From positions 1 through 45,578 of the forward strand of contig JBEKKD010000002.1 of the NCBI GenBank assembly GCA_050010895.1: a DNA stretch of 45,578 nt, read 5' to 3'. Position 1 is the stretch's first letter; every line of letters begins with the position of its first letter. Source of the DNA: Armatimonadota bacterium. GTDB lineage: Bacteria > Armatimonadota > Hebobacteria > Hebobacterales > Hebobacteraceae. This document shows, one piece after another, positions 1 through 45,578 of the stretch. The notes under the pieces are model-generated. The model saw nothing but the letters and a program-made list of their open reading frames with translations. It was not told where the DNA came from and ran no database searches. A program made the position numbers and the translations under genes.

Positions 1-272
1 GGCCCTGTGGGCACTCCCGCTCGGAGAATCGCGGTCAACCTACCGCCCGCCTTCCCTCGCGCCCATCCGAAAGCGCCTTCAACCACTCCTTCACTCACCC
101 TCATGAATAATGCAGGCTAGCCGAGGCACGAGCTTGTCTGGACAGGGCTCTACCACTCGCACAGGACGAGACCGAACGAGCATCTATTGCTGATCTGCTG
201 GCCAGACTAGAGCCCGCCGCCCCCGAAGTCTAGTGCGAACCTGGGCCCGCCCGATTACCTGGCGTCGCGCCG

Positions 273-2780
273 CTACAACTGCGCCTGCAGCCGCTGGATG
301 TGCGCCGAGTAACGCTCGACCAGTTCGGCGGCCGAGTGCTGGTCGTGGCTCTCGGCGCGGACGTGGAAGAGGGACGCCGAGACGTCGGGCAGGACGAGCA
401 CCCAGCCCTCCGGCAGATGGACCTTCAGGCCGTCGAGTTGCTCGACCGGGAGCCCCTGCGCCTCCTCGTGCAGCCGGCGCATCACCATGCCCTTCTGCTC
501 CCAGGGGCAGTCCACCTCACGGTGAGAGCGGGAGTACTTCGGGATGCGCTGGCGCACGTCGCTGAGCTTCTGAGCGCTCCGCGCCAGTAGTTCGAGCAGC
601 TTTCCGAGCGCCAGCATGGCGTCGAACGCCGGAAGGAAGCGCGGGAAGATGAAGCCGCCGTCGATGTCGCCCGCGAACGCGAGGTCGGGGTCGCTGCCCG
701 CGATCTCCATCAGCGACCCGGGGTCTGCCTTTGTGCGAATGGCCGTCGCGCCATAGCGCTCGCAGACTTCCTCGACGCCGGAGGTGGCGCTGAAGGGAAC
801 GGCGATCCGATTGGAGACAGTGTTGTGCGCAAGCACGAGGTCCATGAAGCAGAGCAGAAGGTCGTCGCCCATGACCTTCGCGCCCTTCTCGTCGCAGGCC
901 ACGAAGCGATCGCCGTGACCGCCCATGAGGACGCCGAGATCGGAGCGGAGCGCCTGCACCACTTCGCCCAGTTCATCCATGCGCTGATCGCGCCTCAGCC
1001 AGGCCTCGTGGGAACGGGTGGGGTCGACGAACGCGTTGACGCCGGTTGATTCGCATCCCAGCCGGCCCAGCACGAGCGGCATCAGCAGGCAGAGCGGCCC
1101 GAACGCGTAGTCGATTACCAGCTTCGGCGCGCGGCGGCGGATGGAGTCGGCATCCAGGAAATTGAGGAAATCCTCGGTGTAATACTCGACGGTTCGGCCC
1201 AGGAATTCGAGGTTGCCGACCGCATCGCGCGGCGCACGGCGGAAGTCCTCTCGGAAGAAAATGCTCTCGATGCGGCGGTCGGCCGCACGGTCCAGGTTCT
1301 TCCCGGCGCCGTCGAAGAACTCGATCAGCGTCTGTGATGGGTCCGAAGGCGACACGGACGCGTGCACTCCGCCGGCCGCGCCGGAGATGTTCGCCATATG
1401 GCGCGAAACCGCGCCGGGCATGGTGCGCAGATCCAGCACGTTCGCGCCCACCGACATGAGGCCGGCGATGATGGCGCGCTTGGTCATTCGCGAGACATGG
1501 TGCGAATCGCGGCTGGTGATCACCTGCGCGCCGCTCTCGAGATAGGCGCCAAAGGCCGCTCCCAGGCGAGCGGAGAACTCCGGCGTAACCTCGACGTTCG
1601 CCAGCCCGCTCACCCCGCTGGCGCCGAACAGCGCGCCCGGCCACTTGGTGCCCCAGATCAGGCTCATGGTCACCTTCGAGCCTTTCTCTGTCACCTTGTC
1701 GGGCCAGATGCGGATGCGGGGCATGACCGTGGTGCCGTCCTCCAGCACGCATCGATCGCCGACAACTGCGCCCTCGTTGATGGTCACGTGCCGCTTGGCG
1801 ATGACGTTGCGGCAGACCGTGGCGGCATTGACGCGGGTGCCGGCGCCCAGGTACACGCCGCTCCACACGACCGAGTGGTCCACCAGCACGCCTGGCTCGA
1901 CCACGCAGTTGTCCCCCAGGATGGAGAATGGGCCGATCTGGGCGCCCTCGTCTATGCTGCAGCCGTGGCCGATCAGCACCGGCGCCACGAGCCGCGCCTC
2001 GGGGTGGATGCGAGTCTCGCCGCCGGCCCAGATGCCTTCGCTCAGTTGCTCCCCCGGCAGGTCAACAGCGACCGCTCCGCGAAGGCAGTCCTGGTTGGCG
2101 GCGCGATACTGATCGAGGTTGCCGATATCGGTCCAGTACCCGCTCGCGACGTAGCCGAACATGGGCTCGCCATCGGTAAGAAGCGACGGAAAAAGGTGCT
2201 GGCTGAAGTCCACCGACCGCGACGGATCCACCCGCTCGAGGACGCGAGGTTCGAGGATGTAGATGCCCGTGTTGACGGTGTCGGAGAAGACCTCGCCCGC
2301 GCTCGGCTTCTCGAGGAAGTGGCGGACGCGGCCGTCGGCATCGGTGATGACCACACCGTACTCGAGCGGATTGGTGACGCGAGTCAGCACCAACGTCGCC
2401 GCCGACCCGCGCTCGCGATGGAATTCGATGGCGGGTCTGAGGTCGAAGTCAGTGAGCGCGTCGCCGCTGATGACGACGAAGGTATCCTTCAGTCTGTCGA
2501 GCAGGCGGCGCACGCTGCCTGCCGTCCCCAGGGGGCTGTCCTCAACCGCATATCCCAGCCGGATTCCCCAGTCGGAGCCATCGCCGAAGTAGCCCTCGAC
2601 CTCGTCGGCGAGAAAGTGAAGAGTCGCATAGGCCTCGGTTACCCCCAGTCGCTGCAGCAGCGACAGAATGTGGGCCATGATCGGCCGATTCGCAACAGGC
2701 GCCATCGGCTTCGGGAGATCACACGTCAGAGGCCGAAGCCTCGCACCCTCGCCTCCCGCCATGACCACTGCCGAAACCAT
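273..2780 (-). CDS. Sugar-1-phosphate nucleotidyltransferase (ManC/GMPP-like NTP-transferase plus left-handed beta-helix) fused to a PGM/PMM-like C-terminal module
   Basis: This is the internal part of the 273..4109 ORF. The start is ATG at 2780 (alternative GTG at 2783), just after GGGAGGAG. The N-terminus MVSAVVMAGGEGARLRPLTCDLPKPM matches the GxGxRLxPLTxxxPK nucleotidyltransferase signature. The central hexapeptide-repeat-like stretch is IGHGCSIDEGAQIGPFSILGDNCVVEPG. The C-terminal ~450 aa has the layout of a phosphohexomutase. The product is 835 aa. Confidence 0.8.
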   Translation of the reverse strand: MVSAVVMAGGEGARLRPLTCDLPKPMAPVANRPIMAHILSLLQRLGVTEAYATLHFLADEVEGYFGDGSDWGIRLGYAVEDSPLGTAGSVRRLLDRLKDTFVVISGDALTDFDLRPAIEFHRERGSAATLVLTRVTNPLEYGVVITDADGRVRHFLEKPSAGEVFSDTVNTGIYILEPRVLERVDPSRSVDFSQHLFPSLLTDGEPMFGYVASGYWTDIGNLDQYRAANQDCLRGAVAVDLPGEQLSEGIWAGGETRIHPEARLVAPVLIGHGCSIDEGAQIGPFSILGDNCVVEPGVLVDHSVVWSGVYLGAGTRVNAATVCRNVIAKRHVTINEGAVVGDRCVLEDGTTVMPRIRIWPDKVTEKGSKVTMSLIWGTKWPGALFGASGVSGLANVEVTPEFSARLGAAFGAYLESGAQVITSRDSHHVSRMTKRAIIAGLMSVGANVLDLRTMPGAVSRHMANISGAAGGVHASVSPSDPSQTLIEFFDGAGKNLDRAADRRIESIFFREDFRRAPRDAVGNLEFLGRTVEYYTEDFLNFLDADSIRRRAPKLVIDYAFGPLCLLMPLVLGRLGCESTGVNAFVDPTRSHEAWLRRDQRMDELGEVVQALRSDLGVLMGGHGDRFVACDEKGAKVMGDDLLLCFMDLVLAHNTVSNRIAVPFSATSGVEEVCERYGATAIRTKADPGSLMEIAGSDPDLAFAGDIDGGFIFPRFLPAFDAMLALGKLLELLARSAQKLSDVRQRIPKYSRSHREVDCPWEQKGMVMRRLHEEAQGLPVEQLDGLKVHLPEGWVLVLPDVSASLFHVRAESHDQHSAAELVERYSAHIQRLQAQL

Positions 2781-2854
2781 CACTCCTCCCTCTCCCCTAC
2801 ATCGCTTCCTACGCCGGCCGGCGCGGTGGGCGCAGCGCGCCCCGACCGAGTCGC

Positions 2855-4144
2855 TCAGCTCCTGCTCGCCGCCTCTGCCGAAACCATGTAGCGTGGATGC
2901 ACGCTCGTCCCCGACAGCGGCATCGCGCGGCGCTCGGCCGCCGCTTCGCGTTCTACCAGCACTTCCTGGTAGACAGAGATCGTTGCTCTCGCGATCCCGT
3001 CCCAGTTGTACCGAGTGCGGACCGCTTTCAGGCCCTCTCGACGCAGCCGCGCGGCCAGCGTCAGATTCGAGAGCACCTCGTTGATCCCCCACGCCAGTGA
3101 ACGCGGATTGTTCGCCCAAGTGTGCAAACCGGTCTCTCCATGTCGGACTACTTCGCGGAAGCCGCCGACATCTGAGGTGATCACGGGGACGCCGGCGGCC
3201 ATCGCTTCCAGCTCGACGATGCCGAAGGGCTCGTACAGGCTCGGGAAGACGGCCACGTCGGCGACCGCGTACGATCTCGGCAAATCCACTTCCGGGACGA
3301 ACCCTGTGAAGACGACCTTGTGGCCGAGCCCGAGAGAACCGGCACGAGCGCGCAGGTGGTCCGCGTACCCGCCGCCGGCGACGATGAACTTGGCCTCCGG
3401 ATGCGTGGCGACCACCTCCGGCATGGAGTCGACCAGGACCTCGACGCCTTTCTCCCGGACCAGCCGGCCGACGAACAAGATAATGCGTTCCTCGGGCGCG
3501 GCCCAGCGGCGTCGAAACGCCGCCAGCTGATCGGCGGTGTCCGTGCAGCGCAGCCGGGACGGGTCCACGCCGTTCGGCACCACGCGCACCTTGTCGAGGG
3601 GCGTCTGCAGGCTCTCGAAGACCTCGGAGGCCATGGCATCCGAACAGCAGATGACGCGCCACGCGTCGTAGGTGAGTAGCCATTCCTGGGAGTGGATGTA
3701 GCTCTGCATCGGGTTGTGAATGCCGCGATTCCGACCCGCCTCGGTCGCGTGGATGGTGCCGACGAGGGGGATGTGCCGGCCGTGCTTCAGCGTGCGGGCG
3801 GCGAACGCGACCAGCCAATCGTGCGCGTGAAGGAGATCGTATTCGGCGCCGCCCTCCGCGAGCAGGCGCTCGAGCAGCAGGAAGTTCAGTTGGTGAATGT
3901 CCGAGATGAAATCGATCGGGTTGACGGGATTGGCCGCGGCGCGCATCACGCGCACGCACCCCGCACCGGCCGCGATCACCTCGAAGCTCGGCGCGCCGGG
4001 GTGGTGAGCGGTGAGCACGTCCACGTCCACGCCGTTGCGCGCCAGCGCTCGCGAGATCTCGTCCACGTGCCTGGCGATGCCCCCCACGATCCGGGGTGGG
4101 AATTCCCACGAGAGCATGAGCACCCGAGTCCGCGCGGCGCTCAC
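2855..4144 (-). CDS. GT4-family (group 1) glycosyltransferase
   Basis: This is the internal part of the 2855..4615 ORF. The start is GTG at 4144, preceded by GGAGGAGAAA, and it overlaps the upstream stop as GTGA. The sequence MLSWEFPPRIVGGIARHV is a typical GT4 N-terminus. The E-x7-E motif region is EPFGIVELEAMAAGVPVI. The product is 429 aa. Confidence 0.8.
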   Translation of the reverse strand: MSAARTRVLMLSWEFPPRIVGGIARHVDEISRALARNGVDVDVLTAHHPGAPSFEVIAAGAGCVRVMRAAANPVNPIDFISDIHQLNFLLLERLLAEGGAEYDLLHAHDWLVAFAARTLKHGRHIPLVGTIHATEAGRNRGIHNPMQSYIHSQEWLLTYDAWRVICCSDAMASEVFESLQTPLDKVRVVPNGVDPSRLRCTDTADQLAAFRRRWAAPEERIILFVGRLVREKGVEVLVDSMPEVVATHPEAKFIVAGGGYADHLRARAGSLGLGHKVVFTGFVPEVDLPRSYAVADVAVFPSLYEPFGIVELEAMAAGVPVITSDVGGFREVVRHGETGLHTWANNPRSLAWGINEVLSNLTLAARLRREGLKAVRTRYNWDGIARATISVYQEVLVEREAAAERRAMPLSGTSVHPRYMVSAEAASRS

Positions 4145-4740
4145 TTTCTCCTCCGCCGGCCGGAGGAGTGGGTGCACGACGCGCACCAGCGCCGGCCCAC
4201 CCGCTGCCACTGGCCGCAGCGCGCGCAGCGGCGCCAGCCCGTTCGTTTGCGCCACTCCCCGATACGAGCCGCGGCGATGAACGCCCGCTCCGCCCGCGCG
4301 CGCAAGGCAGGGTCCTCTATCTGGGCCGCGGCCTCCATCAGCTCCTTCTCCTGTCGCGGCGAGAGCTTCATATCGAGCGGTCGCGGGGCGGCCGCTCGCC
4401 GGCCCCGTTCGCGGGCCACCGTTCCCGAGCGGAAGTGAATCTCGCGGATGAGCCCGGCGCCGACCTGCTCGGCCACTCGCGCCAGCAGGTCGTGGCGGCG
4501 CATGTGCAGCTCCTGCGCCCACGCGGACGTATCCGTCGCCACGATGAGCACACCGTCTCGAACGGTCTCGGCGCGAGTGTGCGAGCCGATCACCTCGCCG
4601 ACAATCTGCGGCCACGCCATCACTGCGAGGTGCTCGCGAAACCGCGACCGCAGGTCCATGTTCGCGAGTACGCCCTCCAGCAGGCGTCCCACCGGCGACA
4701 GGTCTCTGGCTTTCCCCTTCTCTTCAGACGAGCCGTCCAT
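4141..4740 (-). CDS. dciA: DUF721/DciA-family protein with a C-terminal CxxC-x12-CxxC zinc-ribbon-like tail
   Basis: A DUF721-like core (LAVMAWPQIVGEVIGSHTRAETVRDGVLIVATDTSAWAQELHMRRHDLLARV) sits directly after recF, the classical DUF721 position. The C-terminus is CARCGQWQRVGRRWCASC. The ATG at 4740 is preceded by GAGG. The gene overlaps the recF stop by 17 nt. Confidence 0.75.
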   Translation of the reverse strand: MDGSSEEKGKARDLSPVGRLLEGVLANMDLRSRFREHLAVMAWPQIVGEVIGSHTRAETVRDGVLIVATDTSAWAQELHMRRHDLLARVAEQVGAGLIREIHFRSGTVARERGRRAAAPRPLDMKLSPRQEKELMEAAAQIEDPALRARAERAFIAAARIGEWRKRTGWRRCARCGQWQRVGRRWCASCTHSSGRRRRK

Positions 4741-5863
4741 CCCGTACCTCGAAGGATGCAGCCGACTCTCGCGCCTGGCTCGGGATATCCGCAGGATCGC
4801 AGCAGGTGATGATCACCTGCTGCGCCTGCGCGCAGGCGGCGAAAACGCCGACGCGGTATCGCGCATCCAGTTCCGACAACACATCATCGAGCAGCAGCAC
4901 CGGTCTGTCGCCCGTGGCAGTGCGAACGACAGAGGTCAGGCCGATGCGGAGCGCAACTGCGCATGTGCGCTGCTCGCCCTGCGAACCGAATAATCGCACC
5001 GGCTCGCGACGGAGGAGCACCTCAAGATCGTCTCTGTGAGGCCCCGAGCCGGTCGAGCCGCGGAGAATGTCGCTCTGACGTTCCTCTCTCAGCCGGGCCT
5101 CGAGACGAATGGCTATCTTTTCCACTAACGAGCTAACGTCCTCCAGGCCCGTGCCCGCATCTTGTAGCTCCAGTAGCCCAACCGATGGGCGATACTCTAC
5201 CAAGAGGCCGCCTGTATGGCCAGCGAGCAAGTCATGGGCTGCGGCCGATTCGGGGGCGAGCTCACCGATGAACTCGTGCCGCTTCAGCGTCACCGCGGCG
5301 CCGTGCTTTGCCAGAGACCGGTCCCAAGGATCGAGTGAGTCGGGCCTGGCGCGCCCCCCGCGGATGTCCTTCAGCAGCCGATTGCGCTGCTCGATTGACC
5401 GCCGGTAACGATTCAGCTCGAAGTAATAGGACTGGCTGATCGCCGAGATCTCGATGTCGAGTAGGCGCCGCCGCGCGCCGGGCTCGCCCTTGATGACAGC
5501 GATGTCATCCGCTGAGAAGTAGACCACAGGGGCGAGGCCAATGAGGTCGGAGCGGCGTTTCGGCGCCCCGTTGATCTTGAGCTGCTTCTGGCCCGAGCGC
5601 GCGAGCCCGACTTCGAGGCAGGGCCGGCGTTCCGCACCGTGGAAGTCGGTGCGGACGAAGGCGATGTCCCCGCCCAGTCTGATCATGTCGTGGGATTCAT
5701 GCGCGCGGGGCGAATCGCCCGCGGCGGCCAGACAGATGCTCTCGAGGAGGTTGGTCTTGCCCGCGCCGTTGGCGCCGTGGAAGATCACCATGCCCTCCGG
5801 CAGTGTGAGGTCCAGGCGCGCCCAGTTGCGGAAATCACGAAGCTCCAGGCGGCTCAGATACAT
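4724..5863 (-). CDS. recF: DNA replication and repair protein RecF
   Basis: The N-terminus MYLSRLELRDFRNW is followed by the Walker A motif GANGAGKTNLLE. The C-terminal region has an ABC-signature/Walker B-like LLLDDVLSELD. The chosen start is ATG at 5863; an alternative upstream ATG lies at 5899. The gene sits downstream of dnaN. Confidence 0.9.
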   Translation of the reverse strand: MYLSRLELRDFRNWARLDLTLPEGMVIFHGANGAGKTNLLESICLAAAGDSPRAHESHDMIRLGGDIAFVRTDFHGAERRPCLEVGLARSGQKQLKINGAPKRRSDLIGLAPVVYFSADDIAVIKGEPGARRRLLDIEISAISQSYYFELNRYRRSIEQRNRLLKDIRGGRARPDSLDPWDRSLAKHGAAVTLKRHEFIGELAPESAAAHDLLAGHTGGLLVEYRPSVGLLELQDAGTGLEDVSSLVEKIAIRLEARLREERQSDILRGSTGSGPHRDDLEVLLRREPVRLFGSQGEQRTCAVALRIGLTSVVRTATGDRPVLLLDDVLSELDARYRVGVFAACAQAQQVIITCCDPADIPSQARESAASFEVRDGRLV

Positions 5864-5967
5864 GGATTCCGAACTCTCACGAAGAAGGGCAGGAGGCATT
5901 CTCCTGCCCTGTCCGTCTCTCAGTGTACCCGATACCGGTGTGGCGGTGAAGGCCGCGGGCCCACCTG

Positions 5968-7086
5968 CTACATCCGCATCGGCATCACGACATAGATATA
6001 ATCGGGATCGTCCGACCGCCGCATGAGGCCTGGGCTCTCCGGGCCGGTGAGATGCCACACGACGCTCTCCGATTCCATCACCCCGAGCGCGTCGACCAGG
6101 TACTCGGAGTTGAAAGCAATCTCGATCTCGGCGCCGTCGAGGGTAACGGGGAGCTCTTCATGAGCCCGGCCCACATCACCGCTCTCGGCACTGATGGTGA
6201 GGGTGCCGTCCGCGGCGCGGAAGAGCAGCTTGCTGGCCTCGGTGCGGGCGACGATGGCAGCGCGCCTGATGGCGCCGAGAAGGTCCTCGCGGTCCACGGT
6301 GACCATGCGATCGGGCTCCGCTGCGAGCAGCCGGGCGTAGTTCGGGAACTGGCCCTCGATCAGCCGGGAGACGAGCAGGTACGGGCCGACCGCGAACATG
6401 ATCTGCTGCTCGCTGGCGCGAATCCTGACCGGCGTTTCCTCGGCGCCCGGGTCGAGCATGCGGTTGAGCTCTTGCAGCCCGCGGGCCGGGATAATCGCCT
6501 GCCACTTCTCCTCGCCCCCCTCTATCTTGACCTGACTGGCAGGGGCGCTCTTCACCGCCAGACGGTAGCTGTCCGTCGCCACCATCTTGACCGTGTCGCC
6601 ATCTCTCTCGATCAGGACTCCGGTGAGAATAGCCCTGGTTTCGTCCCGTGAGGCGGCGAAGATGGTGCTGCGGACAAGCTCGCGCATGGCCGCCTGGGTG
6701 ATCTCGATCGCCAGGTCGCCGGCCACTTCGGGCAGGCTGGGGTATTCTTCTGCGGGGAGGCCGTTGATCGTGTACTGGGAGCGGCCGCAGGTGAGGCCGA
6801 GCAGACTGCGGTCCTGGCTCTGCATCTCCACCGTCGCATCCGGTAGGCTGGCCACAACGTCCACCAGCACGCGCGCGGGGACCGTCAGCGCGCCCGCCTC
6901 CTGCGACTGAATGGCGACGGTGCTCTGCGCGCCGATCTCCATGTCGTAGGCGACGATGCGCAGCTCCTCGCCCTTCGCCTCCAGCAGCACATTGCTGAGG
7001 ATGGGCAGGGTCGTCCGGCCCGATACCACGCGGCTGACGTGCTGAAGCGCTTCGTGCAGTACTCTTCTGTTACAGGTGATCCTCAC
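5968..7086 (-). CDS. dnaN: DNA polymerase III beta sliding clamp
   Basis: The 372-aa ORF begins MRITCNRRVLHEALQHVSRVVSGRTTLPILSNVLLEA, a typical DnaN N-terminus, and has a three-domain length. The GTG start at 7086 is preceded by AGGGGGA. Confidence 0.95.
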   Translation of the reverse strand: MRITCNRRVLHEALQHVSRVVSGRTTLPILSNVLLEAKGEELRIVAYDMEIGAQSTVAIQSQEAGALTVPARVLVDVVASLPDATVEMQSQDRSLLGLTCGRSQYTINGLPAEEYPSLPEVAGDLAIEITQAAMRELVRSTIFAASRDETRAILTGVLIERDGDTVKMVATDSYRLAVKSAPASQVKIEGGEEKWQAIIPARGLQELNRMLDPGAEETPVRIRASEQQIMFAVGPYLLVSRLIEGQFPNYARLLAAEPDRMVTVDREDLLGAIRRAAIVARTEASKLLFRAADGTLTISAESGDVGRAHEELPVTLDGAEIEIAFNSEYLVDALGVMESESVVWHLTGPESPGLMRRSDDPDYIYVVMPMRM

Positions 7087-7261
7087 CGGCCATTCCCCCT
7101 ATCGGAGAAGTGAAGGCGGCTTAGTGTTCGCTCCCGCGTCAGCGATTCCTCTACATATGTGGAAATTGCTGGCGCGGCAGGATGCGAACGCCGCGATCCG
7201 CCGGAGGCGCGGGTCGCGCACTCGCAGACCTGCTACCCGTCGGTGGCGGCGCCCGCCGTCC

Positions 7262-9025
7262 TTACCGATCGGTGGCGATGCGGACGGCGCCGTCCTGATA
7301 TTCCAGCATCAGGTTGAGTGCCTCGCCCAGGAAGCGCAGCGGAACGAGCGTTCGGTTGCCGCTCAGCGTCGGCGGGGTGACCAGCATGATGGCGCTCCCA
7401 TCCACCGTCGCTTCCGCGCTCCCGATTCTGATCGTGACCTGGTGGCTGTTCAGGCTCGCGCCGGCCTGTCGATCCGACACGCGCCAGGTGACGGTTCCGC
7501 CGACGCTCTCGACTACCGCGCGCAGCGGCACGATGGCGCGGCCGTTCGCCACGATCGGCGCCACATCGGAAACCAGCGGCTTACCGTCGCAGTAGATCTG
7601 CGTCGAGGGAAGCCTGAGGCGCTGCCCCGGGTGGATGACGCCCGACTCCGGGAGATCATTGAGCACCGTGAGAGCGGCGATGGTCGTCTTGCGGGCCGCG
7701 GCAATCGTCCAGAGGCAGTCGTTCGGCTGCACTACGTACACGTTCTCGGCTGGCACAGGCGCGGGGGCCGGCTTCGCCACAACGGCCTTCTCCTCCGACT
7801 TTGGCGGCAGCAGAGCGATCTGCGTTGCTGCGGGAGAGGGCCGAACAGCTACCGCGTCAACCGCCGGGCGCGGCGGCGCGGAGAGGGCTGAGATCGGCTT
7901 CGCTGGAGCGGCCGGCATCGACGCCACTGTCGCCGGCAACAGCGCCACTTGAACCGGCGCAGAAGCCGGAAGCGCGGGCTGAGGCGAAGCGGCTTCGGCG
8001 GTAGGTGCCGCCGCCAAAGGAAGAGCGACAACTGACGGCGCTGCCACCGCCGGCGCAACAGACGCTCCGGCGGCCGGGGCAGGCAGGACGGTAGCCGCGG
8101 GCGTTTCGGGCGCAGCAGACGCGGGCGCTGCCGCGGTCACCGTGGCCGGCGCAGGCGGAATAACGAGATCACCGGCCGGGCTGACATAGGGGGCCGTGCC
8201 CGGAGTCGCCACTGCCGCGTCCGCGATCTGGATCGCCGCGGGCGGGTCCGACAGGCTCTCAGTGCGCATGGGAGCCGGCAGCGCGGGCTGCGCGGCGCGT
8301 GCCGGCGACTGAACCGGCGGTGGTGTCGGTCCTGACGCGGCGACCGGACCGCGCATCGTCGTTGCGCCACCGGGGTTATCGACGCGCACTTCAACGAACG
8401 GCGAGAGCGACTCGGCGCCGGTCTTGAAGTACACCTTCGCTTGTAGGCGGTGCAGCCCGTTCAGGTACCGGGTCGTGTCCCACAGATAGGTGAACGGCGA
8501 GACATTGCTCATCGCCTTGAACACGTCGTCCACCAGGAAGATCACGTACTTGATCATGGTGCGCTGGTCAGTTGCGACATCGACCGGCGTCATTCCCGAG
8601 ACCGTGTGGCCCGTCAGAGGTCCGCTGATGCGGATGGGAGGAGCCGGTTGGCTGCGTCCCAGGAGAACGCGGATCTCCGCGGTGCCGACCCGGCCCTCGG
8701 AATCGGTCGCCCGGAGTGTGATCGTGTGCGTGCCGTCGGTGAAATGAAGCGCTCCCCAGATGAACGAAGCCGCCCCTGAAGCCTTTGGCGGGTCGACGGT
8801 CAGCGCTTCGATGATGTTGCCGTCAATCAGCAGCTCGACCTGCTGCATCATACTCTCGTCCGGCGCGGTGTAGGTCGCCTCGATGGCGACCGAATCAGCC
8901 GCAATGGTGATGCCGGGCTCAGGGGAGGTGATGGCCACGGTCGGAGTCGGGACTGAAGTGTCCGCGGCGGCAAGCGCCGGGAGCAGAAGGGCAATAACGA
9001 TCAGCAACAGGCGCGCGAGTTTCAC
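7262..9025 (-). CDS. Secreted envelope protein with signal peptide, two Ig-like domains, a long Pro/Ala linker, a LysM domain and a copper-amine-oxidase-N-like (stalk) domain
   Basis: The start is GTG at 9025 after AAGGAG (alternative ATG at 9058). The signal-like N-terminus is VKLARLLLIVIALLLPALAAAD. The LysM-like segment is YVVQPNDCLWTIAAARKTTIAALTVLNDLPESGVIHPGQRLRLP. The C-terminal NGRAIVPLRAVVESVGG...TLVPLRFLGEAL resembles the Cu_amine_oxidN1 repeat. Confidence 0.7.
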   Translation of the reverse strand: MKLARLLLIVIALLLPALAAADTSVPTPTVAITSPEPGITIAADSVAIEATYTAPDESMMQQVELLIDGNIIEALTVDPPKASGAASFIWGALHFTDGTHTITLRATDSEGRVGTAEIRVLLGRSQPAPPIRISGPLTGHTVSGMTPVDVATDQRTMIKYVIFLVDDVFKAMSNVSPFTYLWDTTRYLNGLHRLQAKVYFKTGAESLSPFVEVRVDNPGGATTMRGPVAASGPTPPPVQSPARAAQPALPAPMRTESLSDPPAAIQIADAAVATPGTAPYVSPAGDLVIPPAPATVTAAAPASAAPETPAATVLPAPAAGASVAPAVAAPSVVALPLAAAPTAEAASPQPALPASAPVQVALLPATVASMPAAPAKPISALSAPPRPAVDAVAVRPSPAATQIALLPPKSEEKAVVAKPAPAPVPAENVYVVQPNDCLWTIAAARKTTIAALTVLNDLPESGVIHPGQRLRLPSTQIYCDGKPLVSDVAPIVANGRAIVPLRAVVESVGGTVTWRVSDRQAGASLNSHQVTIRIGSAEATVDGSAIMLVTPPTLSGNRTLVPLRFLGEALNLMLEYQDGAVRIATDR

Positions 9026-9249
9026 GGCGGGCGCTCCTTTCGCGATCAGGAGGGACATCGGCGCGGTCCGGTCACCCACAGGCCGAGTGATGGTGAGCGC
9101 TGTGACACCCCCTGAAAAGGCGCTGAATACTAGCATGTCAATGGCGTTGAAGTCAACCGAAAAGCCGCCCCGAATGCTGCCTGTGAATGAGCAACCACTT
9201 TCCTGGCTGTAGCGGATGGACGTGCGGTGCCGTCGCGTCTGTTGCCATG

Positions 9250-10299
9250 TCATGAGCCTGGCGACGGCGTGGCCGCGGAGGCTGCCGCCGGGCGCGGCGA
9301 CGTCCTGCGCACCAGCCAGACCAAGAAAAGGGCGATCGGAACCCACACGGGCGAGTAGACGCCGAGCCAGATCCCGATGGTGGCGAGGCCGCGACCAGTG
9401 TCGATCAGCGACCGAACAGCCGACCGGGAGACGTCGGAGGCGGACCAGACCGGACCGCCAACGTTGACCCGCGGCTGTGGGCCGTCGAGCTGTACGCGGA
9501 TCGTGGACAGGCTGACGCGGTTCTCAAGGTAGCGCATGCGGCCGGAGATCCGCTCTATATCCCCGCGGACGCGGGCGAGGGTTGACTCGACCTCCAACAG
9601 ATCGCGCATCTTCCCGGCGCGCTGAAGCAGCTCCAGCAGACGCTGCTCCTCTCGCTCCAGGTTCCTTTTTCGGGAGGTCAGATCAACGTACTCCTCGGTG
9701 ACTTCCTGCGCCCCGATCTGCTTGCTGAGCAGCTTCCCCAGCGCGGCGATGCGGTCCACGGCGCTGTCCAGACCCAGGCCGGGGACCCGCAGCGTGACGC
9801 TGGCGGATGCCGGTCCGTTCTCGGAGTTGAAGATGGTCTCGGCGATGTACCCGTGCGCCGCGCGGGCGATCCGCGCCACCTCCTCATGCGCCTTGGCGAC
9901 GTCCTCGACCCGCACGCGCAAGTCAGCGGTACGGATGAGCATGGGCCCGGTCGGCCAGGGGAGGTTGGTAGTGGAGGCGCCCGGAGCGCGGGATTCAGCC
10001 TCTTTGGCTGCCTCGAAGGCCGGCTGCGTATTGGCGGCGAACACCGGCAGGGCGCCGCCTCCGCCGCCGGCCATGCCTCCGCCTCTGGCGCCGCCCATGC
10101 CGCCACCTGCGGGGGACCGCATCACGTGGCCGCTGGCGTCAACCGGGCCGGCGCCAGGGATCATATTCGTCTGCTTGGCGGTGTGGCTGGTCGTGCCGAG
10201 GCTGTAGGAGATAAGCAGCACAAGAAAGCCGGCGAACGCGAGCAGCAGCCAGAGAAGCCACCTGCGAGGGATATGCTGTACGGCGGCCTGTGCGTGCAT
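9250..10299 (-). CDS. DUF4349-like membrane protein
   Basis: The N-terminal TM segment is WLLWLLLAFAGFLVLLISY. It is followed by a Gly-rich tract. The DUF4349-like core is LIRTADLRVRVEDV...SVTLRVPGLGLDSAVDRIAALG...EEYVDLTSRKRNLEREEQRLLELL. A C-terminal TM segment completes the protein. Confidence 0.7.
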   Translation of the reverse strand: MHAQAAVQHIPRRWLLWLLLAFAGFLVLLISYSLGTTSHTAKQTNMIPGAGPVDASGHVMRSPAGGGMGGARGGGMAGGGGGALPVFAANTQPAFEAAKEAESRAPGASTTNLPWPTGPMLIRTADLRVRVEDVAKAHEEVARIARAAHGYIAETIFNSENGPASASVTLRVPGLGLDSAVDRIAALGKLLSKQIGAQEVTEEYVDLTSRKRNLEREEQRLLELLQRAGKMRDLLEVESTLARVRGDIERISGRMRYLENRVSLSTIRVQLDGPQPRVNVGGPVWSASDVSRSAVRSLIDTGRGLATIGIWLGVYSPVWVPIALFLVWLVRRTSPRPAAASAATPSPGS

Positions 10300-10518
10300 C
10301 GTTCAGTCTCCTGGGACGCAATGTGCCGCCCTGCCTACGCCGGAGATTAGACCGCGGAAAGAGGCCGCGAGTTCCGGCTGCTCCGCGGCGCGCATCCCAG
10401 AATGGTCGCTTTTCGTTCACACTTCTGTTAGCATAAAAGCGTATTGTTAGGATGGGATAGCAGAGGCCGCGCTTCTGCCCTGATTGGACGCCGTCTCGAC
10501 GGCTGAAGGAGATTGGGA

Positions 10519-11400
10519 ATGCGGATCTGGCGTTGGTGGATGCTGGCGGCGCTCGCCGCTGGGGCTGCCGCTGTCGCGGCGGGCTGCGGCTCGAAGCCGT
10601 CATACGAATCGAGCAGCAAGCCCGTGGTGGCCAAGCTGGCCGTCGCCGAGAAGAGCACCATCACGGTGCTGGTTCCGTGCGGCCAGGTAGGGCCGTTCTC
10701 GAGGATCTCGAAGCTCTACGAGCAGCAGCACCCCGGAGTCAAGATCGAGTGGGAGCAAGACAACATCGTCGTCATGACGAAGAAGGTGCTGGACGGGAAG
10801 GCGAAACCGGACGCGTTCCTATCCATGAGTGACCTGGAGATGGATCAGATCCAGAAGGCGGGACTGCTGATGGACGGCACCCGCGCCAAGATCGCCGAGA
10901 ATTCGCTGGCCATTGTCATTCCGGCAGCGAACCCGGGCGGTGTGAACGGGATCGAGGATTTCGCCAAGCCGAGCGTAAAGCTGATCGCTGTGCCGGATCC
11001 GGATCGAAACGGAGTCGGGAAGCACACCAAAGAGGCGCTGGAGAAGCTCGGCATCTGGGATAAGGTGCAGAAGAAGATTCTCCTGCCGCAGTATGCCGCC
11101 GACAGCAAGGACCTGGCCGCCGAGGGCAAGGTAGAGGCGGCTATCGCGTATTACCCGTGCTCTGTGGAAGTGCATGTGAAAGGTGCGCTGCCGGCGCTGC
11201 CAAAGAATCTGAAACTCGTCGGCGCTATCCCGTCTAATCTCTATCCTGAGTTCGCTTGCGAGGCCGGCGTGATCAGCGGCGCCCAGAACCCCGATGGCGG
11301 TAAGTCCCTGATCGAGTTCCTGAAGACGCCGGAGGTTCAGAAGATCTACAAGGACTGGGAGTTCGTCCGCGAACCGAAAGAGAAGGCGGCGGGGACGTAA
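10519..11400 (+). CDS. ModA-like periplasmic oxyanion (molybdate/tungstate family) binding lipoprotein
   Basis: The ATG at 10519 lies 7 nt after AAGGAG. The lipobox-like sequence is LAAGAAAVAAGC. The body resembles ModA (ITVLVP..., PDAFLSMSDLEMDQIQKAGLL, IAENSLAIVIP, VGKHTKEALEKLGIWDKV). No modB or modC gene is adjacent. Confidence 0.6.
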   Translation: MRIWRWWMLAALAAGAAAVAAGCGSKPSYESSSKPVVAKLAVAEKSTITVLVPCGQVGPFSRISKLYEQQHPGVKIEWEQDNIVVMTKKVLDGKAKPDAFLSMSDLEMDQIQKAGLLMDGTRAKIAENSLAIVIPAANPGGVNGIEDFAKPSVKLIAVPDPDRNGVGKHTKEALEKLGIWDKVQKKILLPQYAADSKDLAAEGKVEAAIAYYPCSVEVHVKGALPALPKNLKLVGAIPSNLYPEFACEAGVISGAQNPDGGKSLIEFLKTPEVQKIYKDWEFVREPKEKAAGT

Positions 11401-11539
11401 CCAGGGCCGCCGTTCGAGTATTGGCCGCCGCCCCGGATTGCAGGGGCGGGTTCCTTCGCATCGAATACAGGACGGTGATATCCTGAAGCGTCTGGGCGAG
11501 GCGCTGCTCGACAGTGTGAGCAGATCGGAGGTGTGTGGC

Positions 11540-11722
11540 GTGATTGGACGAGGCATCGCGGTCGCGGGCATCTGGCTGGGGATGGGGATGGCTATCGGCC
11601 TGACGGCAACGGCACATCCGAACCTGCCTGGATGGGTTTACAAGTGGATTATCGTGAGTGCAGTGATCGTGACGCTGCCGATCGTGTTGCCGCTGATTGT
11701 GCCTTCCGCGGAGAAGCAGTAG
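11540..11722 (+). CDS. Small (60 aa) two-TM membrane protein, hypothetical
   Basis: A GTG at 11540 lies 8 nt after GGAGG. The product has two hydrophobic helices (IAVAGIWLGMGMAIGLTA and WIIVSAVIVTLPIVLPLIV). By eye, third codon positions are G/C-biased. I recognise no family. Confidence 0.35.
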   Translation: MIGRGIAVAGIWLGMGMAIGLTATAHPNLPGWVYKWIIVSAVIVTLPIVLPLIVPSAEKQ

Positions 11723-11836
11723 ACGACGCACCGACCCGCAGTGGCTGACGCAGTGCGACCCATGGCAGGAGCGAGTTCCTGCCGAGGGGATGCCATGTGT
11801 CCGATCGCTCGTGCCCGCGTGAATGAGGAGCGCGTT

Positions 11837-12418
11837 GTGAAGGTAGGAGTGGTGGCGGTTCAGGGAGCATCGCGCGAGCATCTCCAGGCACTTCGGCGTC
11901 TGGAGGTGGAAGCGATGGGCGTTCGGACCCCGGAAGAGGTGGCGGCATCTGACGCGCTGATCATCCCAGGGGGTGAGAGCACGACCATCGGGAAGCTGAT
12001 GGCGCGGTACGGTCTGTTGGAGGCGGTGAAAGAGCACGCCGTGTCGGGTAAGCCGCTACTGGGCACCTGTGCGGGCATGATCCTGATGGCGAAGCACATC
12101 GAGGCGGCGGCGAAGGACCAGCCCCGGCTGGATCTCATGGATATCACTGTCGAGCGCAATGCCTTCGGCCGTCAGGTCGACAGCTTCGAGACCGATATAG
12201 ACTTCAGGGGCGTGAACAGCGGCCGGGTACGGGCGGTGTTCATCCGCGCGCCGGTCATCCAGTGCGTGGGCGAGGGGGTCGATGTGCTCGCCGTGCACGA
12301 GGGCCGGATCATCGCCGCGCGCCAGGGGAATCTTCTGGTGCTCGCATTTCACCCCGAACTCACGGATGATCTGCGGATTCACAGGTACTTCCTGTCGATG
12401 GTGGGAGCGGCGGCCTGA
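11837..12418 (+). CDS. pdxT: Pyridoxal 5'-phosphate synthase glutaminase subunit PdxT
   Basis: The GTG at 11837 lies 6 nt after GAGGAG. The sequence VKVGVVAVQGASREHLQAL...ALIIPGGESTTIGKL...GKPLLGTCAGMILMA...FGRQVDSFE...AVFIRAP...LAFHPELT is the classic PdxT/SNO pattern with a catalytic Cys. The product is 193 aa. Confidence 0.85.
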   Translation: MKVGVVAVQGASREHLQALRRLEVEAMGVRTPEEVAASDALIIPGGESTTIGKLMARYGLLEAVKEHAVSGKPLLGTCAGMILMAKHIEAAAKDQPRLDLMDITVERNAFGRQVDSFETDIDFRGVNSGRVRAVFIRAPVIQCVGEGVDVLAVHEGRIIAARQGNLLVLAFHPELTDDLRIHRYFLSMVGAAA

Positions 12419-12490
12419 GCTGCCGGGGCGCGAACGTGCCCTGCGGTGGGGGTTGCACGGATTGTCAGCGTGTGCCACAAGAGGGACTGA

Positions 12491-12519
12491 AGCGCCGAAG
12501 GCGGAGGGGCTTCGGCGCT
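12491..12519 (+). terminator. GC-rich hairpin after pdxT, a possible terminator without a U-tract
   Basis: A perfect 10-bp stem AGCGCCGAAG / CTTCGGCGCT has a 9-nt loop and lies 73 nt after the pdxT stop. No T-run follows it. Confidence 0.3.
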
Positions 12520-12578
12520 GAAGCACCGCAGCGACGAGCAGGAGTTCAGCAGTTCTCAACTGGAGCGAGGAGGCCGGA

Positions 12579-13352
12579 ATGGTCGGCGCGCTTGGCCGGC
12601 AAGCGATTGCTGCTGTCGCTTTCGTGGGAGACCAAGTGCTGCTGCTGACGAGCGCGACCGGATACATCGCGCGCGGGCGGCTTGGGCTGCGCCGGACCAT
12701 GGACCAGATGGCGATCGCGGGCACGGACTCCCTGCCCATCGTGGTCGTGACGCTGCTCTTCGTGGGTATGGCCTGGGGCTTCAACACGGTGCACTATCTC
12801 GTGCAGTTCGGGGCCATCAGCTATTACGGCGGAAGCACGTCGATTGCGATCGCTCGCGAGCTCGGTCCTGCTCTCTGCGGAGTCGTGGTGGCCGCGCGCA
12901 TCGGCTCCGCGTATGCGGCCCAGCTCGGAACCATGGTGGTCACCGAGCAGGTCGACGCGCTGCACGCGCTCGCCGTGAACCCCATTTACTACCTCGTCGT
13001 CCCGCGACTGGTGGCCTGCGTCCTCATGCTGCCTGTGCTGACGGTGGTGGCCGACGTCACAGGCATTTTCGGCGCCTTCATCATCTCGGTGAACCAGGGA
13101 ATCAGCTCCGGCGTCTACATCAGCTCGATCCAGCAGTGGATGAGCGCCAATGACCTATACGGAGGGATCGCGAAGGGGTTCGTCTTCGGGGCCATCATTG
13201 CGCTGGTCGGCTGTCGGCAAGGGCTCCGCACGACCGGCGGCGCCGAGGGGGTAGGCCGCGCTGCCACCAGTTCGGTGGTGCTCAGCATCGTGCTCATCTA
13301 CATCGCGAATCTGCTCCTAACCGTGTTCCTCTTCGGCGGACCTGCGACATGA
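12579..13352 (+). CDS. mlaE: MlaE-family ABC transporter permease
   Basis: The ATG is preceded by GAGGAGG. The 257-aa polytopic protein carries the MlaE/YrbE-like segment ARELGPALCGVVVAARIGSAYAAQLGTMVVTEQVDAL. It is followed by an ATPase gene and an MCE gene. Confidence 0.85.
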   Translation: MVGALGRQAIAAVAFVGDQVLLLTSATGYIARGRLGLRRTMDQMAIAGTDSLPIVVVTLLFVGMAWGFNTVHYLVQFGAISYYGGSTSIAIARELGPALCGVVVAARIGSAYAAQLGTMVVTEQVDALHALAVNPIYYLVVPRLVACVLMLPVLTVVADVTGIFGAFIISVNQGISSGVYISSIQQWMSANDLYGGIAKGFVFGAIIALVGCRQGLRTTGGAEGVGRAATSSVVLSIVLIYIANLLLTVFLFGGPAT

Positions 13353-14122
13353 CGGCCTCGGATAGCCCCGCGTTGGCGGTCCGGAAGCTCTCCTACGCCG
13401 TTGGCGGTAAGACCGTTCTCGATGGTGTAGATCTCACCGTGGCCCGCTCCGAGATCATGGGCATCATGGGCCGCAGCGGCACCGGCAAGACGACGCTGCT
13501 GAGGCTGATCATGGGGCTGGTGAAGCCGGCCGCAGGCGGGATTCTGGTCTTCGGTCGGGACATCGTCGGCCTGAGCGAGGAGCAGCTCGACCGCGTTCGT
13601 CTGGATATGGGAATGGTGTTTCAGGGGGCTGCGCTCTTCGATTCCATGACCGTCGCCGAGAACGTTTCCTTCGGCTTGATGGAACATCGGCGCGTCCCGC
13701 GGAAAGGCATGGCAGGGCGGGTTCGTGAATTGCTTGAAATGGTGGACATGGGCGGCAGCGAGAATCTGATGCCGGCGCAGTTGTCCGGGGGAATGCGCAA
13801 GCGCGTCGGCATCGCGCGGGCGCTCGCCATGGAACCGTCGCTCATGCTGTACGACGAGCCGACTGCCGGCCTGGACCCCATCTCCGCCGTAGCCATCGAT
13901 ACCCTCATCGTTCGGCTGTGCGAACAGGTGGGGGTAACCTCGGTCATCGCCTCGCACGACGTTCCCAGCCTGCGCCGGGTATCGGATCGCGCGGCGCTGC
14001 TGCACAACGGCGCGTTCGCCGCCGTCGGAAGCATGGCCGGGCTCGAGGCGAGCGCCGATCCTGTGGTGAGACAGTTTCTGTCGGGCAGCCCCGAGGGTCC
14101 GATGACCGGCGAGGCGGGATAG
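13349..14122 (+). CDS. mlaF: MlaF-like ABC transporter ATP-binding protein
   Basis: Walker A is GRSGTGKTT, the signature is LSGGMRKRVGIARAL and Walker B is LMLYDEPTAGLD. The start overlaps the mlaE stop as ATGA. Confidence 0.9.
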   Translation: MTASDSPALAVRKLSYAVGGKTVLDGVDLTVARSEIMGIMGRSGTGKTTLLRLIMGLVKPAAGGILVFGRDIVGLSEEQLDRVRLDMGMVFQGAALFDSMTVAENVSFGLMEHRRVPRKGMAGRVRELLEMVDMGGSENLMPAQLSGGMRKRVGIARALAMEPSLMLYDEPTAGLDPISAVAIDTLIVRLCEQVGVTSVIASHDVPSLRRVSDRAALLHNGAFAAVGSMAGLEASADPVVRQFLSGSPEGPMTGEAG

Positions 14123-14133
14123 GGAGGTACACG

Positions 14134-15519
14134 GTGCGGCATGGTGCAGAACTCAAAGTCGGGTTGATCACCCTCCTGGCGGTGGCGCTGCTCGCGCTCT
14201 TCACCTACTACATCCGCGGCAGCCTCGGCGCCAAGCACACCTACGCCGTCTTCGTGCTCTTCGACAATGCTCGCGGGCTGCAGCAGGGCGATCCTGTGCG
14301 TATGGTGGGGGTGAAGATCGGCGAGGTGAACAGCGTCAAGATCACGCCGGCTCCCCGCAAGGCCCAGGTCATGCTGGTGATAGACAGGCAGTATCCCCTC
14401 TACTACAACTACACGTTTCAGATCGCCGCGAGCGGGCTGATCCAGGAGCGCTCCATTGAGGTGATTCCCGCGCCGCCCGGCGAAGAGGGTCTGCAGCTCG
14501 CCGACCAGAGCAAGGTTGCGGGCACCGCCGCGCCCGATCTGTCGGACCTGCTCCAGGCCGGGGGAACCGTTCTCACCAGCCTCCAGCAGACCTCCGAGCA
14601 GCTGCGTTCCGTAATGGGCGACAAGGAACTGATGGGGAATGTGCGCAAAGCGCTGGAGAGCTTCGCCCTCGCGTCCGACTCGGCGAGAGATCTGGCCGAT
14701 ACCGCCGCGGCCATCGCTCAGCAGTCCCAGCCCCAGACGCAGGAGATACTGACGCGACTGCGGATGGCGGCGGCCGACATGCAGTCCACCACGAGCGCCG
14801 TCCGCGATACCCTCCAGAAGGGCACGACGCTTCAGGACCTGCAGGAGACAGCAGCCAACGTCCGCGCCACCAGTAAGAACGCGGAGCGTCTGAGCGCCAG
14901 CATCGCCGAACTTGCCGGGAATCCAGAGGTACAAGGGGACCTGAAAGGCACGGTGAAGGACCTTCGCACCATGACCGCGACGCTCAAGGATGTCTCGGCC
15001 GATCTGAAGGCATTCTCCGGGCAACTGAAAGAGGCCGCTCCGTCGATCCCGAGGGTGGCAAAGCAGGCCGAGCAGATGACCACCACCGTGACCCAGTTGC
15101 AGGAGCGGCTGAAGCCCCCGGAGATGCACGCCGATTTCCACGTGCTCTACAGCCCTAAGGCCGGACGCAGCTTCTCCACCGCCAACGTGGACTTCAACTA
15201 TCCCACGATGTCGCAGCGCTTCCTGAGGCTGGGCGTCGATGATATCGGAGAGGAGACCGGCGTCAACGCCCAGGTCGGGGAGCGGATGCGGCTCGGGGCG
15301 ATACGATATGGCCTCGTACGATCGCGGCTCGGCATCGGATTTGACTACCGGCCGCGCGGGCGGGCCGGCGTCTCGGTGGACCTCTTCAATCCGAACTCGC
15401 TGCGCGCGGATGTGATGGGCGACGTCCCCCTGGCCAACAGCGACTGGTCCCTGATGATGGGCGTGCGTGACCTGGGCAAAGGGAACCTGTACGTGGTCGG
15501 CGGCAAAGTCACGCGATGA
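14134..15519 (+). CDS. MlaD/MCE-domain protein with a long helical region and a beta-rich C-terminal extension
   Basis: The GTG at 14134 lies 6 nt after GGGAGG. The TM anchor is LKVGLITLLAVALLALF. The MCE core is FDNARGLQQGDPVRMVGVKIGEVNSVKI. It is followed by ~230 aa of helical low-complexity sequence and ~135 aa with alternating-hydrophobic (beta-like) patterns. The product is 461 aa. Confidence 0.8.
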   Translation: MRHGAELKVGLITLLAVALLALFTYYIRGSLGAKHTYAVFVLFDNARGLQQGDPVRMVGVKIGEVNSVKITPAPRKAQVMLVIDRQYPLYYNYTFQIAASGLIQERSIEVIPAPPGEEGLQLADQSKVAGTAAPDLSDLLQAGGTVLTSLQQTSEQLRSVMGDKELMGNVRKALESFALASDSARDLADTAAAIAQQSQPQTQEILTRLRMAAADMQSTTSAVRDTLQKGTTLQDLQETAANVRATSKNAERLSASIAELAGNPEVQGDLKGTVKDLRTMTATLKDVSADLKAFSGQLKEAAPSIPRVAKQAEQMTTTVTQLQERLKPPEMHADFHVLYSPKAGRSFSTANVDFNYPTMSQRFLRLGVDDIGEETGVNAQVGERMRLGAIRYGLVRSRLGIGFDYRPRGRAGVSVDLFNPNSLRADVMGDVPLANSDWSLMMGVRDLGKGNLYVVGGKVTR

Positions 15520-16379
15520 GCCGGTCAAAGGCTGGAACGGGGCGAGCTCGCGTCGCCATCGCGCAGGGAGAAGACCCCGGCGCGATGGTGCGGTTCGTGT
15601 TGGAGAAGATTGGCGCGGCGCAGGCCGTGAAGCCGGGTGATCGGGTGGTGCTCAAGCCCAACTACGTCGAGCCCAGAATGCCGGAGACCGGCATCACCAC
15701 CGACCCCCTCGTGATCGAAGCGATCATCCTCTGGCTGCGGGACCTGGGCGTCCGCGATATCACCGTCGCCGAAGGCGGCGACACGCAGGCGAAGACCGAC
15801 CGCGCCTTCGATATGATGGGCCTTCGCGAGATGGTGGAGCGTCACAGTGTCCGGTTGCTCAACGCTTTCACGGATGAGCGGGTGGTGGTGAAGATCCCGA
15901 ACGCGATGTCGTTGCGAGAGGTGGGGCTCGCGCGGACCATCCTGGAGGCGGACTGCCTGATCAATCTGCCCAAGCTCAAGTGCCACAGCATGGCCTATGT
16001 CACCCTCGGGATCAAGAACCTCATGGGAGCGGTCATCCCCGACAAGATGATCATGCACCACGAGATCGACGAACGGTTGCGCGACCTGGCGACGGTGCTG
16101 CCGTACAGCATCTGCATCATCGACGGCCTCGTCGGCTCGGAGCGGCATGAGACCGCGGGCTCACCGGTGAAGACCGACGTGATTGTCGCCGGCGCGAACC
16201 CGGTGGCGACGGACGCGGTGGGGGCGATGGTGATGGACATCGATCCCGCGAAGGTGGACCATCTGCGCCTGGCGTCACAGGCCGGCCTTGGCGAGTACCG
16301 TCCCGAGAAGATCGAAGTCGTCGGAACGCCGGTGGAGCAGGTGCGAAAGCAGTACCGGAAGCCGTGGGGGTTTGGGTAG
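15516..16379 (+). CDS. DUF362 domain protein
   Basis: The segments VVLKPNYVEP...TTDPLVIEAII..., CLINLPKLKCHSMAYVTLGIKNLMG, IIDGLVGSE and VAGANPVATDAVGAMVM match the DUF362 pattern. The start overlaps the mlaD-like stop as ATGA. Confidence 0.75.
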   Translation: MSRSKAGTGRARVAIAQGEDPGAMVRFVLEKIGAAQAVKPGDRVVLKPNYVEPRMPETGITTDPLVIEAIILWLRDLGVRDITVAEGGDTQAKTDRAFDMMGLREMVERHSVRLLNAFTDERVVVKIPNAMSLREVGLARTILEADCLINLPKLKCHSMAYVTLGIKNLMGAVIPDKMIMHHEIDERLRDLATVLPYSICIIDGLVGSERHETAGSPVKTDVIVAGANPVATDAVGAMVMDIDPAKVDHLRLASQAGLGEYRPEKIEVVGTPVEQVRKQYRKPWGFG

Positions 16380-16761
16380 GAGGCGACGGAAACGGGGGAG
16401 GCGAAGTTTCGGGTGACACTGGCAAGAAGAAGCGTGGTCGCGCGACACGGGCGCACATAGTCAATGCCGCTCCCCTGAGAGCCCACCCAGCTTTCGGCAT
16501 GTGGCGCGACCGCGAGGATATGCGCGATGTACGGAGATAGCTGCGCAAGCTCCGAGCCCCGCGCTTTCGCCTTCACTGGCTAACCTCTGCGTTGGCTATC
16601 TGATCGCGGGGACGGCCACGAAACGTAACTTTGCATTGTGCAGCGCGCCGATCGGCGCCAGAAGGTGTTGCGGACGTAGGAGCTTCGCAGCACGCTTCAG
16701 ACAGACCGAGAGGGGGCAGCAAACGCGCTCCTGCACTCCCAAGCATCCGAGCGGGGTCCGC

Positions 16762-17877
16762 TCACATCCCCTGCAGCACCTCCAGCATCTTCCGATCCAG
16801 CTTGTGCCCGTGGAAGTCCTCGTAGTCCACATCGGCGCGGTCGGAGTCGAGGATGCCGAACGGGCCGCGGAAGTTCCACACACCGTAGCCGATGTTGTGC
16901 TCTTTGAGCAGGCCGAGAGTGTCGCTCAGCCACGCAAGCGCGACGGGGTGCGGGGTCTTGTTGTAGACGCCGCCTTCATTGAAGTGCACACCGACACCGC
17001 GATCGGCGAGTTCGAACCAGGGGCGGAGGCGGCTTTCGAGCACACTGCGATCCCAGCGTTTGCTATCGGTGACGGTGCCGGGCCAGGTCGGCTCCGGGCA
17101 GTTCATCACCTCCGGACCGCCCCATCTCGCACGGTAGTGCGTGAGCAGGTGCGGCGCATAGAAGTGACCGCTCTGCGCGATGCCGAGGTCGGCCAGCTCA
17201 GGACACGGCTCGCTTGCCCATTCGAGACCATCCGCGATCATCAGGCGGTCCGGCGAGACCTCGCGAATGGCCGCGGTTACCTTGCGGATGACGTTGGCGT
17301 GTTCCTCGCGAGTCATCTTCCCGATCTCCAGCGCCGGCTCGTTGAGCAGATTGAAGGAGAGCTGTGAGCTTGGAATGCTTTGGTAGCGCTTCGCGTAGGC
17401 CTGCCAGAGGTGACAGAAGGCGTCCTGCGCGGCCTCGTCTTTCCACAGGTCGAGTTCGCCGGTATCCTCGGACTCGTGATAGGCGTACCCCGGCGCGGTA
17501 TGCATGTCCAGGCAGGCGTGCAGGTTGTGGGCGCGGGCCAGCTCAATGCCGCGGTCCACCTCCGCGAGACCTCGCTCATTCGGCGTGTAGCAATCGCCGT
17601 CAACCACGACCTGTTGATATGCGACAGAGATTCGCGCGTAGTCGAACCCCCAGTCCGCGATCCACGCGAAGTCGTCCTTTCGGAACGGCTCGTACTTCCC
17701 GGAGTAGAACATGTTGTGGACGTTGAACCCGCGCCAGCGCGGTAAGACCTTCTGCAAGATGTGCTCCTCTCGCAACGTCGGCGCGCGTGAATTCGGGGCG
17801 CAGTCCGCCATTCCCGCTGCCAACAAGCATCCGGCCGCCATCGTTTTCAGGAGATCGCGGCGGGTAATCGGCTGCAT
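16762..17877 (-). CDS. Glycoside hydrolase family 5 (cellulase-type) enzyme with a Tat-like signal
   Basis: The N-terminus MQPITRRDLLKTMAAGCLLAAG is a twin-arginine-like signal. GH5-like blocks include RGFNV, WGFDYARI, FNLLNEP (catalytic acid/base NEP motif) and HFNEGG. The ATG at 17877 lies 5 nt after GGGAGGGG. Confidence 0.8.
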   Translation of the reverse strand: MQPITRRDLLKTMAAGCLLAAGMADCAPNSRAPTLREEHILQKVLPRWRGFNVHNMFYSGKYEPFRKDDFAWIADWGFDYARISVAYQQVVVDGDCYTPNERGLAEVDRGIELARAHNLHACLDMHTAPGYAYHESEDTGELDLWKDEAAQDAFCHLWQAYAKRYQSIPSSQLSFNLLNEPALEIGKMTREEHANVIRKVTAAIREVSPDRLMIADGLEWASEPCPELADLGIAQSGHFYAPHLLTHYRARWGGPEVMNCPEPTWPGTVTDSKRWDRSVLESRLRPWFELADRGVGVHFNEGGVYNKTPHPVALAWLSDTLGLLKEHNIGYGVWNFRGPFGILDSDRADVDYEDFHGHKLDRKMLEVLQGM

Positions 17878-17971
17878 CAGAACCCCTCCCAGCGCGGCTC
17901 ACAGCCGCCGCGACGGCTCTGGTGCATCCCGTCGGCGAGTCCTGAAAGCGACTCCAGGACTCGGTCGGCCG

Positions 17972-19150
17972 TCACCCCACCCGCTTCTCGCCGGCGGGGC
18001 TCTGCCACACCGGCATGTCGATATCCGAGCAGAGCTGAATGACCAGGAGTTCGAGGGCGAAGGCCTCGTCCGCGATCTTGCCCTGGATACCTTTCATGGC
18101 GAGATCGCAGGAGAGCAGCGCCTGCAGCGCGCGGGTGAGCTGTTCCCACGAGAAGCCTGTCGCCGCCTGCATGGTGCGCTTCGCCATCCAGGGCAGGCGC
18201 GTGAGCTGCGCGAGAGCGTTCTTGCGGCCCTCCTGAGGCAGGAGTGCCGCGGTCTCCTCGTTCGGCTGCTGGCCGGGCCGCCATCCATGATCCATCAGCA
18301 ACTTGGTCTGCCAGATCAGCCTGACTGATTGGGCGAGCAGCCCTAGCAGTCGGCCGGGGTCCTCGCGGCGCTCCGTCAGCAGTTCGCGAAGAATCGCCAC
18401 TGCGCGGCCGGAGCTGCGCTGGCGGACCGCGTCCATCAAGCCCCAGACGTCCTCCTCCACCAGCCTCGGCGTCACCGCGTCCACGTCGGCCGTGGTGATG
18501 GCGGAGGCGTCGCCGACGTACAGCGACAGCTTCTCGACCTCCGACTCCATCTCGGCAAGTCCCGTGCCGACCCGCTGCTCCGCGAGTTTGCGGGCCGCCG
18601 ACGGCTCCAGCTTCTTGCCGCGCTCCTTGGCCTGCTGAATGGCCCAGGCAGCCGCCGCCGGTACCTTCATCGCCGCGAACTCGATAGCGAGGCCGTGCTG
18701 CTCGATCGCTCGGCGCAGCGCCGCGCGCACCGCCCGACGACGTCCGTTTCGGTCCGCGACTTCGGCGGTGACGAGGATCACCGACACCCCTTGCGGCAGC
18801 GCGCCCACATCCTTGGCGAGGCGATCCTGCTCATCCGCGTCGATGCGATCCGCCGACTGGATCACGAGCACGCGCGAGCCACCGAACAGCGCGCCGGTCT
18901 GACAGCGGTTAAGCAGGTCGCGAGCGGAGATGCCGGGGCCATCGAGCACCTCCCAGGAGATATCTTCGCCCGGTCTGATCGCCTCCTCACGCATCCGCGC
19001 CAACGCCCTGCGCTTGAGGTGGTTCTCGGGGCCGCAGAGAAGGCACCACGCGCCCAAGCACGTGAAGTCTTTGGCCTTCTCGTATTCCGCGTAGGAAAGC
19101 TTCACGGTTCCCTCGACCTGCCCAGTTGGGCAAGGGCTAGCCCCTGCCAC
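17972..19150 (-). CDS. holA: DNA polymerase III delta subunit
   Basis: The length and pattern fit HolA (LLCGPENHLKRRAL..., ALFGGSRVLVIQSA, VSVILVT, EMESEVEKLSLYVG, VWGLMDAV). The start is uncertain. The maximal ORF begins with GTG at 19150; an alternative GTG lies at 19105. Confidence 0.75.
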   Translation of the reverse strand: MAGASPCPTGQVEGTVKLSYAEYEKAKDFTCLGAWCLLCGPENHLKRRALARMREEAIRPGEDISWEVLDGPGISARDLLNRCQTGALFGGSRVLVIQSADRIDADEQDRLAKDVGALPQGVSVILVTAEVADRNGRRRAVRAALRRAIEQHGLAIEFAAMKVPAAAAWAIQQAKERGKKLEPSAARKLAEQRVGTGLAEMESEVEKLSLYVGDASAITTADVDAVTPRLVEEDVWGLMDAVRQRSSGRAVAILRELLTERREDPGRLLGLLAQSVRLIWQTKLLMDHGWRPGQQPNEETAALLPQEGRKNALAQLTRLPWMAKRTMQAATGFSWEQLTRALQALLSCDLAMKGIQGKIADEAFALELLVIQLCSDIDMPVWQSPAGEKRVG

Positions 19151-19172
19151 ATGGCATCAGGCCGACGCCCCC

Positions 19173-19820
19173 TCACTTCTGCCCGTACTTCTCCCGGTAC
19201 CTCTTATGCGCACGGGCTACCTCATCGGCGGGAATCTCGACCAGTTCACCAATCTGCATCGCCAGGAAACACGTCCGCGCCGCGTCCTCCACCATCACCG
19301 CACTCTTCAGCGCCGCCTCTGGTGACTCGCCGATGGTGAACACACCGTGGTTCTTCATCAGAATCGCCTTCGACGCGCCGATGCAGTCCACGACCGCCTT
19401 CCCGATTTCCTCCTCGCCGATCGCTGCGTACGGACCCACTGGGATCGGGCCGCCGAATTCGTCCGCGATCGCCGTCAACGAACACGGGATGCCTTTGCCG
19501 ACCGCGGCGAATGCCGTCGCGTAGTTCGAGTGGGTGTGCACCACCCCGTTCACATCCCCGCGCCGGCGGTAGATGTAGAGATGCGTCGCCGTGTCCACGG
19601 AAGGCTTGAGTTTCCCTTCGACCGCCTTCCCTGTGAGCCTCACGACCGACATGTCTGCAGGCTGCAAGCTTTCGTACGCTACGCCGCTCGGCTTGATCAC
19701 CACCAGGCCGGTTTCGGCATCGCGGCCGCTGACGTTCCCGCTCGTCATCATCACCAGCCCCTGCCTTTCAAGCTCCTTGTTAAGCCCGCACACCCGCTCT
19801 TTCAGCCCCTCTAGCATCAT
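19173..19820 (-). CDS. araD: L-ribulose-5-phosphate 4-epimerase / class II aldolase family protein
   Basis: The sequence LEGLKERVCGLNKEL...TSGNVSGRD...VVIKPSGVAYESL...VEGKLKPSVDTATHLYIY...VVHTHS parallels AraD, and the C-terminus ends KYGQK. The product is 215 aa. Confidence 0.8.
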   Translation of the reverse strand: MMLEGLKERVCGLNKELERQGLVMMTSGNVSGRDAETGLVVIKPSGVAYESLQPADMSVVRLTGKAVEGKLKPSVDTATHLYIYRRRGDVNGVVHTHSNYATAFAAVGKGIPCSLTAIADEFGGPIPVGPYAAIGEEEIGKAVVDCIGASKAILMKNHGVFTIGESPEAALKSAVMVEDAARTCFLAMQIGELVEIPADEVARAHKRYREKYGQK

Positions 19821-21244
19821 TCCTCCGTTCGGCAGGAGCCCCTGAGCCGGATCCGCGCATAGGACAGGGCATCGCCGCCGTCAGTTCGGGTTCCATAGAC
19901 GTCCAGGATGCGCGAGGGCGCAGAGCCAGCGCGCCAGGTAGCTGTGTAGAAGCGCGTAAACGGGCGCTCGAGAGGCACTCGCGCGGCTGGAGTCTGTGTG
20001 CCATCCGGGAGAATCTCGAGGACGCGATTCTCAGATACCTCTTCGCCCTTCTCGTTCTGACCGCGAACGTAGTAGAACGCATAGAGACGGCCGTCTTTCG
20101 TGACCTGGAATCGGCCGGTGCCCGGAATCTCGCTCGACTCGCCTTCGCCTCCGATCTGGATGGGCCGTTTCAGCTCTACCTTACCGCTGCGCACTCTCGC
20201 GTACATCAGCGCGTGGGTCTGCTTCTCGTTCGGGAAGAACTTCGCGCGCATCCGTTCATCGAGCGCGCGCTCCGTCCACAGCACATGCACAACTCCGTCC
20301 GGCCCGACCCAGAGATCGTTCGGCATGATCCAGCCGCAGGTCTTGTCGCGGCTGGAGATCTCAACCCAATCATGGAACGTGCCGCTCGCGATGTCGTCAC
20401 TCCACGTGAAGAAGAGACGGCGGAAATCGTAGTCCCAGTCTCGCCCGGAAACCTCTTTCTTGTACTCGCGCCACTGCGGATATGGCTCGATGACGTCGCT
20501 CACTCCGCAGAAGTAGACGGCGCGGTCCTTCAGCGCTACGGTCGGATAGCAGGTCCGGATCGGCGCGGGTTTCCGGTAGTCGGCTCCCCAGGGCCAGTTC
20601 AGCTTGCCATAGGCCGACCATGTGCCGGTACGGCCTCGGAAGCTCCATTCCGCGTGGGTGTAGCCTACATTCTGGAAGAGGATCAATTCGCCGTTCTTCC
20701 CGTCGGCGGCGAAGCTGCGGTAGGAGTGCTCGGTGAACTCCGGGACGCCCTCCCAGACCGGCAGAAGCTTTTGCGGGGCTGCGCCGGCACCTGCAGGGGA
20801 GAACCGCAATACCTCGGGCCTGGCAGGCCCGTTGTAGTCATCGGGCTCCGTCAGTGTCGGGTTATCGGAGAGAAAAAGCGATCCGTCCGAGAAGGATGCA
20901 AGCGGGCACGGCTCGCGCGTTCGCCCATCACCGCATCGGATGGCCTCCCAGTTGTCCGCACCGCGCTGGTAGAGGGTCCATCGTACATTGTTCAATGGTT
21001 TCGCGCCAGGTACCATGTCAATGCCGCTGATGAAAACCTTCTCTCCGGCTCGGGCAATGCAGGTCGAACCATACGACCATAGTGGACCTGCGCCGTTGTT
21101 CGCGGCCTGCGCGGAGTAGACATCTTCCTCCGCTTCGATCATCATCGCATCAGGTTTCGCGTGCTTATCCGGGTCTGCTTCAGATGATGAAGCGCCGAGC
21201 GCGCACACCAGAAATGCGGTAGCTATCATGCAGACATCGAGCAT
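19817..21244 (-). CDS. Secreted hypothetical protein (475 aa), no family recognised
   Basis: The ATG at 21244 lies 7 nt after GGAAGAG. The signal-like N-terminus is MLDVCMIATAFLVCALGASSS. The composition looks coding and is Trp/Tyr-rich. Its stop overlaps the araD start as ATGA. Confidence 0.6.
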   Translation of the reverse strand: MLDVCMIATAFLVCALGASSSEADPDKHAKPDAMMIEAEEDVYSAQAANNGAGPLWSYGSTCIARAGEKVFISGIDMVPGAKPLNNVRWTLYQRGADNWEAIRCGDGRTREPCPLASFSDGSLFLSDNPTLTEPDDYNGPARPEVLRFSPAGAGAAPQKLLPVWEGVPEFTEHSYRSFAADGKNGELILFQNVGYTHAEWSFRGRTGTWSAYGKLNWPWGADYRKPAPIRTCYPTVALKDRAVYFCGVSDVIEPYPQWREYKKEVSGRDWDYDFRRLFFTWSDDIASGTFHDWVEISSRDKTCGWIMPNDLWVGPDGVVHVLWTERALDERMRAKFFPNEKQTHALMYARVRSGKVELKRPIQIGGEGESSEIPGTGRFQVTKDGRLYAFYYVRGQNEKGEEVSENRVLEILPDGTQTPAARVPLERPFTRFYTATWRAGSAPSRILDVYGTRTDGGDALSYARIRLRGSCRTEE

Positions 21245-21389
21245 TCATGTACTCTTCCGCGCGGTGTTTGCTTCGCTCATGTGAGGTGTACTGTGTTGGT
21301 GAAGCGTGTCCTGCAGCGCGTTCGAAAGGTTGGCCGGTACTGGCCGCTTGCTTACAGAGAGGGCATTTAGCTTTGACGCAAAATTTCTC

Positions 21390-21418
21390 TTGCGTTGTGT
21401 TAGTTGCTATGGTATATT
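21390..21418 (+). promoter_or_regulatory. Candidate sigma70-type promoter facing dnaA
   Basis: TTGCGT (21390-21395) is separated by 17 nt from TGgTATATT, an extended -10 with TATATT at 21413-21418. It lies about 380 nt upstream of the dnaA ATG, and the DnaA-box cluster lies just downstream of it. Confidence 0.4.
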
Positions 21419-21470
21419 CCCGCCGTCGGTTAAGGTGACTTTGCGAGGGTGCCCGGGGTGAGTCGGGGAG

Positions 21471-21502
21471 TTATCCACAACTGTGAATACCGCTGTGGAT
21501 AC
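21471..21502. promoter_or_regulatory. Cluster of three DnaA boxes (oriC / dnaA autoregulatory element)
   Basis: A perfect TTATCCACA lies at 21471-21479. TGTGAATA lies at 21483-21490 (TATTCACA on the other strand). TGTGGATAC lies at 21494-21502 (GTATCCACA on the other strand). All three fall within 32 bp, about 300 bp upstream of dnaA. Confidence 0.7.
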
Positions 21503-21800
21503 AAGGTCGAACCTTACCTGCCTTCATTCGGGTCCCGCTATTCTCATACCAGCTTGGAAATTGGGCCAGGGATTCATAACATACCGGTAAAAAACCCAGC
21601 AATCATCTCACTATTTCGCCGCTGAACCATCTTCGCCAGGCTGATTTGCCTGCACCCGATTCCCCACATGGGGATTGCACCCTCCTTGTCCGGAGAGATC
21701 CGGGCGCCTGTCCGACAGCGGCCACTGGGCCAGCATCCTGTCCCGATCGCGCTGGGCGAACGCGAGTGGCATGGTTCAACCGTCCGACTAAGGGGGACGC

Positions 21801-23168
21801 ATGCGGGGATCACAGCCGTCTGTGCAGCAGGTGTGGGACCAGGTTCTCGATGTCTTGGGCAAGAAGCTTGCCCGTCCTTCGTTCGAAAGCTCCATCAAAC
21901 AGGTCCGTCCCAAGTCCATCGAGCAGGACACTCTCGAGCTCAGTGTGTCCTCCGAATTCGCTCGCGACTGGCTCAAGAAGAAAGGCCTGAAGGCGATCGA
22001 GGCCGCGGTCGAGCAGGTGATGGGACGGCCATTGAAGATCGTGCTCGAACTGGCCCAACTCGACTTGGATCTCGATGAGCGCCCAGCCGCGCCGCGCCGC
22101 CAAGTAAGAGCCGCCAGGACGCAGGATGAGGCCGTGCTCGCCACCAACCCGTTGAACCCGAAGTACAGCTTTGGGAACTTCGTAGTGGGCAAGAGCAATC
22201 AGTTCGCTCAGGCAGCGGCTCTCGCAGTCGCCAACAAGCCCGGCAACTCATACAATCCGCTGTTTCTCTATGGCGGCGTGGGGCTCGGGAAGACGCACCT
22301 CATGCAGGCCATCGGCCTCCACACCCTCGCCAGCCGGCCCGAGCTTCGGGTCCAGTACGTCTCAGGCGACACATTCACGTTCCACGTCGTGTCCTCCATC
22401 CGGGATGACCGGTTTGGGGCGTTTCGCAAGAAGTACCGCGAGGTTGACCTCTGGTTGGTGGACGACATCCAGTTCATCGCCGCCAAGGAGCGCACCGAAT
22501 CGGAGTTCTTCCAGGTATTCAACACCCTGTATGAGACCGGCCGGCAGGTCGTGATCACGAGCGATCGTCCGCCGAAGGAACTCCAGATCATGGACGACCG
22601 CCTCCGCTCCCGCTTCGAGTGGGGACTGATCGCCGATATCAAGCCACCGGATTTTGAGACGCGGATGGCGATCCTCGCTCGGAAGGCTCAAGCGGAGCGC
22701 GCCGATGTGCCAGAGGATGTGCTGCGGTACATAGCAGGTGTCGTCAAATCGAATATTCGCGTGCTCGAAGGTGCGCTCATCAAAGTGCTGGCCGCGGCGT
22801 CGCTGACGGCAGCCCAAATCGATCTCAAGTTAGCGGTCGAGCAGCTTCGCGACCATTCACTGGATACGCACCAGCAGCCGCTGAGCATCGCGCGGATCCA
22901 GCAGCTCGTCGCCGAGCATTTCAGCCTGACCGTCCCGGAACTGACGGCGCCGAACCGAACGCAAGGCGTTGTGCACCCGCGCCAGATCGCGATGTACCTG
23001 TGTCGCGAACTCCTCAATGCCTCCTTCCCGAGCATCGCGCGCGCCTTCGGAGGGAAGGACCATTCCACCGTCATTCACGCCTGCACAAAGATCCGCGGAG
23101 AGATGGACGACAACGCGATTCAGGCGCTGATCAATGAGCTTGCTGCGAAGCTTCGTTCCGAAGTCTGA
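21801..23168 (+). CDS. dnaA: Chromosomal replication initiator protein DnaA
   Basis: The sequence contains NPKYSFGNFVVGKSNQFA, the Walker A motif LFLYGGVGLGKTHLMQA, LVDDIQFI, ITSDRPP and RSRFEWGL. The C-terminal DNA-binding helix region is VHPRQIAMYLCRELLNASFPSIARAFGGKDHSTVIHA. The ATG follows AAGGGGGA. Confidence 0.97.
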   Translation: MRGSQPSVQQVWDQVLDVLGKKLARPSFESSIKQVRPKSIEQDTLELSVSSEFARDWLKKKGLKAIEAAVEQVMGRPLKIVLELAQLDLDLDERPAAPRRQVRAARTQDEAVLATNPLNPKYSFGNFVVGKSNQFAQAAALAVANKPGNSYNPLFLYGGVGLGKTHLMQAIGLHTLASRPELRVQYVSGDTFTFHVVSSIRDDRFGAFRKKYREVDLWLVDDIQFIAAKERTESEFFQVFNTLYETGRQVVITSDRPPKELQIMDDRLRSRFEWGLIADIKPPDFETRMAILARKAQAERADVPEDVLRYIAGVVKSNIRVLEGALIKVLAAASLTAAQIDLKLAVEQLRDHSLDTHQQPLSIARIQQLVAEHFSLTVPELTAPNRTQGVVHPRQIAMYLCRELLNASFPSIARAFGGKDHSTVIHACTKIRGEMDDNAIQALINELAAKLRSEV

Positions 23169-23335
23169 GAACCGTGTGAATGTGCGGTGGATTGCCTGCG
23201 CACAACATCATGCCGATCGCCAGAGTGAGATAGCGTCCGCTTGTTCCACAGGTATCCCCAACTTCGCTGCCGAGACGCGTGGATGATTCCTCCAGGAAAT
23301 CCCTAGCCTCATTCGTGATCTCCCCAGAACCACAG

Positions 23336-23382
23336 ACGTTAGTTTTATTATTATTACTCTCTTCTAGATCTTTCTTTTGGTT
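23336..23382. other. AT-rich tract with phased TTA/TAA triplets, a candidate DNA-unwinding element
   Basis: The tract acgTTAGTTTTATTATTATTActctcttctagatctttcttttgg has 12 G/C in the 45 nt I counted (23336-23380), within an otherwise G+C-rich window. Positions 23339-23356 read TTA GTT TTA TTA TTA TTA. A GATC site is also present. Confidence 0.45.
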
Positions 23383-23522
23383 CCGCAGCCGTTTCGTCCA
23401 CTGTTTGCCTGTACTCGTGGCGTTCCGATCAGCCACGGCTTCTCCGGTATCGCGGAACCAACGAAGGGCTTCTCCTGTCTAATGCGATGGTTGTCCCCTG
23501 CGATGCGAGGAGTGGATCTCAT

Positions 23523-26500
23523 ATGACGTACGGATTCCGCCGCTCCAGGAAATGGCTGGTAGTCATCGGTCTGTCGGTGGCTACGGCTGCGGTCGTAGGG
23601 ACAAGCGCGTCGCTCTCTTCCGGGGAGCTATCACCCCTGGAAACCGTGATCCGAGGACAGACGGACTGGCTAGCTGCCGGACCGGTTTCCCTGCGAGTTA
23701 TCGTAACCGACCACCGGACTGGCCGCCCGGCACGCGGCACTGTGCAGATCTCCATAGCCCCCACAGATCGACACGGCTCGAGAAGCACTCAGATCTTCGC
23801 CGGGAAACTCAGCGGGGGCACCGTCAACGCAGCATTTCAGGTTCCCGACGTTCCGCCCGGACGGTTCGAGATGGCCGTGAACGTTGCCTCCAACCTGGGG
23901 AAAGACACGGTCACGCGATCGGTCACGATCAAGCGCGAAACCCAGATCCTGCTGACAACCGATAAGCCGCTCTATCAACCCGGACAGACGATTCACCTGC
24001 GTGTATTGGCGCTGAGAAAGCCGTCTCTGACCCCTGCAGCGGGGCAGACAGTCACGCTCGAGGTGGAAGACTCAAAAGGCAACAAGGTCTTCAAACAGCC
24101 GCTCAGGGCGTCCAAGTTCGGCCTTGCGTTCGCCGACTTCACGCTGGCTGACGAGATCAACTTCGGCACGTACACGGTCCGTGCGGTCATGGAAGACGGC
24201 CAATCCGAGCGCACGGTTGACGTCAAACGCTACGTCCTCCCCAAGTTCAAGGTGGCCGCCACGACTGATAGACCCTACTATCTTCCTGGGCAGAAACTGA
24301 CCGGGAAAGTCCAGTGTGATTACTTCTTCGGCAAGCCGACCTCCAAGTCGGATGTCCTGATAACCCTGTCAAGCTTCGATGTGGGTTTCAAGGAGTTCGC
24401 GGAAATCAAGGGCGTGACCGACGACACCGGCCTCTTCAGGTTTGAGGCAGATCTGCCCGCGTACTTCGTCGGTCAGCCCCTCGAACAGGGCAGCACGTTC
24501 GTCAAGCTCGACGTGGAGGTGACGGATCGGGCCGAGCATACCGAGAAGGTGACCCAGACCGTGCCGGTGGCGAACAGTGAATGGATCGTGACCGCGGTGC
24601 CGGAGGCAGGCGAGATCAAGGTGGGGCTGGAGAACGTCGTGTATGTACTGGTATCGACGCCGGACGGGCAGCCCGTTCGCGATGTGCTGGTCCTCGGCAG
24701 CACATCGGTGATGACGAGGCAGATGCCTGAGTATGTCAGAGGCACAACCGATGACACTGGCGTCGCTGAGTTACGCTTCCAAGACATGGGCCGACGAAGC
24801 GACGCAAACACAACGTACCTAGAGGTGGGGGTCAAGGACAAAGCCGGCCGCACGGTAAGGAGAGAGGTCAACCTGCCTGCCACAAGGGGCGAACAGGCGC
24901 TCCTCCTCCGCGCCGACAAGGCCATATGCAAGGTTGGCGACTCGGTTCACTTAGCCGTGCTCTCCACGAAGCAGACCGGCACGACGTACATCGACGTTAT
25001 CCGTGACAACCAGACCGTCCTCACCCAGGCAGTTGACCTGACGCACGGACGCTCTCAACTGAGCCTGCCGATCTCGCATGACATGGCAGGCACGCTCGAG
25101 GTCTACGCCTACCAGATCCTCCCCGACGAGAACATCATCCGGGACACGCGTCGGATCTACGTCTCGCCGGCCGACGATCTGGTGGTCGAGGTGAGGCCGG
25201 ACCTGAAGACCTACCGCCCGGGGCAGCAGGCGAAGCTTCGATTCTCGGTGCGCGATCAGAAGGGGAAACCAACGCTGGCGGCCCTGGGAGTGACGATCGT
25301 AGACGAAAGCGTGTTCGCGCTCCAGGAGATGCAGCCCGGCCTGGAGCGGGTGTATTTCGCGCTCGAGAAGGAGTTGCTGAAGCCGCGCTATGAGATTCAC
25401 GGCTTCACCCCGGAAGGGATCATCTCGGGCCGCCTGCCGTTCGAGGCGCCAAGACCGGCCGAAGAAGAGGCGGCCCGGCAGCGAGCAGCCGCGGTGCTCT
25501 TCGCCGCCGCGGAGCAGCGCGATCCCTACACCCTCACGGTCAACACCTACGATGAGCGCGTGCAAAAAGCGATGGACGAGTGGGTCAAACAGGTCGCCCG
25601 CGATGCGGAACGTATCGACCGGGCGCTGCGGGCCTACTACCAGCGCTACCGCCAATACCTGGGGCAGAACGAAGACATCTCGGTCCTGGTGGATGAAGGG
25701 CTTCTCCGGAAGCGCGATGTTCGCGACCAGTGGGGCCGCCAGTACCGAGTCCATTGGTGGCAGGCCAACTGCAGCCTGGATTCCGCCGGCCCCGACGGGA
25801 AGTGGGGGACCAGCGATGACATCCTGGGCATCGGCCAATGGGCAAAGGACGGCCGCGGGGGCGGTAGGGGCGGCATGCGCGGTGGCGGCCTGGGCGGCGG
25901 AATCATGTTCAAAGCAGCGAGAGAGGCAGCCGGGCTCGACGCCGTGAACGCTCCAATGCCGGCGGCCGCCGCACCCCTGCAACTGGCCGCAGCCAAGCCC
26001 GAGTCTGCTGCGCAGCCCCAGGTGCGCCTCCGCCAGTTCTTCCCGGAAACGATGTACGTCAACCCCGCTCTGATCACGGATGAACGCGGGCAGGCGACCG
26101 CCACGGTGGAGATGGCGGACTCCATCACCACGTGGCGTCTGCAGGCCCTGGCGTCTTCTCAACGAGGCCAACTGGGGAGCGCTACCACCGGTCTGCGGGT
26201 TTTCCAGGATTTCTTCGTTGACATCGACCTGCCGGTGGCTCTTACCCAGAACGATGAAGTCTCGATGCCGGTAGCGGTCTACAACTACCTTGCGAAACCA
26301 CAGACCGTTAAGCTCTCCCTCGAGGAGCAGCCCTGGTTCGAGTTGGTCGATGGTGAGGCCGTCAGGTCCCTGGACATCGCGGCCTCCGACATCAAGGTCG
26401 TGTACTTCAGAGTTCGCGCGAAGAAGATCGGCATGAATGCGCTCACCGTCCATGCCCAGGGGACGACGCTCTCGGACGCCATCAAGCGCCAGATCGAGGT

Positions 26501-28121
26501 GATGCCGGATGGCGAAGAGCATCGCGACACCTGGAACGACCGGCTCGAGGGCGCCGTCGAGAAAGCGGCGACGATCCCGGCTCAAGCGGTCCCGGATGCC
26601 TCCACCATCCTCGTCAAGATCTACCCGGGTCTGTTCAGTCAGGCGGTGGAGGGGCTGGACTCGCTGCTCCGGATGCCGTTCGGCTGCTTCGAGCAGACCA
26701 GCTCCGTAACCTACCCGAACGTGCTCGTCCTCGACTACCTCAAGACCACCAAGCAAGCGAAGCCCGAGATCCAGATGAAAGCCGAGCAGTACGTCAATGT
26801 CGGCTATCAGCGGCTGCTCTCCTTCGAGGTAAAGGGCGGGGGCTTCTCCTGGTTCGGTGACGCTCCGGCGCACAAGGTGCTCACCTCCTATGGGCTGCTC
26901 GAGTTCCACGACATGAGTCGAGTGCATCAGGTCGATGAGAACGTCATCACTCGCACTCAGGACTGGCTCGCCGGCCTCCAGCAGAAGGACGGGACCTGGG
27001 AGCGCGATCCCGGCGGAATCGCCGAGGGGATCATCAACCGCCAGACTGACGTGCTGCGCGTTACCGCGTACATCACCTGGGCACTGGCTGAATCCGGCTA
27101 CAAAGGCCAGACCCTGGACCGCGCTTTCAGCTATCTCGACGCGCATTGGGCAGACGCCAAAGACCCCTACGCACTGGCTGTGACCGCCAACGCCTACCTG
27201 AGCGGCAGGCCGGATGCGAAGCTCGTCTCGGATGTGCTGGCTGCGCTCGCCAAACTGGCGGTGGTCGATGACAAGGGAGCGTACTGGAAATCGCAGGCGC
27301 CAACCTTCACCTCCGCTCAGAATGGGGCTGCAGATCTCGAGACAACCGCACTCGCCGCCTACGCGCTGGTCAAGTCGGGCCGCTACGTGGAGCTGACGAA
27401 CAAGGCGATCACCTTCCTGATCCGTTCCAAGGACAGCTTCGGCACCTGGCAGACGACTCAGGCGACAGTGTGGGCGTTGAAGACGCTGCTACTGGCGCTC
27501 AAACAGGCCGCGCAGGAGATCGACGCGACCGCGACGGTCGAGATCAATGGCAAGCAGGCCGCCTCCTTTCGCATCACTCAGGCTGACTACGATGTGGTCA
27601 GGCAAGTGGATGCGCGCCAGTTGATCCACGAAGGCAGGAATGATGTCAAGATCGCGCTGGACGGCAAAGGCAGCGCGCTGTACCAGATCGTCGCCAAGTA
27701 CTACATCCCCTGGGACCAGGTGAAGCGTCCTCCCCAGGAGTTGCTGAATATCGACGTGAGCTACGATCGGACATCGCTGGCGACCAACGACACCATCACC
27801 GCCTCTGTCCAGGTGACCAACAATGACCCGCGCGCCGCGAATATGATCGTGGTGGACCTTGGTCTGCCGCCTGGGTTCGAGGTCATGAGCGAAGACCTTC
27901 AGAAGCTGGCCGCCGAGAAAACGATCCAGAAGTTTACTGTCGCCGCCAGGCAGATCATCGTCTACCTGGACAGACTAGCGCCCCATAAGCCACTGGCCTT
28001 CTCTTACCGCCTCCGAGCGAAGTACCCGATCAAGGCAGCGACACCGGCCTCGAAGGTCTACCGCTACTACAACCCGGAGATCAGCGCGACTGCCAAGCCG
28101 ATTGACCTGGAAGTGAAGTAG
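23523..28121 (+). CDS. Alpha-2-macroglobulin family protein (bacterial A2M, thioester-containing), membrane-anchored or secreted
   Basis: The ATG at 23523 lies 10 nt after GAGGAG. The N-terminal hydrophobic anchor is WLVVIGLSVATAAVVG. Repeated MG-domain starts occur (DKPLYQPGQTIHLRV, DRPYYLPGQKLTGKV, DLKTYRPGQQAKLRF). The A2M/C3 motif is RQFFPETMYVNP, the thioester motif is MPFGCFEQTS, and the receptor-domain-like segment is MIVVDLGLPPGFEV. The product is 1532 aa. Confidence 0.9.
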   Translation: MTYGFRRSRKWLVVIGLSVATAAVVGTSASLSSGELSPLETVIRGQTDWLAAGPVSLRVIVTDHRTGRPARGTVQISIAPTDRHGSRSTQIFAGKLSGGTVNAAFQVPDVPPGRFEMAVNVASNLGKDTVTRSVTIKRETQILLTTDKPLYQPGQTIHLRVLALRKPSLTPAAGQTVTLEVEDSKGNKVFKQPLRASKFGLAFADFTLADEINFGTYTVRAVMEDGQSERTVDVKRYVLPKFKVAATTDRPYYLPGQKLTGKVQCDYFFGKPTSKSDVLITLSSFDVGFKEFAEIKGVTDDTGLFRFEADLPAYFVGQPLEQGSTFVKLDVEVTDRAEHTEKVTQTVPVANSEWIVTAVPEAGEIKVGLENVVYVLVSTPDGQPVRDVLVLGSTSVMTRQMPEYVRGTTDDTGVAELRFQDMGRRSDANTTYLEVGVKDKAGRTVRREVNLPATRGEQALLLRADKAICKVGDSVHLAVLSTKQTGTTYIDVIRDNQTVLTQAVDLTHGRSQLSLPISHDMAGTLEVYAYQILPDENIIRDTRRIYVSPADDLVVEVRPDLKTYRPGQQAKLRFSVRDQKGKPTLAALGVTIVDESVFALQEMQPGLERVYFALEKELLKPRYEIHGFTPEGIISGRLPFEAPRPAEEEAARQRAAAVLFAAAEQRDPYTLTVNTYDERVQKAMDEWVKQVARDAERIDRALRAYYQRYRQYLGQNEDISVLVDEGLLRKRDVRDQWGRQYRVHWWQANCSLDSAGPDGKWGTSDDILGIGQWAKDGRGGGRGGMRGGGLGGGIMFKAAREAAGLDAVNAPMPAAAAPLQLAAAKPESAAQPQVRLRQFFPETMYVNPALITDERGQATATVEMADSITTWRLQALASSQRGQLGSATTGLRVFQDFFVDIDLPVALTQNDEVSMPVAVYNYLAKPQTVKLSLEEQPWFELVDGEAVRSLDIAASDIKVVYFRVRAKKIGMNALTVHAQGTTLSDAIKRQIEVMPDGEEHRDTWNDRLEGAVEKAATIPAQAVPDASTILVKIYPGLFSQAVEGLDSLLRMPFGCFEQTSSVTYPNVLVLDYLKTTKQAKPEIQMKAEQYVNVGYQRLLSFEVKGGGFSWFGDAPAHKVLTSYGLLEFHDMSRVHQVDENVITRTQDWLAGLQQKDGTWERDPGGIAEGIINRQTDVLRVTAYITWALAESGYKGQTLDRAFSYLDAHWADAKDPYALAVTANAYLSGRPDAKLVSDVLAALAKLAVVDDKGAYWKSQAPTFTSAQNGAADLETTALAAYALVKSGRYVELTNKAITFLIRSKDSFGTWQTTQATVWALKTLLLALKQAAQEIDATATVEINGKQAASFRITQADYDVVRQVDARQLIHEGRNDVKIALDGKGSALYQIVAKYYIPWDQVKRPPQELLNIDVSYDRTSLATNDTITASVQVTNNDPRAANMIVVDLGLPPGFEVMSEDLQKLAAEKTIQKFTVAARQIIVYLDRLAPHKPLAFSYRLRAKYPIKAATPASKVYRYYNPEISATAKPIDLEVK

Positions 28122-28298
28122 CCAGAGAATCGCAGGGCAGGAGATGAAGTTCTGCCCACTCTGTCGCACCGGGCGGCCGTTTGCGTGGAACTTTTTCCGC
28201 CCCCGTCCGTCAAACCAAACAGAGTTCGCTCGCTGAGGCACTGAAGAGAGAGAACTCCAAGACGAATAATGCACCCTCGCCTCCTTCACAGGGTGAAC

Positions 28299-28337
28299 GG
28301 GACAGGGACGGCAACCAAGGCCGTCCCTGTCCCTTTT
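28299..28337 (+). terminator. Rho-independent terminator
   Basis: A perfect 14-bp stem GGGACAGGGACGGC / GCCGTCCCTGTCCC has a 7-nt loop and is followed by TTTT. It lies 178 nt after the A2M stop. Confidence 0.8.
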
Positions 28338-28378
28338 GCCTGGGCCTGCTCTCGGGCCATCCAACTGCTGCCTGTTGT

Positions 28379-28406
28379 TTGACACAAACTCGATACATGG
28401 TATAAT
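28379..28406 (+). promoter_or_regulatory. Near-consensus sigma70 promoter of the dtxR-feoB operon
   Basis: TTGACA (28379-28384) is separated by 16 nt from TGgTATAAT (TG at 28398-28399, TATAAT at 28401-28406). It lies about 50 nt upstream of the ATG at 28455. Confidence 0.7.
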
Positions 28407-28420
28407 TTAGGTGAGCCTAA
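28407..28420. promoter_or_regulatory. DtxR/IdeR-type iron-box operator
   Basis: TTAGGTGAGCCTAA is an inverted repeat (TTAGG-n4-CCTAA). It resembles the core of the TTAGGTTAGCCTAACCTAA iron-box consensus. It abuts the -10 element and covers the expected transcription start. Confidence 0.6.
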
Positions 28421-28454
28421 AAAGATACTTCGTTTTCCCTAAGAGGTCGGCGCT

Positions 28455-29123
28455 ATGCCACATACCGGCGCACTCTCTGAAAATGTCGAGGAGTATCTCG
28501 AAGCCATCCATCGCCTCGCGGAGCGTCCCGGCGGGGCATCGACGACGTCTCTCGCCCGCCACCTGCGAATAACACCGGCATCGGTCACGGGGATGCTGCG
28601 GCGGCTGCGAGAGCTGGGGATGATTAGCTATCGGCGCTACCACGACATCGCTCTGACGGAGGATGGTCAGCGTCGTGCGCATGATCTCATCCGCCGGCAT
28701 CGCCTCGCTGAACGCCTGCTCACCGACGTCCTCAAGGTACCATTGGACGAGGCGCACCAGGAAGCGTGCCGTCTCGAGCACGTGATGTCGCCCCGGCTGG
28801 AGCAGCGCATGGCGGACGCTCTCGGAAGTCCTGTTTTCTGCCCGCACGGCCACCCGATGGACCTGGATGCAGCCGACGCCGCGGTGTCTCTTCTCGATGC
28901 GCCGCTGGGCGTAGATCTGGTCATTGCCCGTCTCGACAACGAATCGCCGGATGTCGTAAGGCATCTCTCCGAGCGTGCTCTCGTGCCGGGCGCCCAGGTC
29001 ATCGTGAAGCAGCGCGATCTGACCGCAGGAACGGTTGTGGTTGAGGCCTCCGGAGAGACGCATACACTGGGCGTCAGCATCGCGGAAACGGTGTGCGTGC
29101 GATCGCCCTGGAGGAAGCAGTGA
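28455..29123 (+). CDS. DtxR/IdeR/MntR-family metal-dependent transcriptional repressor with a C-terminal FeoA/SH3-like domain
   Basis: The wHTH is STTSLARHLRITPASVTGMLRRLRELGMI. The dimerisation and metal-site block is RRHRLAERLLTDVL...EAHQEACRLEHVMS...CPHGHP. The C-terminal domain is FeoA-like. The ATG follows AAGAGG. Confidence 0.9.
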   Translation: MPHTGALSENVEEYLEAIHRLAERPGGASTTSLARHLRITPASVTGMLRRLRELGMISYRRYHDIALTEDGQRRAHDLIRRHRLAERLLTDVLKVPLDEAHQEACRLEHVMSPRLEQRMADALGSPVFCPHGHPMDLDAADAAVSLLDAPLGVDLVIARLDNESPDVVRHLSERALVPGAQVIVKQRDLTAGTVVVEASGETHTLGVSIAETVCVRSPWRKQ

Positions 29124-29124
29124 C

Positions 29125-31155
29125 ATGACGGCTCGCGCCCTGCAGTTCGTACGCGGCCTCGTCACCGGTCAGCGCGGCTGCGGCTGCACCGCCTGCCCTC
29201 TTACTCCGGCTCTCGCCACCCGTAAGCTGGCGCTGTTTGGCTCCCCGAACGTCGGCAAGAGCCTGATATTCAACCACCTCACGGGATCATATGCGGTGGT
29301 CTCCAACTACCCCGGCACCACTGTGGAAGTGATGCGCGGAAAGGCGAGAGTGGGCGATGCGCTCCTCGATGTCGTCGATTGTCCCGGCTCATACTCCCTC
29401 GCGCCATTCTCCGAGGACGAGAGGGTCGCCCAGGACCTGCTGTTCGACGAGTCGCCGGACCTGGTGCTGCACGTCCTGGACGCGAAACACCTGCACCGCA
29501 TGCTCCCGCTGACGCTCCAGTTGATCGAGGCGGGAACGCGGTTGGCGCTGGACGTGAACGTGATCGACGAAGCCGAGAACCTTGGGCTTGGCGTGAACAC
29601 AGCCGCGCTGAGCAAAGCATTGGGCATCCCCGTGGTGGCCACCTCGGCCACGACAGGTCAGGGCTTGGAGGATCTGAACGCACTTCTCGCTGGTGCGCCG
29701 GCGGCGGCGTCGCAGCTCTCGGTCCAGTACCCCCAGGTGATCGAGCGCGCGGTCGCGCGGATTAGGCCGCTTCTCCGCGGGGAGTATGGGATCAGCAACA
29801 CGGGATTGGCACTGCTGCTGCTCCAACGGGACCAGGGAGCGCGCTCGCGGGTGATCCTCAGAGATCCAGAGTCGGTGGCCGAAATCGACCGAGTGGTCTC
29901 CGAGGCAGAGTCGCAGTACCCGCAGTCGCTCTCCGTGCCGGTCGCAGTGGCACGGCAGAGAGCAGCCGACGCCATCGCTCGAAAGGCGCTGACACGCGGC
30001 GCCAGGCGCAGGGACCGCCGATTCGTGGAGGCGCTGAGCCAGTTGACTGTGAGCCCGATCACCGGTATCCCGGTCCTGCTTGTCGTGCTCTACCTCATCT
30101 ATCTCGTAGTCGGCCGGTTGGGCGCGGGGGTGGCCGTGGACGTGCTCGACAAAGGGCTGTTCAGGCAGCATCTGAACCCGCCGATCACGGCGTTCATCGA
30201 GCGGCTGCTGCCCTGGCCCGCGCTCTCCTCGCTCTTCGTCGGCGAGTACGGCGTGATCACGCTGGGATTGCGATATGCCTTCGCCATCATATTGCCCCTC
30301 GTGGCGGCGTTCTTCCTGATGTTCGCCCTACTGGAGGACAGCGGCTACTTACCGCGACTCGCCCTGTTGGCGGACCGGCTCCTGAAGCGGATCGGCCTGT
30401 CCGGCCGGGCAGTCATCCCGATCATCCTGGGTCTGGGCTGCGATACCATGGCGACGATTGTGACGCGAGTCCTCGAGACCCGGCGCGAACGGGTCATTGC
30501 CACCTTCCTGCTCGCCCTCGCTATTCCGTGCTCGGCGCAGCTTGGGGTGATACTTGGCCTCCTGTCCCGACATCCTCTCGGGCTGCTCATCTGGGCTGGC
30601 GTCGTGCTGGGCGTGTTCCTGCTGTCCGGCTTCCTGATCTCCCGAGTTCTTCCCGGGGAGGCCTCGCGCTTCTACCTGGAGATCCCGCCGCTGCGCCTGC
30701 CGGCGCTGCGCAACGTTCTGGTGAAGACCTTCTCCCGCCTGAAGTGGTACGCCGCTGAAGTCATACCCCTCTTCCTGCTCGTGAGCGTTCTGATCTGGCT
30801 CGGCCAGCTCTCCCACCTCTTTCCCCTGGCCGTGGGCGCGCTGCGACCATTCGTGCACGTGATCGGCCTGCCGCCGGAGGCCGCCGACGCCTTTCTGTTC
30901 GGATTCCTGCGCCGCGACTACGGGGCGGCTCGCCTGTTTGATGTATCCGCACAGGGCGGGCTCACAGGCACTGCACTGGTGGTGGCGATGGTCACCATCA
31001 CGCTCTTCATCCCGTGCTTGGCGCAGTTCCTGGTCATGCAAAAGGAGCGGGGCCTGAAGACAGCGGTGGCGGTGGCCGCAATCATTCTCCCACTGGCATT
31101 CGCAGTCGGCTTTGCGCTGAACACTCTCTTGAAAGCGTGGCAGGTGCACATCTGA
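29125..31155 (+). CDS. feoB: Ferrous iron transporter FeoB
   Basis: The ATG at 29125 lies 7 nt after GGAGGAAG and 1 nt after the upstream stop. The G-domain motifs are GSPNVGKS, YPGTTV, DCPG and NVID. They are followed by a polytopic membrane domain. A 33-aa N-terminal extension contains CGCTAC. The product is 676 aa. Confidence 0.9.
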   Translation: MTARALQFVRGLVTGQRGCGCTACPLTPALATRKLALFGSPNVGKSLIFNHLTGSYAVVSNYPGTTVEVMRGKARVGDALLDVVDCPGSYSLAPFSEDERVAQDLLFDESPDLVLHVLDAKHLHRMLPLTLQLIEAGTRLALDVNVIDEAENLGLGVNTAALSKALGIPVVATSATTGQGLEDLNALLAGAPAAASQLSVQYPQVIERAVARIRPLLRGEYGISNTGLALLLLQRDQGARSRVILRDPESVAEIDRVVSEAESQYPQSLSVPVAVARQRAADAIARKALTRGARRRDRRFVEALSQLTVSPITGIPVLLVVLYLIYLVVGRLGAGVAVDVLDKGLFRQHLNPPITAFIERLLPWPALSSLFVGEYGVITLGLRYAFAIILPLVAAFFLMFALLEDSGYLPRLALLADRLLKRIGLSGRAVIPIILGLGCDTMATIVTRVLETRRERVIATFLLALAIPCSAQLGVILGLLSRHPLGLLIWAGVVLGVFLLSGFLISRVLPGEASRFYLEIPPLRLPALRNVLVKTFSRLKWYAAEVIPLFLLVSVLIWLGQLSHLFPLAVGALRPFVHVIGLPPEAADAFLFGFLRRDYGAARLFDVSAQGGLTGTALVVAMVTITLFIPCLAQFLVMQKERGLKTAVAVAAIILPLAFAVGFALNTLLKAWQVHI

Positions 31156-31880
31156 TGGATGAACGTGAACTGACCGAATCCGCGGAGGAGCTTCTGGGGA
31201 GCCTCTGGACCGCCCGCGAGGAGCAGAGCGTGCCCCGCGGGGCTGGTGACGGGCCCGAGGTGCACGAACTAGCTGAGGCGGGCCTTATCGTCAGCAGCGC
31301 CCAGGGAGCCGCGCTGACCGAGGCAGGCGAGGCAGAGGCCGCTGCGATCGTGAGAAGAGAACGCCTGGCAGAGCGCCTGCTGGCCGACGTGCTAGCCGTA
31401 GGCGACAGCGTCGCAACAGAAGCAGCCTGCAGATTCGAGCACCTTCTCCGTCGCGGGATCGACGACCAGATATGCACGCTGCTGGGACATCCAAGAGTGT
31501 GCCCGCATGGCAGCCCGATACCGCTTGGCGAATGCTGCCGGTCGGGGGCAGAGGACGCGACCCGAGTGGTCTCACCTCTCGCGGACATGGCGGCAGGTGA
31601 GAAAGGCGTTATCGCCTACATCCAGAGCCAGCGGCGCGAGCATCTGCACAGACTGATGACCATGGGGGCTCTTCCCGGCGCTCCTATCACGCTCCGCCAG
31701 AGGTTCCCGTCCTTCGTGTTCGATTTGGGGAACGGGCAGGTCGCGGTGGACGAAGATACGGCCCGGGACATCTACGTACGGCTCGATGGCCAGACGCACG
31801 CCGCCGCGGGGCGGCCGCACTGGCTCGCACGCCGGCTGCGGCGTTCCCGGCCGACACGGTCGCCGCGCGGACGACCTTAG
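31155..31880 (+). CDS. DtxR-like metal-sensing and FeoA-domain protein with a degenerate or shortened N-terminal HTH
   Basis: The ATG overlaps the feoB stop as TGATG. The DtxR dimerisation and metal block is retained (RRERLAERLLADVL...EAACRFEHLL...CPHGSP). The FeoA-like C-terminus is GEKGVIAYIQSQRREHLHRLMTMGALPGAPITLRQRFPSFVFDLGNGQVAVDEDTARDIYV. The helix-turn-helix segment is about 11 aa shorter than in the upstream paralog. Confidence 0.7.
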   Translation: MDERELTESAEELLGSLWTAREEQSVPRGAGDGPEVHELAEAGLIVSSAQGAALTEAGEAEAAAIVRRERLAERLLADVLAVGDSVATEAACRFEHLLRRGIDDQICTLLGHPRVCPHGSPIPLGECCRSGAEDATRVVSPLADMAAGEKGVIAYIQSQRREHLHRLMTMGALPGAPITLRQRFPSFVFDLGNGQVAVDEDTARDIYVRLDGQTHAAAGRPHWLARRLRRSRPTRSPRGRP

Positions 31881-34800
31881 TCGGACGTCTTCTTGGTTTC
31901 GGCTATCGCCGGCTCCGTTGCCCCCTTCACCTCGGCAGCGAGCTTGTCGCTGCCGATATTGCCGGCCGCGTTGAATGCCCTCACCTCAACCGTGTGTTTG
32001 CCGGGTGAGAGCGGATCGGTGCTGACAGTGAAGTCAACTGTCAGCGAGTCCACGGCCGCAAGAGGAAGCGACTGCCAATCGCCGTCGTCGACTCGGTACT
32101 CCACGCTTCGTATCGCCGACAGATTGTCGGTCGCCGTGCCGCTGAATCGCACCCGCCGGTCGGGAGCGACCACAAGCGAGCTCTTGAACAGCATCACCTG
32201 AGGCGGCGTGTTGTCGATCCAGACCACCACCGTGTCGTCGTCCTGCATCGGATCGGATGGTTCGCTCTGCCGGTAGCTGGCGATCACCTTCAGTATCACG
32301 CGCCCGTCGGCCGTGGGTGTCGTATCCCAGTCGAACTTCATCTCGGTCAGGTTCTGCTTCAAAATGCTCCACGTCTGGCCAAGATCGCGGGAGAGGAGGA
32401 GATCGTAAGTCAGGGTGTCCTTGTCAGGGTCGCGTGCCTCCCACTTGACAGTATACTTCTTCTGGATCCTGTCGCCCGGGGAGGGCGCCTTCAACGTGAC
32501 TTCAGGCGGCAGATTGGTCGGATGGTACGCCACATACACTTGCCACACGACCGGCGACACCTGGGCATCCGTCGTGCTGAAGTTCAGGCGGTACTGCAAG
32601 TGGTTGGCAGGCGGACTGATGATCGCACCGGACGCCACCGGCGCCCAGCCGCTCCACCCATCCTCTGGTGACGGCGCGTCCCCGCTGCGCGTTTCCACTG
32701 CTACTGCGGTCCCAGTTGGTGTTTCCGCCGTCAACTCGATGTGACCCCATTTCGCCGGGCGGCCGGCATCCAGCATCGCCGATTCCATAGTGCCTGACGA
32801 GGCATACCCGGGGCCGAATCGCATCACCGCGGCCGGCGCAGTGGTCCCCAGGTACATCGCGCCCCCGCTCACGGCAAGCGCAGTGGCGATGCCGGTCTCG
32901 GGCCTGAAATCCATCCGCAGTTTGCGGTCGGAGCCGATCCGCATGACGATCCCGTTCGGCCCGGTAGCCGCCACCAGGTCGCCGCCAGGCAAGATGCCGA
33001 GCCCGTATACGGTTTTCTCATCGGTCTCGGCGTATAGCTTCAGCGATTTGCCCTGCTCTATCCAGTACATATCCCCGGCCGGAGACGCCCCCGCGTAGAG
33101 ATTCCCATTCCCGTCCATGACGAGTGCGCCGACCTCATTCGATGGCACTTGGCCAACTGCGCTCGCGGTTCCATCCGGTTTGATCCGAAAGATCACGCCA
33201 CTATCGGATGTTCCGGCATAGAGATCGCCCGAAGGACTCAGGACAAGAGACTGCACATTGCTGGCCGGAAGCTCGGACACGAGCTTGGCCTTGCCGGCCG
33301 GATCCACCGCGTAGATCCTGGCCGGGGCCCCGCCCCCGGCATACACTGTGCCGTCGGGGCCGATTGCCAGGCACCACAGATAGGTGCTGTCGGAGTCGTA
33401 CACGACCTTCCCAGAGCCGTCGGGCGAGATGCGGAAGAGCTTGCCTCGTGGCGACGTGCCTGCGTACAGATCGCCGTCTTTGGCGAACGCGAGCGCGTGA
33501 ACATTCATCTCGCCCGTTCTGAAGAACGCGGGAGCGTCTCCCTTGCCCGGAATCCTGTAGATGACGCCGTCGCTGCCGGTGCCGGCATACACAGTGTCGT
33601 CCCGTACTGCCAGGCTCCAGATCTCGTCCGCGGGCAGCTTCGCAAGATCGCTGCGCTCCGGCCCCAGCATCAACCGGCCGTCATCGGCCATGGCGATGTT
33701 CCTCAGCTTCGCATGTCCATAGTCGGCCGGGTTCTCCTGGACCCACGTCTGCGGGCCGCGCGCGAGCGGCGTGCCTTCCTGCTCCGGCTTCGACTGATCC
33801 CCTTTCGCGGGCGCATCCGGCTTGCCAGTTCCCCTCGTCGCCCCCATCTCGGCCGGAGCCGCATACAGATCGCCCTCCGGCAGCGCGCTCCCCGCGCGTG
33901 TCTGGTAACTGATGTCCTCGTCCTGACCTTGATCGTCCTCGGGCGGTCCGCCCGGAGGGCCACCAGGTGGCGGCTGGGGCGGGCCCTGTGCCTGTGGCGG
34001 CTGAGGTGTGGGCGCGGCCGGCGCGATAGAGCTTTCCACCGACAGCGTTATCTGCTGCCTTCCCGACAGTGACCATTGCATCGGCGCGGTGATCTTCATC
34101 ACTGTCGTCGCCGGTCTCAGGTCGGTGGGATGACTGGCGCGAATCGCTTCGAGCGCGCCGCGGGGCGCATCCGGCAGCTCCTCTCCGAGCAGGGTGGCGC
34201 CGCTCCGCGGCAGCGCGGCCTGGACCACCAGGTCCTGTCGCCGGTCTTGTGTCAGATACCGCTCCACGAGCTGATTCATGGAAATCGGAGCGGGCTTCGG
34301 CGCACCGACCGACGCGCGCGCTTCATCGGCCTCGCCGCCTCCGGATATCACGAGACGAACTGCCCCTCGAGGCAGATCGCGCGGCAGCTTCAGCCGAACG
34401 GGCATCTCCACAATCTGCTTGCCGTACGGCCTTACGGAGATATTCAGCGTGACCTCGTCACCTGCTCTCACCCGGGACTGCGGAATCGTCACGCGTTCGA
34501 TGGTGGCGGTCCTTCGCTCCTGCTCGATCTCGACGCGCACCCGAACCCGCCGCATCTGCAGCTTCCCGAAGGGAGTATCCGTGAAGGCCGCCAGCGGGCG
34601 CAGCACAGCCGGCATGGCGGCAGCGGCGGCGTCGCCGTCGCTGTAGCTCAGGTCCTCCCGCTTCATCACGGGACGGCCCTCTGCCTCGACCTCGGTGATC
34701 ACGTGCACTGTTCCGCGGGAGGAGCGACCTCGCGTCTCATCCACCGCGGTCATCACAGAGATCGCCGCCAGACTCGGGAGCATCTCCCTGATCCGCGCGA

Positions 34801-35824
34801 GCCTGAGATGGAAGCTCCGGGTCCTGCCGCGGTCTCGATCGACCACCTCGACGGTGAGCGGCAACTGGTCGGCATTCACCCCGATCTCCCCGGCTGTCGC
34901 TGTCTGCGTATCCCGATATGCCCGGCCGACAACCTGGGTGCTGGACATGATCTTGGACGAGATCATCACGCTGGGCATGATATCGTACACGTACGAGCCC
35001 GTCATGGGCACGTCGATATCGCCGAGATCGAAGAGGTCATGCCCGAAGGCGAGAATGCGATTGCCCTCTACCAGCGTGATCGTACCCGACCCGCTGATGT
35101 CGAAGTCGCCGCCGACGAGCTGCACCGCCACGGAACCCCCGGCCACGATCGGCGGCCGCATGTTCTCGGTTCCGCCCGACGGCCCCGCCATCACCTGCAT
35201 GCCGTACGGCGAGAACAGCTCGGAGAGACGCCCAATGGCGCGCTGATTGAACCCCGACGCCTGGATGAAGCCGCTCAACGGCACCAGGCTCATCGTCCCT
35301 GGCGGGTCAGGCCGTCCCGGCTGCTCGGCCACGCGCACCTGCTCGATCCGGCGGCCGGCCACCGAGATCGGGCGATCGAGGGGGTGGGACGAGCCCGCCG
35401 CGCTCGCTTTCGCGCCCGGACTGGCCTGCCAGGCCTCGAGCATCTCCTCGATGGGCCGAATCCCCGTGATGGGCTCTTTGCTGAACGACCATCCGTACGC
35501 GATGGCGCCGATAAGCTTGCCGTCGATGTAGACCGGGCTGCCGCTCATCCCCTGGATGATGCCGCTCTTTCTGGCAACAACGGGACCATCGAGGATCCGG
35601 GCGAGGATGATGTTGCGCGTGCCCTCAAACTTATGCATCACCCCGATAATCTCGAGGTGGAACGAGTCGATCCTGGTGCCGCGAAAGACGGATTTCGCGG
35701 TTGCGCGCTGCCCTGCATGAATCTGATTCACTGGCAGAATCGGGGTCTTCAAGCAATACGCGGCACGAGCATTCAACATGAGCAGCAGGCTCAACGCGCA
35801 ACAGATCCGGACAGATCGAAGCAT
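31877..35824 (-). CDS. Large secreted S55 (SpoIVB-type) peptidase-domain protein with a Pro-rich linker, beta-propeller repeats and C-terminal Ig/FN3-like domains
   Basis: The ATG at 35824 lies 6 nt after GGAG. The signal-like N-terminus is MLRSVRICCALSLLLMLNARA. The S55/trypsin-like block is IIQGMSGSPVYIDGKLIGAIAYGW. The Pro-rich tract is PQPPQAQGPPQPPPGGPPGGPP. About seven ~40-aa repeats contain the motif D/G-x-(L/V)-Y-A-G-T/G. The C-terminus has beta-sandwich-like modules. The product is 1315 aa. Confidence 0.8.
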   Translation of the reverse strand: MLRSVRICCALSLLLMLNARAAYCLKTPILPVNQIHAGQRATAKSVFRGTRIDSFHLEIIGVMHKFEGTRNIILARILDGPVVARKSGIIQGMSGSPVYIDGKLIGAIAYGWSFSKEPITGIRPIEEMLEAWQASPGAKASAAGSSHPLDRPISVAGRRIEQVRVAEQPGRPDPPGTMSLVPLSGFIQASGFNQRAIGRLSELFSPYGMQVMAGPSGGTENMRPPIVAGGSVAVQLVGGDFDISGSGTITLVEGNRILAFGHDLFDLGDIDVPMTGSYVYDIMPSVMISSKIMSSTQVVGRAYRDTQTATAGEIGVNADQLPLTVEVVDRDRGRTRSFHLRLARIREMLPSLAAISVMTAVDETRGRSSRGTVHVITEVEAEGRPVMKREDLSYSDGDAAAAAMPAVLRPLAAFTDTPFGKLQMRRVRVRVEIEQERRTATIERVTIPQSRVRAGDEVTLNISVRPYGKQIVEMPVRLKLPRDLPRGAVRLVISGGGEADEARASVGAPKPAPISMNQLVERYLTQDRRQDLVVQAALPRSGATLLGEELPDAPRGALEAIRASHPTDLRPATTVMKITAPMQWSLSGRQQITLSVESSIAPAAPTPQPPQAQGPPQPPPGGPPGGPPEDDQGQDEDISYQTRAGSALPEGDLYAAPAEMGATRGTGKPDAPAKGDQSKPEQEGTPLARGPQTWVQENPADYGHAKLRNIAMADDGRLMLGPERSDLAKLPADEIWSLAVRDDTVYAGTGSDGVIYRIPGKGDAPAFFRTGEMNVHALAFAKDGDLYAGTSPRGKLFRISPDGSGKVVYDSDSTYLWCLAIGPDGTVYAGGGAPARIYAVDPAGKAKLVSELPASNVQSLVLSPSGDLYAGTSDSGVIFRIKPDGTASAVGQVPSNEVGALVMDGNGNLYAGASPAGDMYWIEQGKSLKLYAETDEKTVYGLGILPGGDLVAATGPNGIVMRIGSDRKLRMDFRPETGIATALAVSGGAMYLGTTAPAAVMRFGPGYASSGTMESAMLDAGRPAKWGHIELTAETPTGTAVAVETRSGDAPSPEDGWSGWAPVASGAIISPPANHLQYRLNFSTTDAQVSPVVWQVYVAYHPTNLPPEVTLKAPSPGDRIQKKYTVKWEARDPDKDTLTYDLLLSRDLGQTWSILKQNLTEMKFDWDTTPTADGRVILKVIASYRQSEPSDPMQDDDTVVVWIDNTPPQVMLFKSSLVVAPDRRVRFSGTATDNLSAIRSVEYRVDDGDWQSLPLAAVDSLTVDFTVSTDPLSPGKHTVEVRAFNAAGNIGSDKLAAEVKGATEPAIAETKKTSD

Positions 35825-36037
35825 GGGCGTCTCCGCGATCGGGAAATTGTCGTGAGCATAGCACCTCGATCTCCCAAGGGTCAAGGAAAAGGGAATCAAG
35901 ATCGACAGCGTTGTGCGCGTAACCATTCATCCATCCGCCCCCTCTCCCGTCTTGGATCGCGTGATCTTGACGATGCCATGTAGGGGTGTTACCATCGAGC
36001 GCGGCCGGGAAGGGCGCTACGGTCGTGATCGAGGAAC

Positions 36038-36120
36038 GGGCGGGTGCCCGAGCTGGACAAAGGGAGCAGACTGTAAATCTGTCGGCGAAGCCTACGGAGG
36101 TTCGAATCCTTCCCCGCCCA
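36038..36120 (+). tRNA. tRNA-Tyr (anticodon GTA)
   Basis: The cloverleaf reads by eye as GGGCGGG TG CCCG AGCTGGACAAA GGGA G CAGAC TGTAAAT CTGTC [long variable arm GGCGAAGCCTAC] GGAGG TTCGAAT CCTTC CCCGCCC A. It closely parallels E. coli tRNA-Tyr. The 3' CCA is not encoded. Confidence 0.9.
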
Positions 36121-36209
36121 CCGTCCAGAGGCAGGATTGGCCACTGCCTGAACGAAGAGAACGAGAGAGCCCGAAGTTGGGCTCTCCCACAAGCCGCCGT
36201 GCATCACGA

Positions 36210-36285
36210 GCCCACATAGCTCAGTCGGCAGAGCGTATCCTTGGTAAGGATAAGGTCCCCGGTTCGATCCCGGGTGTGGGCTCCA
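36210..36285 (+). tRNA. tRNA-Thr (anticodon GGT)
   Basis: The sequence folds as GCCCACA TA GCTC AGTCGGC AGAGC G TATCC TTGGTAA GGATA AGGTC CCCGG TTCGATC CCGGG TGTGGGC T CCA. The CCA is encoded. Confidence 0.9.
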
Positions 36286-36394
36286 ACTACGGCCTCGCAC
36301 TGCTCAAGATGTCTGGCCCCGCGCCTCCGATGCGGCCGGAGTAGATCGCCCCGTCGCCCACGACATGCCACTGCCGCCGCCGTGAGGAGCGGCG

Positions 36395-37543
36395 CTAGGC
36401 CTCATACGCCAGCTTTCCCATCACCATTGTCGCGGCAACCTTCAGGCGCGACGTGAGCAGCACGATGTCGGCGTCCTTCCCAGGTTCCAGGCTGCCTTTG
36501 CGGTTCGAGACGCCGATAGAACGGGCAGGGGTCAGGGTTGCCATCCGGATACACTCACGCAGCGGCCGACCGGTGAATGCCGTGGTGTTGCGCACGCCCT
36601 GATCCATGGCCAAAGTGCTGCCGGCAAGGGTACCGTCTGCGAGGCGGACTGCGCCGTCCTTCACCACGATGAGCTGGTCGCCCAGCTCGTATTCCCCGTT
36701 CGGCATTCCGGCGCCGCGGATGGCGTCGGTGACGAGCACCGCGTGTTCCGGTCCCTTGAGACGGACGATCATACTCACGATCGCCGGGTGCAGATGGATG
36801 CCATCGGCGATGAACTGCGCGTACACATCATCCAGCATCAGCGCCGCGCCTACCGTACCGGGCTTGCGATGGTGGATGCCCTCCATCTGGTTGAACGTAT
36901 GCGTGGACTGGTTCACGCCCAGCTTCACGGCCTCCGCCACCTGCTCGAAGCTCGCCGACGAATGGCCGACGGCGACCGCCGCGCCGCGGCTGCGGGCATA
37001 GCCGATCAGCGCCTGGTTCTCATCGATCTCGGGCGCGAGACTGATCAGGCGGACGTTGCCCAGGGAGAAGAAGCGCTCGTAATCCAGGGTCGTTGCGGTC
37101 CGCACGTGCTGCTCCGGTTGAGCACCCTTCTTCGCGGCATTGATGTACGGGCCTTCGAGATGAACGCCGAGTGGCTGCGCGCCCGTGACCGGGTTCCGCT
37201 GGCACTCGTCGACGGCGCGTATGGACGCCATGATATCGTCCGCGGCCACGGTCATGGTGGTCGGACAGAACGACGTCACGCCGTGGGTCGCGACATACGC
37301 GGCGATCCCCTCAACGGCCTCACGCGTGCCGTCCATGGTGTCATGGCCCGCGCCGCCGTGGATATGGATGTCGACGAATCCCGGGGCAACAATGCGACCC
37401 GTCGCGTCGACCCGCTCGCACCTGGCGCCCGCGGCGACTCCGGGCCCGACGGCGACTATCGTGCCGTCCTCGATCAGCACATCGGCCTGCTCGAATTCCT
37501 CGAGCGGAGTTATGGTTCTGCCGCCGACGATCGCGATCTTCAC
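36395..37543 (-). CDS. nagA: N-acetylglucosamine-6-phosphate deacetylase
   Basis: The sequence MKIAIVGGRTITP...VLIEDGTIVAV...ATGRIVAPGFVDIHIHGGAGHD shows the amidohydrolase HxH motif in a NagA context. Further matches are LEGPYIN, VAVGHSSA and THTFNQM. The product is 382 aa. Confidence 0.9.
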   Translation of the reverse strand: MKIAIVGGRTITPLEEFEQADVLIEDGTIVAVGPGVAAGARCERVDATGRIVAPGFVDIHIHGGAGHDTMDGTREAVEGIAAYVATHGVTSFCPTTMTVAADDIMASIRAVDECQRNPVTGAQPLGVHLEGPYINAAKKGAQPEQHVRTATTLDYERFFSLGNVRLISLAPEIDENQALIGYARSRGAAVAVGHSSASFEQVAEAVKLGVNQSTHTFNQMEGIHHRKPGTVGAALMLDDVYAQFIADGIHLHPAIVSMIVRLKGPEHAVLVTDAIRGAGMPNGEYELGDQLIVVKDGAVRLADGTLAGSTLAMDQGVRNTTAFTGRPLRECIRMATLTPARSIGVSNRKGSLEPGKDADIVLLTSRLKVAATMVMGKLAYEA

Positions 37544-37578
37544 GATTACGAAGCTCCTTCTTTCTCCAGCCCCGTTTG

Positions 37579-40143
37579 CTAACCGGGCCAGTCCACTCGC
37601 ACCACCGCGGTATCTCGCGGGGGAACCGAAACCGGAATCGTCAGCTTGTTCACCGACCGCCGAGGGTCCAGTGGTTTGCCGCTGAGCGCGTCGACAACGC
37701 GCACGCTCGCGCTGACCGGGCGTCCGAAACCCGAAGCCTCGACTGCAAGAGTCGTGGCTTGAGTCGAATCAGTCGGGTTCCGAACGGCAAAGTAGGCGCG
37801 ACCGTCTCTGCTCGGCCCATAGCGTTCCACCCATAGCGGCGCGCCCTCGGTAGCTGCCCATGGCACCGGCTCCCATCCGGCGCGGCCCATGTCGCGCATC
37901 AGCGGGATGAAGCGCCGGTACAGCGGACGAACGCGTTCCAGGGATTCGGCATCGGAGAAGAAGATGCCTGGGTAGACGTGATAGAAGAGCAGCAGCTTGA
38001 ACCGCGCGACCGCCTCCTGCTGCGATGCCTGCAGCAGGCCGGAGTTGCCGAAGCTGACGCTCTTGCGAAACGCCACCGCGCGGTCGTGGCTGAGCGCCTC
38101 ATCGGAGGCCGCGTCATCGTCGAAATTCTCACCCGCGCCGATCATATCGAGATAGGGCGCTGCATACCCGGCATAGACGCTGTCGGAGTTCGCCATCGTG
38201 ACATAGCCCTTGCGCCGGATGAAGTCCATGTACTCCGACATCGCCGCCAGACCGGAGACCACCGGCGTGCCCGTGGAATAGCTGAACGTCAGCGGGGTGG
38301 CGGCGAACGGGAAATGGTCATCGCAGTGGTCCTCTGCCGCAATGTCGGACCAGTTGCCGACGGAGTCGAAGTAGACTCCCTCCAGCTTCGCACCACCGGC
38401 TGCACACCGATCCGCATCCGCGAGCGTCTCGTAGCGGTAGGAGAGCATGCCGCGGTTGCTGTCGCCCCAGCGCGAGCTGCATACGTTCGGCAGGCACGAC
38501 GTGTTCATCTCGATGTATGTGCCCTGGTACGTGCGCGCGGCGTTCTCCAAGTACGTGTCATCATCTCCGAACACTGCGGAATTCAGGAAGGCACGCGCGG
38601 ATTCCCGCGTGGGAGCGGTCCAATAGTCATGGGTGTCCATAACCGTGAGAGGCAGCTTGGCATCACGCTCGATCTCGGGCAGGTAGGCGCTGACGGGCTT
38701 CACGAGCGCGAGATCGTTCTCTTCGCTCGCCAGTATCCGCCACATCCAGGGCTCGCTGTACGAGCACGTGTAGATGCCCATCCCGTTGTTGGCTTTGGTC
38801 GGCTCGGGCCCGGCAAAGTGAGCCTCCGCGTACTGAAGCCCGAAGTCCTGGAGGCTCTGAAGCGTGTCGCTCGGGCCGATCCACCACCCGCCTTCTTTGG
38901 CCGTACTCGAAAACAGGTCGGAGTAGCGCGTGTAGTACGCGGAGAGTGCCGAGCGGTAGCCCCACCTCGGCTCGAAGCGTACGATATCGAAGCAGAAGCT
39001 CACATCCTCGGTCGCTCCCAGGCCTCGGTCGACGACCGCGAGGTCGAATTCGCCGCAGAGATATCCATCGGCGTCGTACCGAAACCGGCTCAGGATGACA
39101 GGTTTCAGCGACGCCATCAGGGCGATCCCGTGATCCGGGCCCGCAATCGCGGCCATCGGAAACCGCGAAACCTCTCGGTACTGCCGCCGCCCGATGAGCT
39201 GATAGTCGGAGTAGCTCCTTCTGGCCTCGATCTGGCGCTCGCCGCGGAGGGAGTCTCCCCAGCGCCAGCCGACGGCCGCGAGAGGGACGCGGAAGCTGAC
39301 GGTGAGGGCGGTCGGGTTCTTCTTCAGCCACGAGGCGGGGACCGAGAGCGTGGTCCGGATCGTCATGCCGCTCATCAATGCCGATGCGCGCGCGCTCAAC
39401 ACGATCGGCGTATCGGGAACGGTGCCGGTAAACTGGGGCTCGACGCCTCCGGTCCACGTCCCCACGACAGGCATGGCCGGCTGCTGCCTGACTTCAGTGA
39501 CTGTCACCTCGCTGATCCAGAATTGACCGGAGCCGCTCGGGTGGTGCAGCATCAGGGTGAAGCTGGCGGCGCGGTCGACGGCCGGGACAGGGATGACCTC
39601 TTCCTTCCAGTCATAGGTGCCGGCAGGCAAATCCACGTTGAGCTGCGATGTGACCGGCTGGCCATTCGGATCGGATTGCCGAATGTGCAGGATGGGAGGG
39701 TACTCGCCCGCCAGTCGCTCTCCGCGATGCGCGAACCGGATCAGGTAGACGCGATGAGGCTGAACCTGATCGACGTGAAGCTCCAGTTCGCCGGAATCCC
39801 CAGCCTTCGTTTCCGGCAACCTGATCGTGAGAGTCGGTCTGCCGCGCCGCGTCATCTTCGTGTCGACGGCGAAGGACCGCGGCAGGGGCGCGGGGATGCC
39901 GGCGATTCCCTGTTCTCGAAGCAGATCCGGGCCGGTCACGGCCTGGTATGGCTGCACATAGAAGCCGCCGACCCCCCGCGCCGCGAGAGTCTGGCGGCCA
40001 ACCCGCAATCCCACAAGCTGGCCCGCCTGCAGTTGCAGCGAAAGGCCATCTGTGGTGCTGGCTGATTGGGCCGGGACGGCGGGACAGACCGCGCCTGCCG
40101 TAAACGCAAGAACCAGAGCCGTCAGGAACGCTGAGCGAGGCAT
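37579..40143 (-). CDS. Secreted hypothetical protein (854 aa), a possible glycan-active enzyme
   Basis: The signal-like N-terminus is MPRSAFLTALVLAFTAGAVCPAVPAQS. A long ORF with coding-like, aromatic-rich composition ends 35 nt upstream of nagA on the same strand. I recognise no family by eye. Confidence 0.6.
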   Translation of the reverse strand: MPRSAFLTALVLAFTAGAVCPAVPAQSASTTDGLSLQLQAGQLVGLRVGRQTLAARGVGGFYVQPYQAVTGPDLLREQGIAGIPAPLPRSFAVDTKMTRRGRPTLTIRLPETKAGDSGELELHVDQVQPHRVYLIRFAHRGERLAGEYPPILHIRQSDPNGQPVTSQLNVDLPAGTYDWKEEVIPVPAVDRAASFTLMLHHPSGSGQFWISEVTVTEVRQQPAMPVVGTWTGGVEPQFTGTVPDTPIVLSARASALMSGMTIRTTLSVPASWLKKNPTALTVSFRVPLAAVGWRWGDSLRGERQIEARRSYSDYQLIGRRQYREVSRFPMAAIAGPDHGIALMASLKPVILSRFRYDADGYLCGEFDLAVVDRGLGATEDVSFCFDIVRFEPRWGYRSALSAYYTRYSDLFSSTAKEGGWWIGPSDTLQSLQDFGLQYAEAHFAGPEPTKANNGMGIYTCSYSEPWMWRILASEENDLALVKPVSAYLPEIERDAKLPLTVMDTHDYWTAPTRESARAFLNSAVFGDDDTYLENAARTYQGTYIEMNTSCLPNVCSSRWGDSNRGMLSYRYETLADADRCAAGGAKLEGVYFDSVGNWSDIAAEDHCDDHFPFAATPLTFSYSTGTPVVSGLAAMSEYMDFIRRKGYVTMANSDSVYAGYAAPYLDMIGAGENFDDDAASDEALSHDRAVAFRKSVSFGNSGLLQASQQEAVARFKLLLFYHVYPGIFFSDAESLERVRPLYRRFIPLMRDMGRAGWEPVPWAATEGAPLWVERYGPSRDGRAYFAVRNPTDSTQATTLAVEASGFGRPVSASVRVVDALSGKPLDPRRSVNKLTIPVSVPPRDTAVVRVDWPG

Positions 40144-40245
40144 TGCTTTCCTCCCCTCTGGTGAGCGGGCGGAGCGTCGGCAGACGCGATCTATCAGCGC
40201 CCCGGCCGGCAGCGCCGCTCGTCTCAGACCAGGTTCTGCAGGCAG

Positions 40246-41112
40246 CTAGCCCGCCGCCTTCGGTTTCTTCTCGTCCAGGGGTCCTACGCCGGAGTAGATC
40301 GAAAAGCCGCCATCGATGGCGATAGTGGTCCCGTGAAGGAAGCTTCCGGCATCGGAGATGAGGAGCAAGATCGGGCCGAGCAACTCCTTGGGGTCGCCGA
40401 ACCGCCCGAACGGCGTCTTGGCGATAATGGAGTGCCCCCGCGGGGTCAGCGTCTTATCATCGGCCTCGAAGAGGAGGCGGTGATTCTGGGTGGTGTCCAG
40501 GAAGCCGGGCGCGATCTCATTCACGCGGATCTCGGCGTCAGGGAAGTCCACCTTGGCCTGAACTGCCAGCCATTGCGTGAAGTTCGTCACCGCGGCCTTC
40601 GCGTTCGAGTACCCCGGCACGTTCGTCAGCGGGGTGATGGCCGACATGGAGGAAGTGTTGACGACGATCCCCTTGCCCTTCTCAGCGAAATACTTGCAGA
40701 AGATCTGCGTGGGCAAGAACGTGCCCTTGTAGTTCAGCGCGAAGACCTTGTCCACTTCCTCCAGCACGAGATCGGTGAACTTCCCGTCGCGGGGTACGGT
40801 GGCGCCGGCGCGATTGCCGCCAGCCCCATTGATCAGGACGTCCACACGCCCATAGGACTTCAGGACTGCATCCAGCGCGCTCTGGATGCTCGCGGGATCG
40901 AGCACGTTGCAGGCGACGGCGAGGGCCTCGTCGCCGTCAGCCTTGATCTGGTCGGCGAATTCCTGCGCCTTATCGCCGAGCAGATCAAGCAGCGCCACCT
41001 TTGCGCCGCGCGTGGCCAGCTCGCGGGCAACCGTCCCGTAGAGCACGCCAGCCGCGCCGGTGATCGCGACGACTTTGCCGGTGATATCGAAGAGATTGTC
41101 AGCTTTGCACAT
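40246..41112 (-). CDS. SDR-family oxidoreductase, UxuB-type (D-mannonate/fructuronate oxidoreductase-like)
   Basis: The ATG lies at 41112; the track's TTG at 41127 is the alternative. The Rossmann motif is GKVVAITGAAGVLYG. The sequence also shows LINGAGGN and the catalytic YSNAKAA. The tail is IRVNEIAPGF...TPFGRFGDPKELLGPILLLISDAGSFLHGTTIAIDGGFSIYSGV, as in UxuB-type SDRs. Confidence 0.7.
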   Translation of the reverse strand: MCKADNLFDITGKVVAITGAAGVLYGTVARELATRGAKVALLDLLGDKAQEFADQIKADGDEALAVACNVLDPASIQSALDAVLKSYGRVDVLINGAGGNRAGATVPRDGKFTDLVLEEVDKVFALNYKGTFLPTQIFCKYFAEKGKGIVVNTSSMSAITPLTNVPGYSNAKAAVTNFTQWLAVQAKVDFPDAEIRVNEIAPGFLDTTQNHRLLFEADDKTLTPRGHSIIAKTPFGRFGDPKELLGPILLLISDAGSFLHGTTIAIDGGFSIYSGVGPLDEKKPKAAG

Positions 41113-41184
41113 AGGAGAACCTTTCAAACAATATCAGGGAGGATGCAAGTCGCCGGAAGCGACTGGAGCTCCTGCCCAATTCAG

Positions 41185-41937
41185 CTACGCCTGGTACGGC
41201 TTGAACTTCGCCCGGAACTCAGCCAGCGACTTGCGGATCGTGTCCACATCGCCCGGCTTCTTCTCTTTCGCGACCAGGGACAGCGGCGCCGACATGCCGA
41301 GCACCGGGAAGTAGCCGCGCTTGCTGATGCTCTCCTGGAACTGCGGCCCGGTCTCGTTGTTGACGCCACCAGTCGGCATGATGATGCGGCCCTTGTGCCG
41401 GTCCCGCACATAGGGCGCGAGCAGGTCGGCGACGCCGCTAGGGCCATACACGCCCGCAGGAAAGATCTTCACGCAGTCCGGCTCCAGCCCGTCGCTGCGC
41501 TCGATGAAGTACTGCAGCTCCGATGGCGACAGCACTGCCGGCGCGATGGCGACGTTTGCGTTGCGTGCCATCCGCACCGCCTCTATCCCCTCGCCATAGC
41601 CGCCCATGACGTTCGCCGGAGCGACCACCATGTCGAACCCCATACCGATCGCGGCCTCGAGTTCCCTGGGGTTGATGACGCTGCCCACGCCGAGCACGAA
41701 CGGCTCATCCGCCGGGGCCTCGGCGCGGCGCTTCACCAGCTCCTTCATCGCCTCCCGTATGATGGCCTCGTCGATGCGGAAGGTGCATTCGGCAACCAGG
41801 CCGGCCTGATACACCTCCCACATAGTGGTGACCAGGTCCTCGGGCGTCTTCACGTGGTCGCGGTTCATCACCACCACGACACCGGATTTCCTCAGCGCCG
41901 CATCGACGCGGGCGCGATCTCGTCTGTAGTCAGCCAT
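41185..41937 (-). CDS. KDPG/KHG aldolase family protein (Eda-like)
   Basis: The pattern GVGSV, PAVLSPSE, VKIFPA (Schiff-base Lys context) and PTGGV fits the family. The gene lies between a KDG kinase gene and a UxuB-like SDR gene. The product is 250 aa. Confidence 0.7.
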   Translation of the reverse strand: MADYRRDRARVDAALRKSGVVVVMNRDHVKTPEDLVTTMWEVYQAGLVAECTFRIDEAIIREAMKELVKRRAEAPADEPFVLGVGSVINPRELEAAIGMGFDMVVAPANVMGGYGEGIEAVRMARNANVAIAPAVLSPSELQYFIERSDGLEPDCVKIFPAGVYGPSGVADLLAPYVRDRHKGRIIMPTGGVNNETGPQFQESISKRGYFPVLGMSAPLSLVAKEKKPGDVDTIRKSLAEFRAKFKPYQA

Positions 41938-41998
41938 GCCGTTCCTCCAAAGACACCGACAAGATCCTTCGCGTTGCTCAGGATGACAATTGGGGGGC

Positions 41999-43126
41999 TC
42001 AACGCAGAGCGCTGACGCCTCCGCCTTTCTTCGCGCGGGCGACCTCCGCTTCCACTTCCTTCTGCGTCACCATGGTGGTGTCGCCGGGCGTCTCCTGAAC
42101 CAGGATGCCGTGGGCGGCGCCCCATTCCACGGCGACATCCGGGCCGTTGCCCTTCATCAGCGCCGCGGCGACGCCGGACATGAAGGAATCGCCGCCGCCG
42201 GTGCGATCGGCGATCTCGATACTCTCGCGCACGGAAGCCTGGTGCATCGTGTCCTCGGCGACATCGTAGAGCACGGCGCCCCAGCTAATGCGGTCGGCGG
42301 TGGTCGCCGCGCGCAACTGGGTGCCGATGATCTTGAGGTTCGGGTAATCCTTCGCGACCTGGCGCAGCATCTCCTGATAGGCGGTGAGCCAGATATCGAA
42401 CGAGTCCGTGGTGGCGACTTTGCGGCTCTCGTATCCCAGCGCGTCGAAGAAGTCGCTCTGATTGCCGACCAGGAAGTCCGTATACGGGACGATGCTGCGG
42501 TTGATCTCTCGCGCACGGTCTTTGCTCGGCTCGACTTTGGAGCGATAGTTCAGATCGAAAGATCGAAAGACGCCGCTCTCGCCCGCGGCCTTCATCGCCT
42601 CCAGCGCGAGGTGGGATGACGTCGGCGAGATCAGCGTGTAGATGCCGCCCGTGTGGAACCAGCGCACTCCCTCGCCGAAGAGAGCCTTCCAGTCTACGTC
42701 GCCGGGTTTCAGCTCCCGGACCGGCGTGTGCGCCCGGTAGTACTCCGTCACCGACGGCAGCACGCCCTTGCCGGCCCAGGTGAAGTTGATGCCGTTGTGC
42801 AGCGTCCCCTTGCCATCGGTGGCGTGCGCGCCCTTGCCGCCGGTGTTGAACCAGATGATGTGCGAAGTATCGACTCCGGCTTCCTTCAACTGCAGCTCGA
42901 TGTTCCGCCCGATTCCATCGTCGACCAGGGCGGTGATGACGGCCGTCTTGAGCCCAAAACACGTACTCAGTCCCTCGGCAACGTTCGTCTCTCCGCCGCC
43001 GTGCCAGATGCGAGCCGACCGCGCCCGCCGGGTGGGGATATCGCCGGGATCGATGCGCATCATCACTTCGCCCAGAGCCGCGGCATCGAGCTGGCCGCCG
43101 GCGGGCTTGATCCTGAAGTCTCCCAT
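41999..43126 (-). CDS. kdgK: PfkB-family sugar kinase, 2-dehydro-3-deoxygluconokinase-like
   Basis: The N-terminal segment is LGEVMMRIDP...GGGETNVA. The C-terminal PfkB signature is DRTGGGDSFMSGV. The gene is adjacent to the Eda-like gene. The product is 375 aa. Confidence 0.75.
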   Translation of the reverse strand: MGDFRIKPAGGQLDAAALGEVMMRIDPGDIPTRRARSARIWHGGGETNVAEGLSTCFGLKTAVITALVDDGIGRNIELQLKEAGVDTSHIIWFNTGGKGAHATDGKGTLHNGINFTWAGKGVLPSVTEYYRAHTPVRELKPGDVDWKALFGEGVRWFHTGGIYTLISPTSSHLALEAMKAAGESGVFRSFDLNYRSKVEPSKDRAREINRSIVPYTDFLVGNQSDFFDALGYESRKVATTDSFDIWLTAYQEMLRQVAKDYPNLKIIGTQLRAATTADRISWGAVLYDVAEDTMHQASVRESIEIADRTGGGDSFMSGVAAALMKGNGPDVAVEWGAAHGILVQETPGDTTMVTQKEVEAEVARAKKGGGVSALR

Positions 43127-43265
43127 ATGGGTGCTACCTCTGAGGATGGTGCAGGCAAGTTCGACTGCCGGCCGGGTATCTCCTCCACTGGTTTACCCGG
43201 CCTCGGTCAGCGCGAGGTCTAGCGGCGGCATTGCTCGAAATGTTATGATAAGACGTCTCCCGTAT

Positions 43266-43300
43266 GGTGCGCACGAATCGGGTGCGCACCTCTTTCTTGT
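43266..43300 (+). terminator. Terminator-like hairpin in the 5' leader of the 43329 gene, a candidate attenuator
   Basis: A 9-bp perfect stem GGTGCGCAC / GTGCGCACC has a 7-nt loop and is followed by TCTTTCTTGT. It lies about 30 nt upstream of the ATG at 43329. No upstream + strand gene is present for it to terminate. Confidence 0.4.
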
Positions 43301-43328
43301 CAGCGGCTATCACGAAGGAGTGCCGTTC

Positions 43329-45578
43329 ATGAGCAGCGCCACCATCGATCCGCGCCTGGCTGTGACTATTGCCGGGGTCAGGTTCAAGAACCCGTTCTTC
43401 CTCGCCTCCGGGCCGACCACCCACTCCGCGGACCAGCTTGCCCGCGGATGCGAGCTGGGCTGGTCCGGGGCGTCCATCAAGCTCACGTTCGACCCTCCGC
43501 CATACATCAACCGCGAGCCGCGGTATGGCTACTTCGAGCCGCAGGGCTTCCTCTCGTTCACCGCCGAGAAGCGCCTTGCTCTCGACCAGGCGGTGCAACT
43601 GGTTCAGGACTCGCTGCCCCGGGTGAGCAAAGACTTCGTGATCATGGCGAACTACAGCTACACCGGCGAGAAGGGCGTCGAGGGCTGGGTGAACATGGCG
43701 AAGGTGTTCGAGCGGGCCGGGTGCCACGTGCTCGAGCTGAACATGGGCTGCCCGAACATGTCCTTCAATGTGGCGCTGACCGGCGAGGCGCACGAGGGCG
43801 GACCCATAAGCGGCGCCTCTCTGGGCATGATTCCGGAGGCCGTAAGCGAGATCGTCAAGGCCACGGTGGCAGCGGTCTCCATCCCCGTGTTCGTGAAGCT
43901 CAGTCCCGAGGGCGCGAAGCTGCCCTTCTCCGCCAAGGCCGCTTACGACGCTGGGGCGGTGGCAGTCGGCTCGAATGCGAATCGGCTGGCGATCCCGCCG
44001 GTCGATATCTGGAACCCGAAGAAAGCGATCTACCACCTCCAGGAGCAAGTCTCCCTGAGCTGCATGTCCGGCCCATGGGCGAAGCCGCTTGCGCTCCGCG
44101 ATGTCTTCGAGATCCGCAAGCGCGGCGGTCCGCACGTCAGGGCGATAGCCACCGGGGGTGTCGAGACCTGGCAGGATGCGGTGGAAATGGCCTTCTACGG
44201 AGCGGATCTCATCGGCATCTGCACCGGGGTGCTGGTGCACGGATACGGCATCGTCGGCGATATCGCTGAGGGCGTCGTGCAGTACCTCGACAAGATGAAT
44301 TTTGCCGACTGGGGGGCGATGCGCGATCTGCTCGTGGAGGAAGTGACCTCCTCCGAGGACCTGACCCTCTATCCCGGCCACGGGCGAGTCAAGAATCCGC
44401 AGCTTTCGGCCCCATGCAAGTTCGCCTGCCCGAACCAGGTGCCGGCGCAGGCCTACGTTCAGAAGGTCGCGGATCGCGAATTCACGGAAGCGTATCGCCT
44501 GATCACATCCAAGAACCCGCTGCAATCCGTCTGCGGGTACATCTGCGCGCATCCCTGCGAGACGGCCTGCACGCGGGGCGACATTGACGATCCCATTCGC
44601 ATCCGCGACATCAAGCGCTTCGTGCTCGAATATGGCGCCGAGCAGGGCTGGAAGCCCGAGGTGGATCGCCTGCCGGGCAGCGGAAAGAACGTCGCCGTCG
44701 TCGGCTCAGGTCCGGCCGGAATAGCGTGCGCCTGGGATCTCGCCCGCGCCGGCCACGCGGTCACGGTCTTCGAGGCCGAAAAGAAGCCCGGCGGGATGAT
44801 GCGCTACGGCATACCAAGCTTCCGCCTGCCGGAGAACGTGCTGGATGCCGAGATCAATGCGCTGAAGGCGCTGGGTGTGAAAGTGAAGTGCAATGCTCGC
44901 CTTGGCAAGGACTTCACTCTCACCAGCCTCTCCGAAGATGGCTTCGACGCCACCTTCCTGGGACTTGGAACCTGGGCGGGACGGCGGCTGGACGTCCCGG
45001 GCGAGGACGCGAAGGGGGTTGTCTCGGCGGTGGACTTCCTGACCACCTATCGCCGCGGGCGAAAAGTGACCGTGGGCGAGCGCGTGGCCGTCGTCGGAGG
45101 CGGGTTCACGGCGATCGACGCGGCCAGGACGTCGGTCCGCCTGGGAGCGAAGGAAGTCTTTCTCTGCTACCGGCGCACGCGAGACGAGATGCCCGCCGAG
45201 GCCGACGAGGTGCTCAATGCCGAGGAAGAGGGCGTGCGGATCATCTACCTGGTGGCCCCGACGGCAGTTCTCAATAAGCGCAATCGCGTTGTCGGCCTCA
45301 GCATGCGCATCCACACCCTTGGCACACCCGACGCCTCGGGCCGGCGCCGTCCCGACCCCGTGACGGAGACCGAGTTTTCGCTGCCGTGCGATATGGTCAT
45401 CAACGCTATCAGCCAGGATGTTCAGGACCAGTTCGAGGGGATCGCGGTGAACCCGAACGGCACGCTTGTCTGCGATCTTGACACCGGCGCGACGGCCGTG
45501 GCCGGCGTATTCGCCGGCGGGGATGCCGCCACCGGTCCCGACACCGTGATCGCGGCCGTGGCCTCCGGGCGAAAAGCA
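43329..45578 (+). CDS. Partial (3'-truncated by the window) fusion oxidoreductase: an N-terminal DHOD/DPD (PreA)-like FMN barrel followed by a GltD/PreT-like Fe-S/FAD/NAD(P)H module
   Basis: This ORF is absent from the ORF track because no stop occurs before the window end. I translated it by hand from the ATG at 43329, which lies 8 nt after GAAGGAG. The frame is open for 750 codons. PreA-like motifs are FKNPFFLASGP, ELNMGCPNM, IPVFVKLSP and ATGGVETWQDAVE. GltD-like motifs are CKFACPNQ...NPLQSVCGYICAHPCETAC, VAVVGSGPAGIACAWDLARAGHAVTVFEAEKKPGGMMRYGIPSFRLP, VAVVGGGFTAIDAAR and GVFAGGDAATG. Confidence 0.8.
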   Translation, partial: MSSATIDPRLAVTIAGVRFKNPFFLASGPTTHSADQLARGCELGWSGASIKLTFDPPPYINREPRYGYFEPQGFLSFTAEKRLALDQAVQLVQDSLPRVSKDFVIMANYSYTGEKGVEGWVNMAKVFERAGCHVLELNMGCPNMSFNVALTGEAHEGGPISGASLGMIPEAVSEIVKATVAAVSIPVFVKLSPEGAKLPFSAKAAYDAGAVAVGSNANRLAIPPVDIWNPKKAIYHLQEQVSLSCMSGPWAKPLALRDVFEIRKRGGPHVRAIATGGVETWQDAVEMAFYGADLIGICTGVLVHGYGIVGDIAEGVVQYLDKMNFADWGAMRDLLVEEVTSSEDLTLYPGHGRVKNPQLSAPCKFACPNQVPAQAYVQKVADREFTEAYRLITSKNPLQSVCGYICAHPCETACTRGDIDDPIRIRDIKRFVLEYGAEQGWKPEVDRLPGSGKNVAVVGSGPAGIACAWDLARAGHAVTVFEAEKKPGGMMRYGIPSFRLPENVLDAEINALKALGVKVKCNARLGKDFTLTSLSEDGFDATFLGLGTWAGRRLDVPGEDAKGVVSAVDFLTTYRRGRKVTVGERVAVVGGGFTAIDAARTSVRLGAKEVFLCYRRTRDEMPAEADEVLNAEEEGVRIIYLVAPTAVLNKRNRVVGLSMRIHTLGTPDASGRRRPDPVTETEFSLPCDMVINAISQDVQDQFEGIAVNPNGTLVCDLDTGATAVAGVFAGGDAATGPDTVIAAVASGRKA

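Follow-up and report, generated by a model that had tools for sequence, protein, structure and literature searches.

Introduction

Members of the alpha-2-macroglobulin (A2M) and complement families are known to carry one of two kinds of cleavable moiety in the same slot, being either an unstructured bait, as in the inhibitors, or a structured anaphylatoxin domain (ANA), as in complement (PMC9352918). In human A2M, R732 and F735 act as the plug residues (PMC9352918). Two types of bacterial A2M have been described: type I (ECAM/YfhM, Sa-A2M), which is a lipobox lipoprotein co-operonic with pbpC (PBP1c), and type II (MagD/YfaS), which lacks CxEQ and belongs to the six-gene mag operon (PMC5764988). 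[quoted passage not shown] Here we show how an A2M of the metazoan-like kind, encoded in a stretch of 45,578 nucleotides from an Armatimonadota bacterium (contig JBEKKD010000002.1; hereafter the window), carries within its bait-region loop a domain that is homologous to the soluble head of GspG.

Results

The ORF at 23,487-28,121, on the forward (+) strand like every feature given below, encodes an A2M-family protein of 1544 aa that contains a thioester and is predicted to be exported. An alternative start at M13 (position 23,523) would give 1532 aa, the length of a 99%-identical homologue (P0002). Pfam matches were obtained for MG2 (101 bits), A2M_BRD (60.5 bits; aa 474-612, 24,906-25,322, MG5/MG6 first half), A2M (71.8 bits), TED_complement (157 bits) and A2M_recep (62 bits), with weak matches for MG3 and MG4, and no significant NCBIfam family was returned for the whole protein or the excised segment. 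The thioester motif GCFEQ (aa 1066-1070, 26,682-26,696) lies within the TED (aa 1051-1334) and is at least 90% conserved in the homologue alignment. Judging from its sequence, the protein belongs to the A2M superfamily, as it has the MG series with a bait-region/LNK loop in MG6, a TED with CxEQ, an MG8/receptor-binding domain and the plug residues. Near its N-terminus a hydrophobic segment (aa 23-41, 23,553-23,609) may serve as a signal peptide or a signal anchor; it holds no Cys, and as such no lipobox, and the homologues have an N-terminus of a similar kind.

A whole-protein search yielded 1787 homologues. Among solved structures the best sequence matches are metazoan A2Ms (human A2M, A2ML1, CD109 and frog A2Moo; E 1.9e-70 to 3.4e-50), with human A2M (1.9e-70), A2ML1 and CD109 being the nearest. 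Shared with these are the order of MG1-6, bait-region loop, MG7, CUB-TED with CxEQ and C-terminal receptor-binding domain (MG8), the R and F of the alpha'NT plug, and a disordered, hypervariable bait directly before that plug. Unlike the metazoan A2Ms, the window protein is bacterial, has a signal or anchor segment, and has a loop that is about 105 aa longer, whereas theirs is without a folded pseudopilin domain. With bacterial type I and type II it shares its membership of the superfamily and its direction to the periplasm or envelope, and with type I also the CxEQ. It has, however, neither the lipobox nor the pbpC neighbour of type I, and in contrast to type II it keeps the thioester and is not part of a mag-like operon. 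ECAM and Sa-A2M were absent from the phmmer matches at E<=1e-5, where the metazoan A2Ms reach about 1e-70, and the bMG models stayed under their cut-offs (bMG10 25.1 vs 26.2, bMG5 16.8 vs 26.5).

The original prediction had noted a GspG-like peptide at 25,600-25,905, which corresponds to aa 705-807 (nucleotide 25,600 being the second base of a codon). This peptide is indeed present in frame, its ERIDRAL start falling at aa 708 (25,608), and lies in the correct place. The module that it forms part of begins earlier, at about aa 681-687, and is delimited here as aa 681-785 (105 aa; 25,527-25,841). It contains the hallmark DQWGRQY (aa 747-753, 25,725-25,745), aligning to DPWG..Y of PulG as a version of DxWGxxY that is strongly conserved in orthologous inserts (D747 59/59, W749 51/59, G750 54/59, Y753 56/59). 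A profile built from 59 such inserts matched eight distinct GspG sequences of the PDB (E 2.5e-9 to 2.3e-5), with nothing else significant and the next match at 0.08. None of the solved A2M-family chains in the PDB, ECAM and Salmonella A2M included, was matched by this profile, which agrees with the earlier remark that such a module is not known from the characterised bacterial A2Ms. The suggested search with Pfam T2SSG (PF08334) gave a divided outcome: 56 of the 59 orthologous inserts match at E<=0.01 (best 2.7e-9), while the window copy itself, although covering profile positions 12-108 of 108, stays under the gathering score of 21, with 12.5 bits in the whole protein and 17.2-19.3 bits when excised. 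Relatives with several copies do score above the threshold (57, 46 and 43 bits). Because of these profile and Pfam matches, the scores of the multi-copy relatives, and the structural matches described below, we identify aa 681-785 as homologous to the soluble head of GspG. The NCBIfam equivalog for GspG itself, TIGR01710, does not recognise the module (10 bits, cut-off 88.85), and when the excised segment of the window protein was used by itself in a word-indexed protein search, one match was obtained, a frameshifted fragment of 197 aa. Mean column identity of the module (48%) is about that of the whole protein (46%).

In AlphaFold2 (AF2) models the module has a pLDDT of 81 alone and 85-98 in context, and is predicted to be a folded domain, not a disordered loop, as had been anticipated. 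In secondary structure it is predicted to have three strands and three helices, one of 35 aa (aa 687-721) and two that are short. The nine best PDB matches found by Foldseek are all GspG, PulG or EpsG (probability 0.97-1.0, TM 0.52-0.62), with E-values that are modest (0.02-0.13) despite the high probabilities. For the 421-aa context model, Foldseek matched only A2M, C5 and CD109, by way of their MG domains and with poor global superposition; beta domains flank the bait-region loop on both sides in this model. The stretch of the bait-region domain ahead of the module (aa 606-680, 25,302-25,526; helices and pLDDT from AF2) is a conserved helical linker with a commonest-residue frequency of 0.68, closed by a flexible 8-aa linker (aa 678-685) with pLDDT<50.

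With GspG, PulG, EpsG and OutG the module shares the alpha/beta head fold, the DxWGxxY hallmark and the calcium loop S-x-G-P-D-G-x-x-x-T-x-D-D-I with all side-chain ligands. This putative Ca2+-binding loop, SAGPDGKWGTSDDI, spans aa 766-779 (25,782-25,823), and in the alignment D770, T775, D777 and D778 correspond to D117, S/T122, D124 and D125 of PulG/OutG. Together with the fold hallmarks of GspG these ligands are the most conserved residues of the module (D770 58/59, T775 54/59, D777 and D778 59/59; 92-100%), which suggests that the module binds Ca2+. Unlike these pseudopilins, it has no class III signal peptide (prepilin leader), N-methylated Phe/Glu5 or hydrophobic alpha1N, in line with a T2SSG match that starts at profile position 12; instead it is preceded by a polar linker and an amphipathic helix that begins at aa 687. 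Furthermore, GspG is a free subunit, whereas the module sits inside a protein of 1544 aa as one of its domains, and the gene for this protein is without gsp operon context.

Following the module is a disordered and hypervariable tract (aa 786-846, 25,842-26,024), presumably the actual bait. Within it are the Gly/Arg run GRGGGRGGMRGGGLGGG (aa 789-805, 25,851-25,901) and an Ala/Pro-rich stretch. The run had been described as following directly on the module, but the five residues QWAKD intervene; its candidacy as a functional motif was rejected, since it is not conserved among homologues. AF2 gives pLDDT<50 for aa 792-833. In 113 homologues the length of the tract varies between 48 and 96 aa (61 aa in the window protein), and its identity to the window sequence is 0.19, compared to 0.48 for the module. 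The tract adjoins an alpha'NT-like plug motif, RLRQFFPETMYVNP (aa 847-860, 26,025-26,066). Human A2M, from the TVRKYFPETW that directly follows its bait (aa 730), aligns to RLRQFFPET of the window protein, which places R849 and F852 opposite the plug residues R732 and F735; across 69 sequences there is no variation at R849, F852, P853 or T855. The solved A2M-family chains align only on the two sides of aa 612-846. As such, the earlier proposal that the module takes the place of the bait holds for its position, which the alignment with human A2M puts in the bait/linker slot, but the 61-aa disordered tract is a better candidate for the bait than the module.

The position of the module is also that of ANA in C3, C4 and C5, between LNK and alpha'NT, with the difference that here the bait tract intervenes before alpha'NT; the three complement proteins align to the window protein from the alpha'NT/FPES motif onward. 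In fold and origin ANA and the module are unrelated, as Foldseek returned pseudopilins and pilins only and no anaphylatoxin, and Pfam ANATO has no match in the window protein. Proteins with ANA furthermore differ in having no long disordered bait beside the folded domain, and for furin-like processing on the N-side of the module we found no evidence.

The insert is the rule in a large A2M subfamily and not special to the window. Using aa 540-960 as a single-sequence query, we found relatives of this region, about 40-50% identical, in at least 398 species genomes of several phyla, which include Planctomycetota, Armatimonadota and others. The module motif was present in 75 of 80 genome loci checked across several phyla, and 113 of the 117 close homologues have kept the module. 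In larger relatives, with about 2000 aa, two to four modules stand in tandem and GC.EQ is retained; overall, the copy number ranges from one to at least four, and in certain relatives the loop additionally holds a CarboxypepD_reg domain that is unrelated to the module. Cultured hosts of such proteins are Fervidibacter sacchari PD1, with an orthologue on NZ_CP130454.1 (ORF 5790-11126 of its locus), and Chthonomonas calidirosea. One multi-module relative has a zf-HC2 domain at its N-terminus. An anti-sigma role was considered and rejected, since only one of the 66 large relatives, and none of the 117 single-module proteins, has the H-x3-C-x2-C motif. Regarding the novelty of the insert, we found no curated family or paper on a pseudopilin or T2SSG domain in A2M, in a literature search with thin coverage of subscription journals; on the other hand the insert is common in this subfamily, and about 12 of 120 homologues among the matches listed carry a precomputed PF08334 annotation. 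One homologue is named 'GspG' by NCBI, and several are named 'YfaS (alpha-2-macroglobulin family)' by the JGI pipeline.

The A2M gene has dnaA, DtxR/FeoA and FeoB as neighbours, in a region that combines the chromosomal origin (recF, dnaN, dnaA) with iron-uptake genes. This gene order is common only to close relatives and differs at one more distant locus, so that the neighbourhood gave no lead to a function. T2SS or pilus genes were found neither in the 45-kb window nor at two other loci; likewise, there were no pbpC or mag genes in the neighbourhood, and no transpeptidase or transglycosylase among the window ORFs scanned.

Discussion

Starting from the identity, fold, position and conservation of the module and its Ca2+ ligands, the disordered and variable nature of the tract, and the conserved plug and thioester, we favour, as reasonably probable, an explanation in which a GspG-type head was inserted into the bait-region loop of an A2M and acts there as a structured element beside the real bait. 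A soluble, Ca2+-binding head, without prepilin leader or hydrophobic polymerisation helix, would have been captured into the loop of a metazoan-like, exported thioester A2M. The cleavable moiety would then consist of two parts, a folded 105-aa module after a short flexible linker and a disordered bait tract. The fast-evolving Ala/Gly/Pro/Arg tract of 48-96 aa would be the real protease bait, leading straight into the alpha'NT plug (R849, F852), and cleavage would be expected within aa 786-846. The module, in the position of ANA, may form a Ca2+-stabilised element at the entry side of the plug channel. There its probable role is that of a stopper or scaffold, keeping the plug in position and presenting the bait, such that only cuts C-terminal to the module would trigger the trap. 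It should be noted, however, that the bait of human A2M needs no folded element and tolerates insertions (PMC9352918), and therefore a stopper is not mechanistically required as long as the chain N-terminal to the module is intact. The tandem arrays of two to four modules are also a poor fit to a single stopper, which does not obviously explain them. More tentatively, by analogy with complement, the two parts may amount to a third, independently evolved cleavable moiety of A2Ms, in which a Ca2+-stabilised stopper keeps the alpha'NT plug in its channel just as ANA does in C3, C4 and C5 and gates the trap by both proteolysis and calcium or unfolding, and one or more modules are shed like C3a; this extension we consider doubtful.

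Could the module itself be what proteases attack? As a mimic of envelope pseudopilins or pilins, cleavable at low calcium or by a pilin-degrading protease, it would let the trap sense attacks on pilus-type proteins. It does sit in the bait slot in the human A2M alignment, its Ca2+ ligands are its best-conserved residues, Ca2+-free PulG is disordered and degraded in vivo (PMC13081927), and tandem amplification to two to four copies would multiply such a bait. Conversely, the models show the module as a confidently folded domain, and its slow rate of evolution is similar to that of the MG scaffold. Baits, in contrast, tend to lack structure and to be hypervariable, just like the tract directly after the module. 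Moreover, a cut inside the module would trigger the trap only through discontinuity of the chain, for which mimicry is not needed. We thus hold such a decoy to be unlikely.

Alternatively, a small stable domain may by chance have landed in a tolerant loop, where it does nothing but lengthen it. The bait region of A2M is known to accept both replacement and extension (PMC9352918), and the range of copy numbers from one to four or more, as well as the unrelated CarboxypepD_reg domain in the same loop of some relatives, would be in line with such tolerance. This is nonetheless rather unlikely, as the insert is kept across several phyla with almost no losses. Its retention with conserved Ca2+ ligands and fold hallmarks points therefore to purifying selection acting on it as a folded domain that binds metal.

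The original prediction had also raised the possibility that the module changes how the protein is anchored. Heads of pseudopilins form protein-protein contacts in their filaments, and Planctomycetota, Armatimonadota and other host phyla are rich in pseudopilin-like proteins, to which, or to a T2SS or type IV pilus, a pseudopilus or the envelope, the module could dock and so localise or oligomerise the A2M. Altered anchoring found no support, however, because the hydrophobic helix is missing from the module and T2SS genes were found neither in the 45-kb window nor at two other loci. What filament assembly needs, the class III leader and hydrophobic alpha1N, is absent, the conserved residues are hallmarks of the fold and the Ca2+ site and do not form a new surface patch, and a membrane or signal segment is already available at the N-terminus of the protein. 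Docking of this kind is very unlikely. Lastly, chance resemblance, a low-complexity artefact or an assembly chimera, for which one could point to the sub-threshold Pfam score of the window copy and the single match of its excised segment in the first word-indexed search, has next to no probability and is refuted by the Pfam matches of orthologues, profile E-values down to the order of 1e-9 against GspG structures, the Foldseek fold match, and an in-frame insert conserved at genome loci in hundreds of independent assemblies, including the complete genome of a cultured strain.

With the GspG-type head as a structured element beside the presumed bait, this bacterial subfamily combines in one slot an unstructured bait and a structured, predicted metal-binding domain of unrelated origin. 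This provides a natural experiment for asking how the plug-in-channel trigger accommodates or exploits a folded element, which in some lineages comes in two to four copies, and a parallel to the evolutionary step behind the complement-type proteins. Furthermore, it clearly illustrates the reuse of a pseudopilin head outside any filament, and accounts for the recurring mis-annotation of A2M proteins of 1500 aa as 'type II secretion system protein GspG'. If modules are indeed shed upon cleavage, singly or as a tandem array, this would be a bacterial analogue of the release of C3a.

Results

The ORF at 23487-28121 (+) translates into a 1544-aa protein that contains the peptide quoted in the original prediction, which had placed a GspG-like module and a Gly/Arg tract in an A2M bait region at 25600-25905; this interval (aa 705-807) is in the right place and starts one base out of frame. 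The Pfam domains of the protein are MG2, A2M_BRD (aa 474-612), A2M (aa 859-944), TED_complement (aa 1051-1334) and A2M_recep (aa 1450-1536), and its thioester motif, GCFEQ (aa 1066-1070), is conserved at 90% or above in 69 homologues. Closest by sequence among solved structures are human A2M (1.9e-70), A2ML1, CD109 and frog A2M, with C4, insect TEP1, C3 and C5 in second rank; E. coli ECAM and Salmonella A2M did not reach E 1e-5 in this search. Judged from a hydrophobic segment without cysteine (aa 23-41) that follows a short polar N-terminal stretch, the protein is predicted to be exported or signal-anchored, and not a lipoprotein. A database protein 99% identical to it begins at M13.

The window is a chromosomal replication-origin region, marked by recF, dnaN and dnaA (listed jointly with MlaE/MlaF/MlaD at 4724-7086 (-), 21801-23168 (+) and 12579-15519 (+)), with DtxR/FeoA and then FeoB downstream. 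The encoded MlaEFD system suggests a diderm envelope; GC content is 64.5%, and no pbpC, mag-operon or T2SS genes are present among the window genes. Beyond the Feo genes, on the downstream side of A2M, a 1349-aa ORF (31877-35926 (-)) carries a SpoIVB-type Peptidase_S55, beta-propeller repeats and a Big_7 domain. This arrangement recurs at the locus (L081) of the homologue P0025, whose A2M is 68% identical; both loci belong to organisms that are fairly closely related, so it counts as synteny and gives no evidence of a functional link. In the 1278-aa ORF at 273-4109 (-), Pfam matches (NTP_transferase, hexapeptide and phosphoglucomutase/phosphomannomutase) start at aa ~447 and the first ~440 aa have none; its GTG start may be over-extended, or the ORF may be an unusual fusion. 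Long ORFs of 475, 854 and 472 aa (19817-21244 (-), 37579-40143 (-) and 43134-44552 (-)) had no Pfam match at the thresholds used.

The module (aa 681-785, nt 25527-25841) includes ERIDRAL... starting at aa 708, DQWGRQY (aa 747-753) and SAGPDGKWGTSDDI (aa 766-779). Against Pfam T2SSG (PF08334), the window copy alone stays below the gathering score of 21, reaching 12.5 bits within the full-length protein and 17.2-19.3 bits as an excised segment, over profile positions 12-108 of 108; the match does emerge from 59 non-redundant orthologous inserts, 56 of which, once aligned, hit T2SSG at E<=0.01 (2.7e-9 for the best). A profile of this alignment, run against the sequences of the entire PDB, found eight distinct GspG/PulG/EpsG sequences (E 2.5e-9 to 2.3e-5; next match 0.08). 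AlphaFold2 of the alignment (mean pLDDT 81, pTM 0.66) gave a folded module and no disordered loop; an N-terminal helix of 36 residues is accompanied by two short ones and three strands. For this model, Foldseek against the PDB ranked GspG, PulG and EpsG first to ninth (probability 0.97-1.0, TM 0.52-0.62), followed by type IV pilins. Multi-copy relatives pass the Pfam T2SSG threshold outright (57, 46 and 43 bits). The GspG identification was thus correct.

In PulG/OutG, Ca2+ is bound by the side chains of D117, S/T122, D125 and possibly D124, with residues 114 and 119 adding their backbone carbonyls (PMC13081927). By HMMER alignment to PulG, the side-chain ligands correspond to D770 (conserved in 58/59 inserts), T775 (54/59, plus two Ser), D777 (59/59) and D778 (59/59). 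Further near-invariant positions (A713, L734, L740, D747, G750, Y753 and G768) are hallmarks of the GspG fold, not a new surface patch. What is absent is the class III signal peptide, the Phe1/Glu5 N-terminus and the hydrophobic alpha1N helix: the module helix begins at aa 687, near the start of the Pfam head-domain model, preceded by a polar low-pLDDT linker. As the protein also falls below the requirement of the NCBIfam GspG equivalog model, the module is a captured head domain and no pseudopilin in itself. A conserved [FY]-[TSD]-[LF]-x-x-N-[TS]-Y motif (YTLTVNTY in the window, 25527-25550, aa 681-688) precedes it; its first three residues resemble the F-T-L start of mature pilins, lacking Glu5 and the hydrophobic helix, and it may be a vestige of a pilin start or a coincidence. 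A P-C-G-C-G motif that the window copy does not have, and that could form a disulfide or metal site, lies between the DxWGxxY strand and the one after it in a subgroup of 11 among the 120 listed homologues (P0070, P0071, P0073, P0075, P0082, P0086, P0093, P0096, P0098, P0100 and P0116).

In an AF2 model of aa 540-960 that drew on 69 homologues, the chain runs from MG5/MG6 beta strands through conserved helices (aa 607-674), then a flexible linker (aa 678-685, pLDDT<50), the module (per-10-residue mean pLDDT 85-98) and an unstructured stretch (aa 792-833, pLDDT 34-49), to the beta strands of the MG6 second half and MG7. The tract behind the module (aa 786-846, nt 25842-26024) contains the predicted Gly/Arg run (aa 789-805), although this run is not conserved among homologues. 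In 113 homologues, 48-96 aa separate the module from R-x-R-x-F-F-P-E-T; the tract is rich in Ala (21%), Gly (16%), Pro (8%), Arg (7%) and Met (7%), and shares 19% identity with the window, against 48% for the module. It runs to RLRQFFPETMYVNP (aa 847-860). The human A2M alignment starts at TVRKYFPETW (aa 730), just past its bait region (UniProt aa 690-728). R849 and F852 do not vary in 69 homologues and have R732 and F735 as their human counterparts in the alignment; when these 'plug-in-channel' residues are mutated, native A2M does not form (PMC9352918). Given this loop order, with a disordered, variable tract running to an invariant plug, the module does lie within the bait loop as proposed, but it does not stand in for the bait: conserved LNK-like helices precede it, and a classical bait, disordered and hypervariable, follows. 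Of the 113 bait tracts, 68 contain a Pro-Met dipeptide, frequently as x-P-M-A-A (shuffled tracts 33 +/- 4.7, maximum 47 in 500 shuffles), an enrichment that is suggestive at most because the sequences are related. The dipeptide sits a median of 34 aa upstream of R-x-R-x-FFPET and may serve as a short linear motif or mark a site where cleavage is preferred.

The same insert proved common in the homologues. A whole-protein search returned 1787 of them, mostly Armatimonadota MAGs, and strict regular expressions found D-x-W-G-x-x-Y and/or S-x-G-P-D-G-x-x-x-T-x-D-D-[ILV] at the same place in most of the 120 listed; the VDESVFAL-to-FPET loop could be delimited and aligned in 113 of 117 long homologues. 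Scanning one genome per species, relatives of aa 540-960 were found in at least 398 genomes, with the calcium-loop motif in 75 of the best 80 loci. Nearest among these 80 are Candidatus Hebobacteria (66-70% identity); many others are Armatimonadota, of which a Chthonomonas calidirosea MAG and the cultured Fervidibacter sacchari PD1, sequenced to a complete genome, each have a gene with both the module and GCFEQ, and the remainder include Poribacteria, Planctomycetota (Pirellulales, Phycisphaerae), Hydrogenedentota, WOR-3, KSB3 and a Cyanobacteriota MAG. The only match of a segment-only search, P0001 (197 aa, from an 80 kb ENA contig), departs from the reading frame inside the module (…LLQALRPPRPLGARLPRALVARS…) and later re-enters it, a frameshift from assembly error or a pseudogene.

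When the module profile was run in a filter-free HMM search over 1.84 billion representative proteins, 7548 matches passed E<=1e-3, and 539 of these passed E<=1e-10. Many top matches are ~1900-2100 aa long with 2-4 tandem modules at aa ~780-1190 by local hmmsearch (up to five matched stretches per protein in the large search), P0122, P0127, P0128, P0133 and P0137 among them. These are A2M-family proteins that keep GC.EQ ~214 aa past the FPET motif, as in the window. In some relatives, such as P0127 (aa 1247-1326) and P0134 (aa 712-792), a CarboxypepD_reg domain lies between the last GspG-like module and the MG6 second half; folded inserts of different kinds have therefore been accommodated in the bait loop. 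Some matches are short (270-430 aa, consisting of 3-4 modules) and may be fragments from short contigs. The multi-module P0122 (1986 aa) starts with a zf-HC2 (anti-sigma factor) zinc finger (aa 6-40) and a hydrophobic segment, suggesting a possible protease-sensing anti-sigma factor; H-x3-C-x2-C occurs in only 1 of 66 large relatives and in none of 117 single-module proteins.

Discussion

Among characterised bacterial A2Ms, those of type I (ECAM, Sa-A2M) are thioester-containing lipoproteins in a pbpC operon, whereas type II (MagD) has no thioester and lies in a mag operon (PMC5764988). Our protein shares the thioester with type I but not its lipoprotein nature or pbpC, and differs from type II by GCFEQ and the lack of a mag operon; it fits neither. 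About twelve of the 120 listed homologues carry PF08334 in precomputed Pfam annotation, and one 1576-aa member is named 'type II secretion system protein GspG' by the NCBI pipeline, so the architecture is visible to pipelines. Full-text literature searches found no paper linking a macroglobulin with a pseudopilin, GspG or T2SSG, and no description of such A2Ms in Armatimonadota or Planctomycetota.

So what would the module do? The cleavable moiety in this superfamily is either an unstructured bait or a structured ANA domain, and in both cases alpha'NT is threaded through the MG2-MG3-LNK channel and retracts upon cleavage (PMC9352918). The GspG-like module takes the ANA position. With plug residues, thioester and disordered bait all kept, the simplest expectation is that a canonical trigger would be set off by a cut in aa 786-846. 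We prefer to see the module as a Ca2+-stabilised structural element that would serve as stopper or scaffold at the channel's entry side and present the bait such that only cuts C-terminal to the module are productive. That it is instead a pseudopilin decoy bait, labile once Ca2+ is lost, seems unlikely with a classical bait adjoining it. A neutral spacer is an improbable reading too, considering the strong purifying selection on fold and calcium ligands over several phyla. Docking to a partner is the most doubtful, its filament-type form being at odds with the missing alpha1N and the lack of T2SS context. None of these readings by itself accounts well for the tandem arrays.

The insert is not unique to the window, and defines a widespread, uncharacterised subfamily of bacterial A2Ms, of interest for the structural biology of A2M and complement and for the evolution of pilin folds.
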